Virus record (IMG/VR): IMGVR_UViG_3300045988_119030
Location: 1 to 21,410 of that record
From: a virus
Direction: 5' to 3' (one strand)
DNA: 21,410 nucleotides
In this document: one piece after another, positions 1 through 21,410 of the stretch
How the letters are laid out: every line of letters starts with the position of its first letter
Position numbering within the stretch: the stretch's first letter is position 1
The notes under the pieces: model-generated
Told to the model about the DNA's origin: nothing
Database searches by the model: none
The model's input: only the letters and a program-made list of their open reading frames with translations
Program-made: the position numbers and the translations under genes

Positions 1-30
1 TTTAATTTTCCCCTTTCATTTGATACGTTA

Positions 31-59
31 AGTATAGCAGAATAAAAGGCTTTTGTCAA
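31..59 (-). promoter_or_regulatory. sigma-A type promoter TTGACA-N17-TGcTATACT. Drives a leftward gene whose start lies beyond the left edge of the window.
   Basis: Minus strand reads gggcTTGACAaaagccttttattcTGcTATACT, followed by RBS GAAAGGGGA at the window edge. The -35 sits in a small hairpin GGCTT/AAGCC. Confidence 0.55.
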
Positions 60-64
60 GCCCT

Positions 65-538
65 TTATTCAAGATTTTTGCTTTCCGCGACAAAATATTT
101 TGCTTCATACTGATTGGCGATAGCCTTGACTTTTGCGCTTTCCTTTTGGGTCGCGCAGTAAAAATTGAAAAGCGTATGCTTATCGCTCAATTCAATGTAA
201 GAATGTGGAACGTCATGCAAATCAAAATCAATGGTGTTAGTGTATTTTGTCGGGACGGTAAGCTCGACTTTCCATAATTTATCTTTGCGGGCTTTCTCTT
301 CAATCCATTTGACAAGGTAAACGCCTATGAAATTACAAACGGCAGTAATAGCCATTTTTAACCAAATAGGCATACCGTCCGCGGAAGTCAGCACAATCAC
401 ATAGGAATAAAAACCATAAGTGATAGCGTTGATAAGAGACGCGCTAACTTTTCCGCCGTTGACAGTCAAAATGCTTTTGATAGTTGACAGAATCACATTC
501 ACCGCCGTGCAAAGCGCGAACAGAAGAATTGTATTCAT
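65..538 (-). CDS. early membrane protein. N-terminal ~3 TM helices; the ORF-track start at 547 is GTG and the ATG at 538 is the likelier start
   Basis: Intact ORF. RBS AGGAAAGGGTGA 9 nt upstream of the ATG. Hydrophobic N-terminal segments. Own promoter at 568-596. Confidence 0.6.
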   Translation of the reverse strand: MNTILLFALCTAVNVILSTIKSILTVNGGKVSASLINAITYGFYSYVIVLTSADGMPIWLKMAITAVCNFIGVYLVKWIEEKARKDKLWKVELTVPTKYTNTIDFDLHDVPHSYIELSDKHTLFNFYCATQKESAKVKAIANQYEAKYFVAESKNLE

Positions 539-567
539 TATTATCACCCTTTCCTTTTTCTATTATA

Positions 568-596
568 ATAATATCATATTATAATAGAAATGTCAA
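568..596 (-). promoter_or_regulatory. promoter TTGACA-N17-TGaTATTAT for gene 65-538
   Basis: Minus strand reads ctctctaTTGACAtttctattataatatgaTATTAT. AT-rich UP-like region upstream. Confidence 0.5.
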
Positions 597-762
597 TAGA
601 GAGTTTTTAATTTACTCTTTTAATTTTTCTAATAGGTCATCAGCACATTCATAGCTGATGCTTCTGCGGCCGCACTCATTGGACAAAGGACAACAAGCGC
701 AGTCGTTAAAGGTTTCCGTCCAAGCGCGCAACCACTCAATTAAACATAAAACATTAACTCTT

Positions 763-1107
763 TCACCCATTATTATCATTCTCCTTTACTCGGACAAAAA
801 AGACCTTGTTATAGATTTTCGTTGCTTTGGGGTCAATCCAGAAATACACATTACCGCATACTCGATAGATTTTACAAGTTTCTTCACTAACCTTTTTGAC
901 TTCTTCAAATTTCTCTGGCGTGGTGGGGTGGAAAACCGTCAGTTTGAGGAATATGCAATAGAAAGCCAAAGGAACGAAGCCGATAATCATAGCAATCCAT
1001 GCGAGAACATCAGTTAAAGTGTTTTCCCAATCACACCACTCATCGGTGATTGTAGCGAACGCAATACCCACGCAGAACGCGAGAATCAACCAATACCATG
1101 CCACCAT
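763..1107 (-). CDS. early small membrane protein (2 predicted TM helices, 114 aa)
   Basis: ORF with strong RBS AAAGGGGGAAT-N6-ATG. Hydrophobic stretches. Preferred over the overlapping plus ORF 658-1017 because of the RBS and same-strand operon context. Confidence 0.6.
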   Translation of the reverse strand: MVAWYWLILAFCVGIAFATITDEWCDWENTLTDVLAWIAMIIGFVPLAFYCIFLKLTVFHPTTPEKFEEVKKVSEETCKIYRVCGNVYFWIDPKATKIYNKVFFVRVKENDNNG

Positions 1108-1137
1108 TATTTTATTCCCCCTTTATTTGTTGTATAC

Positions 1138-1166
1138 ATATTACCACATTATAGGATTTTTGTCTA
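1138..1166 (-). promoter_or_regulatory. proximal promoter TAGACA-N17-TGgTAATAT for 763-1107
   Basis: Minus strand reads aaTAGACAaaaatcctataatgtggTAATAT. Confidence 0.4.
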
Positions 1167-1226
1167 TTGGTATTTTACACAAAAATTCGTGCGAAAATTT
1201 GTTGAATCTACCTCTTGACAAAAAAC

Positions 1227-1255
1227 TCGGCGCGCCACAATCGTCCGCGCGCCGA
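1227..1255 (-). promoter_or_regulatory. GC-rich hairpin (TCGGCGCGC-N11-GCGCGCCGA) with a minus-strand U-tract, sitting between tandem promoters in the leader of 763-1107. Terminator or attenuator-like.
   Basis: aaaaaacTCGGCGCGCcacaatcgtccGCGCGCCGAcaatttt. Same AAAACTCGGCGCG lead-in as hairpin 6073-6097. Confidence 0.45.
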
Positions 1256-1257
1256 CA

Positions 1258-1286
1258 ATTTTATCACATTCAAGGAACTTTGTCAA
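1258..1286 (-). promoter_or_regulatory. promoter TTGACA-N17-TAAAAT (distal promoter for 763-1107). Its start site falls at the base of GC hairpin 1227-1255.
   Basis: Minus strand reads cactaTTGACAaagttccttgaatgtgaTAAAAT. Confidence 0.45.
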
Positions 1287-1299
1287 TAGTGAAAGTAAA

Positions 1300-1326
1300 C
1301 AAAAAAAATCACCCAATTTGGGTGAT
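1300..1326 (-). terminator. rho-independent terminator after 1334-1507
   Basis: Stem ATCACCCAA/TTGGGTGAT, then T8 on the minus strand. Confidence 0.65.
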
Positions 1327-1333
1327 TTTTCAT

Positions 1334-1507
1334 TTAGTTTTCTACGGCTTCGAGGTCGACGAGGATGGGAACGAGCTTGTCTTCAAGAAGCGAAACACGT
1401 TCAAGCATTTCGTCCATTTCATCAGGGGAAAAATGCTTCTGAATACCATAGCGCGCCATCGCGCAAACTTTTACAACAACCTCGCTGAGCTTTTCCTTAT
1501 TTTCCAT
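1334..1507 (-). CDS. hypothetical small acidic protein. The ATG at 1507 has RBS GGAGAT-N7; the ORF-track start at 1522 is also possible.
   Basis: ORF plus RBS. The terminator at 1300-1326 follows immediately downstream. Confidence 0.5.
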   Translation of the reverse strand: MENKEKLSEVVVKVCAMARYGIQKHFSPDEMDEMLERVSLLEDKLVPILVDLEAVEN

Positions 1508-1618
1508 TTTTCTTATCTCCATTCAATTTATTTTTTGGAAAGGGTGGCGGTTGTTTCAGGCACAACCGCCAAAGCCATAGGAAAGGGGGAGAAAAACACG
1601 AACAAAAGTTCGGTTTTG

Positions 1619-1858
1619 TCAAGGGATAATCAGTTCTGCGTCATAGACAGGCCGAACCATGCAGGGCGAGCCAAAGCAGTCGAGATTGTAAGTGTCCAAA
1701 TTGAGAGCGTTCCATTCTTCTGCGCCGGTATCTTCATCAACCACAGTCGCGATTTTGATGTAATAGACGTTTCCAGAAGCGGGGTCTTGAAAAATCATAC
1801 CCTCGGGAAGGTCTTCAAATGCAACCATTTTGTTGCTATGCTTAACAGTAATTTTCAT
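1619..1858 (-). CDS. hypothetical protein (~79 aa). The track start at 1867 is GTG; the ATG at 1858 has RBS AAAGGGTGA.
   Basis: ORF. The TGA stop of upstream gene 1864-2217 lies inside this RBS (translational coupling). Confidence 0.55.
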   Translation of the reverse strand: MKITVKHSNKMVAFEDLPEGMIFQDPASGNVYYIKIATVVDEDTGAEEWNALNLDTYNLDCFGSPCMVRPVYDAELIIP

Positions 1859-1863
1859 TTCGT

Positions 1864-2217
1864 TCACCCTTTATAATAGTATTTGTAAGCCCATTCGATA
1901 ATTTCATGGCTTGTGGTAGTCCATTCTTCTTTGGGACTATCGAACTTTTCCGCATACTTTTTGATGTAGTTATTATACTCCATGCGTGCGGTGTCGTATG
2001 CTCCAATAGCCACAATTAAAGCGTGCTTCGCTTCTTCGGCATCAGAGACGGCTTTCTTGCGGTCGGGGCAGTCAGGATAGAGGTTAATCACCCCTACGCG
2101 CGTAATGACTTGCCTTGTCTTTTCATAAAGGCGGTCGCGCGTTTCCCATACTTCATAAAGCTCATCGTCCGCGCGTTTTTCATATGGGTTGAAAGGCTTC
2201 TTTTTCTTACCGAACAT
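1864..2217 (-). CDS. hypothetical protein (~117 aa, starting MFGKKKK...). The long N-terminal extension in the ORF track (to 2469) is probably not translated.
   Basis: RBS AAAGGAG-N10-ATG at 2217. The ATG overlaps the TAA stop of upstream gene 2207-2545 (ATGTTCGGTAA). Confidence 0.5.
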   Translation of the reverse strand: MFGKKKKPFNPYEKRADDELYEVWETRDRLYEKTRQVITRVGVINLYPDCPDRKKAVSDAEEAKHALIVAIGAYDTARMEYNNYIKKYAEKFDSPKEEWTTTSHEIIEWAYKYYYKG

Positions 2218-2545
2218 TTTTCTTTTTCTCCTTTTCTTGCTTATTCCACATTCTATCAAAGAACGCATTTGCGAGGACACGCTTGTAAAGGTTGTCAGGC
2301 ATGGGGCGCTCGCCGTGCTTGTTTCTCCATATCGCGGTGATTTTATCAATATCCGCGATATAGGCTGTAATGAGTGTGCCATCGGAAGCGCTACGAACGA
2401 GAAGAACACCTGTTGTAGTGATAGTGTAGAGAATATCGTCCTCAACGCTGTCGATATATGGTTCGCCAATTCCTACATTATCGTAGATGAAGAGCAGGCG
2501 GTCAATGCGGTCTTGCGTGGCATGTTTTGACATTTTGATAAGCAT
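2207..2545 (-). CDS. hypothetical protein (~112 aa, starting MLIKMSKH...)
   Basis: RBS AAAGAGGT-N7-ATG at 2545. Promoter at 2583-2611 immediately upstream. Confidence 0.55.
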   Translation of the reverse strand: MLIKMSKHATQDRIDRLLFIYDNVGIGEPYIDSVEDDILYTITTTGVLLVRSASDGTLITAYIADIDKITAIWRNKHGERPMPDNLYKRVLANAFFDRMWNKQEKEKKKNVR

Positions 2546-2582
2546 TTGTTTTACCTCTTTCTTTTCCTCTTGGATTGATTGT

Positions 2583-2611
2583 ATTATACCATATGGGGAG
2601 GGGCTTGTCAA
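2583..2611 (-). promoter_or_regulatory. promoter TTGACA-N17-TGgTATAAT for 2207-2545. The -35 lies at the centre of palindrome GGGGCTTGTCAAGCCCC (2600-2616).
   Basis: Minus strand reads aggggcTTGACAagcccctccccatatggTATAAT. Confidence 0.6.
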
Positions 2612-2617
2612 GCCCCT

Positions 2618-2767
2618 TTAATACAATTGTTCCCCATCGTGGTAGCGCTCATATTCCGCTTCAAGGAAGTCGAGAATAGTTTCAAAGTCGTCTGCGTCTG
2701 CGGGGTCGGCAAAGACCTTTTCAAAGACTTCGTTAGTGTGCCAATTGTGAACTCGAACAATATCCAT
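2618..2767 (-). CDS. small acidic protein, 49 aa (MDIVRVHNWHTNEVFEKVFADPADADDFETILDFLEAEYERYHDGEQLY). Not in the ORF track because under 60 aa.
   Basis: RBS AAGAAAGAGGTAAG-N-ATG. Sits between promoter 2798-2826 and the terminator/promoter palindrome at 2600-2616. Confidence 0.5.
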   Translation of the reverse strand: MDIVRVHNWHTNEVFEKVFADPADADDFETILDFLEAEYERYHDGEQLY

Positions 2768-2797
2768 TTTACTTACCTCTTTCTTGATTGTATATGT

Positions 2798-2826
2798 ATT
2801 ATATCATGCGAAAGGGCTTTTGTCAA
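2798..2826 (-). promoter_or_regulatory. promoter TTGACA-N17-TATAAT for small gene 2618-2767. The -35 is inside hairpin AAGGGCTT/AAGCCCTT (2813-2833).
   Basis: Minus strand reads aaagggcTTGACAaaagccctttcgcatgaTATAAT. Confidence 0.6.
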
Positions 2827-2844
2827 GCCCTTTTTCTTATTTTT

Positions 2845-3200
2845 TTATTCTTTTTCTCGAATGGAATAATAAACCTTATTCCCTCGCGGTCTGCGTTTGA
2901 GTTTATGGTCGAGGTATAACTGCATACAATACCAAGTGAATTTGCCGTTGGCATACTCATAGCCATACTTTTTGAATGCCATAAACTGCATTTCAGTCGG
3001 CGTGATAGGTCTGCCCGCCTCATTCAGCAGTTCAAAGACGAGTTTAATCATCTGCTGTTTTTTCCATTCGCGTTCCTCGCGGTCGGCTTTTAAGTCTCTT
3101 TCATACTTGTCGCAAGCGTGTTCCGCGATACTCAGATCAATGGGCGAGAGAGCGCCGACGCGATGGCCTTTTTCAAAACTTCATAAATATCCTTATTCAT
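2845..3200 (-). CDS. hypothetical protein with an apparent -1 frameshift at an A5 run (plus-strand T5 at 3169-3173). The upstream frame gives MNKDIYEVLKK..., the downstream frame continues GHRVGALSPIDL...MIKLVFELL...SIREKE (~118 aa if joined).
   Basis: RBS AAAGGAAAGGGG-N7-ATG at 3200 and promoter at 3231-3259 serve the 5' frame. The long 3' frame has no start or RBS of its own. The two frames join cleanly at G_AAA_AAG. Confidence 0.45.
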
Positions 3201-3230
3201 TGTAGTTCCCCTTTCCTTTACTATACCTGT

Positions 3231-3259
3231 ATTATATCATCTACTTCTGGATTTGTCAA
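3231..3259 (-). promoter_or_regulatory. promoter TTGACA-N17-TATAAT for 2845-3200
   Basis: Minus strand reads aaaagcccTTGACAaatccagaagtagatgaTATAAT. Preceded by terminator 3273-3297. Confidence 0.6.
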
Positions 3260-3272
3260 GGGCTTTTTGGAA

Positions 3273-3297
3273 AAAGAGGGAAAAATTTTCCCTCTTT
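3273..3297 (-). terminator. rho-independent terminator after 3300-3572
   Basis: Stem AGAGGGAAAA/TTTTCCCTCT, then T5. Confidence 0.6.
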
Positions 3298-3299
3298 AT

Positions 3300-3572
3300 T
3301 TATCCCCAATAGACCGAAAGAACGTTGTCAATGTAGCTGGCTTTATAACCATAATTCTGCATGATATCTTTGCAAGCCTGCCTGACCTTCTTGTCATTTA
3401 ATGAAGCAAGATTACACTCGTAAAGTGTTTCGCCCGTTCCTGCCACTCGCTCAATTTCTGGCATGATGTGGTCTTCGATGAACGCCCGCGCGAGGGCATT
3501 ATTTTTAGCTTGAATTTCTTTGCGAACTTCTTCGGCTTTGCGCGTCATTTCATAAGCATATTTAATTTCCAT
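3300..3572 (-). CDS. hypothetical protein (90 aa)
   Basis: ORF. RBS AAAGGAAAGGGAGAT. Promoter at 3605-3633 embedded in a terminator palindrome. Confidence 0.6.
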   Translation of the reverse strand: MEIKYAYEMTRKAEEVRKEIQAKNNALARAFIEDHIMPEIERVAGTGETLYECNLASLNDKKVRQACKDIMQNYGYKASYIDNVLSVYWG

Positions 3573-3604
3573 GTTGTTATCTCCCTTTCCTTTATTGTAT
3601 CTTT

Positions 3605-3633
3605 ATTATAGCATAGAGGGCTTGTTTTGTCAA
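3605..3633 (-). promoter_or_regulatory. promoter TTGACA-N17-TGcTATAAT for 3300-3572. The -35 is inside hairpin AGAGGGCTTG/CAAGCCCTCT (3617-3642).
   Basis: Minus strand reads agagggcTTGACAaaacaagccctctatgcTATAAT. Confidence 0.6.
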
Positions 3634-3651
3634 GCCCTCTATTTAATTTTT

Positions 3652-3960
3652 TTAGCAGTAGGCCAGATTCCCGCGCGCCCAGCCATATACGCTGATTTGA
3701 TTGCACGCCTTGCCGATTTCAAGCGCCTGCTTCTTGGTCTGCACCCTCTTGGACTTGTCAACATAATAAATGCCGTTCGCAAGCCACACACCGCAGTTTC
3801 CGCCGAAGTCCTTAACCGCGTTGATAGCTTCGCGGGCGGTCTTACATTCAACGCCGTTGGTAGCGACCTGCCAGCCGGACTTGTAGTTGACTTTCTTGCC
3901 ATATTTGAGGGTCATGCCGTCGTTTTCAACGAGCTTACGAATAGAACGAATGTTAATCAT
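3652..3960 (-). CDS. hypothetical protein (~102 aa, starting MINIRSIRKL...). The ORF-track N-terminal extension to 4122 is probably 5' leader.
   Basis: RBS AAAGGGAT-N7-ATG at 3960. Two promoters lie upstream in the leader, at 4012-4040 and 4132-4160. Confidence 0.5.
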   Translation of the reverse strand: MINIRSIRKLVENDGMTLKYGKKVNYKSGWQVATNGVECKTAREAINAVKDFGGNCGVWLANGIYYVDKSKRVQTKKQALEIGKACNQISVYGWARGNLAYC

Positions 3961-4011
3961 GTTGTTATCCCTTTCCGGTTTGGTAGGTTTTCCTTCCCTT
4001 ACTGTGATTAT

Positions 4012-4040
4012 AGTATAGCACCGATTCGGGATTCTGTCTA
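4012..4040 (-). promoter_or_regulatory. proximal promoter TAGACA-N17-TGcTATACT for 3652-3960
   Basis: Minus strand reads aaTAGACAgaatcccgaatcggTGcTATACT. Confidence 0.45.
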
Positions 4041-4101
4041 TTGACATTATGCACAAACTTTCGCCATAAAAATTGTTGAACTTGCCTATTGACACAAAAT
4101 T

Positions 4102-4128
4102 CCGGCCGTGCCTGGCGTGCACGGCCGG
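4102..4128 (-). promoter_or_regulatory. GC-rich hairpin (CCGGCCGTGC-N7-GCACGGCCGG) between tandem promoters in the leader of 3652-3960
   Basis: Perfect 10-bp stem. Sits directly after the -10 of promoter 4132-4160. Confidence 0.45.
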
Positions 4129-4131
4129 CCG

Positions 4132-4160
4132 ATTATATCATAAAGTTTTGAAATTGTCAA
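4132..4160 (-). promoter_or_regulatory. distal promoter TTGACA-N17-TgaTATAAT for 3652-3960. GC hairpin 4102-4128 sits immediately downstream.
   Basis: Minus strand reads gcctaTTGACAatttcaaaactttatgaTATAAT. Preceded by terminator AAAAATCTCCCCAAAAATGGGGAGATTTTTTT (4168-4199). Confidence 0.5.
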
Positions 4161-4167
4161 TAGGCAA

Positions 4168-4199
4168 AATATACAAAAAAATCTCCCCATTTTTGGGGA
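4168..4199 (-). terminator. rho-independent terminator after 4225-4473
   Basis: AAAAATCTCCCCAAAAATGGGGAGATTTTTTT. Confidence 0.6.
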
Positions 4200-4224
4200 G
4201 ATTTTTAATTCAAAAAATTTAATT

Positions 4225-4473
4225 TTAGCCATCAACACAAATAATGAGAACGTCATCTTTGGCTTTCAAACCGCTGACCGGCAGTCCCAGCACCCATTCT
4301 TCACTTGCGCCCAAAACATCACCATTCAGAGTCATGCGACCTTTGCGGTCTTTGAGATAGCGACCGCAAGTGTTTTCATTTATCACTTCAATGCCGTTCC
4401 CCTCATAGAACATCAGCGCGCCCTTTACCAGACCAATCACATTTTTAACCATGCCCAAAGTCATTTTTGTCAA
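4225..4473 (-). CDS. hypothetical small beta-rich protein (82 aa). By eye it weakly resembles EutN/CcmL-family barrel proteins (…GASEEWVLGLPVSGLKA…). Unverified.
   Basis: ORF. RBS GAAAGAAG. Promoter at 4514-4542. Terminator at 4564-4597 upstream. Confidence 0.55.
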   Translation of the reverse strand: MTKMTLGMVKNVIGLVKGALMFYEGNGIEVINENTCGRYLKDRKGRMTLNGDVLGASEEWVLGLPVSGLKAKDDVLIICVDG

Positions 4474-4513
4474 CTTCTTTCGTCTTTAATATCGTTCCTC
4501 TTGGAACAATTAT

Positions 4514-4542
4514 AGTATAGCACAAGGTATAACAAAAATCAA
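4514..4542 (-). promoter_or_regulatory. promoter TTGATT-N17-TGcTATACT for 4225-4473
   Basis: Minus strand reads cctaTTGATTtttgttataccttgTGcTATACT. Confidence 0.55.
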
Positions 4543-4563
4543 TAGGTAAAATGTATAAAAAAC

Positions 4564-4597
4564 TCGGCAGGATTTTGTGTATCCTGCCGAGTTTTTT
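4564..4597. terminator. bidirectional intrinsic terminator (A-run, stem CTCGGCAGG/CCTGCCGAG, T7). Terminates 4597-4791 on the minus strand.
   Basis: aaaaaaCTCGGCAGGattttgtgtatCCTGCCGAGttttttt. Confidence 0.65.
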
Positions 4598-4791
4598 TAC
4601 TCTTCCCAACTCTCGATGACTTCACCGGTCATTGCGTCGATAATGTCAACCGAGAGGACGTTGTCCGCGTCCATAAACTTCTGTCCGAGGGCATATGCAT
4701 TTTCCTGTCCCGCGACAGACACTTCATAGCGATAGCGATTATTATCGCCAGCTTTGTAATTGTAGTAGTTAACAGAAACAATAAATAACAT
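4597..4791 (-). CDS. hypothetical protein (64 aa)
   Basis: ORF. RBS AAAGGGGAT-N7-ATG. Promoter at 4822-4849 (TTGACA-N16-TGgTATAAT). Confidence 0.6.
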   Translation of the reverse strand: MLFIVSVNYYNYKAGDNNRYRYEVSVAGQENAYALGQKFMDADNVLSVDIIDAMTGEVIESWEE

Positions 4792-4821
4792 TTGGTTTAT
4801 CCCCTTTCTTTTTATACTCTT

Positions 4822-4849
4822 ATTATACCATAGTTTCGGGATTTGTCAA
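4822..4849 (-). promoter_or_regulatory. promoter TTGACA-N16-TGgTATAAT for 4597-4791
   Basis: Minus strand reads cctaTTGACAaatcccgaaactaTGgTATAAT. Confidence 0.6.
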
Positions 4850-4877
4850 TAGGTTTTTTGAAAAAAGTTTGAAAAAA

Positions 4878-4901
4878 GATTGGAGCATTACTGCTCCAAT
4901 C
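4878..4901 (-). terminator. terminator after 4888-5163. The stop codon is in the loop.
   Basis: GATTGGAGCA-gtaa-TGCTCCAATC, then T6 on the minus strand. Confidence 0.6.
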
Positions 4902-5163
4902 TATTCACCGGATAGTCGATTGGTTTAACCTCAATCGGCGAGTTAGCCCAGTCATAGGAAACGCGGAAAAATTCAGCACAGTGGTAACTAAAATCAGCCC
5001 AGCCAAAAGTCGCAAGATGCGATTTCCAATCTCTGAAATATGGTTCTAATTCTTGCGTGATATAGAGCGTTTCTTCGAGCCGGTCTAAAAGTTTTTCATT
5101 CTTCGCCACATGGAAAACTGCGGTGGTCTTAGTCTCAGCGTCGGTGATGATGTATGTTTTCAT
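4888..5163 (-). CDS. hypothetical protein (~91 aa, starting MKTYIITDAE...)
   Basis: RBS AAAAGGAGC-N7-ATG at 5163. Promoter at 5194-5221. The last codons plus TAA lie in the terminator hairpin at 4878-4901. Confidence 0.55.
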   Translation of the reverse strand: MKTYIITDAETKTTAVFHVAKNEKLLDRLEETLYITQELEPYFRDWKSHLATFGWADFSYHCAEFFRVSYDWANSPIEVKPIDYPVNRLEQ

Positions 5164-5193
5164 TTGAAAAGCTCCTTTTCTTTTGATACTACC

Positions 5194-5221
5194 ATTATAG
5201 CACACTTTTGGAATTTGTCAA
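5194..5221 (-). promoter_or_regulatory. promoter TTGACA-N16-TGcTATAAT for 4888-5163
   Basis: Minus strand reads ccctaTTGACAaattccaaaagtgTGcTATAAT. Confidence 0.6.
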
Positions 5222-5239
5222 TAGGGAAAATGAAAAAAA

Positions 5240-5261
5240 AGAGAAGTTTTTCAACTTCTCT
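5240..5261 (-). terminator. terminator after small peptide gene 5251-5355
   Basis: AGAGAAGTT-gaaa-AACTTCTCT flanked by an A8 / T8 run. Confidence 0.6.
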
Positions 5262-5355
5262 TTTTCAGTTTCTTTTCTGCCCATTCAATGAGTGCGCCCG
5301 CGCCGATTGTCCCAAAGTAAATGAAAAGTAAAACTAAACCGTCATGCGTGCTCAT
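5251..5355 (-). CDS. small hydrophobic peptide, 34 aa (MSTHDGLVLLFIYFGTIGAGALIEWAEKKLKKRS). Single TM helix plus basic tail. Not in the ORF track.
   Basis: RBS GGAGG-N8-ATG. The ATG begins 1 nt after the TAA of upstream gene 5356-5484 (TAAATG). Its TGA stop lies inside the terminator at 5240-5261. Confidence 0.5.
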   Translation of the reverse strand: MSTHDGLVLLFIYFGTIGAGALIEWAEKKLKKRS

Positions 5356-5484
5356 TTAATATTCCTCCACATACTCTGTAAAAACAAGCTCCCAGTCAGG
5401 GCCAAGATCCGGAGCTTTGCAGTATCGCGACTGTCGAATGTCATGCTCATTAGTGATTTTGTTGATAAACTCGAATTCATACAT
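5356..5484 (-). CDS. hypothetical small protein (~42 aa, starting MYEFEFINK...)
   Basis: RBS AAAAGGAGAT-N8-ATG at 5484. Promoter at 5517-5545. Confidence 0.45.
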   Translation of the reverse strand: MYEFEFINKITNEHDIRQSRYCKAPDLGPDWELVFTEYVEEY

Positions 5485-5516
5485 TTTTATTATCTCCTTT
5501 TTTTTACTGTACCAAT

Positions 5517-5545
5517 AGTATAGCAGATAATAGGGCATTTGTCAA
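5517..5545 (-). promoter_or_regulatory. promoter TTGACA-N17-TGcTATACT for 5356-5484 and 5251-5355
   Basis: Minus strand reads ggtaTTGACAaatgccctattatcTGcTATACT. Confidence 0.55.
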
Positions 5546-5562
5546 TACCATTTATAAAAAAA

Positions 5563-5588
5563 ATGTACGAGGTTTAATCCTCGTACAT
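5563..5588 (-). terminator. terminator after 5574-5870. The stop codon is in the loop.
   Basis: ATGTACGAGG-attaaa-CCTCGTACAT, then T8 on the minus strand. Confidence 0.6.
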
Positions 5589-5870
5589 TTCCATTAACGA
5601 TTTGATTTTTTCGATTGTATTTTCAATTTCTTCTACATAGTCGGTTTGCTCCTCACTTGCGCGCATGGCCTGTTCATATGCGTCATAGATAGTTTCGCAC
5701 TGTTCACGGGTGTAGTCTTCTTCTGGAGCGTGTTCCATGGTGACGACTGCTGTCCAAGCGAGCGTTTCTTTATCGTCAAGGTCATCGGCTTTTTCCGCGG
5801 CAGTGGCAAGCTCATGTTCGAGGCGCGTCTTTTCGAGCGAGAGGGTCTTGAGAAAATCCTTATTAGTCAT
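5574..5870 (-). CDS. hypothetical acidic protein (~98 aa, starting MTNKDFLK...)
   Basis: RBS AAAAGGAGAT-N8-ATG at 5870. Promoter at 5903-5930. Stop codon in the loop of terminator 5563-5588. Confidence 0.55.
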   Translation of the reverse strand: MTNKDFLKTLSLEKTRLEHELATAAEKADDLDDKETLAWTAVVTMEHAPEEDYTREQCETIYDAYEQAMRASEEQTDYVEEIENTIEKIKSLMEMYED

Positions 5871-5902
5871 TGTGGTGTATCTCCTTTTCATTTGATGCCT
5901 TT

Positions 5903-5930
5903 ATTATACCACTTCTGGACTGAATGTCAA
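5903..5930 (-). promoter_or_regulatory. promoter TTGACA-N16-TGgTATAAT for 5574-5870
   Basis: Minus strand reads cctaTTGACAttcagtccagaagTGgTATAAT. The iteron cluster lies immediately upstream. Confidence 0.6.
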
Positions 5931-6022
5931 TAGGTTTTTGAAAAAAATATTTATTCATCAGGGCTGTATAAATATTCATGTATAAATATTCATTTTCGGG
6001 TGTATAAAGGCGACTGGCATAA

Positions 6023-6053
6023 TGCACAAAATGGTTTCAAAATTTTTGTGCAA
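6023..6053. promoter_or_regulatory. palindrome TGCACAAAA-N13-TTTTGTGCA. Candidate operator.
   Basis: aaTGCACAAAAtggtttcaaaattTTTTGTGCAat. The same half-site recurs at 7694-7739 and 4050-4057. Confidence 0.5.
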
Positions 6054-6072
6054 TATAACTATTGCAAAACTC

Positions 6073-6097
6073 GGCGCGCTGCGGCCCACAGCGCGCC
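6073..6097 (-). promoter_or_regulatory. GC-rich hairpin (GGCGCGCTG-N7-CAGCGCGCC) with a short minus-strand U-tract, embedded in the iteron/palindrome region
   Basis: aaaactcGGCGCGCTGcggcccaCAGCGCGCCggcc. Confidence 0.4.
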
Positions 6098-6179
6098 GGC
6101 CAAATGCATATGTATGATTATTCATGTATATTCATTGCATATTCATTGTATATTTATTCATACATAATATGCGAAAATA

Positions 6180-6204
6180 GAGAGAGACTTAATAAGCCTC
6201 TCTC
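6180..6204 (-). terminator. hairpin terminator overlapping the stop of 6189-6554
   Basis: GAGAGAG-N11-CTCTCTC, followed on the minus strand by TATTTTCGC. Modest U-tract. Confidence 0.4.
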
Positions 6205-6554
6205 CATACCTTGATTATTTCATCATCTGCTATATCATCTGTGTCATTGTCGTTTATCCACAAAAGCAGAAAATCATTATCATCAATGGTCATATTCTCA
6301 ACTTCCCATTGGTTGCCGCGTTCGTCCAGTAGCGTGATGGTGTTACCATTTCGGGAAGCGACCTCTGCACCGATAAAGCGTATGCTTCCTCTCTCTGTAC
6401 CAGCGCCACACCATTCATCTAATGCGGTGAGGTCATAGGACTGCGGCGCTTCCTCACAGGCTTCCGCGGTTGTGTGGTCGTGGAATGGGCCGAAGAAAGA
6501 CACGGAGAGAATGATGGCAATGGCCATGGTGATGATTTTGGAAACGTTTTTCAT
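6189..6554 (-). CDS. predicted secreted protein (121 aa). The N-terminus looks like a signal peptide (MKNVSKIITMAIAIILSVSFFG…AEA); mature part acidic.
   Basis: ORF. RBS AAGAAAGAGGTAAAAC-ATG. Terminator hairpin at 6180-6204 overlaps the stop. Confidence 0.55.
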   Translation of the reverse strand: MKNVSKIITMAIAIILSVSFFGPFHDHTTAEACEEAPQSYDLTALDEWCGAGTERGSIRFIGAEVASRNGNTITLLDERGNQWEVENMTIDDNDFLLLWINDNDTDDIADDEIIKVWREAY

Positions 6555-6576
6555 TTTGTTTTACCTCTTTCTTACT

Positions 6577-6720
6577 TTATAGGTTAGTAGCGATAGTGAC
6601 AACAGCAATAAGCATGAGCGTGCTTGAGACAGCTTTACCTACATTCTTGCTATCTATGGCATAGACAAAATTATATGCGCTTATAGCAGTAAGCACAATG
6701 ATAGCGGCGATGATAGACAT
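6577..6720 (-). CDS. small membrane protein, 47 aa, 2 hydrophobic segments (MSIIAAIIVLTAISAYNFVYAIDSKNVGKAVSSTLMLIAVVTIATNL). Not in the ORF track.
   Basis: RBS AGAGGGGAG-N8-ATG. Lies between 6751-7224 and 6189-6554 on the same strand. Confidence 0.45.
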   Translation of the reverse strand: MSIIAAIIVLTAISAYNFVYAIDSKNVGKAVSSTLMLIAVVTIATNL

Positions 6721-6750
6721 GGCATATGCTCCCCTCTTTGAGCGAGTGGG

Positions 6751-7224
6751 TTAAACCCACTCGCTGAATAGCTCGCTGATGAAGTCATCGTGGACATCAT
6801 CAGGCAGTTGGTCGATGGTACACTCATAGGTGCTTACCACGGTAAGCGATGAGCCATTTTCAAGGTTCTCGCGCTCAAACTTATCCCGTTCACCAGATGA
6901 AAGAAAAAATGCGGTATAATCGTAAGTGTCTTCTCCATCATTGATGGAATAATCCACCACCTTAAAGCGCATCTTGTTCCAGAGGTTCGCTATGATGGAA
7001 AGATCCATAGCCAGCTCTTCCTCGCGGCGGACAGCTTCGAGAGACGCCTTATACTTGCGCCATGCGGCTACCGTAAAGTCTCTTATGCCGCACCCGATAA
7101 GACAATGGTATTCCTCTAAGTCTTTGATAACCAGTTTGCGTCCCTCGCGCACCATATCCCAAGCATCTTCTGCCATTGCGTTGATGGTGACAGCATCATA
7201 TTTATGCAAGCCCTGAATTTTCAT
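6751..7224 (-). CDS. hypothetical protein (157 aa)
   Basis: ORF. RBS GGAAGGG. The TAA stop sits in the loop of hairpin GCGAGTGGGTT/AACCCACTCGC (6741-6766). Confidence 0.55.
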   Translation of the reverse strand: MKIQGLHKYDAVTINAMAEDAWDMVREGRKLVIKDLEEYHCLIGCGIRDFTVAAWRKYKASLEAVRREEELAMDLSIIANLWNKMRFKVVDYSINDGEDTYDYTAFFLSSGERDKFERENLENGSSLTVVSTYECTIDQLPDDVHDDFISELFSEWV

Positions 7225-7305
7225 TGTATAGCCCTTCCGCGCTTTTTGCGCTATCGTGTTATATGTAGGTATGTTCCCCCATGTGGGGAGTGAGGGCTTG
7301 CGCCC

Positions 7306-7599
7306 TCACTTTGCAATCTTTGTAGTAACGGAAGCCGCACGCGGCGCGCCAGTCTTCTTGTACTTATCAAAGCACTCGGCGTAGAGTTTCGGCGCTTTGT
7401 TGCGGAACATCACCGTGTCGAGCGTTTCAGTAGCCTTGCCACCCTTGCCAACAATAACAGTAAACTTATTGTAAGTAAAGGTAACGCTTTCGCCGTTAGC
7501 TTCCTCGCGGGCTTCTGCCTTGAGCAATTCTAACTGTTCCTTGAGCGCGTCTATCTGCGCGGAAATCTCGCACATTTTTTTAATTTTATTGTTCGTCAT
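7306..7599 (-). CDS. hypothetical protein (97 aa). First gene of the leftward module.
   Basis: ORF. RBS GAGGAT. The TGA stop lies within terminator stem GTGAGGGC/GCCCTCAC (7291-7312). Confidence 0.55.
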   Translation of the reverse strand: MTNNKIKKMCEISAQIDALKEQLELLKAEAREEANGESVTFTYNKFTVIVGKGGKATETLDTVMFRNKAPKLYAECFDKYKKTGAPRAASVTTKIAK

Positions 7600-7693
7600 T
7601 TTTGAATCCTCATTTCATGCAATTTACTGTTCGGTGTTCCGCCGTTCAGCATGGTTACATGGTAGCAGATTCAGCCACGGAATACAATTGACA

Positions 7694-7739
7694 GATTGCA
7701 CAAAGATTTGTTTTGTACGGGGCGGGTTTTTGTGCAATC
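7694..7739. promoter_or_regulatory. palindrome GATTGCACAAA-N24-TTTGTGCAATC. Second copy of the candidate operator.
   Basis: Perfect 11-bp arms. Lies in the 400-bp noncoding region upstream of the first leftward gene. Confidence 0.5.
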
Positions 7740-7777
7740 TACCGCCGGGCGGCACCCTTGCATCATACCTTTGCATT

Positions 7778-7801
7778 TTTATTCACTCAAAAATGAATAA
7801 A
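7778..7801. repeat. inverted repeat TTTATTCA-N8-TGAATAAA (the iteron motif in palindromic arrangement)
   Basis: ttTTTATTCActcaaaaaTGAATAAAac. Confidence 0.45.
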
Positions 7802-7895
7802 ACCTGCATAGAGGGGGGTGTATTTCGGGAAAAATAAATTTTTATTTATCGTTTTTTCTTTTGCCTGGTCAAAACACAATCTAAATCAATTTTCA

Positions 7896-7935
7896 ATTTC
7901 AAATCACGAAATAATTTAAAATTTCAAATTACGAC
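7896..7935. repeat. imperfect direct repeat ATTTCAAAT(C/T)ACGA(A/C) x2, spaced 25 bp
   Basis: ATTTCAAATCACGAA at 7896-7910. ATTTCAAATTACGAC at 7921-7935. Confidence 0.4.
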
Positions 7936-8025
7936 TTCTTTTTTCTACCTCTTTTAGGCTTCTCACCCCACATAAAAGTGTATAATCCAGAAGTAGCAGA
8001 ATATGTAGCTTTCTGCTGATACTTT

Positions 8026-8421
8026 TTAGCAGCTGCTTTCAAGGGGTTGAGGGGTTTCCGCATTTAATTTTTCCTCCATATATTCGATTAATTTATCTTT
8101 ATATTTACAACTATCAATATATCTATTAATAGTATCTATATCATATTTTTCCATTAAGTGCTCTAATACATATTTGTATTTATTTAACTGATATTCTTCT
8201 TGTTCTTCTTTAGTGCTTAATTGGGCCTTTTCCGCGTCTGATAAAGGTTTATAAGTAATTGTTCTTGACCCATTATCCTTTTGCTCAATACGTATTGTTT
8301 TAAATAATTTCCAATCTCTTACAAAAGGATCTTTATCTCTTGTGGCGTTAAAATATTCTTGTTCTAATCTAAATATTACTGCGTCTATCCCTCTTACTTC
8401 AAAAGGCTGGTTCCGCCTCAT
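8026..8421 (-). CDS. hypothetical protein, AT-rich (~131 aa from MRRNQPFEV...). The track start at 8454 is also possible.
   Basis: ORF. Internal RBS GGGAGG-N9-ATG at 8421. Confidence 0.45.
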   Translation of the reverse strand: MRRNQPFEVRGIDAVIFRLEQEYFNATRDKDPFVRDWKLFKTIRIEQKDNGSRTITYKPLSDAEKAQLSTKEEQEEYQLNKYKYVLEHLMEKYDIDTINRYIDSCKYKDKLIEYMEEKLNAETPQPLESSC

Positions 8422-8638
8422 TTTCAATATCCTCCCATTCAAATGTTCCATCATCTAATTCATATACAAATGCCTGTTTATAGAATGATGAAACAATTCC
8501 ATCATTTGCGATTCCTTTTGGACTATTTTTCGCATCATGGAAACAATTATAAACAATTAGTCCTTGCGTTTCATATCGCGAAAAATCTACTGCCCTTCCC
8601 TCAAAATCATAATTATAAAATATGTTTAACAATAGCAT
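8399..8638 (-). CDS. hypothetical protein (79 aa), AT-rich. Overlaps the start of 8026-8421.
   Basis: ORF. A leftward promoter candidate at 8821-8849 gives a long leader. Confidence 0.4.
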   Translation of the reverse strand: MLLLNIFYNYDFEGRAVDFSRYETQGLIVYNCFHDAKNSPKGIANDGIVSSFYKQAFVYELDDGTFEWEDIENEAEPAF

Positions 8639-8677
8639 ACACTCATATTGTGCGATTGGCCATTTATTTAATTCTTT

Positions 8678-8705
8678 TTGCTAATTTGCCATTTTTTGGT
8701 ATAAT
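8678..8705 (+). promoter_or_regulatory. candidate rightward promoter TTGCTA-N16-TGgTATAAT upstream of a 10-codon ORF (8746-8778) with RBS AAAGGAG
   Basis: Plus strand reads tttTTGCTAatttgccatttttTGgTATAAT. Confidence 0.3.
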
Positions 8706-8820
8706 ACCCAAAAGGCTTTTCTATATAACCATAAAAAAAGGAGTGATGCTACTAATGCACAACTCAATAATACAATAAAAATAATTTCCATAAATACTCT
8801 TTTTCTTTTTTCTTATAATA

Positions 8821-8849
8821 ATAATAAAATAAAAAATAAGAAATGTCAA
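8821..8849 (-). promoter_or_regulatory. candidate leftward promoter TTGACA-N17-TATTAT for 8399-8638 / 8026-8421. Divergent from the rightward promoter.
   Basis: Minus strand reads cgacTTGACAtttcttattttttatttTATTAT. Long AT-rich leader. Confidence 0.35.
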
Positions 8850-8931
8850 GTCGTGGAGCGTAATTGGGCAAAAGTTATTTGTTTTGTTAAAAAAATTTTT
8901 AAATATAAAAAGAAAAAATTTTAAATGAAAC

Positions 8932-8960
8932 TTGACAAAAAAAATTTTTTCGAGTATAAT
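8932..8960 (+). promoter_or_regulatory. consensus promoter TTGACA-N17-TATAAT for the first rightward gene (8985-10040)
   Basis: Plus strand reads aaacTTGACAaaaaaaattttttcgagTATAAT. GGAGG RBS and ATG 25 nt downstream. A-rich upstream. Confidence 0.6.
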
Positions 8961-8984
8961 ATAAATATAGACTGGAGGTAAAAA

Positions 8985-10040
8985 ATGATAAAACTTGATT
9001 ATTCTTTACAAACTCCAGAAGAAAGAAATCAATTAGTCGAACAAATTTTGGCTGATAATCCAGATCCGCCTGAAAAGTATTTAGAAATTTTAGCAGACTA
9101 TTTGGTTCTTTGTATGGAGAAACAAGAAAAAAAGGAGAAAAAATTATTAACTGATAATCGTATGGCTACAGTTAATAAGCGTGAGACTTCTTTTGAAGGT
9201 CTTGTTTCCCAACTCGAAAATGGCGAAGATGGAATTTATAATTTAATTACAGATAATAGAAATACAATATTTCAACCACATATTACAATTACAAAAAAAG
9301 ATTTAGAAGAGATACCAAGTTTAAATTAGTTAAGAGAAGCCATTAATGTTTGGGAGGCTAAATTAAAAGTAACAGAAGGAAAAGATGCTTTTGTTATTAA
9401 AAAGGCTCTTATTGAAATGCGTAAAGATTAGTATGTTATGAAAAATGCTTATCGTCGTCCAATAGTGCCTACAAAATTAACCAGATCAAAGTCTTATATT
9501 CCATTAGATGATAAAACATTTATTTTTGATGATGATGGTTTTCCCATTCCTGATGGAATTAGTTTATTAAGACCTGAAATATGTTCTGCGGTTTTATGTA
9601 ATTATTCCCGACTAAAACAAGATAGTTGGGGCGAATATGATAAAGATTTATGGTATTTAATGGAGGATTTTGATAAGCTTTGTGATAAAGCCTTAGCTAA
9701 TTATCCTCTTTATGATAGAATCGTTGAATATAAAATTGATGGTTTACAAAATATTGACATTCAAGAGAAAATACAAATGGAATTTGGTATTAAACATAGT
9801 CTTGAATATATTTCAAGTTTATGGCGTAATAAAATTCCAAAATTAATTGCTTCGACTGCGGAAGATGAATATTTAGATAATTATTATTTAAATGTTGAAA
9901 AAGGTAAATATAAAAAATGTAGTCGTTGTGGTAAAATAAAATTAGCTCATAATAAATATTTTAGTAAAAATAAAACAAGTAAAGATGGCTTTTATAGTAT
10001 TTGTAAAAGTTGTCGAAATTCTAAGGCCAAAAAATCTTAA
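8985..10040 (+). CDS. zinc-ribbon protein (352 aa if TAG is read through). Two in-frame TAGs at 9327-9329 and 9432-9434. C-terminal CxxC…CxxC motif. Function unknown.
   Basis: Single frame 8985-10040, interrupted only by TAG and ending in TAA. Consensus promoter at 8932-8960. RBS GGAGG-N6-ATG. Confidence 0.6.
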
Positions 10041-10089
10041 TGTTGTCCTTTTGTTTATAATAAATAGTTGAAAGGAGAATATTTTATTT

Positions 10090-11277
10090 ATGGCTGAAAC
10101 ATATTATTGCGAAAAATGTAATCGCACAATGAATGGCACGGAATTCTATTCATCTAATAATTTAGAAAAATATCCTAATGATGGTAAATTTCCTGTGTGC
10201 AAAAAATGTATGACAATGCACGTCGATAATTGGAATCCAGATACTTATTTATGGATTTTACAAGAAGCGGATGTTCCTTATGTTCCAGATGAATGGAATA
10301 AATTAATGGAAAAATATGGGCGCGATCCGCAGTCTATGACCGGTATGACGATTCTTGGACGTTATTTGTCAAAAATGAAACTCAAATAGTTTAAAGATTA
10401 TCGTTGGAAAGATACAGAATTTTTATAGTAGATGGCGAATAATAAATTAGAGCAAACTATGAAGCGTCAAGGATATGATGCTCAATAGATTGCAACCGCT
10501 ATTAAAAAAAGTTCTATTGCTATTCCAGAAGGAGAACTAAAAGAGCCGGTTTATGCTCCACCGCCTAATGCCCCTACGGAAGATTATTTTGCACAATAGA
10601 GTGGTGAAGTTGAACAAGAATTAGACTTAACTGATGAAGACCGCACTTATTTAAGACTTAAATGGGGCAAGACTTATAAACCTGAAGAATGGGTTAAGCT
10701 TGAATAGTTGTATGAAGAAATGATGGCTTCTTATGATATTCAAGGTGCCGGACATAAAGATACGCTAAAATTAATATGTAAGACATCTTTAAAGGCAAAT
10801 CAATTGATCGATATTGGTGATATTGAAGGTTTCCAAAAGATGAGCAAAGTATACGATAGCTTGATGAAGTCTGGTAAATTTACTGCTGCTCAAAATAAAG
10901 CAGAATCAGGTGAATTTGTTGATTCAATTGGCGAATTAATTGAATTATGTGAAAAAGAAGGATATATTGAAAGATATTATGTTGAATAGCCACATGATAA
11001 AGTGGATTTAACTATTCAAGATATGCAACGTTATACTCGCACTCTTATTGAAGATGAAACTAATATCAGCACAATGGTAGAAAAAGCTTTGCGCGAAAAT
11101 GCTAAAGAAGATGAAGAGAAAGCAAAGAACGCGGAAAGCGATATCGTTGATGATGCTGATTTAAGTATTGAAGAACTTGAAAAAACTATTAAAGATAGTG
11201 ATTACGCGGATTTTGAGGAATTTAAAGAATAGGAGTCCGCGCAAGATAATGAGTTCTTATAGAGTTTGGATAAATAA
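10090..11277 (+). CDS. protein with N-terminal CxxC…CxxC zinc ribbon (~395 aa). Nine in-frame TAGs including tandem TAG-TAG at 10431-10436. Possibly small terminase or another DNA-packaging protein by position.
   Basis: One continuous frame joining ORFs 10090-10389, 10708-10989 and 11002-11232. All interruptions are TAG. The TAA stop overlaps the terL ATG (TAATG). Confidence 0.5.
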
Positions 11278-13016
11278 TGGCATTACAAGATTTACTGTAG
11301 TTAAGTGATAGCCGTAGAAAAATAGGTCTATCACCGGAGCGAGTAGAAGCGGTAATGCCCACTATCCGCAAATACGTTGCCTTTTGGAGAGAATATCCTG
11401 ATTTATTTGTAGATTTTATGGTTCGAGGAAGACGCACTGAAATAAAAGATGGAGAATTTAACTTTTATTTTTATTAGAGAGTATTTCTCCGTTCTGTTAT
11501 GCGTTATTAGTATGTTTACGCGGTTTTTCCTCGTGCTTATTCCAAATCATTCTTGTCTGTTATGGCATTAATGATTAGATGTATTTTATATCCTGGTGCG
11601 CATTTGTTCGTTACTTCTGGAGGTAAAGAACAAGGTGCTAGTATTCTTCATGATAAAGTTCAAGAAATATGTGAACTTATTCCAAGCTTTAATCGAGAAA
11701 TTGATTGGAGCCGAGGAAAAACTCTTGAAGGAAAAGATAAAGTTAGATATGTGTTTAAAAATGGTTCAGTTTTGGATAACCTCGCAGCCCGTGAAAGCAC
11801 TCGTGGTTAGCGTCGTCATGGTGGACTAATGGAAGAATGTGTTGGTATTGATGATACCATTCTTCGTGAAGTTATTATTCCTGTTATGGCAATTTCTCGT
11901 AGAGCTAAAGATGGCACTACTAATGAACAAGAGCCATTAAACAAATCACAAATCTATATTACTACTGCTGGTTATAAGGGCACATTTCCTTATGATAGAC
12001 TTATTGGTTTCTTAGTTCGTATGGTAACTTAGCCTGATCGTTGTATGGTATTAGGCGGAACATGGCGAACTCCTGTTGCAGTAGGATTACAAAGTAAAAC
12101 ATTTATTACTGACCAAAAGAATGAAGGAACTTATAATGAAGCTTCATTCGAACGTGAATACGAGTCTAAGTGGTCAGGAACTGTTGAAGATGCTTTCTTT
12201 AATGGAGAGCATTTTGATAGAAATAGAAAACTATTATAGCCTGAATATGAAGCTTCTGGACGTGCGGGCGCGCAAGCTTATTATGTGCTTTCAGTAGATG
12301 TAGGTCGTAAGGGATGCGATTCAGTAGTTTGTGTATTTAAAGTAACACCACAAGCTCAAGGTCCAGCTATTAAATCTTTAGTAAATATGTATACTATGTC
12401 AGATGATCATTTTGAAGATTAGGCTATTAAATTAAAGAAATTATTTTATAAATATAAAGCTAAAACTTTGGTTATAGACGGTAACGGTTTAGGTATTGGA
12501 CTTTTGGATTATATGGTAAAATCTCAAAATGATGAAGACGGTGAATTTTTACCTGATTTTGGTGTTGAGAATGATGATGATGGATATTATAAAAAATATC
12601 GTACACAAAATACTCAATTTGATGCTATGTATGTTATTAAAGCAAATGCTCCAATAAATACTGAATGTCATGCTAATGCTCAGACTCAATTACAGGCGGG
12701 TAAGGTAAAATTCTTAATAGATGAGAGAACAGCTAAAGAAAAATTATTAGCTACTCAAAAAGGTTCAAAAATGACTTCTGAACAAAGGGCAGATTATTTA
12801 AAACCATTTACTTTAACCTCCATATTAAAAGAAGAAATGATGAATTTACGCGAAGAAAATGAAGGTATTAATATTATCCTAAAATAGGCAAATCGCGGAA
12901 TTCGTAAAGATAAATTTTCGGCTTTTGAATATGGATTATATTATTTAAAACTTGAAGAAGATAAAAAGAAAAAACGTAAAAAGTTTAATGCGGCTGATTG
13001 GTGCTTTTTAAATTAA
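11277..13016 (+). CDS. terL: terminase large subunit (~579 aa). Eight in-frame TAG codons, at 11298, 11475, 11508, ~11806, ~12030, 12237, 12420 and 12885. Ends with TAA.
   Basis: Frame-0 continuity across ORFs 11553-11810, 11829-12032, 12045-12239 and 12468-12887. N-terminal ATPase Q-motif FY*RVFL followed by a Walker-A-like PRAYSKS. Walker-B-like STRG*RRHGGLMEE. C-terminal nuclease motifs YVLSVDVGRKGCDSVV and VIDGNGLGIGLLD. Confidence 0.8.
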
Positions 13017-13028
13017 GGAGGGTGGAAA

Positions 13029-13385
13029 ATGCGTGCTTCAAGAGGAGAAATTAAAATTGAAGAAATCTTAGAAGAAGCAGGACTACCTTTTAAAATGGAA
13101 TATATTTTTCCAGATTTAAAAAGCCCAAGCGGGCGTCCGCTTCGTTTTGATTTTGTTATATTTGATGATGATGGAAAAATTGATTTCATTATTGAGTATT
13201 AGGGAAAATAGCATTATGAAGCCAGTTCTAAATTTGGTGGAAAACGCGGTTTATACCAGTAGCAATATAATGATAATCAAAAAAGACGTTTTTGCGCTTT
13301 ACATGATTTTAGATTAATAGAGATTCCATATACCGACGAAAACCTTATTTCTTATGATTATATAATGAAATTAGCAGGTTATTAA
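13029..13385 (+). CDS. Vsr/DUF559-like endonuclease-fold protein (118 aa; restriction-endonuclease-like fold). Probably a free-standing homing-type endonuclease. Three in-frame TAGs.
   Basis: RBS AAGGAGGG-N6-ATG. Motif RPLRFDFVIF…IDFIIEY*GK*HY resembles the DUF559 …DF…iE.DG.QH signature. This is from memory, not a search. Confidence 0.5.
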
Positions 13386-13398
13386 AGGAGGTGGAACT

Positions 13399-15048
13399 TT
13401 GGATACGCAAGATCGTAATGATTAGATTCACGCTAAAGGTTTTGATATTTATAATAGTCGTTATGAATATAATTATAATGATACTATGGATTATGCTAAT
13501 AGAAAAATAAAAGTTGGCACAAAAACTTTAGATGATGCTATTTTAAAACTTGGTGATTATAGTAAGATTAGATACCCAGGTCAAACTCGTATTATCACGA
13601 AACCTGATGTGCTTCGCGCGCTCGCAGAAAGAGATCTAAATGCTTTGCGATATATTTCTAATTTTTATTATGATATAAGTGGTGTATATCAACGAGTTTG
13701 TAATTATGTTGCTTTTTTATACCGCTATGATTGGTATATCGCGGCCGAAACTTATGATGATAGTGTAAAAGAAGAAAAAGTTTTAAAAGATTTTTATAAA
13801 ATGTTGAATTATTTTGATAATAGTTATATTAAAAAGATTTGTGGAGATATTGCTTTACAAGTCGTTAAAAATGGATGCTATTATGGATATATAGTTCCTT
13901 CAGAGAAAAATCTAATTTTACAAGAATTGCCAGTTAGATATTGTAGAACACGTTATAGTGTAAATAATACCCCAGTTGTCGAATTTGATATGCGATTTTT
14001 TGATACTTTTAGAGATATGAATTACCGCTTAAAAGTATTAAAATTATTCCCAGAAGAATTTGCTAAAGGTTATGTTTTATATAAGCAAGGAAAACTTGCT
14101 TTAGAAGAAGCGGTTGGATGCTAGCATACTGGTAGTTGGTATGTTCTTGAGCCAGAAAATTGTATTAAATTTAATATTAATAATAGTGATGTTCCTATTT
14201 TTGTAAATTCCATTCCTACTATTATGGATTTAGATGCAGCGCAAGATCTTGACCGCAAGAAACAAATGTAGAAGTTGCTTAAAATTTTAGTCCAAAAGCT
14301 CCCAATGGATAAAAATGGTGATTTGATATTTGATGTTGATGAAGCCAGAGATATCCATAATAATGCCGTTTAGATGTTATAGAGGGCTATTGGAGTAGAT
14401 GTTTTAACTACATTTACTGATGTAGATTCTATTGATATGTCTGATAAGAATACTACTACAACGACAGATGATTTAGCTAAAGTTGAACGTAGTGTTTATA
14501 ATTCATTAGGTATTTCATAGAATTTATTTAATACTGATGGTAATATGGCTTTAGAAAAATCAGTGTTAAATGATGAATCTACAATAAGAAGTTTAATTTT
14601 ATAGTTTAATATATTCTTTAATAGAATTATTGAGAAAAAGAGTAGTAATAAAAAATATAATTTTAGATTTTATTTATTAGAAACTACTCAAAATAATTAT
14701 CAAACACTTTCTAAAATGTATAAAGAACAAGCGCAAATGGGACAATCAAAATTATTGTCTTAGATTGCTCTTGGACATTCATAGAGTTTTATTCTTAATG
14801 CAGCTCATTTTGAAAATGAGATTTTACATTTAAGTGAAATTATGATTCCTCCTCTTATGAGTTCTACTATGGGTAGTGAAGATATTTTGGGTTTAAAAGG
14901 TTCATCATCTAATAATAAAACTCAAAATAATTCAGGAAGTTCAGGTTCTGGAACTACTAAAGCTTCTAATGGCGAAGCAGGACGTCCGGAAAAACCTGAT
15001 GATTAGAAAAGTGAAAAAACTATTCAAAATAAAGAAGCAATGAAATAA
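13399..15048 (+). CDS. putative portal protein (~549 aa, about 10 in-frame TAGs). The call is by position after terL and by size. The start may be TTG at 13399 (RBS AAGGAGGTG-N5) or ATG at 13486.
   Basis: Continuous frame 1 from 13399 to TAA at 15046-15048, interrupted only by TAG. No motif recognised by eye. Confidence 0.4.
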
Positions 15049-15057
15049 GGAGGATTT

Positions 15058-16641
15058 ATGAAACATACAAGTATTAAATTAAATACACCTTGTGAGTTTA
15101 TAAATATAACTCCTGTAAATCCTTTAATTTCTAAATGCCAAATTAAGGTTTGTTATGTAGATGATAAGCCTAATCGTAATAAAAGCGTAATTACTAAAGA
15201 TGTAGCGACTGAGATGGCTAATAGTCTTCCGGGCAGTCCTATTGTTGGCTTTTTTAATGAGAATGCTGAAGATTTTGAAGAACATAATAGGATAATTGAA
15301 TTATCTAATGGCGAATTTAGAATGAGAGATAATACTCGCCCTTATGGTTTTGTTGATCTTGGAGCTAAAGTTTGGTTTTAGAAATTTTTGGATGATGGTG
15401 TTGCCGAACGTGAGTATTTAATGACTGAAGGTTATTTGTGGACTGGTTAGTATCCTGAGTGTAAACGTGTAGTTGAGAAAGGGAATAATCATTCTATGGA
15501 GCTTGATGAAAAAACATTAAATGCTACGTGGGCAAAAGATAGTAATGGAAAGCCTTAGTTTTTTATTATAAATAAGGCAATTATTTCTAAACTTTGTATT
15601 TTGGGAGAAGAAAATGAACCTTGTTTCGAAGGCTCTCAAATCAATGTGAATTTTTCATTCGATGATGGTTTTAAGAACACTTTGTTCTCCATGATGAATG
15701 AACTTAAAGAATTTATGAAAGAAGGAGGACCCAAAGTGTTTACACAATATGCTGTTGAAATTGGCGATAGTTTGTGGAATTTTCTCTGGTCTTATATTGA
15801 GACTAAGTATCCTGGCGAGCCTAGTAGTTATTGTTCTATTTATCGCATTGAAGGCATTTATGAAGATGCTGGACAAAAGTTTGCTATTCTTCAAAATAGA
15901 CAAGATCAAAAATATTATCGCATGGACTTTTCTCTTACCGATGTAGAAGGCTTTGTTCCTTCTGACGCTTTAATTGAAGTAACTAAGTCTTATACTCCGG
16001 CAGCAGAGCCTCAGTTTGCTCTTGCTGATGTTGAAGCTTTTGAGACTGATTATGCTTCAAAGAAAAAGGCTGAGGAAGAGGACAAAAATAATAAATCTAA
16101 TGGCCAAAACCCTGATAATAAATCAGAGAGCAATGATAATAAAAAGAACCCTGATAATGGGGAACCCTCTAATAAGTCTGATAAAGGCGACAATGGTGAG
16201 AATGATGATAAAAAGAAAAAGAAGAATTATTCTCTTGAAGAAGTTGTTGAATATACTGAACTTAAAGCTCAGTATGATGAATTACAGACTAAATTCGCAG
16301 CTCTTGAAACTGAAAATAATAGCTTGAAAGAGCAAATTGCTCCACTTGCTGAATTTAAAAATGCTGCTGAGAAGAAAGATAAAGAAGATATGATTGCTAA
16401 ATTCTATATGCTTTCTGATGCAGATAAGGCTGATGTTATTGAAAATATTGATAAATATTCTCTTGATGATATTGAAGCTAAATTATCTGTTATTTGTGTT
16501 CGCAACAAGGTGAGTTTCGACCTTGACGAAAATAATAAGCCCAATGGTGCTACTACTTTTAATTTGAACGATAATGGTTCAGAAGATGATGATATGCCCG
16601 CTTGGGTGAAGGCGGCTTTTGCTACCGCCAACAAAAATTAA
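15058..16641 (+). CDS. putative prohead protease and/or scaffolding protein (~527 aa). N-terminal globular domain with 3 TAGs. Central K/D/N/E-rich low-complexity linker. C-terminal coiled-coil (ELQTKFAALETENNSLKEQIAPLAEF), which is scaffold-like.
   Basis: ORFs 15058-15381 and 15601-16641 share a frame and are joined through TAGs at 15380, ~15448 and ~15556. RBS AAGGAGG-N5-ATG. Located immediately upstream of the capsid genes. Confidence 0.45.
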
Positions 16642-16658
16642 TAAGGAGGACATACTAA

Positions 16659-17576
16659 ATGTTTAAAGACTTTTTGAATAAGAATCTTCCTATTAAGTCT
16701 CAGGCAAAGTATGTTGAGTTTGGTTACGGTCAGGTCGAGCCTAATCACCTTTCCGCACAAAGAAATGCTCAAATCTATGCTCAACTTCCTGCCAATAAAG
16801 ACATTAAGATTCTTGAAAACGGTCAGTTTGTAAAGTATGACTATGCTGCTAATGATAATGGTATTGGCGAAGTCAACTTCACTGGCGAAGGTGAATGGAT
16901 GCTCGTTTATAACGAGATCAAGCTTTATCGCGATCATTATGATGGCAGTAAGCAGTGGGATTGCGAATTTGCTATGATTAAAGATGACTATCAGGCTCGT
17001 GTTTATAGCCCTTATGATTGGGAGCATACCGAGGTTGAATATGGTGGTCGTTTCTGGAATGGTGTTGATGAAAAGGGTCAAACCTATAAGTTAATCAATC
17101 AGACCGTTTCCGCAGATCAAGGTTTAAAGACTGTTACTATTGCTGGTCGTGTTTATGATGTTGATGAAACCGGCAAGTTTACTTATGATGGTAATGAATA
17201 TACTCTTGATAGTAATCATCAAGTTAAGAATGTCCCTGTAAAGTATTATTATGATAAACTTCTTACTGATGTTCCTGATATGTATGAAATGAATTGGACC
17301 AATGATCCATATCATAAGTTAGGTATTTATCATGAGAAGTTCATGGAATCTGGCACTTCTATGGTTCCTCGTGTATTTAAGACCATGATTGGTGATCTTT
17401 ATACTACTAATATGATTAATGAAGAGACTCTTGCTGTTGGAGATAAGCTTTCTCCTTCTGCTGCTACAAAGGGTATTCTTAGCAAAACTGGCGACGATTC
17501 AATGACCTGGCAGGTTGTTAAGGTTTATACTATGCCTGATGGTCAAAAGGGCGTCAAGGTAATGCGTATTAAGTAA
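16659..17576 (+). CDS. hypothetical structural protein (305 aa). No in-frame TAG. Possibly a capsid decoration or accessory protein.
   Basis: RBS AAGGAGG-N9-ATG. T-ending codon bias like the MCP gene. Lies between the scaffold-like gene and the MCP. Confidence 0.55.
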   Translation: MFKDFLNKNLPIKSQAKYVEFGYGQVEPNHLSAQRNAQIYAQLPANKDIKILENGQFVKYDYAANDNGIGEVNFTGEGEWMLVYNEIKLYRDHYDGSKQWDCEFAMIKDDYQARVYSPYDWEHTEVEYGGRFWNGVDEKGQTYKLINQTVSADQGLKTVTIAGRVYDVDETGKFTYDGNEYTLDSNHQVKNVPVKYYYDKLLTDVPDMYEMNWTNDPYHKLGIYHEKFMESGTSMVPRVFKTMIGDLYTTNMINEETLAVGDKLSPSAATKGILSKTGDDSMTWQVVKVYTMPDGQKGVKVMRIK

Positions 17577-17593
17577 GAAAGGAGAAAAGGATA

Positions 17594-18700
17594 ATGTTAG
17601 ATAAAAATAATTTAATTGCTCTTATGAAGCAAGTTGCTAAGGCTGATCCTTCTGCTCCTGTTGCTTATAGTTATGAGGGAAAAAATCTTAGTTATGAAGC
17701 CTTAAATGAAACTCTTCGTAATGAAATGAATGAGTTGGCTGGTACTTACGCTCTTTATCGTGAAAATAAGAATCTTATTTTCTCTATGATTGAGCAGACT
17801 CTTGATGAGGTTCTTCCTAAGAAAGTTATTCAGCAATATGATCAGTTTGCTGAGGTTAAGACTTTCGCTCAGGGTGATAAGCCCATTTTCCGTCGTCCTC
17901 TTAATAATCGTGCTCGTGCTAAGCAGTTTGTAACTCGCGTTGGTCTTGCTGGTATTTATGAAGTCTTCAAGCTCGGACCTAAAGAGAATGAAGCCTTCGA
18001 GGTACGTACTAGCGCTATCGGCGGAGCTGCTCAGATTGGCTTCGAAGAGTTCCTTGATGGTCGTGTTGATTTCGGTGAAGTAACTAAGATCATCATGGAT
18101 GGTATGGATGAACTTATTTATAAAGAAGTTGCTGCTGCTCTTAGATCTTCTATCAATCAGCTTCCTCCTGCTAACCGCGTTGCGGCTGCCGGATTTGATG
18201 AAGCTGCTATGGATCGTTTGATCACTATTGCTTCTGCTTATGGTACTCCTACTATTTATTGTACTTATGAGTTCGCTGTTAAGATGATTCCTCATGAGGC
18301 TTGGAGATATACTGAAGCTATGAAGAACGAGCTTTGGAATAATGGTCGTCTTGCTACTTACAAGGGCACTAAGGTTATTATTCTTGAACAGGGTTTTGAA
18401 GATGAAACCAATACTCGTAAGGTTATTGATCCTGGTTATGCTTGGGTTATTCCTACGGGCGCTGATGGTAAGCCTGTAAAGATTGCTTTCGAAGGTGGCA
18501 CTATTGTTGACGAGTTCAATAATTATGATCGTTCTCGTGAGATTCAGGTTTACAAGAAGGTTGGCGTAGTTTGTATGCTCGCTAATAACATCTGTGCTTA
18601 TGTTGATACTTCACTTCTCGGTCAGATGTATACTTGGAATTATGATGGAGTTACTGGTAAGGTTATCACTTATGATGGTCGCCTTGATGGTACTGTCTAA
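17594..18700 (+). CDS. putative major capsid protein (368 aa). No in-frame TAG.
   Basis: RBS AAAGGAGAAAAGG-N-ATG. The size and position after the scaffold gene fit an HK97-fold MCP. Strong terminator at 18721-18760 directly downstream. Highly biased T-ending codon usage. Confidence 0.5.
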   Translation: MLDKNNLIALMKQVAKADPSAPVAYSYEGKNLSYEALNETLRNEMNELAGTYALYRENKNLIFSMIEQTLDEVLPKKVIQQYDQFAEVKTFAQGDKPIFRRPLNNRARAKQFVTRVGLAGIYEVFKLGPKENEAFEVRTSAIGGAAQIGFEEFLDGRVDFGEVTKIIMDGMDELIYKEVAAALRSSINQLPPANRVAAAGFDEAAMDRLITIASAYGTPTIYCTYEFAVKMIPHEAWRYTEAMKNELWNNGRLATYKGTKVIILEQGFEDETNTRKVIDPGYAWVIPTGADGKPVKIAFEGGTIVDEFNNYDRSREIQVYKKVGVVCMLANNICAYVDTSLLGQMYTWNYDGVTGKVITYDGRLDGTV

Positions 18701-18720
18701 TTTAATATAAATTATTCCAT

Positions 18721-18760
18721 GGGGAGAAGGGATTAAACTCCCTCTCCCCATATTTTTGTT
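18721..18760 (+). terminator. strong rho-independent terminator after the putative major capsid gene
   Basis: GGGGAGAAGGGA-ttaaac-TCCCTCTCCCC followed by ATATTTTTGTTTT. Confidence 0.7.
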
Positions 18761-18786
18761 TTATGAGTAAAAGGAGAAATTGAATA

Positions 18787-19380
18787 ATGATTAATAATGA
18801 AGATATTTATAATGTAAAAAATAGAAGCACTAGCGTAGTTGTTTATACTATTCCTGATACTAATTTGCGTCGTGAATTTGCGCCTGGTGAAACTAAGCGC
18901 ATTCCATTTGGTGAGCTAGAGAAGTTAACTTATCAGGCAGGCGGCCGCGAATTAATTGCTAATTTTTTACAAATTTTAGAGCCAGAAGTAACTCATACCC
19001 TTAATGTTCATACTGAACCTGAATATAATATGTCAGAGCAACAAGTTGCTGATTTAATTCTTAATGGCTCATTAGATGCTTTCTTAGATGCTCTTGATTT
19101 TGCCCCTATTGGAATTATTGACTTAATCAAGAATTTATCTGTTAGCCTTCCTATTACTGATATTAATAAGCGTAGAGCTTTGAAGGAAAAAACTGGGTTT
19201 GATGTTGATAAAGCTATTGCTAATGATATCGCTAGTAAAGAAGAAGATACTATTGTAGAGAAAGAACCCGCAGCTAAGCGTCGTGTAGTAAGAGAAGAGC
19301 CTACTACTCAAGGTCGTCGCACAAGCGGTTCTGGATATAAAGTAATTAATAAAACCGAGGAAACTTCCTCCAAGAAATAA
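18787..19380 (+). CDS. hypothetical head or connector-associated protein (197 aa). No TAG. Basic C-terminal tail.
   Basis: RBS AAAAGGAGAAATTG-N-ATG. TAA stop. Confidence 0.5.
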   Translation: MINNEDIYNVKNRSTSVVVYTIPDTNLRREFAPGETKRIPFGELEKLTYQAGGRELIANFLQILEPEVTHTLNVHTEPEYNMSEQQVADLILNGSLDAFLDALDFAPIGIIDLIKNLSVSLPITDINKRRALKEKTGFDVDKAIANDIASKEEDTIVEKEPAAKRRVVREEPTTQGRRTSGSGYKVINKTEETSSKK

Positions 19381-19399
19381 TTTATAGGAGGGCGATTAA

Positions 19400-19972
19400 G
19401 TGGGAACATTATTCTCAACTGTTTATAATCGCTTTCTAAACAAGGTTACTGATGATATGTATCTGGAATTGACTCCTGAAGATACTCTAAGAGATTTATA
19501 GAATCTTATAATAGATGCTATTCCTGGATTTGAATTTCCGCGAAAAAATCTTTTAGATTATAATTTAGATGTCGCTACTATTAATGAATCTGACGCTATG
19601 CCGGATGATTTTATTGTAGGAACAGTATGGGGGGAACTTCCAGAACCGGGTGAAGAACCTCAAGTTTTAGTTGATAGATCCAGTTTTAATTGTGATCTAA
19701 CTGAAGAAGAAATTAATATTTTAGCTATTTTAATGATGTGCGGTTGGACGCAAAGACAAGTCACTTCAATTGAGAATACTCGAATGAAATATAGTGGCTC
19801 TGATTTTAAATTTACTTCTTAGGCAAATCATCTATCAAAGCTATTGAATTTATTAGGTGAATGCCAAAGACAATCTCACCATATGTAGCGTTTATACAAA
19901 CGTAGACGTTTAAATAATAAAGGTGAGTATGAATCTAATTGGGATGTATTTAAAAGTCGATATGATTACTAA
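19400..19972 (+). CDS. hypothetical head-tail connector or adaptor candidate (~190 aa). GTG start, 4 in-frame TAGs.
   Basis: RBS TAGGAGGGCG-N5-GTG. Frame-2 continuity through ORF 19598-19822 to TAA at 19970-19972. Confidence 0.4.
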
Positions 19973-20253
19973 ATATAATTTTGATATTCCAATAGAGAGC
20001 ATAAAAGTAAATTGCTTGCGCTTAACCAATCAATTATGGAAATTAATTCCAATGCGTGAAAATAATGAAGATTGGCATAAATAGCTAGAAACTGTTATAA
20101 ATGAAATTGTGGGGTTTAGTGTGATTTTTAGCGCTGAACCCCTTTATTTATAGTTATTAAACAAACTTGAGGGATTATAGAATCAAGATACTGATTTTAA
20201 TTTTTATCGTAAGACTGTATTTGAAACTATCAGTCTTTTATAGGAGATAAATT

Positions 20254-21318
20254 ATGGCGTCAGGGTTTGATTATAGTAGTAAGCAACCTTTTAGATTATA
20301 GCAAGGTCGCTTAGGAATTTATGATAAACCACCCTTTGAAAGTAGCCCTGTTGAAGGCGTTAATTATATGGCGGTTCGGCTCGGTTAGATGGGCGGAAAC
20401 CGCCAACAAGAGCGTATGATTTTATCTAAGCGCAGAAGTTTAGATAGAGCAGTATGGAATTCATACCAAGCCGCGGAAATTATTAAATAGGATGCGGAAT
20501 ATAAAAAACCTATTAGGTGCTTGATTAATCCTAATAAATTAAAATAGGATTATGATGACAAGATTTTATCTGTTGGAAATGAATATTAGTTTAAACCAGG
20601 AGATATTTTTGAATGGTGTGGAACTAATACCTATTGGATTTGTTATCTTTAGGATTTGACTGAATTAGCTTATTTTAGAGGAGATATTAGAAAATGCTCT
20701 TATAAAATAAATTGGGTAGATGAGGGAGAGAAAAAGTCTACTTATGCAGCAATTCGCGGTCCTGTAGAAATGAAAATTAATTATATTCAAAAACATGAAA
20801 TTAGTGTAGATATTCCTAATTATTCATTAAATATTTTGATGCCTAAAAATAAAGATACTTTGAGTTATTTTAAGCGGTATACAAAATTTTATTTAGATAG
20901 TTAGGATGAGGGAGATAATTTAATTTGTTGGCGTGTTGAAGCTGTAGATTCCATAAGTATGCCCGGTATTTTAGAAGTCAATGCGACTGAATATTATATT
21001 AATGAGTAGGAAGATAATTTAGATGATAAGATTGTTGGTTCTTTAATTGCGGAACCGATTGATCCGAATCCTACAACAACTGATATTATAGGGGAAACGT
21101 TTATTCTTCCGAAGAAAACTTATACTTATTATTTTGATGGTAAGGATGTTTTAGAATGGGAAATAAAGAATAATAAAAAGTTGCCGGTTTCTTTAAAAGT
21201 TATTAAAGAAGCAAAAAAGCCAACAGTTGAAATAAGTTGGACTTCTGGATATAGTGGATAGTTCGATTTACTATATGGAGATTATAAAAAAACGATAATT
21301 GTTCAATCATTGTTTTAA
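20254..21318 (+). CDS. hypothetical structural (tail?) protein (~354 aa), about 9 in-frame TAGs
   Basis: RBS TAGGAGAT-N6-ATG. Frame-1 continuity through ORF 20656-20904 to TAA at 21316-21318. Confidence 0.4.
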
Positions 21319-21333
21319 GGAGAAAAAGGTGTT

Positions 21334-21410
21334 ATGAAGATTGATAGAGTAAAAATTCCTAAATCCAGTTTCTTATCTATGGAAAAGGATTTAGAAATTG
21401 TTGTAAATCA
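21334..21410 (+). CDS. 5' end of the next structural gene (MKIDRVKIPKSSFLSMEKDLEIVVN…). Runs off the window.
   Basis: RBS AAGGAGAAAAAGG-N5-ATG. Confidence 0.4.
   Translation, partial: MKIDRVKIPKSSFLSMEKDLEIVVN

Follow-up and report, generated by a model that had tools for sequence, protein, structure and literature searches.

Partly recoded phages using genetic code 15, in which TAG is read as glutamine, have been described under the same model as the one considered here (bioRxiv 10.1101/2021.08.26.457843, Borges et al.; PMC7886860; PMC9523058), and the recoding has been validated by proteomics (PMC9523058). The crAss-like phages and the clades of Borges et al. resemble the locus analyzed here in that TAG is read as glutamine via a phage suppressor tRNA, in that recoding affects part of the genome and leaves the early region compatible with the standard code, and in having close standard-code relatives, a low GC content and TAA as the dominant stop. 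Unlike these phages, our locus belongs to an SPbeta-like lineage with Bacillota-type Shine-Dalgarno sites and promoters, and an array of consensus sigma-A promoters marks out its early class directly. Additionally, its most abundant virion proteins are almost TAG-free, whereas in crAss-like phages the proteins that required code-15 predictions to be detected included capsid proteins (PMC9523058). Capsid or highly expressed genes are not mentioned in the Borges preprint (bioRxiv 10.1101/2021.08.26.457843), which focuses on lysis genes; none of these lies in our window.

TAG recoding in this phage group has also been reported (PMC10607447). The capsid protein of phAss-1, from the proposed Phassvirus group (PMC10607447; OQ749652), is 50% identical to ours. 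According to that paper, which lists TAG-containing ORFs, phAss-1, like the present phage, comes from the human gut and carries TAG-to-Gln changes in its terminase, portal and tail genes; the Results and Discussion passages considered here hold no analysis of early and late promoter classes or of TAG avoidance in abundant proteins. phAss-1 encodes several tRNA(CUA) genes, one of the same long 90- to 91-nt type. We found no nucleotide-level match between the window and phAss-1, indicating that the two are not of the same genus, and the genome sizes differ (approximately 190 kb here versus 136 kb).

At the level of Pfam families, the head and tail gene order of SPbeta is matched (YonG, terminase, portal, YonD, YonB, YomW, YomV, YomU tube, tape measure). 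Late transcription of SPbeta depends on the YonO polymerase. The capsid protein of the Enterococcus phages of the EF1 type is 39% identical to ours. Unlike the present phage, both SPbeta and the EF1-type phages use the standard code (for EF1, PMC10607447).

The window, i.e., the whole stretch of 21,410 nucleotides analyzed, comes from the same genome as the longer contig L082 (99.99% identical). We interpret it as the point from which the early and late modules diverge in an SPbeta-like gut phage of roughly 190 kb, which uses code 15 over part of its genome, with TAG-free early genes followed by a suppressor and then by TAG-bearing late genes. For this reading as a whole, we estimate a probability of about 0.65.

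Comparative evidence that TAG encodes glutamine in the late module

The plus strand from 8982/8985 to 21318 resolves into 12 contiguous ORFs solely when TAG is read as sense. For plus-strand ORFs of 100 codons or more, the coverage is 11,460 nt under the standard code; it rises to 19,710 nt if TAG is read as sense and to 15,576 nt if TGA is. The features are as follows, in-frame TAG counts depending on the start codons chosen in the analysis.

8985..10040, plus strand: sigma-factor-like gene, 351 aa, 2 TAG
10090..11277, plus strand: YonG_N-family gene p395, 395 aa, 9 TAG
11277..13016, plus strand: large terminase TerL, 579 aa, 8 TAG
13029..13385, plus strand: homing endonuclease, 118 aa, 3 TAG
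13399..15048, plus strand: portal, 549 aa from a TTG start, 10 TAG (phrog_2739, E=4.6e-82)
15058..16641, plus strand: YonD-type gene p527, 527 aa, 3 TAG
16659..17576, plus strand: head-module gene p305, 305 aa, 0 TAG (Gln: 7 CAA, 7 CAG)
17594..18700, plus strand: putative major capsid protein (MCP), YonB family, 368 aa, 0 TAG (Gln: 2 CAA, 10 CAG)
18719..18751, plus strand: terminator-like hairpin followed by a U-run, directly 3' of the capsid gene
18787..19380, plus strand: p197, 197 aa, 0 TAG
19400-19972, plus strand: late gene p190, 3 TAG
19929-20270, plus strand: late gene p113, 4 TAG
20254-21318, plus strand: late gene p354, 9 TAG

The MCP assignment relies on a match to PF27364 (YonB), on a weak tblastn match to the annotated major capsid protein of Bacillus phage vB_BsuS_PJN02 and on a weak match to an HK97-fold family, below the curated cut-off. 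The hairpin behind this gene has a folding energy of -22.5 kcal/mol (z -3.5).

In two standard-code relatives (L062 and L067), 47 of the 73 residues aligned to TAGs of the window are glutamine. Among relatives at least 95% identical, TAG was exchanged with CAG or CAA in 63 of 68 TAG-involving codon differences (35 TAG/CAG and 28 TAG/CAA). At the level of sequence comparison, these data demonstrate that TAG stands for glutamine in the late genes. Both TAGs of the sigma-like gene, at codons 115 (9327-9329) and 149 (9429-9431), occupy invariant glutamine positions.

A promoter-dense leftward island without in-frame TAG

The left part of the window is organized differently, with densely packed small genes on the minus strand and a divergent promoter pair at the strand switch.

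65..8063, minus strand: early-gene island, 23 small genes (22-157 aa), GC3 ~0.51, no in-frame TAG
31..5930, minus strand: array of 12 strong sigma-A promoters (TTGACA, 16-17 nt, TGnTATAAT)
Array promoters 1-4, minus strand (first-last): 59-31, 596-568, 1286-1258, 2611-2583
Array promoters 5-8, minus strand: 2826-2798, 3259-3231, 3633-3605, 4160-4132
Array promoters 9-12, minus strand: 4849-4822, 5221-5194, 5545-5517, 5930-5903
8026..8421, minus strand: AT-rich gene, 131 aa, GC3 0.24, no TAG
8399..8791, minus strand: first leftward gene, 130 aa, hydrophobic N terminus, GC3 0.22, one in-frame TAG
8681..8683, minus strand: in-frame TAG, codon 37 of the first leftward gene, a Gln codon in the close relatives L015 and L017
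8821..8849, minus strand: leftward promoter of the divergent pair (TTGACA, 17 nt, TATTAT; 11/12)
8932..8960, plus strand: perfect sigma-A promoter (TTGACA, 17 nt, TATAAT), 24 nt upstream of the sigma-like gene

The leftward genes are served by eight perfect and five near-perfect sigma-A promoters with an extended -10 within 8.8 kb. The eight match at 12 of 12 positions, where we estimate about 0.003 such matches by chance. A terminator hairpin stands before each array promoter, and a short leader with a strong Shine-Dalgarno sequence comes after it. In L082, the adjoining 9.4 kb hold 12 more perfect matches, nine of them on the early-gene strand; counted as strong sigma-A promoters, 20 more lie on that strand. 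In the late module, strong sigma-A promoters were not found above chance. The promoter at 8932..8960 has a perfect copy in 41 of 80 related loci. This layout suggests that the leftward module is expressed early and the rightward module late.

As the earlier note had claimed, the leftward genes end in TAA or TGA and never in TAG (18 TAA and 7 TGA over 25 genes). Positional base composition predicts 33 TAGs in these genes, and one was found; over approximately 18 kb of L082, 40 leftward genes contain no TAG stop and one sense TAG. However, a TAG stop is uncommon among leftward ORF families in any case, at about 7% in recoded relatives and 11% in those with the standard code. The chance of finding none in 25 to 40 genes is thus roughly 0.01 to 0.16, and their absence alone is weak evidence. 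Two leftward ORFs ending in TAG (1164-1316 and 4086-4256) were rejected, as they overlie terminator and promoter DNA and are not called in the public assembly.

The absence of sense TAG had been argued from the genes being intact in the standard code, which is circular for ORFs called in that code. In a noncircular check, reading TAG as sense merged no leftward ORFs below position 8000. The island contains 12 CAA and 19 CAG codons and no TAG among its 31 Gln codons (P ~6e-7 at the late-gene rate). The claim that early genes are TAG-free thus holds below approximately 8000, both in frame and at stops, but fails for the first leftward gene. This gene had been given as 8399-8638, a fragment downstream of the TAG at 8681-8683, which cut the ORF and led to the earlier end coordinate of 8640. 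Its true extent is 8399-8791: distant orthologues retain the N-terminal segment in a single ORF, and the gene is likewise called at 130 aa in the public assembly. In addition, leftward genes beside the tRNA array do contain TAGs. What is TAG-free is therefore the early island with its high GC3 and not the leftward genes as such; neither strand nor timing gives a simple rule.

The island also differs in composition (GC 0.40-0.45 versus 0.28-0.36 in the late module; GC3 ~0.5 versus ~0.2). The sharp change near 8000 and the strand switch at ~8.8-8.9 kb could in principle reflect a chimeric assembly or a prophage/host junction joining the DNA of two organisms. We regard such an artefact as highly improbable, since the same junction and flanking genes recur in more than 15 independent contigs or assemblies of 100-200 kb, the composition changes about 800 nt inside the leftward block and away from the strand switch, and the left genes are small, promoter-dense and phage-early-like, with no bacterial housekeeping content.

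A further explanation, which we consider unlikely, is that the island is a foreign, code-neutral accessory region whose genes turn over rapidly and come from a pool on which standard-code phages also draw, so that its lack of TAG would follow from ancestry and from function in either code rather than from expression timing. Indeed, the island is mosaic: the alignable share of the left module is just 45-89% between genomes with 99% identical late genes and drops to nil in more distant relatives. Almost none of its genes has a PHROG family, the compositional gap fits a foreign origin, and the repeated promoter/terminator cassettes could act as recombination joints. Nevertheless, a consensus sigma-A promoter and a strong ribosome-binding site accompany almost all units, as is characteristic of an early class wherever its genes came from. 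The GC gap is common to most recoded relatives examined, and none of 40 genes ends in TAG, compared to ~11% of such ORFs in standard-code relatives, which suggests adaptation to a TAG-suppressing cell.

We also note that the TAG-free genes form a separate codon-usage class and lie in a mosaic region of fast turnover, so that their status could follow from ancestry or codon bias without a role in timing.

Abundant virion proteins avoid TAG

Nine of the 12 late genes hold 51 in-frame TAGs, which account for 51 of their 138 Gln codons (37%). In agreement with the earlier note, TAG is frequent in the terminase and portal genes (TerL 8, portal 10) and absent from p305, the putative MCP and p197 (0 of 31 Gln codons; Fisher p=5e-6). 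Over all 12 late genes, for which a check for uniform TAG density had been proposed, the distribution is heterogeneous (chi-square p=0.004, permutation p=0.004).

The same pattern is seen across the family. In 13 recoded lineages, MCP, p305 and p197 contain 0.5-1.6 TAG per 1000 codons, compared to 12-23 in the sigma-like gene, p395, TerL, homing endonuclease, portal and p190, and 6.3 in p527. In standard-code relatives, CAG makes up 88-89% of Gln codons in p305/MCP/p197 and 14-57% in other late genes. In the recoded lineages, TAG represents 1-4% of Gln codons in these three genes and 21-41% elsewhere, where CAG is down to 0-23%; TAG thus stands in place of CAG rather than CAA. The capsid genes are not wholly TAG-free in relatives: one of them (L039) has two TAGs in MCP, another (L029) two each in p305 and p197, and a few near-identical genomes carry single TAGs in capsid genes, including at CAG sites in MCP and p305. 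Avoidance in abundant proteins predicts a TAG-free tail tube, and outside the window the tail-tube gene contains no TAG in three variants (neighbours 6-15, tape measure 18-39). The proposed selection against a rare reassigned codon is hence borne out as avoidance in abundant proteins, but at 37% of late-gene Gln codons TAG is not rare.

It is possible, although we hold it only tentatively, that these patterns are a by-product of drift with no timing function. The suppressor tRNA would have come first, AT-biased C-to-T mutation would have turned CAG into TAG under weak codon selection, and CAG-preferring genes (abundant virion and strong early genes) would have resisted, making the early/late contrast a matter of codon bias and not a regulatory device. 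The CAG preference of capsid genes in standard-code relatives, the replacement of CAG rather than CAA and the TAG/CAG polymorphism between near-identical genomes all speak for this. So does the uniform distribution of TAG positions inside late genes (Kolmogorov-Smirnov p=0.94), as drift predicts and purpose-built gates would not give, and the AT-rich gene 8399-8791 gained a TAG despite its sigma-A promoter. However, TAG-bearing genes would yield no full-length product before the suppressor, meaning that gating exists whether or not it was selected. Furthermore, the sigma-like gene keeps TAGs at invariant glutamine sites in every recoded lineage examined, and drift must also contend with the 31 TAG-free Gln codons of the early island.

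A candidate nested scaffold product

The coiled-coil region 15601-16641, described earlier as a TAG-free scaffold region, is indeed TAG-free; it is not a separate gene but the tail of the 527-aa YonD-type gene, in which the coiled-coil tail comes after an N-terminal domain. The three TAGs of this gene (codons 108, 131 and 167) are confined to the N-terminal part.

15736..16641, plus strand: candidate nested TAG-free scaffold product, 301 aa, in-frame GTG start after AAGGAGG

The internal Shine-Dalgarno motif and GTG/ATG are kept in every one of the 33 diverged orthologues listed, including those with a changed peptide, and in 12 lineages TAG makes up 43% of YonD Gln codons upstream of the internal start versus 9% downstream. 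A nested scaffold product may thus be translated from 15736. In lambda, C and Nu3 are nested protease and scaffold genes. The likeness lies in an in-frame internal start within a head-assembly gene, which would give an abundant C-terminal scaffold product and a rarer full-length protein. Unlike in lambda, the full-length YonD-type form would need TAG suppression, and the internal start is deduced here solely from the conserved Shine-Dalgarno motif and GTG.

Suppressor tRNA and proposed mechanism

The suppressor tRNA(CUA), for which a search had been suggested, is absent from the 21,410-nt window, but each of the four same-species contigs with a match to the pattern carries a 90-nt tRNA(CUA). 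There it lies on the early strand, 53-64 kb leftward of the late module/sigma-like gene, with a perfect sigma-A promoter 1.6-2 kb upstream of it.

The early/late recoding interpretation of the earlier note is supported by TAG reading as glutamine, the tRNA(CUA), the sigma-A early class and the avoidance in abundant proteins. We propose that, upon entry, host RNA polymerase with sigma-A would transcribe the long leftward array of small genes, which, without TAG and with GC3-rich and CAG-rich codons, would be translatable by the unmodified host. The tRNA(CUA), encoded further along the leftward arm in a tRNA array, would then accumulate and allow TAG to be read as glutamine. Only then would the full-length sigma-like regulator, terminase, portal, tail assembly proteins and tape measure be made. 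Suppression would be incomplete: suppressor and release factor presumably compete, so that every TAG would carry a cost in abundant proteins, and the highest-copy products (capsid protein and its two neighbours, the YonD scaffold part and the tail tube) would retain the preferred CAG. Elsewhere, under weak codon selection, C-to-T change would have turned most CAG into TAG. Overall, the locus is a clean new example of a TAG-avoidance and recoding strategy already described (Yutin 2021, Borges 2021, Babkin 2023). In the family to which it belongs, TAG replaced CAG only where codon selection is weak.

TAG in the late genes aligns with glutamine

The earlier note proposed that the early genes of this phage are translatable in the unmodified host code and that the late genes become translatable once suppression is established. 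This account agrees with the published model and each of its testable parts passed; we rank such a code-switch programme first, with a probability of about 0.65. When TAG was read as sense, positions 8982-21318 (+) resolved into 12 back-to-back open reading frames (ORFs), and plus-strand ORFs of at least 100 codons covered 19,710 nt, compared to 11,460 nt in the standard code. Codes with TGA or TAA as sense were rejected, as neither tiled the late module. Conserved phage genes were split by in-frame TAGs, and the TAG-as-sense ORFs matched their families, terminase and portal among them, over the full length. The restored proteins matched the PHROG families for sigma factor (phrog_5767, E=9e-55), large terminase, homing endonuclease and portal (phrog_2739, E=4.6e-82), while public calls on near-identical contigs gave the Pfam families YonG_N, YonD_N, YonB, YomW, YomV and YomU_Tube, followed by the tape measure.

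At the TAG sites of the window, 47 of 73 aligned residues in two standard-code relatives (L062 and L067) were glutamine, the remainder being mostly E, D or K. Relatives of at least 95% identity showed 68 codon differences involving TAG, of which 63 were exchanges with CAG (35) or CAA (28). As a terminator, TAG was used by none of the 37 genes of the window (29 TAA, 8 TGA).

No tRNA gene was found within the window. The earlier note had suggested that a suppressor tRNA(CUA) be sought beyond it, and a 90-nt tRNA(CUA), the same but for one base, was indeed present in four IMG/VR contigs of the same species (late modules at ~99% protein identity to the window; other contigs than the window's own). 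The search pattern was derived from the suppressor tRNAs of phAss-1, a phage described in PMC10607447 and filed under a "code 15 clade." ARAGORN calls a tRNA in the same-species contigs.

Copies of tRNA(CUA), in contig coordinates, early-gene strand
L120: 9078-9167
L139: 3369-3458
L117: 7965-8054
L173: 1688-1777

Rfam scored two of the copies as tRNA (56-58 bits), and, when run on the window plus two tRNA loci, it returned nothing but tRNAs. The gene belongs to a dispersed tRNA array, 53-64 kb to the left of the sigma-like gene, and a perfect sigma-A promoter stands 1.6-2 kb upstream of it. The genes near it are of low GC3 and contain TAG (for example, 7 TAGs in a 497-aa ORF), showing that TAG use is not limited to the rightward arm. 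The code-change accessories release factor 2 and aminoacyl-tRNA synthetase are not needed to class the phage as code-15; phAss-1 itself is without an aminoacyl-tRNA synthetase (PMC10607447).

The extra arm of the tRNA(CUA) is ~16 nt long, as in one of the three phAss-1 suppressors. TAG nonetheless aligns with glutamine. Beside the array, ARAGORN weakly called a tRNA-like element with anticodon TCA, an opal reader (L120 7726-7805). It folds poorly (-14.9 kcal/mol) and was not reported by Rfam, and TGA is a stop in this phage.

TAG is nearly excluded from the presumed abundant virion genes

We then counted in-frame TAGs from start codons that we chose for each late gene.

In-frame TAG codons in the 12 late genes (plus strand, in order)
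8985-10040, sigma-like gene: 2
p395 (YonG_N): 9
TerL, large terminase: 8
13029-13385, homing endonuclease: 3
Portal: 10
15058-16641, p527 (YonD): 3
p305: 0
17594-18700, YonB, putative major capsid protein (MCP): 0
p197: 0
p190: 3
p113: 4
p354: 9

As the earlier note had stated, TAG serves as sense in the terminase and the portal, and in all 9 of the 12 late genes carry it. In these nine genes it accounted for 51 of 138 Gln codons (37%), next to 58% CAA and 5% CAG. The three genes that the note had singled out as TAG-free, encoding the 305-aa protein, the putative MCP and the 197-aa protein, had no TAG among their 31 Gln codons, of which 58% were CAG (Fisher p=5e-6 versus the other nine). Because this trio was chosen after the data had been seen, we added unselected tests, and TAG use was heterogeneous across all 12 genes (chi-square p=0.004; permutation p=0.004) rather than uniform. 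The homing endonuclease gene between terminase and portal, present in 76 related loci, is a mobile-element-type gene that uses the code of the phage.

We extended the codon counts to 13 recoded lineages and to standard-code relatives.

Gln codons of late genes across relatives (counts are phylogenetically non-independent)
p305, MCP, p197: in recoded lineages, TAG 1-4% of Gln codons, 0.5-1.6 TAG per 1000 codons, CAG 36-76%; in standard-code relatives, CAG 88-89%
p527 (YonD): in recoded lineages, TAG 21%, 6.3 TAG per 1000 codons, CAG 23%; in standard-code relatives, CAG 57%
Sigma-like, p395, TerL, endonuclease, portal, p190: in recoded lineages, TAG 28-41%, 12-23 TAG per 1000 codons, CAG 0-12%; in standard-code relatives, CAG 14-46%

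This pattern indicates that TAG replaced CAG where codon preference was weak and was excluded where it was strong. The contrast of 1-4% with 28-41% is in good agreement with the proposal of the earlier note that codon selection opposes TAG in the genes of presumed highest demand. Individual near-identical genomes carried single TAGs at CAG sites of MCP and p305 that do not spread. The near-exclusion has exceptions, namely one contig with 2 TAGs in MCP (L039) and one with 2 in p305 and 2 in p197 (L029). The tail-tube gene, located beyond the window and not involved in the original finding, had no TAG in three variants, compared to 6-9 in YomV, 13-15 in a neighbor of 314-368 aa and 18-39 in the tape measure (codons 1 to ~1000).

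Within the late genes, TAG placement was uniform (Kolmogorov-Smirnov p=0.94), and a test for 5' bias showed none. Together with the ongoing turnover between TAG and CAG, this makes much of the TAG load look like tolerated drift rather than placed gates. The pattern could accordingly be a pure by-product, a reading that we consider possible but clearly less probable than the code-switch programme.

The assignment of the YonB-family gene as major capsid gene is putative. Its product matched PF27364 (YonB), weakly matched, by tblastn, a gene carrying the annotation "major capsid protein," and reached E=4e-4 with an NCBIfam HK97-fold model, under the curated cut-off. Sequence and profile searches of the PDB returned nothing, and the AlphaFold model was unusable (pLDDT 38; shallow alignment, at least 87% identity). 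Directly 3' of the gene, a hairpin followed by a U-run (18719-18751; -22.5 kcal/mol, z -3.5) would fit high capsid mRNA levels. Owing to the bulge in its stem, this hairpin was overlooked by the consensus scan.

The YonD gene has a probable internal start

The earlier note had described a TAG-free coiled-coil scaffold region at 15601-16641. The region is free of TAG, but it is the tail of the 527-aa gene, which carries TAGs at codons 108, 131 and 167. At codon 227 (window position 15736), an in-frame AAGGAGG stands 6-9 nt ahead of a GTG or ATG in 33 of the 33 diverged orthologues listed. Both elements are kept among orthologues of 53-92% identity, even where the peptide shifts from KEGG to NKEE, and GTG is an unexpected valine codon for genes with a GC3 near 0.2. 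The conserved motif and the unexpected codon point to an internal start, and a nested 301-aa scaffold-type protein (15736-16641) is therefore probable. In 12 recoded and incompletely independent lineages, the gene had 93 Gln codons before this site, of which 40 were TAG, and 98 after it, of which 9 were TAG (Fisher p=6e-8).

The presumed early island is free of TAG and lies behind consensus host promoters

The 25 leftward genes were fixed from the public calls on L082, a contig 99.99% identical to positions 1-10537, and from the positions of promoters and ribosome-binding sites. None of them stops at TAG (18 TAA, 7 TGA), as the earlier note had found. Avoidance of TAG stops is weak evidence by itself. 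Leftward ORF families ended at TAG in 26 of 356 cases (~7%) in recoded relatives and in 6 of 54 (~11%) in standard-code relatives, and several of the TAG-ending ORFs of recoded relatives have a second stop 1-5 codons past the TAG.

Sense TAG was likewise missing from the 23 genes below 8063 (1849 codons, 31 Gln codons; P ~6e-7 at the late-gene rate). For all 25 genes, ~33 TAGs were predicted from positional base composition and 1 was found. In L082 the gene array extends 9.3 kb further left, giving 40 genes with 1 sense TAG and no TAG stop. Since reading TAG as sense fused none of the leftward ORFs below 8000, the lack of sense TAG is not a mere result of calling ORFs in the standard code. We also regard it as very improbable that the TAG contrast is an artefact of two unrelated sequences joined in the window. 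Across the family, TAG-as-sense ORFs put early-module TAG at 9% of Gln codons in high-GC3 ORFs, which is an upper bound because the method adds false 5' and 3' extensions (in the window, it would report 3 ORFs for 1 true one).

Several other candidate ORFs of the left module were discarded. Plus-strand ORFs (e.g., 1019-1876, 285 aa) appear as antisense shadows by their strand skews and their translations, which are rich in Leu, Phe, Ser and Cys and poor in charge. Two leftward ORFs ending at TAG (1164-1316 and 4086-4256) are spurious, as they lie over terminator hairpins and promoters and are absent from the public calls.

The statement of the earlier note that early genes lack sense TAG thus held for the 23 genes below 8063 but not for the first leftward gene. 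That gene had been placed at 8399-8638, whereas orthologues and the public call of 130 aa support 8399-8791 (-). Its product has a hydrophobic N-terminus, and the gene carries one TAG at codon 37 (8681-8683), 41 nt beyond the interval covered by the note; formally, this is the in-frame early TAG that the note had named as evidence against itself. The site is a Gln codon in the relatives L015 and L017, the same gene carries TAGs at different Gln sites in L006 and L002, and in orthologues of 34-36% identity the N-terminal segment stays in one ORF. This gene and its neighbor at 8026-8421 have a late-like GC3 of 0.22-0.24, compared to ~0.5 in the rest of the left module, which places a compositional boundary near 8000 and not at the strand switch. 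Many recoded lineages (L004-L081) resemble the window in this respect: in the 1-2.5 kb just left of the sigma-like gene, the leftward genes closest to the divergent promoters are AT-rich (GC3 0.13-0.31) and contain TAG, and the high-GC3 island starts past them.

On the minus strand of positions 1-8850, we found 8 perfect matches to TTGACA, a spacer of 16-17 nt and TATAAT, all with the extended -10 TG, and five more at 11/12, where by our estimate chance predicts ~0.003 perfect matches in 9.1 kb. They mostly follow a terminator hairpin and are mostly followed ~20 nt later by a strong Shine-Dalgarno sequence and a start codon. The next 9.4 kb in L082 added 12 perfect and 9 11-of-12 promoters, 20 of the 21 on the early-gene strand. 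The late module had no perfect plus-strand promoter, and its total matches were at chance level (63 versus 56.9 expected). The sole rightward perfect sigma-A promoter lies at 8932-8960, 24 nt before the sigma-like gene. From sequence, this layout is strong evidence for a gene class transcribed by the host polymerase.

The early region (window 31-5930 (-); L082 10400-19819) is built of near-identical cassettes, each with a terminator hairpin and T-run, TTGACA-17-TGnTATAAT, a ~20-nt leader, an AGGAG-type ribosome-binding site and 1-3 small genes. These repeats could serve as recombination joints for shuffling genes between genomes. At 4102-4160 and ~1227-1286 (-), consensus promoters directly precede a GC-rich hairpin with a U-run.

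Hairpins at early promoters
59-31, 2611-2583, 2826-2798 and 3633-3605 (-): hairpin GGGCTTGACAAAAGCCC with the -35 hexamer inside it, in four cassettes
4128-4102 (-): hairpin of -23.3 kcal/mol, z -3.1, ahead of gene 3652-3960
1255-1227 (-): weaker hairpin, z -1.7, ahead of gene 763-1107

The last two could yield ~40-nt transcripts or act as attenuators of these genes.

We compared window positions 1-8000 with L004-L018 and L043. Where the late genes are ~99% identical, only 45-89% of the early module is shared at the nucleotide level, and more distant relatives share none of this fast-turnover accessory island. Given this mosaicism among otherwise near-identical genomes, ancestry and the code-neutrality of exchangeable genes may contribute to the lack of TAG, although ancestry is unlikely to be its main cause. 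Of 20 early proteins, 18 had no PHROG family and two matched families of unknown function. The only early genes with any family assignment encode an AbrB/MazE-type DNA-binding protein (PF04014; L082 10539-10991) and a T5orf172-domain protein (L082 13293-13607).

A putative sigma factor gene combines a host promoter with TAG codons

The rightward gene at 8985-10040 stands behind a perfect host promoter and has its two TAGs at the invariant Gln positions Q115 and Q149. In recoded relatives it carries 1-7 TAGs, often at the invariant Q97, Q115, Q149 and Q255. No terminator was found between it and the next gene, so that transcription of the late operon could come from read-through or from a promoter specific to the phage. 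Its assignment as a sigma factor is putative and combines the phrog_5767 label (E=9e-55) with the single specific fold match, a sigma-H domain, of an AlphaFold model of moderate confidence (pLDDT 65); searches of Pfam, NCBIfam and PDB gave no sequence match.

Relatives and known systems

The order of head and tail genes, with Yon and Yom families in the same sequence, is that of SPbeta. The capsid-like protein of phAss-1 is 50% identical to that of the window, and that of the standard-code Enterococcus phage EF1 is 39% identical. By megablast, none of 50,697 phage records matched the window. In a blastn comparison, 3% of the late module aligned with the phAss-1 locus, so that the phage falls outside the proposed genus Phassvirus (~80% or more nucleotide identity to phAss-1). 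In contrast, two assembly contigs of ~190.6 kb (L082 and L084) match positions 1-10537 at 99.99% identity, the exact capsid protein is indexed in 1068 assembly-collection blocks, and the sigma-like gene has 475 relatives in IMG/VR.

A search of bacterial genome collections for the host returned only metagenome bins with inconsistent labels. One, the species-representative "uncultured Mollicutes bacterium" (L192; CAMELE010000001.1, a 163,874-bp contig), encodes a capsid 98% identical to that of the window and probably represents the phage itself, placed in a bacterial bin; other labels were Clostridium, Lachnospiraceae, Muribaculaceae and Erysipelotrichaceae. Within one family (sigma-like protein at 70-78% identity), L062, L065-L068 and L072 have no TAG, and L030, L033 and L048 have few. 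The early/late GC gap is ~0.01-0.04 in the standard-code relatives examined and roughly 0.08 in the window and close recoded relatives.

That phages may be recoded in part, with an early region left in the standard code, is established (Borges et al. preprint, 10.1101/2021.08.26.457843; Yutin et al., PMC7886860; Peters et al., PMC9523058), and PMC10607447 already reports TAG recoding for this phage group. The words "capsid," "highly expressed" and "sigma" do not occur in the Borges preprint. Some proteins of crAss-like phages, capsid proteins among them, were detected only through code-15 predictions, whereas here the capsid genes are nearly TAG-free. In the literature searched, we did not find a description of the most abundant virion proteins being kept nearly free of TAG through a prior CAG preference, of a TAG split within YonD or of a host-promoter-driven regulator gene with TAGs. 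These three features are refinements of a known kind, not a new kind.

Discussion

Overall, the TAG-free class of this phage is set by codon usage and promoter type and not by strand. Drift and ancestry are compatible with the code-switch programme and with each other.

We tentatively propose a further reading, which we hold to be less likely than the code-switch programme itself, in which TAG codons would not be a passive by-product but would form a two-layer control circuit acting as timer and dosage. As a timer, the sigma-like gene would be transcribed early from its perfect host sigma-A promoter, and, since invariant Gln sites of the gene are encoded by TAG in all recoded lineages, its protein might be completed only after tRNA(CUA) has accumulated, which would couple the late-transcription switch to the code switch. 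As dosage, the TAG load would set the amounts of virion proteins, each TAG lowering yield multiplicatively, with loads of zero for capsid, nested scaffold and tail tube, whereas the portal, terminase, tape measure and assembly proteins have 12-40 TAGs per 1000 codons. YonD would show this within one frame, its full-length product being gated by TAG and its scaffold, begun at the conserved internal start, being free of TAG. The predictions are that the TAG-free proteins are abundant, that the internal scaffold start is real and that the sigma-like regulator depends on the suppressor tRNA.

Standard-code annotation breaks up the late genes of this phage and shortens one early gene. Code-switching phages are known, but their early and late classes have usually been guessed from gene function. 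Here a consensus host-promoter array marks the early class, which allows a direct comparison with the code boundary. In addition, the standard-code, lightly recoded and heavily recoded relatives form a natural series for how recoding arises and spreads, in which TAG replaces CAG except where CAG was already strongly preferred.

Follow-up and report, generated by a model that had tools for sequence, protein, structure and literature searches.

A shuffling array of small, probably early-expressed gene cassettes in a TAG-recoded gut phage of Firmicutes type

The window analyzed here (21,410 nt of IMG/VR virus record IMGVR_UViG_3300045988_119030) contains the near end of a ~16.5-kb run of tiny genes that carry host-type promoters and terminators of their own. 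We estimate at roughly 70% the joint claim that this region is the proximal ~7.7 kb of a hyperplastic early-gene array, which is built of cassettes, expressed early by the host RNA polymerase and codes for accessory host-directed products. The whole array holds 29 strong promoters and 37 genes in a single block of ~29 co-directional units adjoining a sigma-like gene, and it runs 9.3 kb past the left end of the window, a correction to the earlier note, whose module begins at position 1. One relative (L161) is identical across 1..7818 and reaches further left. At the other end, patchy alignment with close relatives becomes continuous at 7506-7896, with the switches clustered at 7798-7813. The phage is an uncultivated gut phage of ~190 kb. 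Its TerL shares 44-47% identity with that of Enterococcus and Geobacillus phages and ~33% with that of SPbeta-like phages, which makes it Firmicutes-type, with a probable host among gut Firmicutes. The features are collected in Table 1.

The minus strand of 65..7599 carries 21 intact ORFs (34-157 aa) with Shine-Dalgarno sequences and one frameshifted gene, g13, whose homologue is intact (118 aa) in three relatives (L083, L007, L091). All 21 ORFs can be taken as real coding genes because 52-93% of the substitutions against relatives fall at the third codon position. Their small products range from very acidic to basic, and some are predicted membrane or secreted proteins, with hydrophobic 19-mers in g03, g04, g07, g20, and g22. 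A Pfam scan of 20 of the 21 ORFs (g07, of 34 aa, being the exception) plus the intact homologue of g13 gave nothing at the gathering score, and an NCBIfam scan of the 10 largest ORFs gave nothing at the cutoff. A PHROGs scan of all but g07 and g21 returned only families of unknown function, for g01, g05, and g18, apart from two sub-significant matches of g01 to named families (E 0.003-0.008). Within these scans no product matches a known host-takeover, anti-defence or shutoff family. The earlier note's picture of about 22 tiny leftward genes with small, partly membrane or secreted and unrecognizable products is thus borne out. Confident AlphaFold models were obtained for two array proteins, which also speaks for real coding genes. 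For g11, which is among the best-kept members of the array (3312 homologues), the predicted alpha/beta fold (pLDDT 94) is common to uncharacterized phage proteins, and no PDB counterpart of it was found. A conserved anchor gene of the array across the wider clade is g22 (425 clusters at 50% identity), and the next gene to the left, beyond the window, codes for a 150-aa MazE/AbrB-like protein.

Matches to TTGACA-N16/17-TATAAT at 11 or 12 of 12 positions occur at 12 minus-strand sites in 1..8000, against a mean of 0.22 and a maximum of 2 in 300 Markov simulations of the same region; eight of them are perfect and all 12 have a TG extended -10. Three weaker sites (4542, 4040, and 1166; 9-10/12, with TG) bring the number to the 15 or more near-consensus promoters proposed before, and no plus-strand site of 11-12/12 quality was found in 1..8000. 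The A/T-rich upstream region is also real, as A+T averages 73% in the 24 nt directly upstream of the -35 hexamer vs 58% module-wide. A single perfect promoter lies in the 12.5-kb late region, at 8932 before the sigma-like gene, and promoter matches are not enriched there overall (66 found vs 57.8 expected). Unit geometry is regular: the -10 element lies 30-38 nt from the start codon for 11 of the 13 gene-assigned promoters (12 of which are in the array), and repeat families of 47-65 nt span terminator tail, -35, -10, and ribosome-binding site. No strong promoter of their own precedes g01-g04 and g19.

A simple scan found 18 terminators vs 9.1 expected. Folding of the 3' regions gave ~10 hairpin-plus-U-tract terminators (-9.5 to -28 kcal/mol), located after g04, g05, g07, g08, g09, g10, g12, g18, g19, and g22, together with four further stable hairpins without a U tract, after g01, g11, g13, and g15, and the expectation of many intrinsic terminators was confirmed. 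In the stretch 4225..5870 (g05-g10) each unit ends in a hairpin and U-tract terminator, and overall a predicted terminator or hairpin closes most transcription units, or about two thirds of genes; termination may be absent at the four unit-end hairpins without a U tract. This is the anatomy of an early region transcribed by host RNA polymerase with its primary sigma factor. Each unit would be a self-contained cassette: an insulating hairpin, usually a terminator, that shields it from its upstream neighbor, a near-consensus extended -10 promoter, and one to three small ORFs behind a ~25-nt leader that bears a strong Shine-Dalgarno sequence.

Table 1. Predicted features of the array and the adjoining backbone.
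Feature	Position	Strand	Description
Sigma-factor-like gene	8985..10040	+	two in-frame TAG; first in TAG-recoded structural operon
Promoter of sigma-factor-like gene	8932..8960	+	perfect, host-type; diverges from array
e01-e04 promoter	8849..8821	-	
e01-e02	8791..8399	-	one 130-aa gene with in-frame TAG; conserved low-GC backbone
e03	8421..8026	-	conserved low-GC backbone
e04	8063..7929	-	conserved low-GC backbone
Non-coding spacer	7600..7928	-	329 nt; variable array/conserved backbone junction; GC change; 15-bp inverted repeat 7741..7690
Cassette array, sigma-gene-proximal part	1..7800	-	~7.8 kb, variable, early-gene; GC step and alignment with close relatives
g01	7599..7306	-	97 aa; stable hairpin after gene
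g02	7224..6751	-	157 aa; net charge -14
g03	6720..6577	-	47 aa; membrane (hydrophobic 19-mer)
g04	6554..6189	-	121 aa; N-terminal signal-like segment; net charge -16
Terminator after g04	6202..6172	-	
g05 promoter	5903..5930	-	12/12, TG; consensus scan
g05	5870..5574	-	98 aa; net charge -18
g06-g07 promoter	5517..5545	-	11/12, TG; consensus scan
g06	5484..5356	-	42 aa
g07	5355..5251	-	34 aa; membrane (hydrophobic 19-mer)
g08 promoter	5194..5221	-	12/12, TG; consensus scan
g08	5163..4888	-	91 aa
g09 promoter	4822..4849	-	12/12, TG; consensus scan
g09	4791..4597	-	64 aa
g10 promoter	4514..4542	-	TTGATT-17-TATACT, 9/12, TG; at g10 cassette indel boundary
g10	4464..4225	-	79 aa
Composite element upstream of g11	4012..4160	-	P1 + GC hairpin + P2
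P1 of g11 element	4160..4132	-	strong, 12/12
GC hairpin of g11 element	4128..4102	-	at transcript start; -23 kcal/mol, then AAUUUU
P2 of g11 element	4040..4012	-	weaker; leads to g11
g11	3652..3960	-	102 aa; net charge +10
g12 promoter	3605..3642	-	12/12, TG; -35 hexamer in loop of post-g11 hairpin (-20 kcal/mol)
g12	3572..3300	-	90 aa
g13 promoter	3231..3259	-	12/12, TG
g13	3200..2845	-	pseudogene; 1-nt deletion near 3150
g15 promoter	2798..2834	-	12/12, TG; -35 within hairpin also readable as plus-strand terminator
g15	2767..2618	-	49 aa; net charge -11
g16-g17-g18 promoter	2583..2617	-	12/12, TG; -35 within post-g15 hairpin
g16	2545..2207	-	112 aa
g17	2217..1864	-	117 aa
g18	1858..1619	-	79 aa
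g19	1507..1334	-	57 aa
Composite element, second copy	1138..1286	-	upstream of g20-g21; P1 + GC hairpin + P2
P1 of second element	1286..1258	-	11/12
GC hairpin of second element	~1254..1226	-	-19.6 kcal/mol, then UUUUUU
P2 of second element	1166..1138	-	leads to g20-g21
g20	1107..763	-	114 aa; two hydrophobic segments
g21	770..612	-	52 aa; Cys-rich
g22 promoter	568..596	-	11/12, TG
g22	65..538	-	157 aa; three transmembrane helices + PII/ferredoxin-like domain
Promoter for next gene leftward	31..62	-	11/12, TG; -35 within post-g22 hairpin

A close comparison with relatives separates the array from the rest of the genome. In 17 close relatives (TerL 97-99% identical) the late region is 100% alignable, vs 30-87% for the module in the 15 loci extending into it, and 75 of the 99 homology breakpoints fall in non-coding promoter/terminator spacers, which make up 28% of the sequence. 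The g10 cassette indel is flanked by a ~25-nt repeat spanning terminator tail and -35, and the g22 allele is only 70% identical between phages with 99% identical sigma genes. These alignments show that whole cassettes are gained, lost and replaced as the array evolves, through recombination in the repeated terminator/promoter sequences, just as happens at the PeSL motifs of T4-type hyperplastic regions (see below). Phages with near-identical virion genes therefore differ in their gene sets. Conservation of the small ORFs in related phages, whose lack the earlier note named as refuting its reading, gives a mixed picture. Where TerL identity drops below 90% within the clade, only g04, g11, g15, g16, and g22 can still be detected; the other genes are present, absent or replaced even among phages with 97-99% identical TerL. 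The architecture is nevertheless kept clade-wide although sequence similarity is lost, as all 49 full loci of the clade have 6-18 strong leftward promoters and raised GC, and extended loci of close relatives have 25-37 promoters across 16-19 kb.

The array is also a GC island (GC 0.38-0.47 vs 0.27-0.30 at 8000-10000, with a step of ~15 points near 7800; GC3 ~0.5 vs 0.2-0.3) in a recoded genome. Late ORFs are whole only with TAG as a sense codon, and the TAG codons of TerL align with CAG/CAA of relatives at six of eight sites, so by this comparison the late genes evidently read TAG as Gln. None of the 21 array genes has an in-frame or terminal TAG. Clade-wide, early genes have 2.2 TAG per 1000 codons vs 7.7 in late genes, and ~13% of array ORFs in distant clade members contain TAG, which may be stop or sense there. 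Code-15 (TAG to Gln) gut phages are described as keeping their early genes in the standard code, and recoded phages are modeled as translating them so (bioRxiv 10.1101/2021.08.26.457843; phAss-1, PMC10607447). This phage resembles them in its in-frame TAG concentrated in structural genes, its low-GC backbone and its standard-code-compatible early genes, but a dense promoter/terminator cassette array or GC island is not described in those two papers, and the first 26 kb of phAss-1 (TerL 45% identical) show no array of this sort. What best defines the region is absent from the earlier note: cassettes that shuffle at the regulatory repeats, a GC island and a code-15 setting.

We infer the following course of infection. 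Upon DNA entry, unmodified host RNA polymerase would fire all array promoters at once with no phage factor required, and naive host ribosomes could translate the messages because these lack TAG codons and have a GC3 far above the rest of the genome. The raised GC could alternatively reflect gene flow from GC-richer sources without adaptation to host translation. Later, expression would pass to the recoded AT-rich late genes under a phage suppressor tRNA and the sigma-like factor; the ~31 kb examined yielded no suppressor tRNA.

Among known systems, the closest match is the promoter/stem-loop hyperplastic region of T4-type phages, as defined by their PeSL (promoter-early stem-loop) cassettes and the behavior of these (Arbiol et al. 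2010, PMC2839356; Comeau et al. 2014, PMC4122927). In either case small ORFans are flanked by a repeated composite motif, a strong host-type promoter combined with a stem-loop, and the motifs are concentrated where near-identical phages differ and bound the indels and replacements, and all three PeSL stem-loop positions (upstream of -35, over -35, and downstream of -10) occur in the array. The present phage differs in being Firmicutes-type with an SPbeta/Enterococcus-phage-like TerL rather than a T4-like myovirus, with a different host phylum, in having one large co-directional block of ~29 units rather than several regions, and in the GC-island character of that block within a TAG-recoded genome.

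The earlier note had instead likened the organization to the SPO1 host-takeover region and to the early regions of T5 and T7. That reading is partly supported: the likeness to SPO1 in layout and early-region anatomy stands, but none of the array products is homologous to an early protein of SPO1, T5 or T7. As described in PMC6873191, which cites a 1998 study, the SPO1 module is a 12.4-kb terminal region of 26 small early genes whose promoters and ribosome-binding sites are strong, and to that extent the array shares with it a Firmicutes phage, about two dozen small early genes with many products lacking homologues, short operons, strong sigma-A promoters and strong ribosome-binding sites (predicted ones in the array). 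A largely fixed shutoff program of this type, needed to convert the cell and sited in a terminal repeat to be first into it, would suit these hallmarks, the several very acidic small proteins of a kind that act as DNA mimics, and the retention of g04, g11, g16, and g22 across the clade. We consider it unlikely: most members vary among phages with 97-99% identical TerL and g13 is a pseudogene here, no homology to the SPO1 gp37-60 families was found in PHROGs or Pfam, and the ~190.6-kb contigs, which begin at differing points and look circular or permuted, give no sign of a terminal position. Compared with the module as cited there, the array lacks sequence homology, is about twice as large overall and is highly variable in content between close relatives.

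In lambdoid and other temperate phages, morons sit singly between late genes and are expressed from the prophage. The units here resemble them as autonomous promoter-ORF-terminator units of a composition unlike their surroundings, and strain-variable gene content, the membrane or secreted products (g03, g04, g07, g20, and g22) and the neighboring MazE/AbrB-type regulator would fit constitutive expression from a resident (lysogenic or carrier-state) phage for host exclusion or fitness traits rather than lytic takeover. This seems still less probable, as no integrase, repressor, other lysogeny function or host flank was seen in the ~31 kb examined, the contigs look like free ~190-kb genomes, and the units stand in tandem in a presumed early region by the sigma-like gene, not as single late-operon insertions. 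That the GC-richer block is foreign (recent horizontal acquisition, mis-assembly, or host DNA beside a prophage), as its sharp GC step and different codon composition might suggest, is very improbable given the recurrence of this junction and architecture in over 100 independent contigs of many samples, the low-GC phage backbone on both sides, the clade-wide raised GC, and the lack of bacterial housekeeping genes.

For the hyperplastic array, both early expression and host-directed function are inferred. Its conservation pattern fits a fast-turnover accessory arsenal better than a fixed takeover program, and its products most likely act on the host as accessory factors (in counter-defence, exclusion or shutoff) rather than as a fixed essential set. 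The kind of early region is already known; its setting, a large TAG-recoded gut phage, is new.

The minus strand of positions 1 to 7600 contains 21 intact ORFs of 34 to 157 aa, all with a Shine-Dalgarno sequence ahead of the start, and one further gene, g13, which is split by a 1-nt deletion near position 3150. This agrees with the earlier note, which had counted about 22 tiny leftward genes of 34 to 160 aa with ribosome binding sites. The break in g13 is also found in two independent assemblies (L163 and L161, the latter the 190,642-bp ENA contig ERZ27260930 k119_3975), and the gene is intact with 118 aa in three related loci (L083, L007, and L091). In comparisons with relatives, codon position 3 takes 52% to 93% of the substitutions in all 21 ORFs, and because of this excess, together with two AlphaFold models with pLDDT of 94, the ORFs are taken to be real genes.

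No array product reaches the family threshold in Pfam (20 of the 21 ORFs plus intact g13) or NCBIfam (the ten largest), and neither gives a function for these sets. The convincing E-values in PHROGs, which was scanned with all products but g07 and g21, belong to families of unknown function only, so that none of the products is recognisable, as had been claimed. Weak sub-threshold matches link g09 to PepSY (E = 0.0017) and g22 to PRK04164 in NCBIfam (E = 0.0014). A placement of g22 in DUF2179/UPF0316 was not supported: none of 56 family members matches Pfam, and a profile search of PDB was empty. For this protein there remain the weak NCBIfam match and, at the level of the fold, a PII-like C-terminal domain. 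Hydrophobic membrane-like or signal-like segments are found in five products (g03, g04, g07, g20, and g22), in line with the several membrane or secreted products described earlier. Four products are strongly acidic, with net charges of -18 (g05), -16 (g04), -14 (g02), and -11 (g15, 49 aa). Very acidic small proteins can act as DNA mimics in other phages, and by analogy g05 and g15 may be of this type. Megablast of both window halves against 50,697 phage records gave no match, and in Rfam nothing in the window came near any gathering score.

Promoters were scanned as TTGACA-N16-18-TATAAT, with Markov simulations of the same 8 kb as background. On the minus strand of positions 1 to 8000, 12 sites match 11 or 12 of the 12 positions, eight of them perfectly, and all 12 carry a TG extended -10, while the simulations gave a mean of 0.22 such sites and never more than two. 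Three weaker TG sites bring the total to 15, and the claim of at least 15 near-consensus promoters is borne out. The plus strand of the same 8 kb has no site of 11-12/12 quality, and the 12.5 kb of rightward genes show no enrichment (66 found, 57.8 expected) and a single perfect site, at 8932. A gene could be assigned to 13 promoters, 12 of which lie in the array, and in 11 of these 13 the -10 box is 30 to 38 nt from the start codon. Mean A+T is 73% in the 24 nt that directly precede the -35 hexamer, compared with 58% for the module, which corresponds to the A/T-rich upstream region described before. Folding of the 3′ flank of every gene identified ~10 hairpin-plus-U-tract terminators, with energies of -9.5 to -28 kcal/mol, and a further four stable unit-end hairpins without U tract, so the hairpin terminators proposed to follow the genes are also found. 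Five families of repeats (D1-D5, 29-65 nt) in the array spacers span the hairpin, -35, -10, and ribosome binding site. The placement of the hairpins relative to the promoters is listed in the table.

Positions of regulatory features, breakpoints, and genes (window coordinates unless L161 is named; promoters by first base)
Feature	Position	Strand	Evidence or remark
-35 hexamer inside hairpin	59, 2611, 2826, 3633	-	fold and promoter scan
Hairpin before promoter	4160, 4542, 4849, 5221, 5545, 1286	-	fold and promoter scan
Hairpin after -10	4160, 1286	-	fold and promoter scan
Weaker TG sites	4542, 4040, 1166	-	promoter scan
Composite element copies	4160..4012, 1286..1138; L161 11049, 13928, 16470, 18743		
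Hairpin-only relative of composite element	6098..6066		
Iteron-like ATGAATAWWTATAC	5945..6161		six copies
15-bp inverted repeat	7741..7690		-14.8 kcal/mol
Similar inverted-repeat pair	6053..6022		
Promoters with 139-bp spacing	L161 18743, 18882, 19021		
Breakpoint clusters	2606-2622, 2831-2835, 3206-3259, 3587-3604, 4866-4889, 6179, 6573, 7798-7813		ends of alignable segments
g13	3200..2845	-	frameshifted
e01-e02	8791..8399	-	low GC, just outside array; in-frame TAG
Promoter of sigma-like gene	8932..8960	+	perfect
Sigma-factor-like gene	8985..10040	+	PHROG 5767, E = 9e-55
TerL	11277..13016	+	8 in-frame TAG
Small gene between terminase and portal	13029..13385	+	3 in-frame TAG
Portal	13399..15048	+	10 in-frame TAG
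Late genes without TAG	16659..17576, 17594..18700, 18787..19380	+	
Late gene	20254..21318	+	9 in-frame TAG

One composite element recurs along the array, in which a strong promoter is followed by a GC hairpin with a short U tract at the transcript start and then by a second, weaker promoter. Across 24 diverse copies, five of the eight stem pairs show compensatory changes, and pairing reaches 95.8% versus 74% in shuffles for copies that had been pre-selected by folding energy. In three of the L161 copies a perfect convergent promoter lies 60 to 95 nt downstream and points back into the same hairpin.

Other repeats were also noticed in the spacers. The iteron-like ATGAATAWWTATAC has seven matches in the whole window where 2.3 are expected, six of them flanking the hairpin-only relative of the composite element in the 318 nt that separate g04 from g05, a spacer present in some relatives only. 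Upstream of g01, the non-coding spacer contains the 15-bp inverted repeat (core ATTGCACAAA...TTTGTGCAAT), whose motif has no overall enrichment. As a candidate operator, TTGCACAAA shows no enrichment, with 12 copies found and 10.4 expected. Three tandem strong promoters with an exact spacing of 139 bp, seen also in L082 and L084, sit at the far end of the L161 array, where GC returns to the backbone level.

Close relatives were taken as 17 loci with a TerL identity of ~97% to 99%, of which 15 reach the module. Their late region of 12.5 kb is 100% alignable in all 17, and only 30% to 87% of the array is. From one relative to the next, an array gene is found at 90% to 100% identity, as a different allele at 40% to 70%, or is absent. 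The conservation of the small ORFs in related phages, whose lack would by the earlier note have refuted its reading, holds only in part: it is a patchwork even at this TerL identity, with the g22 slot being conserved at 5 to 10 kb from the sigma-like gene in a wide clade. Non-coding spacers occupy 28% of the region and contain 75 of the 99 ends of alignable segments (HSPs), and 89 of these ends are within 15 nt of non-coding sequence; the relatives are not independent samples, so that a binomial significance is overstated, and the distinct positions agree. The clusters of breakpoints are the promoter/terminator units and the junction between array and backbone. In two loci (L006 and L002) the g09 terminator is joined straight to a 4160-type promoter and the g10 cassette is absent, and in the window this cassette is flanked by two copies of a ~25-nt repeat, TTTTTTnTAnATTTTnCCTATTGA, made of terminator tail and -35. 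We also found g22 to be only 70% identical in phages with a 99% identical sigma gene, and this allele swap together with the g13 deletion indicates dispensable, exchangeable cargo. An origin of the array as a chimera or a host island was rejected because the same junction recurs in many independent contigs.

The TerL protein is 44% to 47% identical to those of Enterococcus phages VRE9_4, H1, and EF1, Geobacillus virus E3, and phAss-1, which belongs to NCBI's "code 15 clade", and ~33% identical to those of SPbeta-like and large Bacillus siphoviruses. These relatives point to a phage of Firmicutes type, in agreement with the style of promoters and ribosome binding sites. The same array was not found beside TerL in Geobacillus virus E3 and phAss-1. 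Among the rightward genes, PHROGs names a sigma factor, a terminase, and a portal. The sigma-like gene lies under a host-type promoter divergent from the array, and the C-terminus of its product has a CxxC...CxxC zinc-ribbon segment, which also matches HNH/Lar-like families. The small gene between terminase and portal has a sub-threshold match to DUF2726 (nuclease-like, E = 4.6e-05) and may be a mobile insertion.

The arrangement most closely resembles the promoter-early stem-loops (PeSLs) of T4-type phages. There, a strong host-type promoter is paired with a stem-loop, which may lie upstream of the -35, over it, between the two boxes, or beyond the -10; such motifs border ORFans in hyperplastic regions and mediate the shuffling of modules (PMC2839356; PMC4122927). 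Here, too, promoter and stem-loop motifs in the spacers flank ORFans of no assigned function that vary between closely related phages, and the breakpoints of insertions, deletions, and replacements fall in these motifs. However, since TerL places the phage outside the T4-type lineage, nearest to the Enterococcus and Geobacillus phages, phAss-1, and the SPbeta-like phages, the array probably works like a PeSL region and is not a member of that lineage. The earlier note had favored a host-takeover region like that of SPO1, whose module is described as a terminal region of 12.4 kb in which 26 small early genes have strong promoters and ribosome binding sites (PMC6873191). Of the systems in Firmicutes phages this one comes closest, and the small genes, short operons, strong sigma-A promoters, and strong ribosome binding sites are shared, but PHROGs, Pfam, and NCBIfam give no homology to gp37-60 or other takeover proteins. 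Overall, what the earlier note observed is confirmed, and its interpretation has partial support.

The window covers only part of the array. L161 is identical to it over positions 1 to 7818 and reaches 9,281 nt past its left edge, giving a whole array of ~16.5 kb with 37 called genes and low-GC sequence on both sides. Its strong co-directional promoters number 29 over 14.4 kb, and two of the 37 genes have Pfam matches (a MazE/AbrB-like protein adjoining the window and a weak T5orf172). The same design recurs in every one of the 49 full-length loci in the TerL clade, in which TerL identity falls as low as 67%: many strong leftward promoters lie to the left of the sigma-like gene, and GC is raised by 5 to 20 points. 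This is kept even though the array DNA can no longer be aligned. Homologs of g22 number 5,411 in the databases, many on contigs of 190 to 197 kb, and the phage is very common. Two contigs of ~190.6 kb begin at different points, which suggests circular assemblies.

The array also differs from its surroundings in composition and in the use of TAG. Its GC is 0.38 to 0.47 (~0.43 to the left of the step) with GC3 of ~0.5, versus 0.27 to 0.30 and ~0.2 for the adjacent backbone, with a sharp step at about 7750-7900 (~7800) which coincides with the boundary between variable array and conserved backbone; across the clade, GC3 averages 0.47 in array ORFs and 0.29 in late ones. The raised GC3 may be an adaptation to the host tRNA pool. 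Only with TAG read as sense are the rightward genes (8985..21318) whole ORFs, and six of the eight TAG sites in TerL have CAG or CAA in relatives, so the late genes use genetic code 15. The three late genes without TAG are presumably the most highly expressed structural genes. The 21 array genes have no TAG, either in frame or as stop (15 TAA and 6 TGA). Clade-wide, TAG density per 1000 codons is 2.2 early versus 7.7 late, and TAG occurs in 80 of 619 array ORFs, its role as sense or stop being ambiguous from position in distant members. Neither the window nor the scanned loci of close relatives gave a tRNA, and the only two detected (Lys and Val, in L135) are not suppressors. Just beyond the array, e01 (36 aa, membrane-like) ends in TAG in frame with e02. 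Of 34 related loci, 6 have CAG or CAA at this site, and e01-e02 is therefore one recoded gene of 130 aa, which would yield only the 36-aa peptide before a code switch. According to a published model, recoded phages translate early genes in the standard code and then switch (bioRxiv 10.1101/2021.08.26.457843). The TAG-free array beside the TAG-bearing e01-e02 fits this model, and TAG at Gln positions in late genes is a further likeness to such phages.

To judge from its sequence, the region works like an early module driven by the host polymerase, and the best classification is probably that of a PeSL-like hyperplastic array of cassettes carried by a Firmicutes phage that uses code 15, that is, a known kind in a somewhat unusual context. 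A bolder reading, to which we give a probability of roughly 0.3, is that the genome is written in two "dialects". The array would then be a host-dialect compartment with primary-sigma promoters, the standard code, and a GC3 like that of the host, in which cassettes are exchanged freely via regulatory repeats and which possibly serves as a fast-evolving arsenal for counter-defence and takeover, and the remainder would be in phage dialect, with its own sigma-like factor, TAG as Gln, and AT-rich codons. As part of the same tentative reading, the promoter with its covarying GC hairpin, in some copies faced by a convergent promoter, would be a new regulatory device, for which tiny sense/antisense RNAs, an attenuator, or an insulator are candidate forms.

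In a very abundant, uncultivated group of recoded gut phages, the array delimits which genes can be expressed ahead of the code switch, and the model of an early standard code followed by a late code 15 thereby becomes testable gene by gene. It is a compact source of ~40 small ORFans per genome and many more across relatives, whose variation between strains is what one would expect of proteins for counter-defence and host manipulation, and provides a ready set of very strong, insulated promoter, ribosome binding site, and terminator parts for gut Firmicutes. Modular shuffling of the PeSL type, described for T4-like phages that infect Gram-negative hosts, is also extended by it to Firmicutes phages of an unrelated lineage.

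Follow-up and report, generated by a model that had tools for sequence, protein, structure and literature searches.

Hairpins over the -35 hexamer in the small-gene array of a gut phage: putative PeSL-like terminator/promoter cassettes

Results

The DNA analysed here, called the window in the following, is the stretch of 21,410 nt from position 1 to 21,410 of IMG/VR record IMGVR_UViG_3300045988_119030. It belongs to a lineage of large uncultured gut phages with TAG-recoded late genes. Portal, terminase and capsid are closest to those of phAss-1 and Enterococcus phages, and the host is probably a member of the Bacillota. Positions 65-7599 hold an array of about 20-21 small genes (33-157 aa) on the minus strand, a hyperplastic and presumably early region with cassettes between the genes. 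PHROGs searches gave no family match for 17 of 19 array proteins. About 15 promoter cassettes are found within 6 kb, concentrated among the small orphan genes. A phage sigma-like gene occupies 8985-10040. The plus strand has no credible genes between 1 and 8600, and no promoter scoring above 10/12. There was no match of positions 1-9000 to GenBank phages by megablast and none of the whole window to Rfam at gathering thresholds; a tRNA scan of the window found none.

Four composite sites

An earlier note on this DNA had described four hairpins enclosing TTGACA. All four are present, on the minus strand, which carries all genes and promoters concerned, a point on which the note was silent. Its positions were slightly off: the string given for site B is really at 2812-2832 and that for site C at 3615-3640. 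At site A (2583-2617) the hairpin AGGGGCUU-gac-AAGCCCCU (2599-2617) covers the -35 at 2606-2611, and an extended -10 (TGgTATAAT, 2583-2588) completes a promoter of 12/12 matches; the upstream stop TAA is at 2618-2620, the downstream gene at 2207-2545, and the stem is followed by CCCCAUAU, which is no U tract. Site B (2798-2836) has an A tract and then the hairpin AAAGGGCUU-gacaa-AAGCCCUUU (2811-2833), with the -35 at 2821-2826 and the -10 at 2798-2803 (12/12), between the upstream stop at 2845-2847 and the downstream gene at 2618-2767; its GC core is followed by UUU only. Site C (3605-3642) is a 12-bp hairpin, AUAGAGGGCUUG-acaaaa-CAAGCCCUCUAU (3613-3642), again without a U tract, with the -35 at 3628-3633 and the -10 at 3605-3610 (12/12), the upstream stop at 3652-3654 and the downstream gene at 3300-3572. 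Site D (31-70) has the hairpin GAAUAAAGGGCUU-gacaa-AAGCCUUUUAUUC, with a core at 48-62 that extends to 40-70 with one G.U pair, a -35 at 54-59, a -10 at 31-36 (11/12) and the U tract UUUUAUU; its downstream gene starts past the window edge.

All four sites have a 17-nt spacer, as had been claimed, but the -10 of site D is TATACT and not TATAAT. The hairpins had also been placed right after the upstream stop. This holds in so far as TAA lies 0-10 nt ahead of the stem, but at site D the stop (TAA, 65-67) is inside the 5' arm. A tracts precede the composite stems on the minus strand, and the AT-rich tract 5' of the -35 contains the stop of the upstream gene. AT-rich tracts upstream of the -35 also belong to strong promoters. 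At sites A-C a GGAG-type ribosome-binding site and an ATG follow 27-34 nt past the -10. Among the composites of the window a U tract is present at site D and, weakly, at site B; it is practically absent from sites A and C, where the 8 nt after the stem contain 1-3 U, as compared to U5-8 behind each of seven ordinary terminators in the window. The T runs that the earlier note possibly saw at sites A and C lie on the plus strand side.

Ordinary cassettes, in which terminator and promoter follow each other, are also on the minus strand. They are found at 3231-3297 (terminator AAAGAGGGAAAauuUUUCCCUCUUU plus U5 at about 3273-3297; promoter 3231-3259, 12/12), 4132-4206 (terminator 4177-4206, U7; promoter 4132-4160, 12/12), 4514-4597 (terminator 4557-4597 with a 17-bp stem and U6; promoter TTGATT-17-TATACT at 4514-4542), 4822-4902 (terminator 4877-4902, TAA in the loop, U6; promoter 4822-4849, 12/12), 5194-5266 (terminator 5235-5266, TGA in the loop, U8; promoter 5194-5221, 12/12) and 5517-5588 (terminator 5563-5588, TAA in the loop, U8; promoter 5517-5545, 11/12). 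Accordingly, the stops reported inside terminator hairpins at 4888, 5574 and 5251 indeed lie in true terminators with U6-8. At 6751 and 7306 the stop is within a hairpin as well, but there is neither a U tract nor a promoter following. Ordinary minus-strand terminators have upstream A tracts, too. Intergenic regions are 72-79 nt long at composite sites versus 87-132 nt at ordinary cassettes.

Non-randomness and folding

Perfect TTGACA-N16/17-TATAAT promoters occur nine times in the window, as compared to 0.03 expected by chance, and TG precedes the -10 in all nine. The arrangement GGGCTTGAC-N0-8-AAGCCC occurs three times (0.00 in shuffles). In the phage group, 13.7% of 306 unique promoters have a perfect stem of at least 7 pairs over the -35; the same test gave 0.3-2.7% in three controls, with 0.6% for shuffled flanks. 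A chance origin of the composites was rejected by three controls.

RNA folding energies are -12.7 (A), -13.9 (B), -20.4 (C) and -16.9 kcal/mol (D). The z-scores of sites B, C and D range from -5.6 to -6.8 (B -5.6, C -6.8), that of site A is -1.6. Site D is more stable on the sense than on the antisense strand (-16.9 versus -11.9 kcal/mol). The stems of the phage group are perfect palindromes that show no difference in stability between sense and antisense, and therefore a sense-strand RNA hairpin is not proven for this group. Internal stem mismatches in the group are of the G.U type in 17 and of the A.C type in 10 cases, counts that are redundant and do not differ significantly.

Related loci

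The comparison set consisted of 14 related IMG/VR phage loci, so that counts across them are non-independent. Hairpins in these loci are located either over the -35 or 25-40 nt upstream of it, the latter being ordinary terminators with U7-8. The distance of the hairpin centre to the -35 is bimodal (-40 to -25 or 0 to +9) with almost nothing in between. The two types exclude each other: an upstream terminator is found at 0 of 78 promoters with an embedded hairpin but at 123 of the 282 others (Fisher 5e-17; loci non-independent). Embedded hairpins of the phage group are followed by a mean of 3.4 U per 8 nt, separate terminators by 5.5.

Pairing is conserved while the sequence is not. Pairing is maintained in 24 distinct stems that differ in their bases, with loops of 3-8 nt, and among relatives the 3' arm shifts its position against the -35. 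In the family of site C, 93.5% of cells are paired and four pairs are changed on both sides; the covariation score is 0.220 versus 0.095 in shuffles (0/500) and collapses when the partner is slid. Copies in relatives such as AAGCCCTTTTTCTgcTATACT have the full layout of a canonical bidirectional terminator, and AAGCCCTTTTTCTGCTATACT is a U-rich homologue.

A second role, overlooked in the earlier note, became apparent from the relatives: genes are shuffled by recombination at the cassettes. Of 28 distinct homology breakpoints, 16 fall between genes, versus 25% expected (p 2.5e-4; related loci non-independent), and breakpoints recur at 2606-2622, 2831-2835, 3206-3209 and 4877-4889. Four kinds of chimeric junctions are seen among relatives. 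Loci L005 and L013 combine the 5' arm from site C with the 3' arm from site A, leaving in L005 a stem of 6 pairs, down from 14 and 8; L014 joins site C with site B; L001 has the hairpin of site B with the -10 and leader of site A; and at the L008 junction the -35 is lost. The crossover lies within GGGCTTGACAA, within AAAAGCCCTT or between hairpin and -10. Such variation is expected for recombination by short homology, and site-specific recombination of the integron attC type is therefore not favoured.

The same design in other phages

IMG/VR was scanned with the bare hairpin motif as query. Of the TTGACA-containing matches, 50/81 have a -10 of at least 5/6 at 16-18 nt, where we estimate that about 1-2% would be expected. 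There were 46 unique composites; in 23 of them the 8 nt after the GC core contain 5 U or more, and at 39 a co-directional upstream ORF ends at the element. Stems (47 composites counted here) lengthen mainly by A-U pairs, with an A tract paired to a U tract, and many copies place a U5-8 tract in the promoter spacer.

The cultured Enterococcus phage vB_EfaS_Ef2.2 has six elements located 16-20 nt past the CDS end, all six with U5-6 within the spacer. Their stems contain G.U pairs and fold with -13.8 to -17.3 kcal/mol in sense but -7.1 to -10.6 kcal/mol in antisense; owing to these pairs the hairpin is stable on the sense strand only. Enterococcus Saphexavirus (e.g. MK721189.1) has the same order as the window, a CDS stop about 19 nt ahead of TTGACA in a hairpin, U5-6 in the spacer and then the -10, but its elements have G.U-bearing, weaker stems and are unannotated intergenic sequence. 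Elements of this type in Saphexavirus or other Enterococcus phages are not described in the literature searched, and the phAss-1 paper is silent on promoters and terminators. The compact layout is genuine and common among phages of Gram-positive bacteria.

Discussion

The elements of the window are of a kind already known, which the earlier note had overlooked: they are of the type of the promoter-early stem-loops (PeSLs) that Arbiol, Comeau, Kutateladze, Adamia and Krisch reported in 2010 in the T4-type phages phi1/RB49 (PMC2839356), here in a phage unrelated to the T4 type. PeSLs fall into five positional subclasses, one of which overlaps the -35; they include AT-rich tracts 5' of the -35, a PeSL stem-loop roughly equalled rrnB T1 in termination when assayed with lacZ (PMC2839356), and recombination between PeSLs has been demonstrated (PMC2839356, PMC4122927). 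Excised mini-circles are formed in such recombination. Shared with phi1/RB49 are the near-perfect TTGACA-N17-TATAAT, the upstream AT-rich tract with the stop codon of the previous gene, the GC-rich stem-loop in or beside the promoter, the Shine-Dalgarno sequence and start codon at the 3' end, the numerous copies among small orphan genes, and the location of indel and replacement breakpoints at the elements, where recombination leaves chimeras. There are also differences. The phage studied here has a probable Bacillota host and TAG-recoded late genes. Its hairpins are only upstream of or over the -35, whereas in phi1 they are commonest between -35 and -10 or over the -10. Its stems combine GGGC/GCCC with A and U tracts, whereas those of phi1/RB49 are polyG/polyC.

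Comparable PeSL/PmSL composite motifs, tied to the shuffling of variable genes, were described in PST/T4 and nt-1/KVP40 by Comeau, Arbiol and Krisch in 2014 (PMC4122927). Stems in nt-1 (A3-4G3-loop-C3T3-4) resemble the AAAGGGC...GCCCTTT stems seen here, and stem-loops just upstream of the promoter in PST/T4 and nt-1/KVP40 are like the ordinary cassettes of the window; their promoters, unlike those here, deviate from the consensus (PMC4122927). With canonical bidirectional intrinsic (Rho-independent) terminators the window elements share A tract, GC-rich stem, short loop and, where there is one, the U tract, but here the -35 hexamer is encoded by loop and 5' arm, and the U tract is at the same time the promoter spacer; no such tract is present at sites A and C. 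The morons of lambdoid phages, reportedly described by Juhala et al. in 2000 and also discussed in PMC2839356, are likewise single genes with their own promoter and terminator, but these do not overlap, and no conserved repeated flanking cassette mediates exchange.

With a probability of roughly 0.72, we interpret the elements as PeSL-like composite terminator/promoter cassettes that separate single-gene early units in a plastic early arm; promoter activity, termination and early timing are inferred. Host sigma-A/sigma-70 RNA polymerase would initiate at each near-consensus promoter (TTGACA, 17 nt, TGnTATAAT), and the RNA from the upstream gene would form a GC-rich hairpin, with the 4-9 nt ahead of the -35 plus TT(G) as 5' arm, (G)ACA(A..) as loop and the 3' arm within the promoter spacer. 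Where the remaining spacer is U-rich, this would be a canonical intrinsic terminator, with release of the polymerase about at the -10; where it is not, as at sites A and C, attenuation only is predicted. The overlap of signals would save about 15-20 nt per cassette and insulate it, and the repeated core (GGGCTTGACAA ... TATAAT plus leader) may serve as short homology by which recombination deletes, swaps or inserts gene cassettes. The dual use proposed in the earlier note, by which one element forms the 3' hairpin of the upstream transcript and supplies the -35 for the following promoter, gains comparative evidence from the exclusivity, the stem covariation, the U5-8 copies and the PeSL precedent. 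Its weak part is sites A (2611) and C (3633), which, having essentially no U tract, would at best be attenuators.

The missing U tract at sites A and C, the lower U content of embedded hairpins compared to separate terminators, and the operon-internal hairpins without U tract at 6751 and 7306 would also suit hairpins that do not terminate but act in read-through RNA as 3'-end stabilisers or RNase III-type sites, on polycistronic transcripts supplemented by the cassettes' own promoters. We consider this unlikely, since embedded hairpins and ordinary terminators never occur at the same promoter, a canonical U5-8 follows the stem in half of the copies from unrelated phages and in each of the six from the Enterococcus phage, and a PeSL stem-loop terminated in vivo (PMC2839356). 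Termination directed mainly at antisense (plus strand) transcription, or in both directions, would account for the T runs on the plus strand side, for the A tracts ahead of the stems on the minus strand and for the result of a scan that called sites B, C and D plus strand terminators, with B and C looking better there. The plus strand of 1-8600 with its lack of credible genes and of promoters above 10/12 speaks against this reading, to which we attach a very small probability; upstream A tracts are a general feature, being shared by ordinary minus-strand terminators, and AT-rich tracts upstream of the -35 are found in PeSLs (PMC2839356) as well as in strong promoters.

That the palindromes are DNA operators, through which a dimeric phage or host regulator represses or activates a subset of early promoters, appears highly improbable, although they are perfect, lack strand asymmetry in the phage group and cover the -35, the classic position of a repressor, and although the phage has the sigma-like gene. 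The half-sites are 3-8 nt apart, the 3' arm has no fixed register to the -35, the arms are free to differ as long as pairing is kept, stem extensions are A/U tracts, and some pairs in the Enterococcus-phage copies are G.U, a mismatch at the DNA level; all this indicates a folded single strand rather than a fixed protein site. A protein operator with fixed half-site sequence and spacing was thus rejected on the variable spacing. Nearly negligible is the probability that pairing has no function and is a by-product of repeated cassette recombination and the self-complementary TTGACAA core. TTG-A-CAA is by itself a 7-nt palindrome and new arm combinations do arise by recombination, but the chimeras shorten stems instead of building them (14 and 8 pairs to 6 in L005), shuffled flanks gave 0.6% versus the observed 13.7%, compensatory changes are present and the same design occurs in unrelated phages.

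If the preferred reading of composite cassettes is correct, the PeSL concept of a portable cassette, which brings its own promoter, insulation and homology for gene shuffling, would reach beyond the T4-type phages with their Gram-negative hosts and also cover an unrelated gut lineage and cultured Enterococcus phages. It is tempting, if rather doubtful, to go further and regard terminator-in-promoter cassettes as a general module, overlooked so far, that is shared by phages of Gram-positive bacteria, from TAG-recoded gut phages and Enterococcus Saphexavirus to many IMG/VR contigs, and that combines polymerase recycling with exchange at a shared core. The overlap may have a mechanistic role besides saving space. 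Polymerase freed at a U tract that is also the spacer of the next promoter would then be handed straight to that promoter for re-initiation, which would even out expression along the orphan-gene array, while the shared core would drive exchange of cassettes between phages. For annotation, the elements would delimit transcription units and point to likely joints of recombination in arrays of orphan genes, a frequent place to look for counter-defence genes. They could also provide very compact terminator-plus-promoter parts of 35-45 nt for engineering, and the Enterococcus phages offer a tractable system for a terminator whose U tract is the spacer of a promoter.

Hairpins over the -35 hexamer of early promoters

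The early genes lie on the minus strand, so the finding has to be read wholly on that strand. Perfect TTGACA-N16/17-TATAAT promoters occur nine times in the window (0.03 expected), eight of them on the minus strand within 2583-5930 and one on the plus strand at 8932. TG precedes the -10 in all of them and, including near-consensus ones, there are about 15 promoters within 6 kb, each with a small gene behind it. At four promoters on the minus strand the -35 hexamer lies within a hairpin: site A (2583..2617, first base of the -35 at 2611; AGGGGCUU-gac-AAGCCCCU, -12.7 kcal/mol), site B (2798..2836, 2826; AAAGGGCUU-gacaa-AAGCCCUUU, -13.9 kcal/mol), site C (3605..3642, 3633; AUAGAGGGCUUG-acaaaa-CAAGCCCUCUAU, -20.4 kcal/mol) and site D (31..70, 59; GAAUAAAGGGCUU-gacaa-AAGCCUUUUAUUC, -16.9 kcal/mol). 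The motif GGGCTTGAC-N0-8-AAGCCC is found three times versus 0.00 in shuffles. The four TTGACA hairpins that an earlier note had picked out by reading the sequence are real and non-random, although their positions were off by 0-3 nt; the TATAAT assigned to all four is present at A, B and C, but the -10 at D is TATACT. As that note also had it, the hairpins directly follow the upstream gene: the stem starts 0-10 nt past the TAA, which at site D is inside the stem.

At the remaining promoters of the array (5545, 5221, 4849, 4542, 4160, 3259 and 1286) a hairpin with U5-8 stands apart from the promoter, 14-30 nt upstream of the -35. No separate terminator besides the embedded hairpin was found at sites A-D, and the intergenic regions at A-C are 72-79 nt long compared to 87-132 nt in these ordinary cassettes. 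The note's claim of stop codons within terminator hairpins is right for 4888, 5251 and 5574, where the stop lies in the loop of a U6-8 terminator. The hairpins at 6745-6775 and 7270-7320 (minus strand) hold the stops of genes 6751-7224 and 7306-7599, but they lack a U tract and are not followed by a promoter. The four genes from 7599 to 6189 look like one operon, in contrast to the cassette array to their left.

On the sense strand, the embedded stems are followed by a single U at A, U3 at B, a broken tract (UAUGCUAU) at C and UUUUAUU at D. That one element serves as 3′ hairpin of the upstream transcript and as -35 of the next promoter, as the note proposed, is the best interpretation, but for the window this dual role is a prediction and only partly supported, since a U tract is missing from two of the four hairpins.

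Exclusivity and selected pairing in relatives

Fourteen IMG/VR loci (contigs of 85-197 kb) were retrieved with the 112-aa protein encoded downstream of site A (91-99% identity in that protein); together with the window they gave 306 unique promoters with at least 11/12 matches. Perfect stems of at least seven pairs over the -35 are present in 13.7% of these. The three controls gave 2.7% for random positions, 0.6% after the flanks were shuffled and 0.3% for TTGACA hexamers that lack a -10. When the best hairpin of each promoter is taken, the distribution of centres is bimodal, with one group at -40..-25 and the other at 0..+9. Embedded and upstream hairpins are mutually exclusive (0/78 vs 123/282, Fisher 5e-17, although the contexts are related and p overstates their independence). 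This is the strongest internal argument that the embedded hairpin takes over the job of the terminator.

The pairing itself is under selection. Stems reach 17 bp, and some span the proximal upstream region and the whole spacer up to the TAT of the -10. In all 24 distinct stems the 5′ arm ends in the TT(G) of the -35; bases -1 to -11 differ with complementarity kept, and the gap between the arms ranges from 3 to 8 nt. Ten distinct sequences make up the site C family, in which 93.5% of cells are paired and four pairs show two-sided changes (U-A/C-G; A-U/U-A/G-C; A-U/G-C; G-C/G.U/A-U). Its covariation score is 0.220 vs 0.095 in shuffles (0/500), and pairing drops to 27-50% once the partners are slid. 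In this phage group the stems are true palindromes, equally stable as sense and as antisense, and internal mismatches are of the wobble type in 17 and of the A.C type in 10 cases, a modest excess in a redundant set. A protein operator is disfavoured by the variable loop length and the free arm sequence, which point to a folded single strand.

The same design in other phages

A scan of IMG/VR for the bare hairpin motif gave at least 133 matches in at least 120 stretches. TTGACA is present in 81 of the matches listed, and 50 of these 81 have a -10 of 5/6 or better at 16-18 nt (perfect in 30); by chance, such a -10 would presumably be met in about 1-2% (our own estimate, 3 x 19/4096). Among the 46 unique composites in the matches listed, 39 have an upstream co-directional frame of at least 40 codons whose end is no more than 45 nt away or is the TGA contained in TTGACA, 32 are followed by an ORF that has a ribosome-binding site, and 23 have at least five U in the 8 nt past the GC core (e.g. 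GGGGCTTGACAAAGCCCCTTTTTTATGATATAAT). Stems of the listed matches grow past the pattern-imposed core by 2.6 pairs in composites (47 counted) vs 0.87 in matches without a -10; the extra pairs in composites are mostly A-U, that is, an A tract paired with the U tract. The best co-directional frame stops at the TGA of TTGACA in 11 of the 46, all on other IMG/VR contigs. In locus L001 (about 12740-13250; also in L100 and other loci) a 166-aa ORF, by eye HAD-like with a DxDGT motif, ends at this TGA, so that the end of the coding sequence, the 5′ arm of the hairpin and the -35 overlap.

A 45-nt consensus query matched 371 GenBank phage records, 124 of them Enterococcus phages, with several matches per genome in unannotated spacers. 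The cultured Saphexavirus phage vB_EfaS_Ef2.2 (MK721189.1, L135) has terminator-in-promoter elements of the window design, unannotated, at locus positions 17237, 20007, 23645, 26231, 28838 and 31937. These six lie 16-20 nt past the end of a CDS; the distance to the following CDS is about 53-131 nt, in most cases about 60. Each has U5-6 within the promoter spacer and 1-3 G.U pairs, with sense energies of -13.8 to -17.3 vs antisense energies of -7.1 to -10.6 kcal/mol. Judged by sequence, the hairpin in this phage is clearly predicted to act as a terminator in the sense-strand RNA, its stem and loop containing the -35. Embedded cassettes are a clean and widespread example of signal overlap for which a cultured test system exists.

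Relation to PeSLs and recombination

Promoter-early stem-loop cassettes (PeSLs) were described in the coliphages phi1 and RB49 by Arbiol et al. 2010 (PMC2839356). They consist of an AT-rich upstream tract that holds the stop codon of the previous gene, a near-perfect TTGACA-N17-TATAAT promoter, and a Shine-Dalgarno sequence with ATG at the end; the stem-loop has five possible positions, overlap with the -35 explicitly among them (PMC2839356). The promoters are very strong, termination by a stem-loop was about as good as that of rrnB T1 in a lacZ assay, and PeSL-PeSL recombination leads to deletions, replacements and mini-circles (PMC2839356). Comeau et al. 2014 reported PeSL-type elements with A3-4G3-loop-C3T3-4 stems in T4/PST and KVP40/nt-1 (PMC4122927). 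The window elements have every sequence-level defining feature of PeSLs, with their activity predicted, and we regard them as PeSL-type elements, an already described kind and no new principle. In contrast to the PeSL-bearing T4-type phages, the window phage belongs to an unrelated lineage with TAG-recoded late genes and a probable Bacillota host; its group uses only two stem positions, and many copies of the window design place the U tract of a canonical terminator in the promoter spacer.

Compared to its relatives, the window is a homology mosaic. Breakpoints are intergenic in 16 of 28 distinct cases vs 25% expected (p 2.5e-4) and recur at 2606-2622 (7 loci), 2831-2835 (6), 3206-3209 (7) and 4877-4889 (9). 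According to the junction sequences, crossovers fall within cassettes. L005 and L013 join the 5′ arm of site C (GCATATAGGGCTTGAC) to the 3′ arm of site A (AAGCCCCTCCCC), by which about 1 kb with three genes is deleted and a 6-bp stem remains; in L014 the junction links sites C and B; L001 combines a B-type hairpin with the -10 and leader of site A; and in L008 the region upstream of the promoter at 3259 is fused to a B-type 3′ half at AAAAGCCCTT, with loss of the -35. Since the crossover points differ among junctions, we favour cassette exchange by short-homology recombination over a site-specific mechanism. Neither the role in recombination nor the prior description figured in the earlier note. 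Compared with L001 and L011, which have an intact ORF of 119 aa, the gene behind the promoter at 3231-3259 (2845-3205, minus) is frameshifted by a 2-nt gap; either it is a pseudogene or the assembly is in error.

Window architecture and further elements

The window has two arms. Minus-strand genes from 1 to about 8850 form the early arm, with about 21 small ORFs (33-157 aa) and GGAG-type ribosome-binding sites; AT-rich plus-strand genes follow from 8985 onward. The GC content steps sharply from 38-45% (1-8000) to 28-39% (8001-21410), and the GC skew changes sign at about 9000, at the divergent promoter region 8821-8960. In-frame TAG codons number 2-9 per late-arm gene (8985-21318, plus strand; terminase, 11277-13016, eight; portal, 13486-15048, nine), except in 16659-17576, 17594-18700 and 18787-19380, which have none. 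TAG in the late-arm genes is thus a recoded sense codon, and the proteins are full-length when it is read as Gln. The stops of 23 minus-strand early genes are TAA (18), TGA (5) and TAG (0). No tRNA genes were found in the window. PHROGs matches were a terminase large subunit, a portal and a sigma-factor-like protein. A capsid-region protein is 50% identical to its counterpart in the human-gut phage phAss-1, which has TAG-recoded genes and for which a Clostridia host is predicted (PMC10607447), and 39% to that of large Enterococcus phages; the host is probably a member of the Bacillota.

The first late-arm gene (8932-10040 region, plus strand) has two TAG codons; its product of 351 aa shows a match to phrog_5767 'sigma factor' and a Cys-rich, HNH/Lar-like C-terminal portion. 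The 12/12 host-type promoter that precedes it suggests a possible cascade from host polymerase to phage sigma.

The minus strand holds three paralogous modules, each about 180 nt long, at 1110-1340, 3960-4215 and 5890-6190. Each has a terminator, a promoter P1 and a very GC-rich hairpin with U4-6 only 2-4 nt past the -10, whose stem differs in the three copies in a compensating manner. Then follow GTCAATAGG, TTTGTGCATAATG, CAATAGACA (a second promoter with a TAGACA -35), a ribosome-binding site and a gene. A search of Rfam gave no match for the element. It could encode a very small self-terminated RNA, or be a tandem promoter that is regulated. A TTGCACAAA/TTTGTGCAA inverted repeat is also present at about 7690-7740.

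Follow-up and report, generated by a model that had tools for sequence, protein, structure and literature searches.

The gap between two early genes at positions 5892–6188 of the phage DNA analyzed here (21,410 nucleotides of IMG/VR record IMGVR_UViG_3300045988_119030, referred to below as the window) contains two arrays of the heptamer ATGAATA. Judged from their sequence, these heptamers are best read as candidate half-sites of ARG boxes, five or six of which would make up the two arrays. On balance, the region is probably a set of operators for the host arginine repressor (ArgR/AhrC) or a protein of the same specificity, and it would most likely tie a few early phage genes to the arginine status of the host. 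The element is of a known kind in a new place. This assignment draws on an observed match to the ARG-box sequence, on the specificity of this match in plausible hosts, on the position of the boxes relative to promoters, and on their conservation. An earlier note on the same DNA had offered two interpretations of the repeats, an origin of replication or a high-occupancy regulator site. The second of these fits the data described below, the first finds no support in them.

Results and Discussion

Genomic Context

The source of the window looks like a large phage, lytic-type in appearance, with a sigma-A early module. The minus strand of positions 1–8850 carries about 13 consensus or near-consensus sigma-A promoters (TTGACA-16/17-TGnTATAAT), each with a strong Shine-Dalgarno sequence, a small open reading frame (ORF) and a hairpin terminator behind it. 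Several of the terminator stems overlap the next −35 element (GGGC-TTGACA-AAAGCCC). This layout is an early host-takeover-type module of a phage infecting Firmicutes. The early genes on the minus strand use the standard code. The plus-strand genes from 8982 to 21410 are readable only with TAG as a sense codon, and the ORFs then tile cleanly: a sigma-like gene (phrog_5767, 8982–10040), which is split in two unless TAG is sense, is followed by recoded ORFs at 10072–11277 and 11274–13016, a recoded portal gene at 13369–15048, a recoded ORF at 15049–16641 and further ORFs. A consensus sigma-A promoter (8932–8960) lies directly before the sigma-like gene. Among described records phAss-1 is the closest, sharing 50% identity in one structural protein. 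This TAG-recoding gut phage is predicted to infect Clostridia (PMC10607447). IMG/VR and other public assemblies contain related contigs of 110–197 kb. Searches for near and distant DNA matches among annotated phages and plasmids gave none, or the promoter consensus only (Staphylococcus phages), and Rfam and tRNA scans returned no match at the heptamer site.

Heptamer Arrays and Neighboring Elements

The repeat cluster is real and denser than chance would produce. In the shuffled-sequence test that the earlier note had suggested, the 297-bp intergenic region was shuffled 5000 times with its dinucleotides preserved, and any 7-mer reached seven copies in only 9 shuffles. The exact count of TATTCAT is seven (starts at 5952, 5973, 5987, 6119, 6129, 6140 and 6155; span 5952–6161, 210 bp) and not at least eight as first reported; eight more copies carry one mismatch. 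Since all seven read TATTCAT on the plus strand, none reads ATGAATA on that strand. The whole 21.4-kb window holds 16 heptamers on both strands versus 8.7 expected, and those elsewhere are mostly ATG-AAT-A start codons. No heptamer enrichment was found upstream of plus-strand genes. No other heptamer clusters as densely as ATGAATA, either in the window or in any array-bearing relative. A scan of IMG/VR for three spaced ATGAATA copies detected only unrelated coding and tandem repeats, and a literature search on the heptamer gave nothing informative.

Most other details of the first description survive with corrected numbers. The tandem 14-bp repeat is present as TGTATAAATATTCA at 5965–5978 and 5979–5992, and so is the GC hairpin (6072–6098). 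The four copies said to be phased at about 11 bp exist, with spacings of 10, 11 and 15 bp instead of a uniform 11. The palindrome has its arms at 6023–6031 (TGCACAAAA) and 6044–6052 (TTTTGTGCA), and its spacer measures 12 nt, not 13. The region is indeed intergenic, but spans 297 bp (5892–6188), or 318 bp up to the likelier start codon at 5870, and not 250 bp. Finally, the inverted pair placed at 7778–7801 consists of one exact copy (ATGAATA, 7793–7799, plus strand) and one copy with a mismatch (TATTCAc, 7780–7786).

Two minus-strand genes flank the gap, 6189–6554 upstream and 5574–5870 downstream. Read along the minus strand, the gap opens with the terminator of the upstream operon, T1 (6177–6207), a hairpin over the stop codon of the upstream gene followed by UAUUUUCG. 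T1 (−18.8 kcal/mol, z −4.5) is kept in all relatives, the array-less ones included. Four ATGAATA copies (6161–6119) come next, then a GC-rich hairpin (T2), the palindrome, three ATGAATA copies (5993–5952), an A/T tract, the promoter P_C (5930–5903), the ribosome-binding site AAAGGAG and the ATG at 5870. P_C is a consensus sigma-A promoter (TTGACA-16-TGgTATAAT) with 12 of 12 matching positions and an extended −10, and drives a gene for an acidic protein of 98 amino acids (5574–5870). The proximal array (5944–5992) lies 13–62 nt upstream of the P_C −35, and an alternative count from the promoter gives 22–63 nt. The distal array (6111–6160) is found some 130 bp further upstream, past the terminator hairpin and the palindrome.

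T2 is terminator-like on the minus strand: its stem at 6072–6098 precedes GAGTTTTG, a tail that runs to about 6063. Folded as minus-strand RNA it reaches −25.9 kcal/mol, with GAGUUUUG directly after the hairpin. The two sides of the T2 stem change together in the related loci L011 and L140, which indicates that the hairpin structure is under selection. The palindrome TGCACAAAA-N12-TTTTGTGCA (6023–6052) has a counterpart with the same arms at 7696–7737, and also occurs in array-less relatives.

That the arrays are promoters for another sigma factor ranks low. No sigma-A promoter scoring at least 9 of 12 lies inside the arrays. Inspection by hand revealed no consistent −10 at 11–13 nt downstream of the heptamers, as a MotA-like layout would have, and none at 17–18 nt, as a layout of the sigma-G/F/E/K/H kind would have.

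Match to the ARG Box

The ARG-box consensus is CATGAATAAAAATKCAAK in B. subtilis and TNTGAATWWWWATTCANW in E. coli (both quoted in PMC5291005). On the coding (minus) strand, ATGAATA equals positions 2–8 of the B. subtilis consensus CATGAATAAAAATKCAAK, and in four of the seven copies it makes up the first half of a 14-nt unit, TGAAT-W4-ATACA. We scanned for the pooled 14-nt core TGMATWWWWATKCA with at most one mismatch unless stated otherwise. The window contains four matches versus 1.2 expected; three are in the arrays and one, at 7772–7785, is perfect. This enrichment is modest by itself, as four core matches were reached in 4 of 100 shuffles. With two mismatches allowed, 7 of 17 matches in the window fall within about 300 bp. 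As palindromic boxes, the sites comprise one perfect copy, three with one mismatch (5965, 5979, 6147) and three with two (5944, 6111, 6121). The 18-nt E. coli consensus matches the window twice with at most one mismatch, both times in the regions of the arrays and of box 7772.

All boxes are given on the minus strand. In the proximal array, P1 (5979–5992) and P2 (5965–5978) share the sequence TGAATATTTATACA, one mismatch away from TGMATWWWWATKCA. They abut with a period of 14 bp and hold the heptamers 5987–5993 and 5973–5979. P1 is invariant in seven of eight aligned relatives. The weaker box P3 (5944–5957, TGAATAAATATTTT, two mismatches, heptamer 5952–5958) starts 21 bp after P2, which is the canonical ARG-box spacing, and stops 13 nt before the −35. 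In L140, P3 is retained despite altered flanks, 11 bp nearer the −35. Unit 1 of the distal array is box D1 (6147–6160, TGAATAAATATACA, heptamer 6155–6161), with one mismatch to the core and one to the 18-nt E. coli consensus. The remainder of this array (6111–6146) has three ATGAATA copies (plus-strand coordinates 6140–6146, 6129–6135 and 6119–6125) spaced by 11 and 10 bp, and includes two boxes with two mismatches (6121–6134 and 6111–6124).

The perfect box, TGAATAAAAATGCA, reproduces the B. subtilis consensus core exactly and lies in a second promoter 1.8 kb upstream. It is the basis of the inverted pair mentioned above. At 7772–7785 it is located between the −35 (TTGAGT, 7790–7785) and the −10 (TATGAT, 7767–7762) of P_D, a weak promoter. 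This box is conserved in L002, L003, L011, L140, L141 and L142, where the −35 hexamer is not conserved. Four small genes for proteins of 97, 157, 47 and 121 amino acids form a block of about 48% GC on the minus strand (6189–7599), delimited by P_D on the upstream side and by the arrays on the downstream side. Of these genes, the first three (97, 157 and 47 aa) were found only in array-bearing genomes. None of the four proteins could be assigned to a family or fold. The GC-rich stretch as a whole (6189–7830) is set within DNA of 25–40% GC. Upstream of the 7790 promoter the DNA is AT-rich and contains four to five AAATTGA repeats (GATTTGAAATTGAAAATTGATTTAG-type) at 7880–7935; this array is kept in relatives both with and without the ARG-like arrays (L004, 5530–5640).

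As a positive control, we scanned six Lachnospiraceae arg loci (79 kb), which had been fetched via ArgJ homologues and thus were not chosen by motif. All eight matches with at most one mismatch are upstream of argG, argC or the argJ-argB-argD operon. These boxes lie 7–37 nt or more upstream of the −35, a geometry that is shared by the proximal array of the phage. Two of the six loci gave no match, so the sensitivity of the core pattern is moderate. Array-less phage relatives (49 kb) contain no match to the ARG core. Substitutions in the array-bearing relatives fall at degenerate positions of the consensus (TGAAT to TGCAT, ATACA to ATGCA), and several diverged array-bearing relatives carry perfect boxes.

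Bacterial genomes scanned with a pattern that required abutting boxes yielded 11 matches, a number near chance, and only two of these are close to arginine genes. One lies in the argC/argJ-argB intergenic region of an Acetatifactor metagenome-assembled genome (MAG). The other, in a Lachnoclostridium MAG, is an ATGAATA array (spacing 11 and 14 bp) that lies upstream of an ABC transporter of the Lys/Arg/Orn type. We also scanned consensus patterns of 17 other regulators with at most one mismatch. No match in the arrays was found for Fur, PerR, Zur, CodY, cre, Rex, LexA, TnrA, Fnr, WalR, PhoP, Spo0A, MntR or DnaA; the PlcR box was the only other pattern that matched (one match with one mismatch).

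Canonical ARG operators comprise two 18-bp boxes that are 21 bp apart, with 2–3 bp between them, on one face of the helix. The phage sites resemble such operators in their half-sites (TGAAT/ATKCA, flanked on both sides by the A of the B. subtilis consensus), in their 14-nt cores with zero to two mismatches and in one box placed over a promoter core; the box spacing agrees in part, with a single 21-bp pair. As in Lachnospiraceae arg promoters, the phage arrays are positioned upstream of the −35. They differ in that they occur in the early region of a large phage and not beside arginine genes, and in that half-sites are far more numerous than in the standard two-box operator. Boxes that abut at 14 bp, direct half-site repeats at 10–11 bp and the separation of the arrays by about 130 bp also set them apart.

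Some of these features are weak points of the arginine-repressor assignment. P2/P3 is the single canonical 21-bp pair, and the three distal heptamers are direct 10–11-bp repeats without a good partner half-site. The best and best conserved boxes of the window carry ATACA, not ATKCA. The flipped distal array of L010 and L011, which keeps only one one-mismatch box, speaks against the assignment, as does P_C itself: it is not evident why a consensus promoter with an A/T tract would need sites at −57 to −98 or respond to them.

Conservation in Related Phages

Conservation of the repeats in related genomes, which the earlier note had proposed to assess, holds for part of the relatives. The arrays are present in nine related loci from at least four samples and absent from L004–L008. 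Where present, the proximal array is near-invariant and as conserved as coding sequence. In L001 the downstream gene is swapped, with the proximal array still joined to the −35, and in L140 an 11-bp deletion brings the array one helical turn closer to the promoter and keeps the helical phase. The distal array varies between three and six copies, changing by 11-bp units (six copies in L003 and L009), and carries flipped copies in L010, L011 and L142. The core of the heptamer survives all these changes. Coding constraint on the arrays is ruled out by the 11-bp changes in copy number, which shift the reading frame. Retention of the repeats through changes in number and orientation favors a regulator site, as do their location directly upstream of a consensus early promoter, the match to the ARG-box consensus and the recurrence of the same box in P_D. 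For the more specific suggestion that the site controls the early-to-late switch, no link was found; both flanking genes are early-type, minus-strand and in the standard code.

In the homologue of window positions ~5900–5908, L142 has an extra ATGAATA that overlaps the early promoter at its −10 and start site (~2005–2015, TATAATGAATA). This is a typical repressor position, and has no counterpart in the window.

In L004–L007, which share 75–80% identity in the flanking protein, and in the more distant L008, the whole module is missing and the intergenic region is much shorter. The array element is dispensable at this position in close relatives. These array-less relatives feature an unrelated, perfect 18-bp palindrome, TTGTTAA-N4-TTAACAA, upstream of the homologous promoter, 20–21 nt from its −35. 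It is found in L004–L007 (~6397, ~6820), in L008 (5014–5424) and in L010 (9667); L008 contains six copies within about 450 bp of non-coding DNA. The window has no copy of this palindrome, which looks like an alternative operator module.

An Operator for Another Protein

The main rival to the arginine-repressor assignment is a phage-specific regulator. More generally, the arrays may be operators for a different phage or host protein that binds ATGAATA in either orientation, which would make the likeness to the ARG box coincidental. We regard this as a lesser possibility, though a serious one. The invariant unit is the heptamer and not the 14-mer, spacings vary (10, 11, 14, 15 and 21 bp), and the distal array is flipped in three relatives. 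The arrays also co-occur with the genes for the 97-, 157- and 47-aa proteins, which array-less relatives lack. The location of TTGTTAA-N4-TTAACAA points in the same direction, in that a different palindrome at the same promoter distance suggests interchangeable operator modules. On the other hand, the match to the ARG consensus, the perfect box within a promoter and the substitutions that respect the consensus would then all be due to chance, and the co-varying proteins match no DNA-binding family or fold.

No gene for a binding protein was found among the co-varying neighbors. The 157- and 97-aa proteins have close homologues only. The structural model of the 157-aa protein is of high confidence (pLDDT 92) and consists of a long helical hairpin and a small alpha/beta domain; compared with solved structures (PDB) it gave no match with E < 0.02. 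The model of the 97-aa protein is poor (pLDDT 65), with no significant match in the PDB. Weak YbaB-like matches were rejected (E > 0.5, without Pfam support).

Short repeats are known operators of other proteins: the omega repressor binds heptads and ParR binds 11-bp repeats. In plasmid pSM19035, omega recognizes contiguous heptads (WATCACW), and R1 parC consists of ten regular 11-bp repeats beside parM/parR. The phage arrays share with these operators short repeats that vary in number and orientation, and two clusters around a promoter. They differ from the omega heptads, which are contiguous and of another sequence, and from the ten regular repeats of R1 parC, and the window contains no such partition genes.

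Replication, Partition and Recombination

The region is probably not a replication origin. That the repeats are iterons of a phage origin, at which an initiator opens AT-rich DNA, perhaps aided by transcription from the adjacent strong promoter, seems improbable. Clustered repeats in AT-rich non-coding DNA near strong promoters and short hairpin units are what such an origin might look like, and some lactococcal phage origins are early intergenic regions with direct and inverted repeats. Cumulative GC skew, however, shows no inflection at the arrays: it is flat to falling over 5.5–6.5 kb of the 21-kb window, and its minimum at about 8.5–9.0 kb coincides with the divergent transcription switch. 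The region 5930–6175 contains no DnaA box (TTATCCACA) with at most one mismatch. Among the neighboring proteins no initiator-like gene product and no replication, HTH or winged-helix family was detected, and none of these proteins shows a recognizable DNA-binding fold. A stable GC hairpin takes the place where an unwinding element would be expected. The relatives with 75–80% identity lack the module and have no other cluster in their 12-kb loci. Compared with lambda ori and plasmid iterons, the likeness ends at clustered repeats in AT-rich non-coding DNA. The unit here is 7 bp long with irregular spacing (typical iterons measure 17–22 bp), neither initiator gene, DnaA boxes nor skew signal accompanies it, and the position of the arrays is not conserved in relatives.

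Also ranked low, and hardly probable at all, is a centromere-like partition site in the style of R1 parC, or an accessory site for recombination at which ARG boxes act as they do at ColE1 cer. Two short-repeat clusters separated by about 130 bp beside a promoter would suit such a site, and ArgR is a known accessory factor at cer. ArgR is also said to have been discussed for phage P1. Against this, no ParM, ParA or ParR, no recombinase and no dif-like core is found in the window, whose proteins include no parR/parM or delta/omega partition families. The genome, with its sigma-A early module, looks like that of a large phage of the lytic type, and we know of no role of ArgR/PepA in Xer recombination in Firmicutes.

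Proposed Regulation by Arginine

The arginine-repressor assignment suggests how the sites may work. Arginine-loaded hexamers of the host repressor would occupy the boxes. At P_D, a repressor bound to box 7772–7785 would block RNA polymerase and so repress the promoter. At P_C, cooperative binding to both arrays, possibly by one hexamer that bridges them into a loop, would modulate transcription up or down. The accessory block (7599→6189) and the gene 5870→5574 would then be expressed according to the arginine status of the host.

A precedent is provided by phages of the phi29 family, in which boxes for the host factor Spo0A are located at strong sigma-A early promoters. In both cases a host factor that reports on physiology would sit at early promoters, such that the phage program follows the state of the host. 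The signal here would be arginine instead of entry into sporulation, and the targets would be one or two promoters of an accessory block instead of the main early promoters.

More speculatively, and rather doubtfully as a whole, the region may represent a mobile cassette by which a large TAG-recoded gut phage is wired to the host arginine repressor, for gating, for soaking up ArgR or for both, with modular inputs. In the gating role, the boxes would make accessory early genes dependent on arginine availability. In the titration role, phage DNA at high copy number would soak up ArgR and thereby turn on arginine synthesis by the host, to the benefit of the phage. Relatives would plug TTGTTAA-N4-TTAACAA into the slot about 20 nt upstream of the −35, making the inputs from host or phage factors swappable.

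If ArgR does bind, an uncultivated gut phage reads a nutrient signal of its host at specific early promoters. To our knowledge, few documented phages read a host nutrient signal at early promoters, and we found no case with an arginine repressor in the literature searched. Such binding would also provide a simple experimental handle (a fragment with ARG boxes, ArgR and arginine) for a family of TAG-recoded phages. Should ArgR not bind, a conserved operator array remains, and its protein could be fished with array DNA.

A Repeated Promoter–Terminator Cassette

The GC hairpin and the palindrome are not special to the array locus. Together with the motif TTTTG(T)CAATAG they belong to a cassette that occurs on the minus strand at 1286→1140, 4160→4010 and 6110→5990, in reduced form at 7790→7690, and also in relatives without the heptamers. 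The cassette starts with a strong promoter that fires straight into a terminator: within 3–9 nt follows a GC-rich hairpin with a U tail, and then TTTTG(T)CAATAG, which is an inverted copy of the −35 context CTATTGACA. It ends with a palindrome of the type TTGCACAAA...TTTGTGCAA and a second, weaker promoter. In the other copies, sigma-A promoters hold the positions that are taken here by the two heptamer arrays.

This correspondence with the cassette promoters P1/P2 of the paralogous copies 1286 and 4160, and the change of copy number by 11-bp units, would be in line with a functionless expansion by slippage of degenerate cassette promoter elements in AT-rich DNA. We consider this very improbable, and neutral slippage ranks low together with partition and accessory recombination. 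The heptamer core stays invariant across samples in which flanks, spacing and orientation change, the proximal array is conserved like coding sequence, and the same box occurs in a separate promoter. Inverted copies are not explained by slippage either.

A further palindrome of the early module, CGAACAAAAGTTCG at 1599–1612, is perfect and of the type GAAC-N4-GTTC, which we take to be the LexA consensus in Firmicutes. A scan for CGAACNNNNGTTCG with one mismatch allowed gave one match in the window, at a position that may not be 1599–1612. In three relatives, a single GC hairpin separates two full consensus promoters that point at each other (L009, ~11950–12100; L011, ~11590–11700; L002, ~10400–10460). 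Such facing promoters would yield two short, complementary hairpin RNAs.

Follow-up and report, generated by a model that had tools for sequence, protein, structure and literature searches.

The 21,410-nucleotide window analyzed here (the whole stretch, positions 1 to 21,410 of the IMG/VR virus record IMGVR_UViG_3300045988_119030) is divided by a sharp drop in GC content at about position 7775, and we put at roughly even the chance that this step is the boundary between temporal expression classes that use different codon dialects within one phage genome. Under this reading, an immediate-early array of the host-takeover type, comprising dozens of small genes, would lie to the left of the step, with a near-consensus host sigma-A promoter before each gene or pair of genes, a terminator after it, and cassettes that would be shuffled between strains. 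The silent sites of these early genes would be held at a GC3 of ~0.5, with CAG preferred for Gln and TAG shunned in either role, sense codon or stop; because of this avoidance and the early dialect, an unmodified host would translate them correctly, as would a cell in which suppression is already on. To the right would lie a conserved core made up of two to three leftward genes, one sigma-like gene and those for packaging, head and tail, the silent sites of which would have drifted to a GC3 of ~0.2, with CAG superseded by TAG. Judging from the promoter matches, the left genes would be expressed first, and their composition would be upheld by selection for expression in a naive host, a constraint from which the late genes would have been freed. 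This expression-program reading is partly supported by the synonymous nature of the step, its conservation, the promoter architecture and the tracking of composition by TAG use.

The genome is that of a widespread human-gut phage of ~190 kb with SPbeta/phAss-like structural genes and with TAG as Gln. Homologs in the structural module include YonB (capsid), YonD, YonG and YomU/V/W (tail) according to precomputed Pfam assignments for the source contig and its relatives, and the major capsid protein was found by tblastn to be 50% identical to that of phAss-1 and 22-27% identical to those of SPbeta-like Bacillus and Staphylococcus phages. The host probably belongs to the Bacillota. A scan of genome contigs gave matches to MAGs only, with labels that were mostly Bacillota/Clostridia and inconsistent overall (Mollicutes, Clostridia, Lachnospiraceae, Muribaculaceae and Bacilli), and these matches are probably binned phage contigs. 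Gene-level maps beyond the window extend over ~57 kb and were assembled from IMG/VR. No tRNA genes or Rfam families were found in the window, and no tRNA genes, suppressor tRNAs included, were found in the same-species sequence covering ~57 kb of the ~190-kb genome or in searches of ~60 loci.

A maximum-likelihood search over the whole window placed the best single changepoint at position 7774, with a GC content of 42.2% to the left vs. 32.6% to the right; immediately around the changepoint, the values were 47.9% (6305-7774) and 27.8% (7775-10191). The log-likelihood ratio of 97.7 was above every value in a block-shuffle null of 1000 shuffles, for which the maxima were 24.8, 55.7 and 78.5 with 100-, 500- and 1000-bp blocks, respectively. 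The transition is narrow (~100-200 bp), and the step measured with 1-kb flanks reaches 18 points at 7770-7840, compared with 10 points for the second-largest step anywhere in the window. The original prediction had placed a GC drop near 8000, in the interval 7900-8100, and a step of more than 5 points was looked for there; the drop is real, larger than claimed and slightly further left. The difference between the modules is mostly synonymous, as pooled GC3 is 0.509 on the left, 0.259 in 7929-8791 and 0.220 on the right, with corresponding values of 0.495, 0.407 and 0.453 for GC1 and of 0.332, 0.311 and 0.322 for GC2. The two halves therefore carry different codon-usage signatures, as had been anticipated. 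The coordinates of the features in the window are collected in Table 1.

Table 1. Features of the window, from left to right by module, with coordinates in window positions.
Feature	Position	Strand	Remarks
GC-richer module	1-7774	-	20 small genes (42-160 aa), GC 42.2%, GC3 0.51, TAG-free; window part of the island
Perfect TTGACA-16/17-TGnTATAAT promoters, n = 8 (first four)	5930-5903, 5221-5194, 4849-4822, 4160-4132	-	
Perfect TTGACA-16/17-TGnTATAAT promoters, n = 8 (last four)	3633-3605, 3259-3231, 2826-2798, 2611-2583	-	
Promoters with 11/12 positions matched, n = 4	5545-5517, 1286-1258, 596-568, 59-31	-	
Accessory cassette	6574-7800	-	genes 6577-6720, 6751-7224, 7306-7599; ~48% GC, richest stretch
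Intergenic boundary region	7600-7928		holds changepoint 7774 and synteny-breakpoint cluster 7798-7896
Inverted repeats	7697-7741, 7778-7801		in boundary region
25-bp tandem repeat	7883-7934		at near border
AT-rich leftward core gene, 44 aa	7929-8063	-	
AT-rich leftward core gene, 131 aa	8026-8421	-	
AT-rich leftward core gene, 130 aa	8399-8791	-	in-frame TAG 8681-8683 read as Gln
Divergent promoter region	8792-8984		16-25% GC
Leftward promoter TTGACA-17-TATTAT	8849-8821	-	
Rightward promoter, perfect TTGACA-17-TATAAT	8932-8960	+	
Sigma-factor-like protein, 351 aa, C-terminal zinc ribbon	8985-10040	+	phrog_5767 'sigma factor', E = 9e-55
YonG-like gene	10090-11277	+	precomputed Pfam YonG_N
Large terminase	11277-13016	+	
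DUF2726-like gene	13029-13385	+	
Portal	13486-15048	+	
YonD-like gene	15058-16641	+	precomputed Pfam YonD_N
Capsid-block gene	16659-17576	+	
YonB-like major capsid protein	17594-18700	+	
Capsid-block gene	18787-19380	+	
Further late genes	19400-19972, 19929-20270, 20254-21318	+	16 in-frame TAG, GC3 0.20-0.27

The left module belongs to a strain-variable island of ~17 kb with 37 small leftward genes. In-frame TAG is absent from all 37 while 48 TAG triplets occur out of frame, and their stops comprise 24 TAA and 13 TGA. Because the left module has no TAG in frame or as a stop, it reads the same under either code, and its assignment to the standard code was therefore not demonstrable. Across the island, 17 perfect and 13 near-perfect strong sigma-A-type promoters were found, all 30 of which are intergenic, oriented with the genes and ~30 nt 5' of an ATG; the promoters listed in Table 1 share this spacing, and in several of them the -35 hexamer lies within a terminator hairpin. 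Terminator-like sites number 38 in the island vs. 18.4 in shuffles, and a composite motif that combines a stem-loop, an early promoter, a Shine-Dalgarno sequence and an ATG recurs throughout, as seen from repeat families D1-D3 and an alignment of 30 promoter regions. The late module (12.5 kb) has one strong sigma-A-type promoter, which is no enrichment over shuffles. The island proteins, which derive from small ORFan genes, matched almost nothing in PHROG and Pfam apart from a few weak PHROG hits, so that functions cannot be assigned, and no bacterial housekeeping genes were found in the island. Past the island, a region of at least 16 kb is likewise TAG-free, with a GC3 of ~0.39 and a single consensus promoter; GC3 thus declines in a gradient from the island through this intermediate region to the late genes. 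At the far island end is a short-repeat array, at which several contigs, including the source contig, have their starts within ~100 bp of each other and through which others read; further phage DNA lies on that side, in ~190-kb contigs with differing cut points.

At the near end, the GC changepoint coincides with a loss of colinearity among same-species strains, the break falling at 7798-7896 in 10 loci and at 7506-7608 in 4, with further strain breakpoints at other intergenic sites beyond these clusters. The accessory cassette beside the boundary is missing or replaced in 13 distinct same-species loci, with different genes at the site in strain L024, and is colinear in only three (L031, L033 and L041); it has an atypical composition and a patchy distribution among close relatives. 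Since the cassette is the GC-richest stretch, the step is extra sharp in this strain. Minus-strand RNA of the boundary region folds more strongly than shuffles (z = -3.25), and no canonical terminator was identified in 7600-7928. Repeats occur at both island borders (the 25-bp tandem repeat on the near side and iteron-like repeats on the far side). No tRNA, att-like feature or recognizable integrase-type ORF was found as a signature of mobility at the near border, where the flanking ORFs are small and unannotated.

The three leftward genes of 7929-8791 are part of the conserved core and have GC3 values of 0.22-0.41. The original prediction regarded the leftward genes of 8026-8638 as still using the standard code and had the change of code fall in the divergent promoter region (8640-8985), close to the GC break but not identical with it. 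Instead, 8399-8791 is one ORF, the in-frame TAG of which aligns with a sense-codon Gln in strains L040 and L042, and other strains have TAG at different Gln positions of the same gene. TAG use therefore starts about where the AT-rich DNA starts; the code break was not confirmed at 8640-8985, and the offset does not hold.

Recoding of the rightward module was borne out. With TAG as a sense codon, the rightward fragments fuse into a compact gene array from 8985 to 21318, and the terminase, the portal and the sigma-like gene are whole only when read in this way. Two in-frame TAG codons (9327-9329 and 9429-9431) occur in the sigma-like gene (GC3 0.14), the TAG positions of which differ across lineages and mostly align to Gln; position-specific TAG gating of this gene was considered and rejected, as the TAG positions are unconserved between lineages and four lineages have none. 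Because the perfect sigma-A-type promoter at 8932 precedes this TAG-containing gene, promoter type alone cannot split the classes. The AT-rich packaging and morphogenesis genes of 10090-16641 contain 32 in-frame TAG in total, and the capsid block (16659-19380) has zero, with a GC3 of 0.21-0.32, CAG retained and T at 74% of four-fold sites. Late genes outside the capsid block use 50 TAG vs. 7 CAG as glutamine codons. TAG is never a terminator, as all genes end in TAA or TGA (12/12 rightward, 3/3 AT-rich leftward and 37/37 in the island). With TAG in essential genes and aligning mainly to Gln, and with no TAG stops, the phage appears from its sequence to use TAG as Gln (code 15).

Composition and TAG use are coupled gene by gene. 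Among 91 genes in ~57 kb, all 16 TAG-containing genes have a GC3 of at most 0.28, the median of the TAG-free genes being 0.44, and GC3 correlates negatively with TAG use (Spearman rho -0.61, p = 1e-10). The shares of CAA, CAG and TAG among glutamine codons are 0.24, 0.76 and 0 in the island vs. 0.58, 0.05 and 0.37 in the late non-capsid genes. Across lineages, a lower late GC3 goes with a higher TAG share (rho -0.45, p = 0.03) and a lower CAG share (rho +0.66, p = 7e-4). At island silent sites, C and G are both raised, including G-ending four-fold codons, which are almost wholly avoided by the highly expressed capsid genes; this pattern resembles a general compositional shift more than optimal-codon selection. 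Among rare third-position variants in the island, 46 were GC-to-AT and 13 AT-to-GC, suggesting that a GC3 of 0.5 is not the mutational equilibrium; this set of 59 singletons is small and filtered, one divergent strain and clustered imports having been met as confounders in the unfiltered polymorphism data, and is used as supporting evidence only. The GC-to-AT excess fits ongoing decay as well as mutation-selection balance. In the late module, AT-to-GC variants were in excess in the filtered polymorphism set.

The source contig, ENA ERZ27260930 k119_3975 of 190,642 bp, shares the junction with a scaffold of 190,610 bp from a different sample and with one Logan contig, and IMG/VR genomes ~5% divergent are colinear across it. 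In most of 80 relatives (71-99% identity of the sigma-like protein), GC content was 40-52% upstream vs. 26-38% in the structural module. Over 23 lineages, island GC was mostly 0.37-0.46, with three outliers at 0.30-0.36, and late GC was 0.29-0.38; the step was small or absent in lineages L087-L091, L097, L098 and L102. Four relatives (L092, L087, L055 and L067) are almost un-recoded, and a step of 5-8 points is still present in un-recoded relatives. Taken as a whole, the island occurs in nearly every relative and is GC-rich there, as is every alternative cassette found in other strains. Orthologs of island genes with amino-acid identities under 60-80% keep a GC3 of 0.45-0.6, and orthologs of the AT-rich leftward genes keep one of 0.10-0.27. 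Decay toward the recipient composition was not seen in the older or more widely shared island genes, the diverged orthologs being those at 0.45-0.6 and the most widespread gene having the highest value. Combined, these comparisons suggest that the island composition is maintained rather than transient.

The original prediction offered mosaic ancestry and early/late codon adaptation as alternatives, and each captures part of the result. For codon adaptation, the step is synonymous, is kept down to 71% identity and tracks both promoters (~30 vs. one) and TAG use; for mosaicism, the changepoint sits at the colinearity break and a rare cassette accounts for the 1.2 kb of highest GC content. A one-off foreign acquisition of the island was not supported, given that alternative cassettes are also GC-rich, the most conserved gene has the highest GC3 and TAG stops are absent. 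A continuing gene flux is another candidate, which we consider rather unlikely as the main explanation: early cassettes would be drawn from a GC-richer pool, either phages of the same host (e.g., phAss-like genomes, 44.5% GC) or the host itself, and be replaced faster than they drift toward AT, making the step the edge of a recombination hotspot and not of a selected codon dialect. The breakpoints and the rare cassette agree with such flux, as do the presence of the left-end protein 65-538 in 14 contigs vs. 1692 blocks in which one structural protein is indexed, the joint rise of C and G at silent sites, the higher intergenic GC (0.37 in the island vs. 0.22-0.31 elsewhere, the island spacers being packed with GC-stem terminators) and the AT-biased rare variants expected of decaying DNA; the repeated promoter/terminator motifs could mediate shuffling, as with T4-type PeSLs (PMC2839356, PMC4122927). 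The flux reading could also draw on the blastn searches against GenBank phages, in which the left half had no match whereas the right half matched only one 12-kb fragment of a fecal phage, besides weaker matches to the terminase regions of Enterococcus and Geobacillus phages; this contrast is due to database coverage, since IMG/VR has both halves together in one lineage. However, island GC is steady across lineages, orthologs in lineages only 71-80% identical retain their GC3 of 0.45-0.6, the most widely conserved island gene (3652-3960, in 3312 protein clusters) is the GC-richest (GC3 0.69), and the TAG-free region past the island, which is not made of cassettes, is also GC-richer than the late genes. 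Imports in the standard code should additionally have brought some TAG stops, yet there are 0/37 in the island and 0/67 in the TAG-free genes of the island and the region beyond (estimated p ~0.02 and ~0.001, respectively, on a baseline of 9.7% TAG among out-of-frame stop triplets).

GC-biased gene conversion, in which recombination between repeated cassettes would raise the fixation of GC alleles independently of translation, seems improbable to us. Recombination activity in this genome falls in the island, C and G climb together at silent sites, and rare variants are AT-biased despite the GC-richer standing composition, a pattern that selection would also produce; however, the intermediate GC3 of the TAG-free region beyond the island arises without cassette architecture, and conversion leaves the avoidance of TAG stops unexplained. 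We know of no demonstration of biased gene conversion in phages. The remaining explanations are very improbable. A step of 10-20 points beside the terminase and portal genes, with a left half unmatched among GenBank phages, has the look of a prophage end or a chimera of two organisms, but the same junction recurs when different samples are assembled independently and also in genomes at 5% divergence, the step is repeated in dozens of relatives, and phage DNA lies on the far side of the island, which has phage-type promoter cassettes, no housekeeping genes and no integrase, tRNA or att-like feature at the boundary. Just as hard to credit is a strand or replication asymmetry, in which the step would follow from the coding strand, or the direction of replication, changing in the divergent region: both GC and AT skew do flip sign near 8750-8850, where transcription diverges, but the GC-content step lies ~1 kb to the left of this switch, the genes of 8026-8791 are on the strand of the island and yet AT-rich, and skew alters the balance of G versus C, not G+C content. 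Assembly chimera, prophage-host junction and strand asymmetry were all rejected on this evidence.

The expression-program reading can be taken further, to the speculative and in our view unlikely proposal that the entire synonymous dialect, beyond TAG alone, acts as a barrier that controls the timing of translation and compatibility. Early genes (GC3 ~0.5, CAG, no TAG) would be readable by a naive host, and late genes, rich in TTA, ATA, AGA and GGA and with TAG for CAG, would be readable efficiently only once the phage remodels the tRNA and release-factor pool. If so, phages would exchange genes from two separate pools, one AT-rich with TAG and the other GC-richer without it, and un-recoded relatives would show the order of events, from AT drift of the module through CAG loss to TAG capture.

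The GC step is a strong, conserved example of an already known kind of early/late codon difference. Cowe and Sharp are said to have described, in 1991, codon-usage classes by expression time in T4. More generally, early and late phage genes differ in synonymous codons, a difference ascribed in part to the tRNA pool and GC content (Mioduser, Goz & Tuller 2017, PMC5683454). Here, too, synonymous codon choice differs between the early-type and the late genes of a single phage, but the GC3 gap of 0.29 is spatially sharp, lineage-conserved and tied to a reassigned stop codon, and the temporal classes are inferred. For recoded gut phages, Borges et al. (bioRxiv 10.1101/2021.08.26.457843) present a general model in which early genes use the standard code, late genes are recoded, and low GC is the proposed forerunner of recoding. 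In those phages, too, Gln is encoded by TAG in structural and late genes, in-frame stops are absent from the other genes, and the code may differ between close relatives, as it does here for L092, L087, L055 and L067. In the passages of that work considered here, GC is treated as a property of whole genomes, whereas the GC difference described here separates modules within a single genome; in the present lineage, it is specifically CAG that TAG replaces, and the non-recoded genes also lack TAG stops. The ~190-kb SPbeta-like lineage was not matched to any clade named in that work. The closest complete GenBank genome is phAss-1 of the proposed Phassvirus (OQ749652), a code 15 phage of the human gut with a predicted Clostridia host and three suppressor tRNAs with CUA anticodons (Babkin et al. 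2023, PMC10607447), for which GC is given per genome only in that paper. In phAss-1, low GC3 is coupled to dense TAG within the genome, as here (GC3 0.20-0.27 in TAG-dense genes and 0.45-0.7 in the rest), but the genome is 136 kb with 44.5% GC overall, vs. ~190 kb here, and its capsid region has a higher GC content and almost no TAG. When the left module was compared by blastn with the GenBank phages, phAss-1 among them, no nucleotide match was obtained.

[quoted passage not shown] 1998), the promoters and ribosome-binding sites of which are of the kind seen in highly expressed genes (PMC6873191). The island likewise is a cluster of small genes, 37 in number, with ~30 strong sigma-A-type promoters in 17 kb and strong ribosome-binding sites; PHROG searches named no homology of its proteins to SPO1 genes, and the likeness is one of gene layout and predicted promoters. 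We know of no GC step reported at the SPO1 module. Phage lambda DNA has long segments ~10 GC points apart, usually taken as modular ancestry, in which the structural arm is GC-rich; in the present genome that arm is the AT-rich one, the contrast is lineage-conserved, and lambda has no code change. The composite motif of the island is the same as the PeSL motif of T4-type phages, in which a stem-loop, an AT-rich tract, sigma-70-type -35/-10 elements, a Shine-Dalgarno sequence and ATG stand beside small variable ORFs (PMC2839356, PMC4122927), and in both settings insertions, deletions and replacements separate close strains. The host type here is probably Gram-positive and the phage family is a different one, and in some copies the -35 element is inside the hairpin; in one of the PeSL studies (PMC4122927), GC content is given only per genome.

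The two-code infection cycle of abundant recoded gut phages is still argued chiefly from gene maps, and this lineage gives a sharp internal contrast between a TAG-avoiding set with GC-rich silent sites and an AT-rich set in which CAG has given way to TAG. Because its relatives range from almost no to heavy recoding, a path from AT drift through loss of TAG stops to TAG capture can be tested gene by gene. Should the difference instead reflect ordinary mosaicism, the step would be a well-documented but routine module junction. In practical terms, annotation pipelines that apply one code per contig may wrongly merge or split the TAG-containing leftward gene, and binning tools may assign contigs of this kind to low-GC bacteria by mistake; one relative is part of a MAG labeled 'Mollicutes'.

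The drop in GC content within the window is real and sharp, as indicated by a changepoint, an 18-point contrast and a log-likelihood ratio above that of every shuffle. In the sliding-window profile, GC is 38-50% over positions 1 to ~7750 and 25-37% over most of the remainder, and a likelihood changepoint search found the strongest single break at 7774, GC being 42.2% on its left and 32.6% on its right. With 1-kb flanks the step amounts to 18 points at 7770-7840, the runner-up in the whole window being 10 points, and its log-likelihood ratio of 97.7 was never matched in 1000 shuffles with blocks of 100, 500 or 1000 bp (maximum 78.5). The drop that the original prediction had placed near 8000 therefore exists, but its true site lies ~130-250 bp further left, in the intergenic stretch 7600-7928. 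The boundary region 7600-7935 also contains a 25-bp tandem repeat (7883-7934) and inverted repeats (7697-7741 and 7778-7801), its minus-strand RNA folding beats shuffles (z = -3.25), and the AT-rich leftward operon has no recognised canonical terminator there.

Compositional segments and identified genes of the window
Feature	Position	Strand	GC or evidence
Segment (recursive segmentation)	1-6304		40.8% GC
Segment (recursive segmentation)	6305-7774		47.9% GC
Segment (recursive segmentation)	7775-10191		27.8% GC
Segment (recursive segmentation)	10192-21410		33.6% GC
Sigma-factor-like protein with zinc ribbon	8985-10040	+	phrog_5767, E = 9e-55
YonG-like protein	rightward half	+	PHROG/Pfam
Large terminase	11277-13016	+	PHROG/Pfam
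Portal	13486-15048	+	PHROG/Pfam
YonD-like protein	rightward half	+	PHROG/Pfam
YonB-like major capsid protein	17594-18700	+	PHROG/Pfam

A chimera or a prophage-host junction was excluded, as the junction is present in independent assemblies, ~5% divergent genomes are colinear and phage DNA lies on both sides. Specifically, the window corresponds to 9282-30691 of a 190,642-bp ENA contig, the junction recurs in a 190,610-bp scaffold from a different sample and in a Logan contig, three IMG/VR relatives (L031, L033 and L041, ~5% divergent) are colinear through it, and further phage DNA follows on the far side of the island, the ~17-kb array of small leftward genes to which positions 1-7774 belong. 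The phage is very common in the human gut; the collection's index lists one of the window's structural proteins in 1692 blocks, on contigs of up to ~190 kb and some of ~380 kb. Two scaffolds (L014, 380,007 bp; L019, 383,447 bp) are about twice the ~190-kb genome and may be assembled concatemers or tandem duplicates. Additionally, public MAGs that include contigs of the phage group (L121, CAMELE010000001.1, and L132) bear the labels 'uncultured Mollicutes bacterium' and 'Muribaculaceae', probably because low-GC recoded phage DNA was mis-binned or misclassified.

Comparison with relatives shows the GC step to be a property of the lineage. Among 80 IMG/VR loci whose sigma-like protein is 71-99% identical, each taken with 10-kb flanks, nearly all have an upstream leftward module of 40-52% GC and a structural module of 26-38%; across the 23 distinct lineages, upstream GC is mostly 0.37-0.46 (three outliers at 0.30-0.36) and late-module GC 0.29-0.38. 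A few lineages (L087-L091, L097, L098 and L102) have little or no step. Among strains of the same species, colinearity traced leftward from the late module ends at 7798-7896 in 10 loci and at 7506-7608 in 4, and crosses the boundary in 3. Because most strains lose colinearity there, 6574-7800 (three genes, ~48% GC) is an accessory cassette that only a minority of them carry, and it sharpens the step in this window; the sequences replacing it in other strains are likewise GC-rich, and the left-end protein was found in just 14 contigs.

When TAG is read as a sense codon, long, closely packed genes occupy the rightward half (8985-21318), whereas the standard code breaks them into fragments; gene identities were assigned by PHROG searches and precomputed Pfam hits. 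The left 7.8 kb hold 20 small leftward genes, almost none with database matches. The AT-rich leftward genes at 8026-8638 had been taken as standard-code, with the code break at the divergent promoters, which is wrong for the first leftward gene (8399-8791): this is one 130-aa ORF with an in-frame TAG at codon 37, which in strains L040 and L042 is an ordinary sense codon for Gln, and other strains have TAG at different Gln positions of this gene. Nor can the claimed standard code of the left module be demonstrated, as none of the 37 island genes contains TAG in frame or ends in it (stops: 24 TAA, 13 TGA), although 48 TAG triplets occur out of frame. The sigma-like gene has a perfect sigma-A-type promoter (8932) and in-frame TAG at codons 115 and 149, and unsuppressed would give a 114-aa fragment; position-specific TAG gating of this gene is unlikely, because its TAGs sit at different places in different lineages and four lineages lack them altogether. 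Between the terminase and portal genes, a DUF2726-like gene (13029-13385; 118 aa, three TAGs, bit score slightly under the Pfam threshold), only 96 aa long in related locus L015, could be a nuclease-like insertion.

The difference between left and right is mainly synonymous and is clearest in the glutamine codons: in ordinary late genes CAG is in effect replaced by TAG. The three-gene capsid block (16659-19380) has a codon usage of its own, with no TAG in ~870 codons, a preference for AAG and CAG, and hardly any ATA or four-fold codons ending in G. Genes with the highest expression seem to avoid TAG and A-ending codons even late in infection. GC3 forms a gradient, from 0.53 in the island through 0.39 in the other TAG-free genes to 0.21 in the late genes.

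Codon composition by region
Measure	Region	Value
GC1	left; genes 7929-8791; right	0.495; 0.407; 0.453
GC2	left; genes 7929-8791; right	0.332; 0.311; 0.322
GC3	left; genes 7929-8791; right	0.509; 0.259; 0.220
Four-fold third positions	island	C 0.33, G 0.21, T 0.33, A 0.12
Four-fold third positions	late non-capsid	C 0.11, G 0.08, T 0.54, A 0.27
Four-fold third positions	capsid	C 0.15, G 0.01, T 0.74, A 0.10
Gln codons	island	CAA 0.24, CAG 0.76, TAG 0
Gln codons	late non-capsid	CAA 0.58, CAG 0.05 (7 codons), TAG 0.37 (50 codons)
Gln codons	capsid	CAA 0.42, CAG 0.58, TAG 0

GC3 and TAG use are coupled across 91 genes covering ~57 kb of this species (island, window, tail genes of locus L013 and the region past the island), with a Spearman rho of -0.61 (p = 1e-10). 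All 16 TAG-containing genes have GC3 <= 0.28, and the remaining 75 have a median of 0.44; those that combine low GC3 with a lack of TAG encode capsid and tube proteins, whose expression is presumably high. The pattern recurs in the distant relative phAss-1 (OQ749652), where GC3 is 0.20-0.27 in giant genes dense in TAG and 0.45-0.7 in the remaining genome. As late GC3 declines from lineage to lineage, TAG takes a larger part of the Gln-type codons (rho -0.45, p = 0.03) and CAG a smaller one (rho +0.66, p = 7e-4). The genetic code itself varies inside this lineage: TAG makes up 0-3% of Gln-type codons in L092, L087, L055 and L067 (sigma-like protein 71-78% identical) vs 23-42% in the same late genes of the others. 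Because several of these four almost un-recoded lineages keep a 5-8 point step, the step is independent of recoding, and recoding occurs in the lineages with the most AT-rich late modules. Borges et al. (bioRxiv 10.1101/2021.08.26.457843) proposed such a path, with low GC before recoding; the match here is between modules inside one genome.

TTGACA-17-TATAAT promoters number 30 in the island, 17 of them perfect and 13 near-perfect. Almost every one has the TG of an extended -10, and all are intergenic, oriented with the genes and ~30 nt 5' of an ATG. Terminator-like hairpins number 38 vs 18.4 in shuffles. The promoter regions fall into families of 47-65-nt repeats, several of which place the -35 hexamer within a terminator hairpin (GGGC-TTGACAAA-GCCC). 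In the 12.5-kb late module the only promoter of this kind is that of the sigma-like gene, with no enrichment over shuffles. This architecture resembles the SPO1 host-takeover module, whose small early genes lie in a terminal region behind strong promoters (PMC6873191), and the PeSL promoter-terminator cassettes of T4-type hyperplastic regions (PMC2839356, PMC4122927). The island genes are inferred to be expressed early.

The reading we favour, with about even confidence, is that the step marks a border between temporal expression classes in different codon dialects (synonymous codon styles). Strain-variable early cassettes driven by the host polymerase would be kept GC3-rich and TAG-free, and could therefore be translated on either side of the code switch; the conserved core would have drifted toward AT, with TAG captured where CAG stood. 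Several results favour upkeep of the island's composition rather than a recent import: island-gene orthologues with less than 60-80% amino-acid identity still have GC3 of 0.45-0.6, those of the AT-rich leftward genes still have 0.10-0.27, the most widespread island family (gene 3652-3960, 3312 clusters) has the top GC3 of 0.69, and TAG stops are absent from TAG-free genes (0/37, p ~0.02; 0/67, p ~0.001; baseline 9.7%, the TAG share of out-of-frame stop triplets). Isolated singleton variants at island third positions also count among these results: they comprise 46 GC-to-AT vs 13 AT-to-GC changes, implying a mutational equilibrium GC3 of ~0.22 vs the actual 0.50, although this fits either a mutation-selection (or biased-conversion) balance or ongoing decay. 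In the late module AT-to-GC variants are in excess, which may reflect imports from GC-richer relatives.

Gene flux out of a GC-richer pool is a possible but rather doubtful explanation. Against the codon-dialect reading, no tRNAs turned up in the window or in the other fetched sequence (~57 kb of this species), and island silent sites raise G-ending codons that capsid genes avoid, a shift that looks compositional, not like optimal-codon selection. Biased gene conversion within a recombination hotspot, one of the balances that the singletons fit, is improbable as the explanation. Segmental GC heterogeneity of phage genomes is already known. Early and late phage genes are also known to differ in codon usage (PMC5683454), recoding confined to late genes is described by Borges et al., and the paper on the closest described genome, phAss-1, gives GC per genome only (PMC10607447). 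What is new here is how large and how sharp the step is, its lineage-wide conservation and coincidence with the core/variable junction, the GC-richer genes wholly without TAG as sense or stop, and TAG in place of CAG.

Further features were observed in and beyond the island. In a promoter subfamily, TTGACA-17-TGaTAAAAT (six copies: window 4102-4160 and 1222-1286; 11049, 13928, 16470 and 18743 of L003, a locus of the same phage group), a GC-rich hairpin (GGCCGG...) follows directly, then a 150-770-nt leader before the next ATG; these elements could be small RNAs, 5' stabilising stem-loops or attenuators, and an Rfam search of the window at gathering thresholds gave no match. Just past the window's left end, an island gene (L003 10539-10991, 150 aa) with a MazE/AbrB-type antitoxin domain is conserved in all strain variants listed. 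At the island's far end lies an AT-rich patch (12300-13800 of locus L108) in which 22-bp iteron-like repeats (AGAAAATTTTGACCA, 3 and 5 copies) flank a leftward 207-aa gene with six TAGs. A different short-repeat array (CAATTTTCAGTAATTTCTA...) lies there at the source contig start (L003 19600-19819), and several assemblies begin <= ~100 bp from it; this site could be a replication origin, partition site or genome end. Beyond it, at least 16 kb of TAG-free genes run in the same direction with GC3 of ~0.39 and a single consensus promoter, and TTGATT-17-TATAAT recurs there on the coding strand (locus L138, 3718, 6480, 10502, 15308 and 19794), which may represent a second promoter class.

What the first reader, a model, noticed from the sequence alone, without database searches (positions are those of the whole stretch)
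8932..10040. A sigma-A-promoter-driven gene with two TAGs gives a truncated 114-aa or a full 352-aa zinc-ribbon protein depending on suppression
The first rightward gene has a textbook host-type promoter (TTGACA-N17-TATAAT at 8932-8960) and a GGAGG RBS, so it should be expressed early. It contains TAGs at 9327 and 9432. Without suppression, translation stops after 114 aa (…EEIPSLN). With suppression the product gains a long C-terminal part ending in a CxxC-N17-CxxC zinc ribbon. This is a natural candidate for a suppression-sensing switch or a timer for the late programme.
Basis: inference. Interest (0 to 1): 0.6.

Follow-up and report, generated by a model that had tools for sequence, protein, structure and literature searches.

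The report
TAG-as-glutamine codons in phage regulator gene
The two "stop" codons inside this gene are ordinary glutamine codons of a common ~190-kb gut phage that reads TAG as glutamine throughout its late genes, so the gene encodes one full-length sigma-like transcription regulator and is not a special two-product switch.

Summary
A perfect TTGACA-N17-TATAAT promoter (8932-8960), a GGAGG RBS and an ATG at 8985 open a frame with two in-frame TAGs and a C-terminal Cys4 zinc ribbon. Small corrections: the second TAG is at 9429-9431, the product is 351 aa, and the ribbon is CxxC-N24-CxxC.

The TAGs are not specific to this gene. The whole rightward arm (8985-21318) is readable only if TAG is a sense codon. 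At all 15 strongly conserved TAG columns in nine genes, non-recoded orthologues have Gln. In relatives the window's two TAGs are CAA or CAG. Other recoded relatives carry TAGs at other Gln columns, and 19 of 63 orthologues carry none. The only apparent stand-alone 115-aa homologue is a standard-code miscall.

The protein belongs to PHROG 5767 ("sigma factor"). It has a σ4-like HTH followed by a zinc ribbon, and its N-terminal half is unassigned. It sits upstream of an SPβ-like packaging/head module. Its host-type promoter is conserved in 49 of 62 orthologues, yet its TAG density matches the late genes and not the TAG-free early genes.

Verdict: a new member of the known code-15 phage phenomenon. 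The "timer" idea survives only as the published arm-wide hypothesis. The suppressor tRNA was not found.

The parts
8932..8960 (+). Host σA/σ70-type promoter: TTGACA, 17-nt spacer, TATAAT, with no extended -10 TG
   Evidence: 12/12 match. An equivalent site scoring at least 11/12, always with a 17-nt spacer, lies mostly 23-34 nt upstream of the start codon in 49 of 62 orthologues, against 0.6% of shuffled upstream regions.
8974..8978 (+). Ribosome-binding site GGAGG, 6 nt before the ATG
   Evidence: The ctggaggt motif is kept in L005 and L008.
8985..10040 (+). Coding sequence of a 351-aa sigma-like regulator (PHROG 5767), read with TAG = Gln; stop codon TAA
   Evidence: PHROG 5767 match with E 9e-55 in a single stretch covering residues 31-347, spanning both TAGs. 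Full-length homologues number 6838 at E<=1e-5 and 1273 cluster representatives. Uninterrupted orthologues occur in standard-code Enterococcus and Brevibacillus phages.
9327..9329 (+). In-frame TAG, codon 115, decoded as Gln
   Evidence: This codon is CAA in L005-L008 and VRE9_3. Across 63 orthologues the column is Q 32, TAG 12, E 11, D 4. It lies inside predicted helix 111-129.
9429..9431 (+). In-frame TAG, codon 149, decoded as Gln, within the conserved motif EMRKDQYV
   Evidence: This codon is CAG or CAA in relatives. The column is Q 50, TAG 13 and nothing else. It is the most conserved Gln of the family and lies inside predicted helix 133-156.
9558..9893 (+). σ-factor domain-4-like helix-turn-helix domain (residues 192-303)
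9918..10013 (+). Cys4 zinc ribbon, CxxC-N24-CxxC (C312, C315, C340, C343)
   Evidence: The four Cys are invariant in 75 diverse homologues. The model shows β-strands at 309-311 and 318-320. Coordinates were verified.
8821..8849 (-). Divergent leftward σA-type promoter (TTGACA, 17-nt spacer, TATTAT; 11/12)
   Evidence: It faces the first leftward gene (8399-8812), which itself carries one in-frame TAG.
10090..21318 (+). Co-oriented TAG-recoded packaging/head module: YonG_N-like, TerL, small nuclease, portal, YonD_N-like, YonB-type capsid and others. Context showing that recoding is arm-wide.
   Evidence: The ORFs are contiguous only if TAG is a sense codon. In-frame TAG counts within the coding regions are 9, 8, 3, 9, 3, 0, 0, 0, 3, 4, 9. 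Only 49 nt, with no terminator, separates this module from the regulator gene.
31..5930 (-). Array of leftward early-type units: 8 perfect and 4 11/12 σA promoters, most with an extended -10 TG, interleaved with terminators and small TAG-free ORFs. Context only.
   Evidence: for promoters and terminators. Leftward ORFs carry 0 TAG and have no PHROG or Pfam hits.

Best explanation
The window comes from a very common ~190-kb SPβ-like siphophage of gut Firmicutes that uses genetic code 15 (TAG = glutamine) in its rightward arm, which holds the packaging, head and tail genes.

The gene at 8985-10040 encodes a single 351-aa protein. Its two TAGs are ordinary Gln codons that arose by CAG/CAA-to-TAG drift, as they did in the neighbouring genes.

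The protein is a conserved transcription regulator. It has a σ-factor domain-4-like HTH, a C-terminal Cys4 zinc ribbon and an unassigned helical N-terminal half, and it is annotated 'sigma factor' as PHROG 5767. It sits at the head of the late module.

Inferred steps, not shown here:
- The gene is transcribed by host σA holoenzyme from the conserved consensus promoter.
- Full-length protein appears only once TAG is decoded, presumably by a tRNA(CUA) encoded elsewhere in the genome.
- The protein then acts on late transcription.

Dependence on suppression is a property of the entire late arm. It is not a switch built into this gene, and the 114-aa peptide is at most an unselected by-product of translation before suppression is available.
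For: TAG is a sense codon across the arm:
- The rightward ORFs from 8985 to 21318 are long and contiguous only when TAG is read as sense, and 9 of the 12 genes carry TAGs.
- No gene in the window or in the relatives examined ends in TAG.

TAG means Gln:
- At 43 TAG positions in nine conserved genes, 13 non-recoded reference genomes have Gln on average 52% of the time. All 15 strongly conserved columns are Q.
- CAA+CAG is depleted to about 3.0 per 100 codons, against 4.0-4.6 in non-recoded relatives, and adding TAG restores the deficit.

There is no conserved switch position:
- Window codons 115 and 149 are CAA and CAG/CAA in L005-L008, VRE9_3 and L002. L005 and L006 instead have a TAG at codon 212, where the window has CAA.
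- Of 63 orthologues, 44 carry 1-18 TAGs, concentrated on Gln columns in the window's Gln-type lineages (97, 115, 149, 255, 260), and 19 carry none.

The protein is full length throughout the family:
- PHROG 5767 matches in one stretch covering residues 31-347.
- The family has 1273 representatives, almost all 320-390 aa.
- P0236, the apparent 115-aa homologue, continues through its TAG in the DNA.

Fold:
- The full model has pLDDT 88, and both TAGs fall inside helices.

Genomic context:
- The same gene sits upstream of phrog_3314/YonG_N, then TerL, then portal, in standard-code Enterococcus VRE9_3 and Brevibacillus Sundance and in all metagenomic relatives examined.
- The promoter is conserved in 49 of 62 orthologues.
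- TAG density in this gene equals that of the late genes and exceeds that of the leftward genes.
- A related human-gut group with TAG = Gln and tRNA-Sup-CTA is published (phAss-1, PMC10607447).
Against: - No suppressor tRNA was found. There is none in the window, none in about 19 kb of the early arm, none in 10 kb to the right, and no CUA-anticodon tRNA near 70 relatives. The source of TAG decoding is therefore inferred.
- The timing of transcription and translation was not measured.
- The gene is recoded despite sitting behind an early-type promoter. This fits neutral drift, but it equally fits selection for code-gating (see rival 1).
Confidence: 0.8

Rival explanations
1. Code-gated late regulator, a refined form of the reader's timer. 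The gene is transcribed early from the host-type promoter together with the leftward early units, but in-frame TAGs are selectively kept so that the regulator is made only after the phage suppressor accumulates. Because no terminator separates it from the packaging genes, the whole read-through transcript would be gated the same way. This would form an AND-gate or feed-forward delay on the late programme.
For: - The promoter is of the same consensus class as 13 leftward early-type promoters and is the only rightward one. It is conserved across the family.
- Unlike the TAG-free leftward genes, this gene carries TAGs at late-gene density in 44 of 63 orthologues.
- Only 46-49 nt, with no terminator, separates it from the next gene.
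- The general hypothesis is published for other recoded phages.
Against: - The TAG positions are not conserved, and 19 of 63 orthologues, including cultured Enterococcus phages, work with no TAG at all.
- TAG density is no higher than in neighbouring genes. In the window it is, if anything, lower: 2 of 12 Gln codons against 48 of 124, Fisher p = 0.21.
- The pattern is what neutral drift predicts for any gene that is not needed before suppression is available.
Confidence: 0.25
2. This gene is a dedicated suppression-sensing switch that yields a functional 114-aa protein without suppression and a 351-aa zinc-ribbon protein with it.
For: The standard-code ORF of 114 aa has a good promoter and RBS. 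Another lineage (L011) also has a TAG at column 115.
Against: - Column 115 is simply a conserved Gln column (Q 32, TAG 12).
- Relatives that are 76-81% identical have CAA there.
- Truncation would occur inside a helix and would remove the DNA-binding half.
- No stand-alone N-terminal homologue exists; P0236 is a miscall.
- Neighbouring genes carry more TAGs than this one.
Confidence: 0.04
3. The TAGs are genuine stops: a pseudogene, an assembly error or a split gene.
For: Standard-code gene callers split the gene into 114-aa and 200-aa ORFs.
Against: - Identical TAGs occur in independent assemblies from different samples (L004, L013, L091-L096).
- The frame has zero TAA/TGA, with P about 3e-12.
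- Essential genes such as TerL and portal carry 8-9 TAGs each.
Confidence: 0.01
4. In this genome TAG is decoded as an amino acid other than Gln, for example Glu (as seems to be the case in a sister sub-clade) or pyrrolysine.
For: A related sub-clade places TAG on Glu-conserved columns, so the assignment is not uniform across the family.
Against: For the window itself, all 15 strongly conserved TAG columns are Q and none is E. Gln codons, not Glu codons, are depleted.
Confidence: 0.03

Closest known systems
Genetic code 15 (TAG to Gln) recoded gut phages: crAss-like, Lak and the 'gemstone' clades of Borges et al. (bioRxiv 10.1101/2021.08.26.457843; Nat Microbiol 2022), validated by metaproteomics in Peters et al. 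(PMC9523058)
   Same: In-frame TAGs sit at Gln positions and are concentrated in structural and late genes. Early genes are TAG-free. TAG is not used as a terminator. Closely related genomes differ in whether they are recoded (L008 is not recoded, L005 is mildly recoded, the window is strongly recoded).
   Different: This is a different lineage: a ~190-kb SPβ-like siphophage of Firmicutes-type hosts. No suppressor tRNA or release-factor gene lies in or near the window. Here the putative late regulator itself, behind a host-type promoter, is recoded.
phAss-1 / proposed 'Phassvirus' group and its wider clade (Babkin et al. 2023, PMC10607447)
   Same: Human-gut siphovirus-type genome of about 136 kb with a very long tape-measure protein. 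TAG = Gln in 41 ORFs, mostly virion genes. The paper places it in a wider group with Enterococcus phage EF1 and compares it with Spbetavirus. EF1 carries an orthologue of the gene studied here.
   Different: tblastn with the regulator at E<=1e-5 did not hit phAss-1, and there is no nucleotide similarity to deposited phages. The genome here is larger, about 190 kb. phAss-1 encodes three tRNA-Sup-CTA genes, whereas none was found in the roughly 50 kb examined here.
PHROG 5767 'sigma factor' of large Firmicutes siphophages (Enterococcus VRE9_1-4, EF1, EF5 and H1; Brevibacillus Sundance gp013; weaker C-terminal matches in Geobacillus E3, phiCD211 and Mammaliicoccus phages)
   Same: Full-length homology: 40-42% identity with E about 1e-66 to the Enterococcus phages, and 26% to Sundance. 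The position upstream of the phrog_3314/YonG-like, TerL and portal genes is the same. VRE9_3 has the same consensus promoter. The Cys4 ribbon is invariant.
   Different: Those phages use the standard code and have no TAG in the gene. Some have PhoH or other genes inserted between the regulator and the packaging genes.
σ70-family sigma factors, domain 4 (for example σH 3mzy, S. aureus σB 8x6g, WhiG 7lq4, E. coli σE region 4 bound to -35 DNA 2h27)
   Different: No σ2 domain is detectable. There is no Pfam or NCBIfam σ hit in any of 75 members. A Cys4 zinc ribbon follows the HTH. The N-terminal 190 residues have no assigned fold.
Phage late-gene regulators placed at the head of late operons: λ/21 Q antiterminators, SPO1 gp28 and gp33/34, T4 gp55; and SPβ YonO RNA polymerase, which transcribes the yonP-bhlB late cluster (PMC8270828, PMC5467207)
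   Different: No sequence homology to any of these was found. SPβ itself lacks this gene and uses YonO instead. The function as σ factor, activator or antiterminator is untested.

Membership tests
Genetic code 15 (TAG = Gln) phage | Conserved genes are interrupted by in-frame TAG but by no TAA or TGA | tested here: met
   Nine of 12 rightward genes carry TAGs. The ORFs are contiguous only with TAG as a sense codon. The focal frame has P about 3e-12.
Genetic code 15 (TAG = Gln) phage | TAG positions align with Gln in orthologues from standard-code genomes | tested here: met
   All 15 strongly conserved TAG columns are Q, and mean Q frequency across 43 TAGs is 52%. Codons 115 and 149 are CAA and CAG/CAA in relatives.
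Genetic code 15 (TAG = Gln) phage | TAG is not used as a terminator | tested here: met
   All called genes in the window, L004, L005 and L008 end in TAA or TGA.
Genetic code 15 (TAG = Gln) phage | The genome encodes a suppressor tRNA with a CUA anticodon and Gln identity (present in only about half of predicted code-15 phages, PMC11210395) | tested here: not met
   No tRNA lies in the window, in 19 kb to the left or in 10 kb to the right. No CUA tRNA lies near 70 related loci. The remaining ~140 kb of the genome could not be read.
Genetic code 15 (TAG = Gln) phage | Peptides show Gln at TAG positions | not testable with these tools
   This needs metaproteomics of gut samples that carry the phage.
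PHROG 5767 ('sigma factor') | Significant full-length match to the family profile | tested here: met
   E 9e-55, 187.6 bits, residues 31-347 against profile positions 77-393 of 393.
σ70-family sigma factor | Domain 4 (region 4.1-4.2 HTH, the -35 recognition fold) | tested here: met
σ70-family sigma factor | Domain 2 (regions 2.1-2.4: core binding, -10 recognition, DNA melting) | tested here: inconclusive
σ70-family sigma factor | Binds core RNA polymerase and directs promoter-specific initiation | not testable with these tools
   This is a biochemical property.
Programmed stop-codon switch producing two functional products (read-through isoforms) | The stop codon is conserved at a fixed position among homologues | tested here: not met
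   The TAGs are CAA/CAG in close relatives. Other lineages have TAGs at other columns, and 19 of 63 orthologues have none.
Programmed stop-codon switch producing two functional products (read-through isoforms) | The short product corresponds to a domain and/or exists as a free-standing homologue | tested here: not met
   Codon 115 lies inside helix 111-129. The only 115-aa homologue is a miscall of a recoded full-length gene.

The most novel reading that the evidence does not exclude
The sigma-like regulator is transcribed with the early genes from a conserved host-σA promoter but is deliberately written in the late (TAG-containing) code. Its synthesis would then wait for the phage's code switch. 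Because the packaging genes follow without a terminator, the same would apply to the whole read-through late transcript. Genetic-code change would be the primary early-to-late timer, acting on the master late regulator itself. Transcriptional control alone would not set the timing.
Probability: 0.2. Interest if true: 0.6.

Novelty: new member of a known kind. Interest (0 to 1): 0.33.

Why it matters
For annotation: this is a very abundant human-gut phage. One of its proteins is indexed in about 1,700 collection blocks. Its late genes, including the candidate late regulator, are shredded by standard-code gene calling, and database fragments such as P0236 are artefacts of that.

For biology: the locus is a clean test bed for the published but untested idea that stop-codon recoding times late gene expression. 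An early-type, strongly conserved host promoter drives a putative late regulator that is recoded like the late genes. Natural relatives exist with 0, 1, 2 and up to 18 TAGs in the same gene, and some TAG-free relatives are cultured (Enterococcus phages).

Beyond the finding: the same family appears to contain an independent TAG reassignment to a different amino acid (Glu). If confirmed, that would be of wider interest for the evolution of the genetic code.

Tried and rejected
1. TGA or TAA recoding, or a different code on the left arm. No code makes the left arm gene-dense. It is instead an array of small promoter-ORF-terminator units.
2. Assembly chimera as the cause of the GC jump at about 8 kb. 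Rejected: window 4176-20040 is collinear with L004 at 97.5% identity, and longer contigs carry both arms.
3. Rfam families and tRNAs in the window: none found.
4. Nucleotide similarity to deposited phages: none found.
6. A stand-alone N-terminal protein. P0236 is a miscall. P0184/L012 is a short contig with an upstream in-frame TGA and is uninformative.
7. The search for the suppressor tRNA. I walked 10 kb beyond each window edge and scanned about 70 related loci, and found only ordinary tRNAs (Met, Lys, Leu). The rest of the ~190-kb genome could not be reached with the available look-ups.
8. Host identification from MAG labels. The labels are scattered (Mollicutes, Clostridia, Bacilli, and also Treponema, Bacteroidales and Methanosphaera), and one 'MAG' carries two different phages of the family. 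The contigs are therefore phage DNA swept into bins and give no host evidence.
9. A conserved late-promoter motif between the regulator and the next gene. None is visible beyond the RBS.
10. TAG depletion in the focal gene relative to its neighbours in the window: not significant (Fisher p = 0.21).

Full report
**1. What is in the sequence**

- TTGACA (8932-8937), a 17-nt spacer and TATAAT (8955-8960) form a 12/12 consensus promoter.
- GGAGG lies at 8974-8978, 6 nt before the ATG at 8985.
- In-frame TAGs are at 9327-9329 (codon 115) and 9429-9431 (codon 149).
- The frame ends with TAA at 10038-10040.
- The read-through product is 351 aa, not 352.
- It ends in CxxC-N24-CxxC (C312, C315, C340, C343), not N17.

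The frame has no TAA or TGA in 351 codons of 28% GC DNA. Composition-matched shuffles give a mean of 25.6, and the analytic P is about 3e-12. The other two frames carry 16 and 54 such stops.

**2. The TAGs are not special to this gene**

With TAG read as a sense codon, the whole plus strand from 8985 to 21318 becomes a tight series of long ORFs. Within their coding regions these carry 2, 9, 8, 3, 9, 3, 0, 0, 0, 3, 4 and 9 in-frame TAGs.

The ORFs are, in order:
- the focal gene
- a YonG_N/phrog_3314 protein
- the terminase large subunit
- a small DUF2726-type nuclease
- the portal protein
- a YonD_N protein
- an unknown protein
- a YonB-type capsid protein
- further head genes

Beyond the window come YomW, YomV, the YomU tube protein and a ~2,750-aa tape-measure protein. 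This is an SPβ-like siphovirus morphogenesis module. No gene ends in TAG.

**3. TAG means glutamine in this genome**

I aligned nine orthologous genes from the window and about 60 related loci. I then scored each TAG column using only 13 relatives that are not recoded.
- For the window's 43 TAGs, the reference residues are Gln 52% on average.
- All 15 strongly conserved columns are Q.
- CAA+CAG is depleted in the recoded genes (about 3.0 per 100 codons, against 4.0-4.6 in non-recoded relatives), and TAG makes up the deficit.

For the focal gene:
- Codon 115 is CAA in L005-L008 and in Enterococcus phage VRE9_3.
- Codon 149 is CAG or CAA in L005-L008, VRE9_3 and L002. It lies in the motif EMRKDQYV and is the most conserved Gln of the family: across 63 orthologues the column is Q 50, TAG 13 and nothing else.

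**4. There is no conserved switch position and no free-standing short form**
- L005 and L006 (81% identical protein) have CAA and CAG at 115 and 149, and a TAG at codon 212, where the window has CAA.
- Among 63 full-length orthologues, 44 carry 1-18 TAGs. In the window's Gln-type lineages these concentrate on Gln columns (97, 115, 149, 255, 260). Nineteen orthologues carry none, including the cultured standard-code phages.
- The family has 6838 hits at E<=1e-5 and 1273 cluster representatives, almost all 320-390 aa.
- The short database entries are artefacts. P0236 (115 aa) ends exactly before column 115, but in its contig the frame runs on through that TAG and two more to a full-length C-terminus.
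- In the AlphaFold model (pLDDT 88), codons 115 and 149 fall inside helices 111-129 and 133-156. A 114-aa product is therefore not a domain, and it would lack the DNA-binding half.

**5. What the protein is**

It matches PHROG 5767, labelled 'sigma factor', at E 9e-55 in one stretch across both TAGs. I tested that label.
- No Pfam or NCBIfam σ model hits any of 75 diverse members, even at E<=1.
- PDB profile searches are empty.
- Whole-model fold searches are uninformative.
- hhalign puts RpoE region 4 on residues 227-271, but weakly.

The safe description is a σ4-like HTH followed by an invariant Cys4 zinc ribbon, with an unassigned helical N-terminal half. Whether it is a true σ factor, an activator or an antiterminator remains open.

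**6. Context and regulation**

The same gene sits upstream of the same packaging genes in Enterococcus phage VRE9_3 and Brevibacillus phage Sundance, and in every metagenomic relative examined.

Its promoter is strongly conserved. 49 of 62 orthologues have a match of at least 11/12, always with a 17-nt spacer and mostly 23-34 nt from the start codon. Only 0.6% of shuffled controls reach that score.

The left arm of the window explains the odd ORF map.
- It holds eight perfect and five 11/12 σA-type promoters, all pointing leftward, most with an extended -10 TG.
- These are interleaved with strong terminators and small ORFs that match no known family.
- This is a typical early or host-takeover array.
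- Its genes carry no TAG, except the one next to the divergent promoters.

The promoter at 8932 is the only rightward member of this class. No terminator separates the regulator from the packaging genes.

Across 37 recoded relatives, the regulator's TAG density (0.83 per 100 codons) equals that of the downstream late genes (0.74; p = 0.89). It exceeds that of the leftward genes (0.22; p = 9e-5). The gene therefore looks 'early' by its promoter and 'late' by its code.

**7. Mechanism**

Shown here:
- TAG = Gln across the arm.
- One full-length conserved regulator.
- A conserved host-type promoter.

Inferred:
- Host σA holoenzyme transcribes the gene.
- The full-length protein requires a TAG-decoding tRNA that I could not find. 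There is none in the window, in 19 kb to the left, in 10 kb to the right, or near about 70 relatives. About 140 kb of the ~190.6-kb genome remains unread.
- The protein then acts on late transcription.

The published hypothesis that recoding delays late and lytic functions (Borges et al.; also summarised in PMC10607447 and PMC11210395) applies to the whole arm.

Whether the TAGs in the regulator are selected as a gate or merely tolerated cannot be decided from sequence. The variable positions, the TAG-free orthologues and the ordinary TAG density favour 'tolerated'.

**8. Verdict**

The finding is a new member of a known kind (code-15 gut phages), in a lineage related to the phAss-1/EF1/SPβ-like group.

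Interest is moderate to low for the finding as posed. It is raised somewhat by two things: the combination of an early-type promoter with late-type coding, and the natural series of relatives with 0 to 18 TAGs in the same gene.

**9. Side observation**

This may be more novel than the finding itself. Five related loci from ruminant metagenomes (L069, L063, L059, L058, L067) form a coherent sub-clade whose nearest neighbours are not recoded. In these loci TAG falls on Glu-conserved columns, not Gln-conserved ones.
- L069: strongly conserved TAG columns are E 22, D 5 and Q 0, out of 92 TAGs.
- L063: E at 14 of 15 strongly conserved columns.
- L059: E at 13 of 15.
- GAA+GAG is the codon class that is depleted, not CAA+CAG.

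The phage-recoding papers I read describe TAG as Gln only. This needs complete genomes, the identity of the tRNA, and proteomics.

Noticed in passing
Related loci L069, L063, L059, L058, L067 (sigma-like gene at about 10001-11050 in L069, plus the downstream structural genes): A coherent sub-clade from rumen and ruminant MAG bins, 64-86% identical to each other in the sigma-like protein, with non-recoded nearest neighbours. In it, in-frame TAGs fall on Glu-conserved columns and not Gln-conserved ones. L069 has strongly conserved TAG columns E 22, D 5, Q 0; L063 has E at 14 of 15; L059 has E at 13 of 15. GAA+GAG is the depleted codon class, not CAA+CAG. This suggests an independent TAG-to-Glu reassignment within the same phage family. 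I did not find it described in the phage-recoding papers I read.
   Followed up: partly
window 31-5930, minus strand (also 8821-8849): Eight perfect (12/12) and five 11/12 σA-type promoters all point leftward, most with an extended -10 TG. They are interleaved with strong minus-strand terminators and small ORFs that have no PHROG or Pfam match. The region is GC-richer (0.39-0.47 vs about 0.28-0.35), hypervariable between relatives, and looks like an early or host-takeover array. This explains why the left arm looks non-coding under every genetic code.
   Followed up: partly
window 16659-19380, plus strand: The three genes around the YonB-type capsid gene carry no TAG at all, prefer CAG over CAA and have higher GC (0.35-0.40). 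The same holds in L004 and L005. The presumably most highly expressed virion genes avoid the recoded codon.
   Followed up: partly
window 18721-18749, plus the T-run to about 18757, plus strand: A GC-rich hairpin (GGGGAGAAGGGA...TCCCTCTCCCC) followed by a T-run sits directly after the capsid gene. It is conserved in position and form, though not in sequence, in L005 and L008. It is probably an intrinsic terminator or attenuator after the major capsid gene, and the consensus scan missed it.
   Followed up: no
window 8399-8812, minus strand: The first leftward gene, next to the divergent promoters, is the only leftward gene with an in-frame TAG. With TAG read as sense it gives a ~130-aa protein with an N-terminal hydrophobic segment, and it is called that way in L004 and L091.
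   Followed up: no
window 13029-13385, plus strand: A 118-aa DUF2726 / homing-endonuclease-like nuclease (phrog_9084 and phrog_559, E about 1e-26) sits between TerL and portal and carries 3 TAGs. It is conserved at this position in all close relatives. In VRE9_3 the terminase gene is instead split by a homing endonuclease.
   Followed up: no
proteins P0180 and P0253 (homologues of the focal gene): Two homologues match the family for the first ~150 and ~93 residues and then diverge into unrelated sequence. This suggests insertions (an intron, a mobile element or a frameshift) inside the regulator gene in some relatives.
   Followed up: no
loci L091, L093, L096; contigs of 190,642, 190,610 and 380,007 bp: Two independent assemblies end at the same point about 19 kb left of the regulator and are ~190.6 kb long. 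A 380-kb contig is about twice that length, so it is probably a concatemer assembly. The 197-aa protein of window 18787-19380 is indexed in about 1,700 collection blocks, so the phage is very widespread in gut metagenomes.
   Followed up: partly
loci L013-L090 (GTDB species-representative MAGs): Contigs of this phage family, up to 176 kb, are binned into MAGs labelled Mollicutes, Treponema, Bacteroidales, Methanosphaera, Saccharibacteria and others. One 'Mollicutes' MAG carries two different family members (L013, L021). These are probably phage contigs contaminating, or entirely constituting, the bins.
   Followed up: no
window 10090-10230, plus strand: The next gene (YonG_N/phrog_3314, 395 aa, 9 TAGs) also begins with a CxxC...CxxC zinc-ribbon-like motif (MAETYYCEKCNRT...FPVCKKC). 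Its position just upstream of TerL suggests a small-terminase-like or DNA-recognition role.
   Followed up: no
window 65-538, minus strand: A 157-aa predicted membrane protein lies behind an 11/12 promoter (596-568). In longer contigs it is followed by a MazE-antitoxin-like gene. It is identical in 14 contigs.
   Followed up: no

Follow-up and report, generated by a model that had tools for sequence, protein, structure and literature searches.

The question raised by this locus is whether TAG is a stop or a sense codon in the genes that run rightward from position 8985 of the window, i.e. the whole analysed stretch of 21,410 nt (IMGVR_UViG_3300045988_119030:1-21410), which corresponds to ~9.3–30.7 kb of an SPbeta-like siphophage of ~190 kb that is found very often in metagenomes of the human gut. 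Taken as a whole, the explanation that fits best, and which is held here with high confidence, is that UAG is a glutamine sense codon in the packaging and head genes, i.e. genetic code 15. The features are as follows.

65–8421 (−): leftward block of 22 small genes, 34–157 aa each, without in-frame TAG
8399–8791 (−): first leftward gene, 130 aa; one in-frame TAG, codon 37 (8681–8683); TGA end
8821–8960 (both strands): AT-rich control region between the divergent arms, with two matches to the sigma-70-type promoter consensus, by pattern only
8985–10040 (+): first rightward gene, 351 aa, C-terminal CxxC...CxxC zinc ribbon; TAGs 9327, 9429; TAA end
10090–11277 (+): YonG-like gene, 395 aa, N-terminal zinc ribbon; nine TAGs (10387, 10426, 10429, 10486, 10597, 10705, 10987, 11230, 11260); TAA end
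11277–13016 (+): terminase large subunit (TerL), 579 aa; eight TAGs (11298, 11475, 11508, 11808, 12030, 12237, 12420, 12885); TAA end
13029–13385 (+): small endonuclease-like gene, 118 aa; TAGs 13200, 13209, 13260; TAA end
13399/13486–15048 (+): portal protein; TAGs 13423, 14122, 14269, 14371, 14380, 14518, 14602, 14761, 14782, 15004, i.e. 10 or 9 by choice of start; TAA end
15058–16641 (+): YonD-like gene, 527 aa; TAGs 15379, 15448, 15556; TAA end
16659–17576 (+): head-module gene g7, 305 aa; no TAG, Gln codons 7 CAG and 7 CAA; GC 0.38; TAA end
17594–18700 (+): major capsid protein (MCP) candidate of the YonB family, 368 aa; no TAG, CAG as 10 of 12 Gln codons; GC 0.40; TAA end
18787–19380 (+): head-module gene g9, 197 aa; no TAG; TAA end
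19457–19972 (+): gene g10, 171 aa; TAGs 19499, 19820, 19886; TAA end
19929–20270 (+): gene g11, 113 aa; TAGs 20082, 20151, 20178, 20241; TGA end
20254–21318 (+): gene g12, 354 aa; nine TAGs (20299, 20386, 20488, 20545, 20587, 20650, 20902, 21007, 21259); TAA end
21334–21410 (+): YomW-like gene, 5′-end only, interrupted by the window end

Once TAG was read through, the plus strand from 8982 to 21318 was tiled by 12 contiguous ORFs, which in ~4060 codons contain 50–52 in-frame TAG and neither TAA nor TGA. TAG makes up only 15.8% of the stops in the two other frames of these genes, and from this share the probability that 52 of 52 random interruptions would be TAG is ~1e-42. The share covered by ORFs ≥100 aa long, the threshold adopted for coding density, rose from 55% under code 11 to 98.6% with TAG as sense, vs 56% with TGA and 63% with TAA as sense, and the read-through proteins were longer. 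None of the 35 complete genes of the window ends in TAG. The sequence-only reading, which had proposed that TAG alone interrupts these frames, was correct in this respect as well as in the frame (mod 3) arithmetic of the joined ORFs and in its TAG counts for TerL, the endonuclease-like, portal and YonD-like genes and the last complete gene. Its statement that every frame ends in TAA applies to 11 of the 12 genes, but g11, which it had not listed, ends in TGA. Likewise, recoding across the whole module was found in nine of the 12 genes and is not uniform, as the three adjoining genes in 16659–19380 are free of TAG, and the range proposed, from 8985 to the window end, covers the rightward genes but leaves out the leftward gene with its single TAG.

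The homology of the products extends across the TAG positions, as had been anticipated: the portal matched PHROG 2739 over residues 77–550, TerL matched the half-length PHROGs 15503 and 24618 as well as PHROG 2, and collinear BLASTP matches were obtained to Enterococcus phage EF1, Sundance, Kirov, PMBT69 and a Staphylococcus SPbeta-like phage, with homologues that do not end at the TAG sites. With AAGGAGGTG as Shine-Dalgarno sequence ahead of it, TTG 13399 is the likely start of the portal gene; in the database the gene is called from ATG 13486. Pfam domains YonG_N (PF27269), YonD_N, YonB, YomW, YomV and YomU_Tube are precomputed on near-identical proteins, and in Bacillus phage Kirov the orthologues of the YonG-like and YonD-like genes are annotated as putative small terminase and putative prohead protease, respectively. 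The endonuclease-like gene matched PHROG 559/9084, with Pfam DUF2726 just under threshold, and lies between TerL and portal in EF1 too. The first rightward gene matched PHROG 5767, labelled ‘sigma factor’, a function that is putative here; the predicted structure of its product was poor (pLDDT 61) and the fold search returned no match, and the structure model of the g7 product was unusable.

The 22 small genes of the leftward arm end in TAA (17) or TGA (5), and with TAG as neither sense nor stop codon they read the same under either code. Most of them lie downstream of a repeated TTGACA-17-TATAAT plus Shine-Dalgarno unit, a consensus sigma-70-type promoter, and the block is presumably the early arm. 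The TAG-bearing leftward gene encodes an N-terminal transmembrane helix that is kept in relatives. In the control region, the promoter matches by pattern are at 8932–8960 (+), with 12 of 12 positions, and at 8849–8821 (−), with 11 of 12.

The amino acid was read from comparisons at three evolutionary depths, i.e. conspecific strains, TAG-free sister loci and cultured phages, which identify TAG as Gln. Across 20 conspecific strains, the TAG sites of the window carry TAG 936 times, CAA 43, CAG 36 and other codons three times; 79 of the 82 within-species changes (96%) are to CAA or CAG, and none to TCG, TTG or TAT/TAC. In the opposite direction, strain TAGs face CAA (24), CAG (12) or another codon (1) in the window. 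In 16 TAG-free sister loci, which terminate 16 of 192 orthologues with TAG, Q stands opposite 60.8% of the window TAGs (background 4.1%) and opposite 56.2% of the window CAA/CAG codons; at 30 of the 50 TAG sites it forms the majority. In the five cultured standard-code phages compared (EF1, Staphylococcus SPbeta-like, Sundance, Kirov and PMBT69), Q is the top residue opposite TAG (36/143, background 3.6%), and at TerL residues 67 and 382 it is invariant in standard-code outgroups. TAG behaves as a non-preferred synonymous Gln codon, mostly in place of CAA in moderately expressed genes, and the earlier proposal of code 15 was borne out by the homologues and by the within-species changes alike.

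A 90-nt tRNA with anticodon CUA (CTA) was found by ARAGORN in the tRNA array of each of four conspecific contigs (IMG/VR 3300045988_110853, _126226, _126669 and _118370), which are 95.5–96.2% identical to the window over 15–19 kb. It scored 56–58 bits against the Rfam tRNA model (cut-off 29), and was seen in these conspecific genomes outside the window region, not in the contig that the window itself matches. The variable region of this suppressor tRNA is unusually long, 21 nt with a mini-hairpin.

The decoding of UAG as another amino acid (Ser, Leu, Tyr or pyrrolysine) is very unlikely, even though the only suppressor tRNA seen in the species offers it some ground: the variable region is class-II-like (Ser/Leu/Tyr), G73 fits Ser too, and ARAGORN labels the CTA anticodon ‘Pyl’, by default. 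SerRS and LeuRS recognise their tRNAs without reading the anticodon. On the other side, Ser, Leu and Tyr do not rank among the eight residues that most often face TAG in the TAG-free relatives, the within-species changes never lead to the codons of these amino acids listed above, and in the tRNA itself U1 does not pair with position 72 and the D-loop, TAATGG, is Gln-like, as in the tRNA-Gln(CUG) of phage phAss-1. From the comparative data the tRNA(CUA) would be charged with Gln, and one tRNA-SUP-CTA gene of phAss-1 is reported to have been typed as Gln by tRNAscan-SE (PMC10607447).

That no dedicated reassignment exists, and that the TAGs are passed by low-level natural read-through or by a host-encoded amber suppressor, is highly improbable. 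It would accord with the lack of any tRNA in the window and its flanks of ~9–10 kb on either side, where genes for a release factor or an aminoacyl-tRNA synthetase are absent too, but conspecific genomes themselves encode the tRNA(CUA), and TAG terminates no window gene. Leaky read-through of 8–10 TAGs per gene would leave next to no full-length product; in a near-identical relative, the first 1236 codons of the tape-measure gene contain 45 TAGs. The E. coli supE-type amber suppressor is a tRNA-Gln with a CUA anticodon that reads UAG in rivalry with RF1. The tRNA of the window's species differs from it in being phage-encoded, in serving dozens of essential sense positions and in its long variable region.

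Pseudogenisation in a decaying prophage or a defective element, with the TAGs as nonsense mutations that inactivate the genes, is excluded by the pattern, and the sequence-only reading had rightly set it aside. Code 11 does give fragmented genes, and some of the carrying contigs exceed 190 kb, but only one stop codon type of the three occurs, without any frameshift; the frames and most TAG sites are kept across lineages at 60–99% protein identity and recur in many independent assemblies, and TAG and Gln codons replace one another like synonyms. A protein identical to g9 is present in 1692 indexed collection blocks, contigs of ~190 kb are found repeatedly, and the taxonomy of the bacterial MAG bins in which the phage occurs is inconsistent, a sign of wrongly binned phage contigs and not of prophage integration. 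The chance of an assembly or sequencing artefact, or of a chimera of two unrelated sequences, is negligible, because the GC step (~0.42 in 1–8000, ~0.28 in 8000–10000, then 0.28–0.39 to the window end) and the change of GC-skew sign near 8–9 kb, which would suit it, are met by a coding-strand switch coinciding with the GC step, by an independent 190,642-bp ENA contig that matches at 99.995% over 20,134 bases and spans the junction, by a Logan contig matching at 100% over 7028 bases, and by the same divergent architecture in all relatives.

Within the module read under code 15, the MCP gene and its two neighbours, g7 and g9, exclude TAG across recoded relatives. In ~80–100 related loci, TAG per 1000 codons was 0.16 in the MCP gene, 0.44 in g7 and 0.97 in g9, vs 3.6–21 in the nine neighbours, and the three genes favour CAG (64–76%) in TAG-free, standard-code relatives as well. 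This capsid exclusion is absent from Borges et al. (bioRxiv 10.1101/2021.08.26.457843), where ‘capsid’ has no occurrence.

The nearest described relative is phAss-1 (OQ749652; Phassvirus proposed; Babkin et al. 2023, PMC10607447), placed in ‘Caudoviricetes code 15 clade’ of the NCBI taxonomy. It is likewise a siphophage of the human gut whose packaging and head genes follow the SPbeta/EF1-like order; it reads TAG as Gln in its virion genes, TerL and portal among them, and has three tRNA-Sup-CTA genes within a large tRNA set, no dedicated synthetase being reported. One of the three agrees with the tRNA of the window's species in anticodon arm, T arm and the unusual variable region of ~21 nt. 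Its genome, however, is 136 kb vs ~190 kb, it has far fewer TAGs in the corresponding region, and its relatives are reported as rare, whereas the lineage of the window is far more prevalent. Membership in Phassvirus (~80% nucleotide identity and synteny) was rejected, since megablast of the window gave no match to any phage record, phAss-1 included, and amino-acid identity to phAss-1 was only 38.5% for portal (tblastn) and 44% for TerL.

In gene order, the window follows the SPbeta-like phages (Bacillus prophage SPbeta, Enterococcus EF1, Brevibacillus Sundance, Bacillus Kirov and Lactococcus PMBT69) through packaging, head and tail: YonG-like, TerL, (endonuclease), portal, YonD-like, small gene, YonB capsid, then YomW, YomV and YomU tube. 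The pairwise identity is 21–49%, and these phages differ in using the standard code, with orthologues intact under code 11 and Gln at the window TAG sites. The best-scoring portal tblastn matches were SPbeta-like, all named ones being phages of Bacillota; Crassvirales membership was rejected, as crAss-like phages were absent from the 25 best-scoring records and from the leading genus tallies. The code-15 crAss-like phages resemble the window's phage in reading TAG as Gln in late structural proteins in the human gut, but belong to an unrelated podovirus order with Bacteroidota hosts, and their reassignment has been validated with peptides by metaproteomics (Peters et al. 2022, PMC9523058), whereas the window phage was read from sequence.

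The recoding of TAG to Gln is already well documented as code 15 and is not a new phenomenon here; novelty is low, since the locus fits the published model in which phage suppressor tRNAs recode late genes (Borges et al.). The clades in that study, of ~150–210 kb, a range that includes the genome size of the window phage, share with it a stop recoding that falls mainly on genes for structure and lysis, early genes that can be read under the standard code, phage suppressor tRNAs, and recoded and standard-code genomes interleaved in one clade, as among the relatives of the window. The tRNA(CUA), once expressed, would outcompete release factor 1, and full-length terminase, portal, YonD-like protein (putative prohead protease), tape-measure and other late proteins would not appear until the suppressor tRNA has built up. 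Since a consensus host-type promoter lies ahead of the first recoded gene, late transcription need not apply to every recoded gene. If late proteins depend on the suppressor tRNA in this way, the recoding may act as a translational gate on late genes, as Borges et al. propose.

The plus strand of the window between 8982 and 21318 is tiled, nearly without gaps, by 12 ORFs if TAA and TGA are the sole stops; the gene starts follow the database annotation of a contig 99.995% identical to the window. Re-checking the ORFs of this stretch found the coordinates, frame arithmetic and TAG counts of the sequence-only reading essentially right.

Genes of the rightward module (coordinates, strand, identity, in-frame TAG codons)
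8985-10040, +, first rightward gene, 2 TAG
10090-11277, +, YonG-like gene, 9 TAG
11277-13016, +, large terminase subunit gene (TerL), 8 TAG
13029-13385, +, endonuclease-like gene, 3 TAG
13486-15048 (database start), +, portal gene, 9 TAG
15058-16641, +, YonD-like gene, 3 TAG
16659-17576, +, head-module gene g7, 0 TAG
17594-18700, +, YonB-type candidate capsid gene, 0 TAG
18787-19380, +, head-module gene g9, 0 TAG
19457-19972, +, gene g10, 3 TAG
19929-20270, +, gene g11, 4 TAG
20254-21318, +, gene g12, 9 TAG

No internal TAA or TGA was present in any of the 12 genes, as would be expected if TAG alone had become a sense codon. The earlier statement that every frame ends in TAA needed amendment: 11 genes terminate in TAA and one, g11, in TGA. 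A further correction is that TAG occurs in nine genes but not in three consecutive ones. When these genes are read in their two off-frames, just 15.8% of stop triplets are TAG, which puts the probability of about 52 random interruptions being TAG without exception at ca. 1e-42. ORFs of 100 amino acids or more covered 55% of the region under the standard code (code 11) and, as predicted, 98.6% with TAG as a sense codon; the corresponding values were 56% for TGA and 63% for TAA. The portal gene probably starts at TTG 13399 (window 13385-13401), 5 bases downstream of AAGGAGGTG, and not at the database ATG 13486; the longer form gains 29 residues and one extra TAG (13423), for a total of 10.

The read-through proteins were matched by PHROG profiles, and the predicted homology across TAG positions was thereby recovered. 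The portal protein matched phrog_2739 over residues 77-550, spanning TAG positions, and the YonG-like protein matched phrog_3314. TerL (579 aa) matched phrog_2 and two families of 'unknown function', i.e. phrog_15503 (245 positions; N-terminal part, residues 11-210) and phrog_24618 (230 positions; C-terminal part, residues 354-579), with E-values of 1e-50 to 1e-59 for the latter two; both seem to derive from recoded terminases that were broken up by code-11 calling. Precomputed Pfam annotations on near-identical database proteins were families of the Bacillus prophage SPbeta (YonG_N, YonD_N, YonB, YomW, YomV, YomU_Tube), and local Pfam and NCBIfam searches returned nothing useful for most window genes. 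The PHROG label 'sigma factor' for the first rightward gene (8985-10040) was unconfirmed: a PDB sequence search was empty, the structure model was mediocre (pLDDT 61), and Foldseek gave no match at E ≤0.001. The g7 structure model was unusable (pLDDT 47).

Database proteins show Gln at the TAG sites yet do not arise under code 11; they were rejected as independent evidence because the gene caller had used code 15 (TAG read as Gln), and codon-level and standard-code comparisons were used in their place. In 20 conspecific strains, the window TAG sites were occupied by TAG (936), CAA (43), CAG (36) and other codons (3), and TAGs of the strains stood against CAA (24), CAG (12) and another codon (1) in the window. 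Within the species, TAG thus exchanges with CAA and CAG as a synonymous codon would. TAG-free genes served as anchors in database look-ups. About one quarter of the related loci (TerL 59-73% identical) had no in-frame TAG. These sister loci use the standard code, since TAG serves there as a terminator, in 16 of 192 orthologues. Across 16 such loci, Gln was found opposite 60.8% of the window TAGs and 56.2% of CAA/CAG codons against a background of 4.1%, and it was the majority residue at 30 of 50 TAG sites. In five cultured standard-code phages Gln was likewise the commonest residue opposite TAG (36/143 vs 3.6% background), being invariant at TerL residues 67 and 382. Ser, Leu and Tyr were not enriched opposite TAG. 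These independent codon and residue comparisons support the initial interpretation and show that TAG encodes Gln.

The TAG-free loci (L092, L094-L098, L101-L107, L111-L114, L120, L124, L028, L031 and L037 in our set of related loci) were interleaved, when ranked by TerL identity, with lineages carrying 1-14 TAGs per gene, which may reflect repeated gain and loss of recoding, or graded recoding, inside one clade.

No tRNA (ARAGORN) or Rfam match was obtained in the window, and tRNA scans of ten loci to about 9-10 kb past each window side found none. Phage phAss-1, a described human-gut code-15 relative, carries three tRNAs with the anticodon CTA (found here; also PMC10607447). A search pattern made from the anticodon and T arms of these tRNAs was run over IMG/VR, and its matches included four contigs on which this TerL is also encoded; over 15-19 kb they share 95.5-96.2% identity with the window. 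Each contained, within a tRNA array, a 90-nt tRNA with anticodon CTA (ARAGORN), scoring 56-58 bits with the Rfam tRNA model against a cut-off of 29.

Suppressor tRNA genes (coordinates on the respective contig)
7965-8054, suppressor tRNA, conspecific IMG/VR contig L147
9078-9167, suppressor tRNA, conspecific IMG/VR contig L150
3369-3458, suppressor tRNA, conspecific IMG/VR contig L169
1688-1777, suppressor tRNA, conspecific IMG/VR contig L202
23443-23533, sup1 tRNA, phAss-1 (L043)

The species therefore encodes its own amber suppressor, seen in conspecific genomes and not on the contig that the window itself matches. The variable region of the conspecific tRNA is about 21 nt long, includes a 3-bp hairpin and is shared by phAss-1 sup1. 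In addition, U1 does not pair with position 72, position 73 is a G, and CCA is not encoded. Gln tRNAs belong to class I, so this class-II-like variable region is odd for Gln decoding. An ARAGORN 'tRNA-SeC(tca)' in L150 was dropped, as it had no Rfam tRNA model support and folded poorly, and theta/HDV-like ribozymes adjoining the tRNAs gave no Rfam match.

The variable region and G73 of the suppressor would fit an amino acid other than Gln, a reading that the comparative data contradict. Leaky read-through of TAG with no dedicated tRNA is implausible with 8-10 TAGs per gene and a tRNA(CTA) present in conspecific genomes. Pseudogenes with inactivating TAGs, already disfavoured in the sequence-only reading, are excluded by the single stop type, the lack of frameshifts, the conservation of the frames across lineages, and the seemingly synonymous exchange between TAG and CAA/CAG. 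Chimeric assembly is excluded by independent contigs crossing the junction.

TAG as a Gln codon is unevenly distributed. It represents 30% of Gln-type codons in the module (52/171), and its absence from g7, the capsid gene and g9 compares with about 14 expected (P ca. 7e-7). Among approximately 80-100 related loci, TAG per 1000 codons was lowest in the capsid gene (0.16), followed by g7 (0.44) and g9 (0.97), against 3.6-21 in the other nine genes, and the exclusion holds in about 60 recoded loci. In a near-identical relative, TAG is missing from the tail-tube gene, and 45 TAGs occur within the first 1236 codons of the tape-measure gene. The three window genes (16659-19380) have a higher GC content (0.35-0.40), which is also seen in the 16 TAG-free relatives, and CAG use in g7 and the capsid gene is far above that of neighbouring genes. 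The CAG share of CAA+CAG in the three genes was 54-80% over all related loci, and in the TAG-free relatives 64-76% vs 19-38% in the neighbours. With the CAG preference present even in TAG-free relatives, TAG resembles a non-preferred synonym that is excluded from genes whose codon usage is distinct and presumably tuned for high expression. Avoidance of TAG in the capsid gene was not found in Borges et al. (bioRxiv 10.1101/2021.08.26.457843), where the word 'capsid' is absent; Peters et al. 2022 (PMC9523058) use the word once, for proteins recognised through code-15 predictions and not in connection with a lack of TAG.

The left arm (65-8421, minus strand) reads the same under both codes: its 22 small genes have no in-frame TAG and end in TAA (17) or TGA (5), never in TAG. 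Most of them are preceded by a repeated unit of TTGACA-17-TATAAT and a Shine-Dalgarno sequence. This intergenic repeat of 45-65 nt has at least 12 copies in window 1-8900, e.g.:

33-79, repeat copy
2585-2631, repeat copy
2800-2846, repeat copy
3200-3260, repeat copy
3574-3653, repeat copy
4802-4866, repeat copy
5174-5238, repeat copy
5486-5565, repeat copy
5883-5947, repeat copy

On the minus (coding) strand the repeat reads TTGACAAA, a spacer of about 17 nt, TATAAT, AAAGGnAAGGG and ATG, a predicted consensus sigma-70-type promoter with ribosome-binding site. It is present in many copies in relatives too, with non-conserved genes between the copies. The AT-rich left arm also contains a GC-rich inverted repeat, AAAACTCGGCGCGC...GCGCGCCG, in two copies at 1222-1254 and 6066-6098, each a possible terminator or protein-binding site.

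The arms diverge from an AT-rich control region (8792-8984; GC about 0.28), where the GC skew changes sign and GC content falls from about 0.42 to about 0.28.

8932-8960, + (facing right), perfect TTGACA-17-TATAAT match
8849-8821, − (facing left), 11/12 promoter match

The perfect promoter match lies directly upstream of the first recoded gene (8985-10040, 2 TAGs). The first leftward gene (8399-8791, −), a small membrane protein, has one in-frame TAG at 8681-8683; relatives retain the transmembrane helix at its N-terminus, which lies upstream of the TAG. Recoding, which had been placed from 8985 onwards, is thus confirmed for the rightward genes but not strictly limited to their operon. For such a layout, Borges et al. 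(bioRxiv 10.1101/2021.08.26.457843) proposed a scheme with early genes translated in the host standard code and late genes translatable only once the suppressor is made. Here, by the same temporal step, the presumably early left arm would be read in the host code and the late TAG genes after the suppressor accumulates. A TAG-gated regulator of late transcription was not built upon, because the 'sigma factor' label was unconfirmed.

The best-scoring portal matches were all phages of Bacillota, and the same gene order was found in Enterococcus EF1, Brevibacillus Sundance, Bacillus Kirov and Lactococcus PMBT69. In EF1 (L009, MF001358; 3200-6308), TerL appears to be encoded by two ORFs that flank a gene annotated as an HNH homing endonuclease ('Phage intron'), and only the C-terminal half aligned as one ORF with the window TerL. 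A megablast search with the complete window as query gave no match among 50,697 phage records. The nearest described relative by portal is phAss-1 (38.5% identity), and with no nucleotide match and TerL 44% identical the window phage is not a Phassvirus; nor is it one of the crAss-like phages. It may belong to one of the ca. 150-210-kb clades of Borges et al. On the 190,642-bp ENA contig ERZ27260930 k119_3975 the window lies at about 9.3-30.7 kb. Many IMG/VR contigs of 158-197 kb carry a TerL 97-99% identical, and the index of the assembly collection lists the exact g9 protein in 1692 blocks, which shows this to be a very common gut phage. GTDB genomes were rejected as a guide to the host: 22 loci (L021-L042) lay in bins labelled Acutalibacteraceae, Bacteroidales, Treponema, Mollicutes, Tenericutes, Lachnospiraceae and others, and these inconsistent labels were treated as probable mis-binning of phage contigs. 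MAGs labelled 'Mollicutes' or 'Tenericutes' may in some cases consist largely of phage sequence.

Reading of TAG as Gln in late genes by means of a phage suppressor tRNA is established knowledge. Published work includes Borges et al. on reassignment, structural-gene restriction, phage suppressor tRNA and mixed codes per clade, peptide proof of reassignment in crAss-like phages (Peters et al. 2022, PMC9523058), and a description of phAss-1 and its surrounding monophyletic group, EF1 included (Babkin et al. 2023, PMC10607447); NCBI taxonomy has a 'Caudoviricetes code 15 clade'. The window phage is best described as a further, very prevalent example of a known phenomenon, with low novelty. Gene calling with the standard code breaks this abundant gut phage into fragments and overlooks its TerL, portal and tail genes, and code-15 calling is therefore needed. 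Of modest interest are the exclusion of TAG from the capsid gene, the long-armed Gln suppressor tRNA, and the series from TAG-free to heavily recoded members. Within 60-90% protein identity, the clade holds TAG-free, light (1-3 TAGs per gene) and heavy (8-14 TAGs per gene) members, a series useful for the study of stop-codon capture.

A tentative account, which we consider somewhat improbable as a whole, is that TAG is a low-efficiency Gln codon selected out of the capsid region and decoded by an atypical Gln suppressor with a class-II-like arm, the TAG load setting stoichiometry and timing. Selection would exclude TAG from the capsid gene, its two neighbours and, in this species, the tail-tube gene, and TAG would spread via low-copy virion genes, e.g. 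TerL, portal and tape-measure gene. The suppressor with its 21-nt variable arm would be kept between lineages with TerL just 44% identical. If both parts are true, the odd tRNA architecture might permit charging or escape from host control, and TAG load per gene would fix protein stoichiometry besides timing.

Follow-up and report, generated by a model that had tools for sequence, protein, structure and literature searches.

A TAG codon on the Q-motif glutamine of a YonF-type large terminase and the probable reading of UAG as glutamine in an SPbeta-like gut phage

What does an amber codon specify when it occupies the position at which a packaging ATPase would carry its adenine-binding glutamine? 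The question is raised by a gene in the IMG/VR record IMGVR_UViG_3300045988_119030, of which 21,410 nucleotides (positions 1 to 21,410; hereafter the window) are analysed here. The record belongs to an SPbeta-like siphophage of the human gut with a genome of ~190 kb; the window covers its late-gene end and is 99.995% identical to the 190,642-bp contig k119_3975 (ENA ERZ27260930). The gene, a YonF-type (SPbeta-like) terL (11277..13016; like all features described below, on the plus strand), comprises 579 codons, ends with TAA and contains eight in-frame TAG codons, which in the translation start at 11298, 11475, 11508, 11808, 12030, 12237, 12420 and 12885. An earlier note, made from the letters alone, had placed the second of these, in the context FY-TAG-RVFLRSVMRY-TAG-YVYAVFPRAYSKS, on the conserved glutamine of the terminase Q motif and had argued from it that TAG is read as glutamine.

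The open frame is not a chance run, since it holds eight TAG codons but neither TAA nor TGA, whereas the two alternative frames of the same region contain 20 and 33 TAA and 4 and 40 TGA codons. Its product is identical to a database protein (P0001) that had been called with TAG as Q, and it matches the PHROG family phrog_2, ‘terminase large subunit’ (E=5e-17). Pfam returned no family, whether TAG was entered as X (E<=0.01) or as Q (E<=10), so that the terminase_6 or Terminase_GpA match suggested as a check in the earlier note did not materialise; the Pfam terminase models do not extend to the YonF-type family of which it is a member. A single-sequence phmmer search of the PDB was likewise empty, and a profile was therefore required: built from 42 homologues, it matched T4 gp17 and the nuclease domains of the G20c/P74-26 TerL proteins, the latter over residues 328-411 (E=2e-5). 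Sequence alignments to T4 gp17 are moderately significant (hmmsearch E=6e-4; hhalign E=2.4e-5 over 359 columns, probability 75%). In addition, an AlphaFold model (pLDDT 88.7) recovered the predicted two-domain fold of an ATPase and an RNase H-like nuclease, and a Foldseek search of the PDB placed T4 gp17 first (E=7e-16), followed by the D6E, Sf6, HK97 and T7 TerL structures. Profiles and predicted fold thus support the identification of the product as a large terminase, as the earlier note had supposed.

The putative catalytic residues are equally recognisable. The Walker A segment, PRAYSKS (P85 to S91; 11529..11549), aligns with SRQLGKT of gp17, which bears out its description as P-loop-like; it is deviant in that Ser replaces the usual Gly before Lys, and homologues read TRAFSKS, TRGSSKS or SRGQGKT. 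R86 and K90 within it do not vary in either of two TerL alignments (42 and 50 sequences), nor do E187 and two acidic residues of the nuclease domain, D341 and D401. The acidic residue of Walker B (E186) and the catalytic glutamate beside it (E187; together 11832..11837) lie in GGLMEEC, aligned to MIYIDEC of gp17 (D255-E256).

It is against this background that codon 67 (11475..11477) has to be read. Two profile methods, the PDB profile search and hhalign, align Y66-Q67-R68 with Y142-Q143-R144 of T4 gp17, whose Q143 we take to be the Q-motif residue. General statements on this motif are available (PMC8216284, PMC9958956): in packaging ATPases an aromatic residue and a carboxamide bind adenine (PMC8216284). 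The gp17 motifs that the earlier note had cited proved correct—DYQRDML starts at residue 141 and SRQLGKT, with K166 as its Lys, at residue 161—and its spacing of about 20 residues between Q motif and P-loop was measured as 23 residues to the Walker A Lys (K90), the same in TerL as in gp17. The codon-67 column is Gln in nine of nine cultured standard-code homologues and invariant in both TerL alignments; among 68 distinct terL genes of the clade, the codon is CAA in 29, TAG in 27 and CAG in 12, and nothing else. Provided that TAG is read as glutamine, the adenine-binding motif is thus present at the level of sequence, and UAG at this site would specify the glutamine of a Tyr-Gln Q motif that binds the adenine of ATP. 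If so, a full-length active terminase needs UAG to be decoded as Gln.

A second column of the same kind is found at codon 382 in the nuclease domain (12420..12422), which is Q in nine of nine cultured homologues, aligns with the Q of WSDQVARLK in the G20c/P74-26 nuclease domain and is spelled TAG (34), CAG (18) or CAA (16) in the 68 clade genes, without exception. The remaining TAG columns carry Q/K/R/H/E-type residues, like variable Gln sites, and in no column does Trp, Leu or Tyr predominate. Codon 78 (11508..11510), the TAG that had been noted 11 codons after the first and that indeed lies seven codons ahead of P85, is TAG in 24 clade members, CAA in 18, AAA in 15, CAG in six and AAG in five, with K, R, H or Q in cultured homologues. 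Codon 252 (12030..12032) is TAG in 24, AAA in 20, CAG in seven, GAA in six, GAG in five and CAA and AAG in three each; codon 321 (12237..12239) is TAG in 30, CAA in 18, CAG in 11 and AAA in seven; and codon 537 (12885..12887) is CAA in 36, TAG in 16 and CAG in 11. Codon 178 (11808..11810), within R-G-Q-R-R upstream of Walker B, is AAG, CAG, AAA, TAG or CAA across the clade, and codon 8 (11298..11300), a variable N-terminal position, is GAT, AAT, GAC, TAG or CAA. In a 99%-identical relative both codon 537 and codon 178 are CAG, the latter through a single C/T transition. Distant homologues do not carry Gln at codons 8 (D/N), 178 (G/K/L) and 252 (K/G), which fits variable sites and is uninformative alone. 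Across all 68 relatives the terL frame stays intact, TAG sites shift and swap with CAA/CAG, and about 20 of the genes have no TAG at all.

The genes surrounding terL follow the order YonG-YonF-YonE-YonD-YonB known from SPbeta. The rightward late block opens with a sigma-factor-like gene (8985..10040; phrog_5767 ‘sigma factor’, E=3e-54) containing two in-frame TAG codons, followed by a YonG-like gene (10090..11277; Pfam YonG_N on an orthologue) with nine, whose counterparts in the related phages PJN02 and Thrax3 are labelled ‘small terminase’. Downstream of terL are a portal gene (YonE-like; 13486..15048; phrog_2739 ‘portal’, E=5e-80) with nine TAG codons within the called gene, two of which (columns 384 and 412) align mainly with Q in cultured homologues, and a YonD-like prohead protease/scaffold gene (15058..16641; Pfam YonD_N on an orthologue) with three. 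The tally of homologous residues proposed earlier comes out enriched for Gln, notably at terL columns 67 and 382 and portal columns 384 and 412. Between terL and portal lies a free-standing Vsr/PD-(D/E)xK-like homing endonuclease gene (13029..13385) with TAG at codons 58, 61 and 78; it matches phrog_559 and phrog_9084, labelled homing or HNH endonuclease, at E ~1e-23. The name ‘DUF559-like’ given to it in the earlier note did not hold, the nearest Pfam family being DUF2726 at a sub-threshold 23.6 bits (cut-off 24.7). The reported string Y-TAG-GK-TAG-HY is there (IIEY-TAG-GK-TAG-HYE), and of the glutamines proposed for it the second stands, codon 61 (like codon 78) being Q in the homologue of Enterococcus phage H1 (NGEQHYE around codon 61); the first is N in phage H1 and Q in three other relatives.

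The late block ends with three further head-tail genes (19457..21318) carrying three, four and nine TAG codons, so that nine of the 12 late genes contain two to nine in-frame TAG codons and no in-frame TAA or TGA. The exception is a block of three capsid genes (16659..19380), among them the YonB-type major capsid protein gene (17594-18700): with a GC content of 0.38 and a preference for CAG as Gln codon, it has no TAG among its 31 Gln-type codons, compared with 63 of 156 (~40%, the share in most late genes) outside the block (Fisher p=1.2e-6), and it is TAG-free in the relative L001, too. TAG is avoided altogether in the early genes as well as in these three capsid genes.

Between relatives, TAG interchanges freely with CAA and CAG, and it never serves as a terminator. 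It ends none of 78 genes (64 early, 14 late), which end with TAA (55) or TGA (23). Comparison of the 12 late genes with those of an 89%-identical relative yielded 62 positions at which TAG faces a sense codon, specifying Q in 33, E in nine, S in five and K in three; the Q partners at these non-shared sites, 33/62, are CAA or CAG. Over all 62 pairs the log-likelihood comes to -125 for Q and to -211 for H, the next best, which places Gln ahead by 86 units. On these grounds, as well as the two invariant columns of terL, we consider it very probable that the phage uses genetic code 15, with UAG read as glutamine, including in the Q motif of terL—the outcome that the earlier note had anticipated.

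A decoding tRNA was sought with ARAGORN, which found no tRNA gene in the window and no suppressor tRNA either in ~20 kb of upstream sequence from three contigs that are near-identical or related to it, or around terL in 20 MAG loci. An exact pattern taken from the phAss-1/L141 suppressor missed the window's lineage, and a looser pattern located a 90-nt tRNA with anticodon CUA in four IMG/VR contigs (ARAGORN; Rfam 57.8 bits) whose TerL is 98% identical to that of the window and whose late module shares 96.5-97.2% nucleotide identity with it. In these contigs the tRNA(CUA) adjoins a 90-nt tRNA-Tyr(GTA), called by ARAGORN as well. A supF-like origin of the tRNA(CUA) from its neighbour was considered and rejected given their 56% identity and the acceptor-end features: the 1:72 pair is U-A or mismatched and never G-C, and is followed by G2-C71. 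Separately, ARAGORN called a ‘tRNA-SeC(tca)’ in the contig L259, for which Rfam gave no confirmation at gathering score.

Two other readings of the TAG codons have to be weighed against glutamine. One is that TAG still means stop, that terL and its neighbours are pseudogenes, split genes or expressed by leaky readthrough, and that the long frame is a relic. Annotation under the standard code does yield fragments: phAss-1 has three ‘hypothetical proteins’ under its terL, and the PHROG ‘unknown function’ families phrog_15503 and phrog_24618 cover just residues 11-210 and 354-579 of TerL. Yet a relic would hardly be expected to have 0 TAA/TGA in its 579 codons against 24 and 73 in the other frames, to keep its frame in 68/68 distinct relatives in which TAG sites are mobile and exchanged with CAA/CAG, or to belong to a phage so abundant that 1,692 blocks of the collection index one of its capsid proteins and that near-complete contigs of ~190 kb exist. 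Leaky readthrough, in turn, would give essentially no full-length product at eight to nine TAG codons per gene, and the lack of TAG at the end of any of the 78 genes and the presence of a tRNA(CUA) in relatives speak against termination as well; we regard this reading as scarcely credible. Hardly less improbable is the other, namely that TAG specifies Tyr, Ser, Leu, Trp, Lys or Glu. What speaks for it is the tRNA: it is 90 nt long with a long extra arm, a feature otherwise characteristic of bacterial tRNAs for Ser, Leu and Tyr; its neighbour is a tRNA-Tyr from which a GUA-to-CUA change of the supF kind could have produced it; in most of its members it carries G73, as does bacterial tRNA-Ser; and Ser or Leu synthetases could read the long variable arm and ignore the anticodon. 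Simple sequence similarity assigns it no isotype: set against the 20 tRNAs annotated in Bacillus phage Thrax3, it gave an uninformative result. Against all of these residues, however, stand the log-likelihoods of the 62 pairs (E -228, S -257, K -265, L -307, W -317 and Y -318, compared with -125 for Q) and the two terL columns that are invariant Gln in standard-code phages and CAA, CAG or TAG alone in 68 relatives. The suppressor is, moreover, 70-74% identical to other suppressors as opposed to 56% to the adjoining tRNA-Tyr, and its 1:72 pair, G2-C71 and G10 correspond to the bacterial Gln identity set and not to that of Ser or Tyr (PMC9976931).

Even with TAG as glutamine, something other than the binding of adenine might account for the conservation of Gln at codon 67, and the site might not be the terminase Q motif. 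TerL and gp17 are 13-17% identical, the hhalign probability is 75%, and the role of gp17 Q143 is presumed here alongside the general statement in PMC8216284. We nonetheless find this unlikely: two independent profile methods superimpose both Y66-Q67-R68 on Y142-Q143-R144 and PRAYSKS on SRQLGKT, the 23-residue distance to the Walker A Lys is preserved, the column is invariant in 50 sequences just as R86, K90 and E187 are, and the predicted fold of TerL is that of gp17.

If glutamine is the residue inserted, decoding would be carried out by the phage-encoded tRNA(CUA), encoded outside the window within a dispersed array of tRNA genes and presumably charged with Gln, and UAG suppression would have to be efficient. 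The structure of this tRNA may hint at how charging is achieved. A second hairpin follows the anticodon arm and precedes the T arm, and its 7-nt loop resembles a Gln anticodon loop, Y-U-(C/U)-U-G-A-N, i.e. with U33, CUG or UUG, and A37. Among 20 unique tRNA(CUA) sequences the loop triplet is CUG in 17 and UUG in three, and the stem shows compensatory substitutions. When the sample was widened, such a loop was present in 31 of 39 CUA tRNAs with a long arm, whereas all 92 other long tRNAs of these loci (for Ser, Leu, Tyr and others) lacked it. The identity of tRNA-Gln depends in large part on G36 and position 34 (PMC9976931), and the extra arm could conceivably be an identity decoy or alternative anticodon arm that offers U35-G36-A37 to the enzymes responsible for Gln charging (GlnRS, or ND-GluRS together with the amidotransferase) and would thereby restore determinants destroyed by the CUA anticodon. 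We put this forward tentatively, as a possibility that is more doubtful than not, and the same reservation applies to its corollary that the TAG-reading tRNA may be something other than an ordinary tRNA-Gln with a mutated anticodon. The literature searched, a partial selection in which an earlier description could have been missed, makes no mention of such an arm.

A suppressor of more familiar build is E. coli supE (glnV), the amber suppressor tRNA-Gln(CUA), which shares the CUA anticodon and the Gln-type acceptor (weak or unpaired 1:72, G2-C71, G73) with the phage tRNA, a putative Gln acceptor, but lacks the added hairpin between anticodon and T arms. As for the reassignment itself, code 15 in gut phages and the same terminase argument are already published, and the principle is not new. 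Borges et al. derived TAG=Gln from terminase alignments with stops as X (bioRxiv 10.1101/2021.08.26.457843), and metaproteomic proof of code 15 is reported for crAss-like phages (PMC9523058). With the code-15 phages of the gut, namely crAss-like and Lak phages and the ‘gemstone’ clades named by Borges et al., the window's phage shares the concentration of in-frame TAG in structural and late genes, the alignment of TAG with Gln in terminases and close standard-code relatives inside the same clade; its 96.5-97%-identical relatives also resemble them in encoding a suppressor tRNA(CUA). It differs from them in belonging to an SPbeta/YonF-type lineage of ~190 kb whose cultured relatives infect Firmicutes, in its three wholly TAG-free capsid genes and in the Gln-anticodon-like loop on the extra arm of its lineage's suppressor. 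The host could not be read from MAG labels, an approach that was rejected because the same phage occurs in bins named Mollicutes, Treponema, Bacteroidales, Lachnospiraceae and others.

Closer still is phAss-1 of the proposed Phassvirus (OQ749652; ‘Caudoviricetes code 15 clade’ at NCBI), in which suppressor positions coincide with conserved Gln residues of other TerL proteins and which encodes three tRNA-Sup-CTA genes (Babkin et al. 2023; PMC10607447). Its TerL is of the same family (45% identity over 90%), a homing endonuclease likewise follows terL, TAG occurs in terL, portal and tail genes, and one tRNA-Sup-CTA is homologous (70%) to the tRNA(CUA) of the window's relatives. In contrast, its genome measures 136 kb, its Q-motif codon is CAG rather than TAG, and it has an additional ordinary class I suppressor beside the long one. 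The SPbeta module YonG-YonF-YonE-YonD-YonC-YonB agrees in gene order and in the Pfam families of the neighbours, and YonF conserves Q67, Walker A and E187; it is, however, 23% identical, uses the standard code and lacks the homing endonuclease inserted between terL and portal in the window. T4 gp17, finally, comes closest to the TerL model among PDB structures. The two proteins share the Tyr-Gln-Arg 23 residues ahead of the Walker A Lys, an acidic Walker B residue with the catalytic Glu, and a nuclease domain of the RNase H-like kind, in spite of 13-17% identity, SRQLGKT in gp17 in place of PRAYSKS and the absence of a Pfam terminase match for TerL; in the window's phage alone of the two, the Q-motif glutamine is spelled by a stop codon.

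Following the model of Borges et al., recoding would delay the expression of late genes until the suppressor has been made. Two features may go beyond what is known of code-15 phages, namely the TAG-free capsid genes, with a base composition unlike that of the other late genes, and the Gln-anticodon-like extra arm of the suppressor tRNA. The Q-motif codon provides a clean internal control for the reassignment, an invariant catalytic-site Gln being spelled CAA, CAG and TAG within one clade. If functional, the Gln-like arm of the tRNA(CUA) would be a natural answer to the identity problem of anticodon-mutated tRNAs and useful for engineered amber suppression. In practical terms, translation table 15 has to be used to annotate this abundant gut phage of ~190 kb, as table 11 would break its terminase, portal, tail proteins and late sigma-like factor into fragments—and the two PHROG families of ‘unknown function’, phrog_15503 and phrog_24618, look like just such standard-code fragments of TerL.

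The terL gene (window 11277-13016, + strand) is a single 579-codon frame closed by TAA, whose translation contains eight internal stops. All eight are TAG (at 11298, 11475, 11508, 11808, 12030, 12237, 12420 and 12885), and TAA and TGA are absent from this frame, as compared to 24 and 73 of them in the other two. Likewise, the + strand from 8985 to the window end forms a tight array of long genes once TAG is counted as sense, while the same genes are fragmented under the standard code. Among 78 genes, i.e. 64 early ones in near-identical contigs and 14 late ones, none ends in TAG, the terminators being TAA (55) and TGA (23). The in-frame TAGs reported in the earlier note are confirmed, and their interpretation as glutamine codons is supported by the evidence below.

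That the segment encodes a large terminase, as previously proposed, is borne out by several independent comparisons. Although a Pfam search of the product gave no match, it matches the PHROGs family phrog_2 ‘terminase large subunit’ (E=5e-17). Two further families of ‘unknown function’, phrog_15503 and phrog_24618, match only residues 11-210 and 354-579 of TerL, respectively, and are probably pieces of recoded-phage terminases annotated under the standard code. In PDB searches, a profile of 42 homologues matched T4 gp17 (E=6e-4) and, with E=2e-5, the G20c/P74-26 terminases in their nuclease domains, and hhalign aligned the protein to gp17 over 359 columns (E=2.4e-5). An AlphaFold model of TerL (pLDDT 88.7) has T4 gp17 as its top PDB match (E=7e-16), followed by the large terminases of D6E, Sf6, HK97 and T7. 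The genomic neighbourhood agrees: genes adjacent to terL in relatives carry the Pfam families YonG_N, YonD_N, YonB, YomW, YomV and YomU, and the order YonG, YonF (terminase), YonE (portal), YonD, YonC, YonB is common to cultured relatives including Enterococcus phage H1, Geobacillus virus E3, Bacillus SPbeta, Sundance, PJN02, Thrax3, vB_BcoS-136, Lactococcus 949 and Staphylococcus PhiSepi-HH3. An identical TerL with Q at the TAG positions already exists in a public protein collection (P0001). Nine family members of 620-1013 aa (P0141, P0214, P0215, P0225, P0238, P0245, P0261, P0266 and P0269) match the query in two parts. The main one begins at residues 81-92, at Walker A or immediately upstream, a pattern suggestive of intein-like insertions near the P-loop of these longer sequences.

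The TAG at 11475 (codon 67) lies in the context FY-TAG-RVFLRSVMRY-TAG-YVYAVFPRAYSKS, exactly as described in the earlier note, which had placed it on the conserved glutamine of the terminase Q motif; this statement proved right in each testable detail. The codon 67 column is Gln in nine of nine cultured standard-code homologues, and alignments of 42 and 50 diverse members of the family show no variation at Q67, nor at R86, K90 (Walker A) or E187. With either profile method, F-Y-Q67-R-V-F-L-R ... P-R-A-Y-S-K90-S falls on D-Y-Q-R-D-M-L-K ... S-R-Q-L-G-K-T of gp17. The aligned gp17 residues are Q143 and K166 in the T4 sequence, so that the Gln-to-Lys spacing is 23 residues in both proteins. We take Q143 to be the glutamine of the gp17 adenine-binding motif. 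Such a motif has been ascribed to the gp17 structure (PMC9958956).

For a broader view of the meaning of TAG, we drew on the hundreds of close relatives of this phage in the database and compared the codons of 12 late genes with those of their orthologues in a relative sharing 89% identity in terL. At 62 positions, TAG in one genome is paired with a sense codon in the other, most often for Gln (33), followed by Glu (9), Ser (5) and Lys (3). Scored by the substitution frequencies seen between the same two genomes, these partners have a log-likelihood of -125 if TAG is Gln, compared to -211 for His, the next best reading. Correspondingly, 53% of TAG partners are Gln, versus 66% conservation for true Gln codons. 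Within the clade, 68 distinct terL genes (60-99% identity) spell codons 67 and 382 only as CAA, CAG or TAG (29, 12 and 27 genes at codon 67; 16, 18 and 34 at codon 382), and codon 382, like codon 67, is Gln in nine of nine cultured standard-code homologues. Codons 178 and 537 differ between the window and a 99%-identical relative as TAG versus CAG, i.e. by single transitions. The expected enrichment for Gln in homologue columns was thus found. It was also anticipated for the small endonuclease gene (13029-13385), where the picture is mixed: Enterococcus phage H1 has Gln at TAG 61 and TAG 78 but Asn at TAG 58, a position at which three other relatives have Gln. Taken together, TAG very probably encodes Gln in this phage. 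About 20 clade members lack any TAG in terL, indicating that recoding is patchy within the clade, as it is in other clades (Borges et al., bioRxiv 10.1101/2021.08.26.457843).

Neither tRNA genes nor Rfam families were detected in the window, and no tRNA genes were found in the scanned terL-centred loci of relatives. We scanned IMG/VR with a pattern combining a CUA anticodon loop with a downstream T loop and intersected the contig names with those of contigs carrying this terL. This gave four contigs of 161-197 kb, with TerL 98% identical and the late module 96.5-97.2% identical in nucleotides to the window. Each encodes, outside the region corresponding to the window, a 90-nt tRNA with anticodon CUA (ARAGORN; Rfam tRNA 57.8 bits), located at 7965-8054 (+) in L256, 9078-9167 (-) in L259, 3369-3458 (-) in L262 and 1688-1777 (+) in L274. 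As these four contigs show, this phage species has a UAG decoder. It lies within a dispersed tRNA array, adjoining tRNA-Val and tRNA-Tyr, and is 70% identical to one homologous phAss-1 suppressor but only 56% to the adjacent tRNA-Tyr. Direct comparison for isotype assignment yielded no result; from the protein alignments, we infer charging with Gln. In the suppressor family, positions 1 and 72 form a U-A pair or a mismatch, a single member lacks G at position 2, G10 is near-invariant and most members have G73. These features match the bacterial Gln identity set (tabulated in PMC9976931) but not that of Ser or Tyr. Two further RNA genes were called in relatives. L141 (IMGVR_UViG_3300031555_003801; 188 kb, TerL 71% identical to that of the window) carries a tmRNA at 2404-2753 (Rfam RF00023, 102.6 bits; tag peptide AKPYRLAA) within its tRNA array, with the tRNA(CUA) following about 250 nt further downstream. 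In the 196-kb L259, ARAGORN called an 80-nt tRNA at 7726-7805 (-) whose anticodon, TCA, would pair with TGA; Rfam did not confirm this call at gathering score.

TAG-to-Gln recoding of late genes is established in gut phages, namely in crAss-like, Lak and several other clades, and was derived from terminase alignments with stops treated as X (bioRxiv 10.1101/2021.08.26.457843); code 15 has also been confirmed via metaproteomics (PMC9523058). The reasoning used here has been published for phAss-1, whose TerL is 45% identical to that of the window: its suppressor positions coincide with conserved Gln of other TerL proteins, and three tRNA-Sup-CTA genes are present (Babkin et al., PMC10607447). 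A ‘Caudoviricetes code 15 clade’ also exists in the NCBI taxonomy. The TAG=Gln call made here is a correct instance of this known phenomenon. As to the assemblies, contigs of the phage fall in MAG bins labelled Mollicutes, Treponema, Bacteroidales, Lachnospiraceae and others (L019-L040), so that bin taxonomy is no guide to the host. Among L044, L066 and L078, a 380,007-bp contig of about twice the genome length and a 402-kb IMG/VR contig with two different terL genes (87% and 76%) look like concatenated or chimeric assemblies.

The long ‘variable arm’ of the tRNA(CUA) is a hairpin between anticodon and T arms, whose 7-nt loop resembles a Gln anticodon loop: C-U-U-U-G-A-A in the window's lineage, C-U-C-U-G-A-A in phAss-1 and many others, and UACGG-CUCUGAC-CCGUA, including the stem, in a 98-nt member. 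Across 20 unique members, the anticodon-like triplet is CUG (17) or UUG (3), and the 2-5-bp stem differs through compensatory changes. A wider sample of 103 unique CUA tRNAs from IMG/VR loci included 62 of the ordinary class I type and 39 with a long arm; the Gln-anticodon-like loop occurs in 31 of these 39, versus none of 92 other long tRNAs at the same loci (37 Ser, 32 Leu, 9 Tyr and others). All members were retrieved with a pattern that fixed CTCTAAA in the first hairpin, whose conservation thus follows from the search itself; the second hairpin was under no such constraint. Since a CUA anticodon removes G36 and position 34, both strong determinants of Gln identity (PMC9976931), it would be attractive to see the extra arm as a decoy or as an alternative anticodon arm for Gln. 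We found no description of this arm in the searchable literature.

TAG is unevenly distributed along the window. In positions 1-8800, about 20 small leftward genes (GC 0.42) with strong ribosome-binding sites nearly lack in-frame TAG and terminate with TAA or TGA only; this region has no DNA-level conservation in the 89% relative. Most late genes have a GC of about 0.30, and TAG makes up 63 of their 156 Gln-type codons (40%). The highest density, three in 118 codons, is found in the endonuclease gene, a free-standing Vsr/PD-(D/E)xK-type homing endonuclease gene between terL and portal that occupies the identical position in Enterococcus phage H1 and phAss-1. At the head of the rightward late block, the gene at 8985-10040 matches the phage sigma-factor family phrog_5767 (E=3e-54), and its product has a C-terminal zinc-ribbon-like CxxC...CxxC; with two TAG codons, this putative late transcription factor would also depend on suppression. 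By contrast, TAG accounts for none of the 31 Gln-type codons in three capsid genes (16659-19380; GC 0.38, CAG favoured over CAA), including that of the YonB-type major capsid protein (Fisher p=1.2e-6), and the block likewise lacks TAG in the 89% relative. Suppression may thus be avoided in the most highly expressed proteins, and it is this TAG-free capsid block, together with the extra arm of the suppressor tRNA, that merits follow-up.
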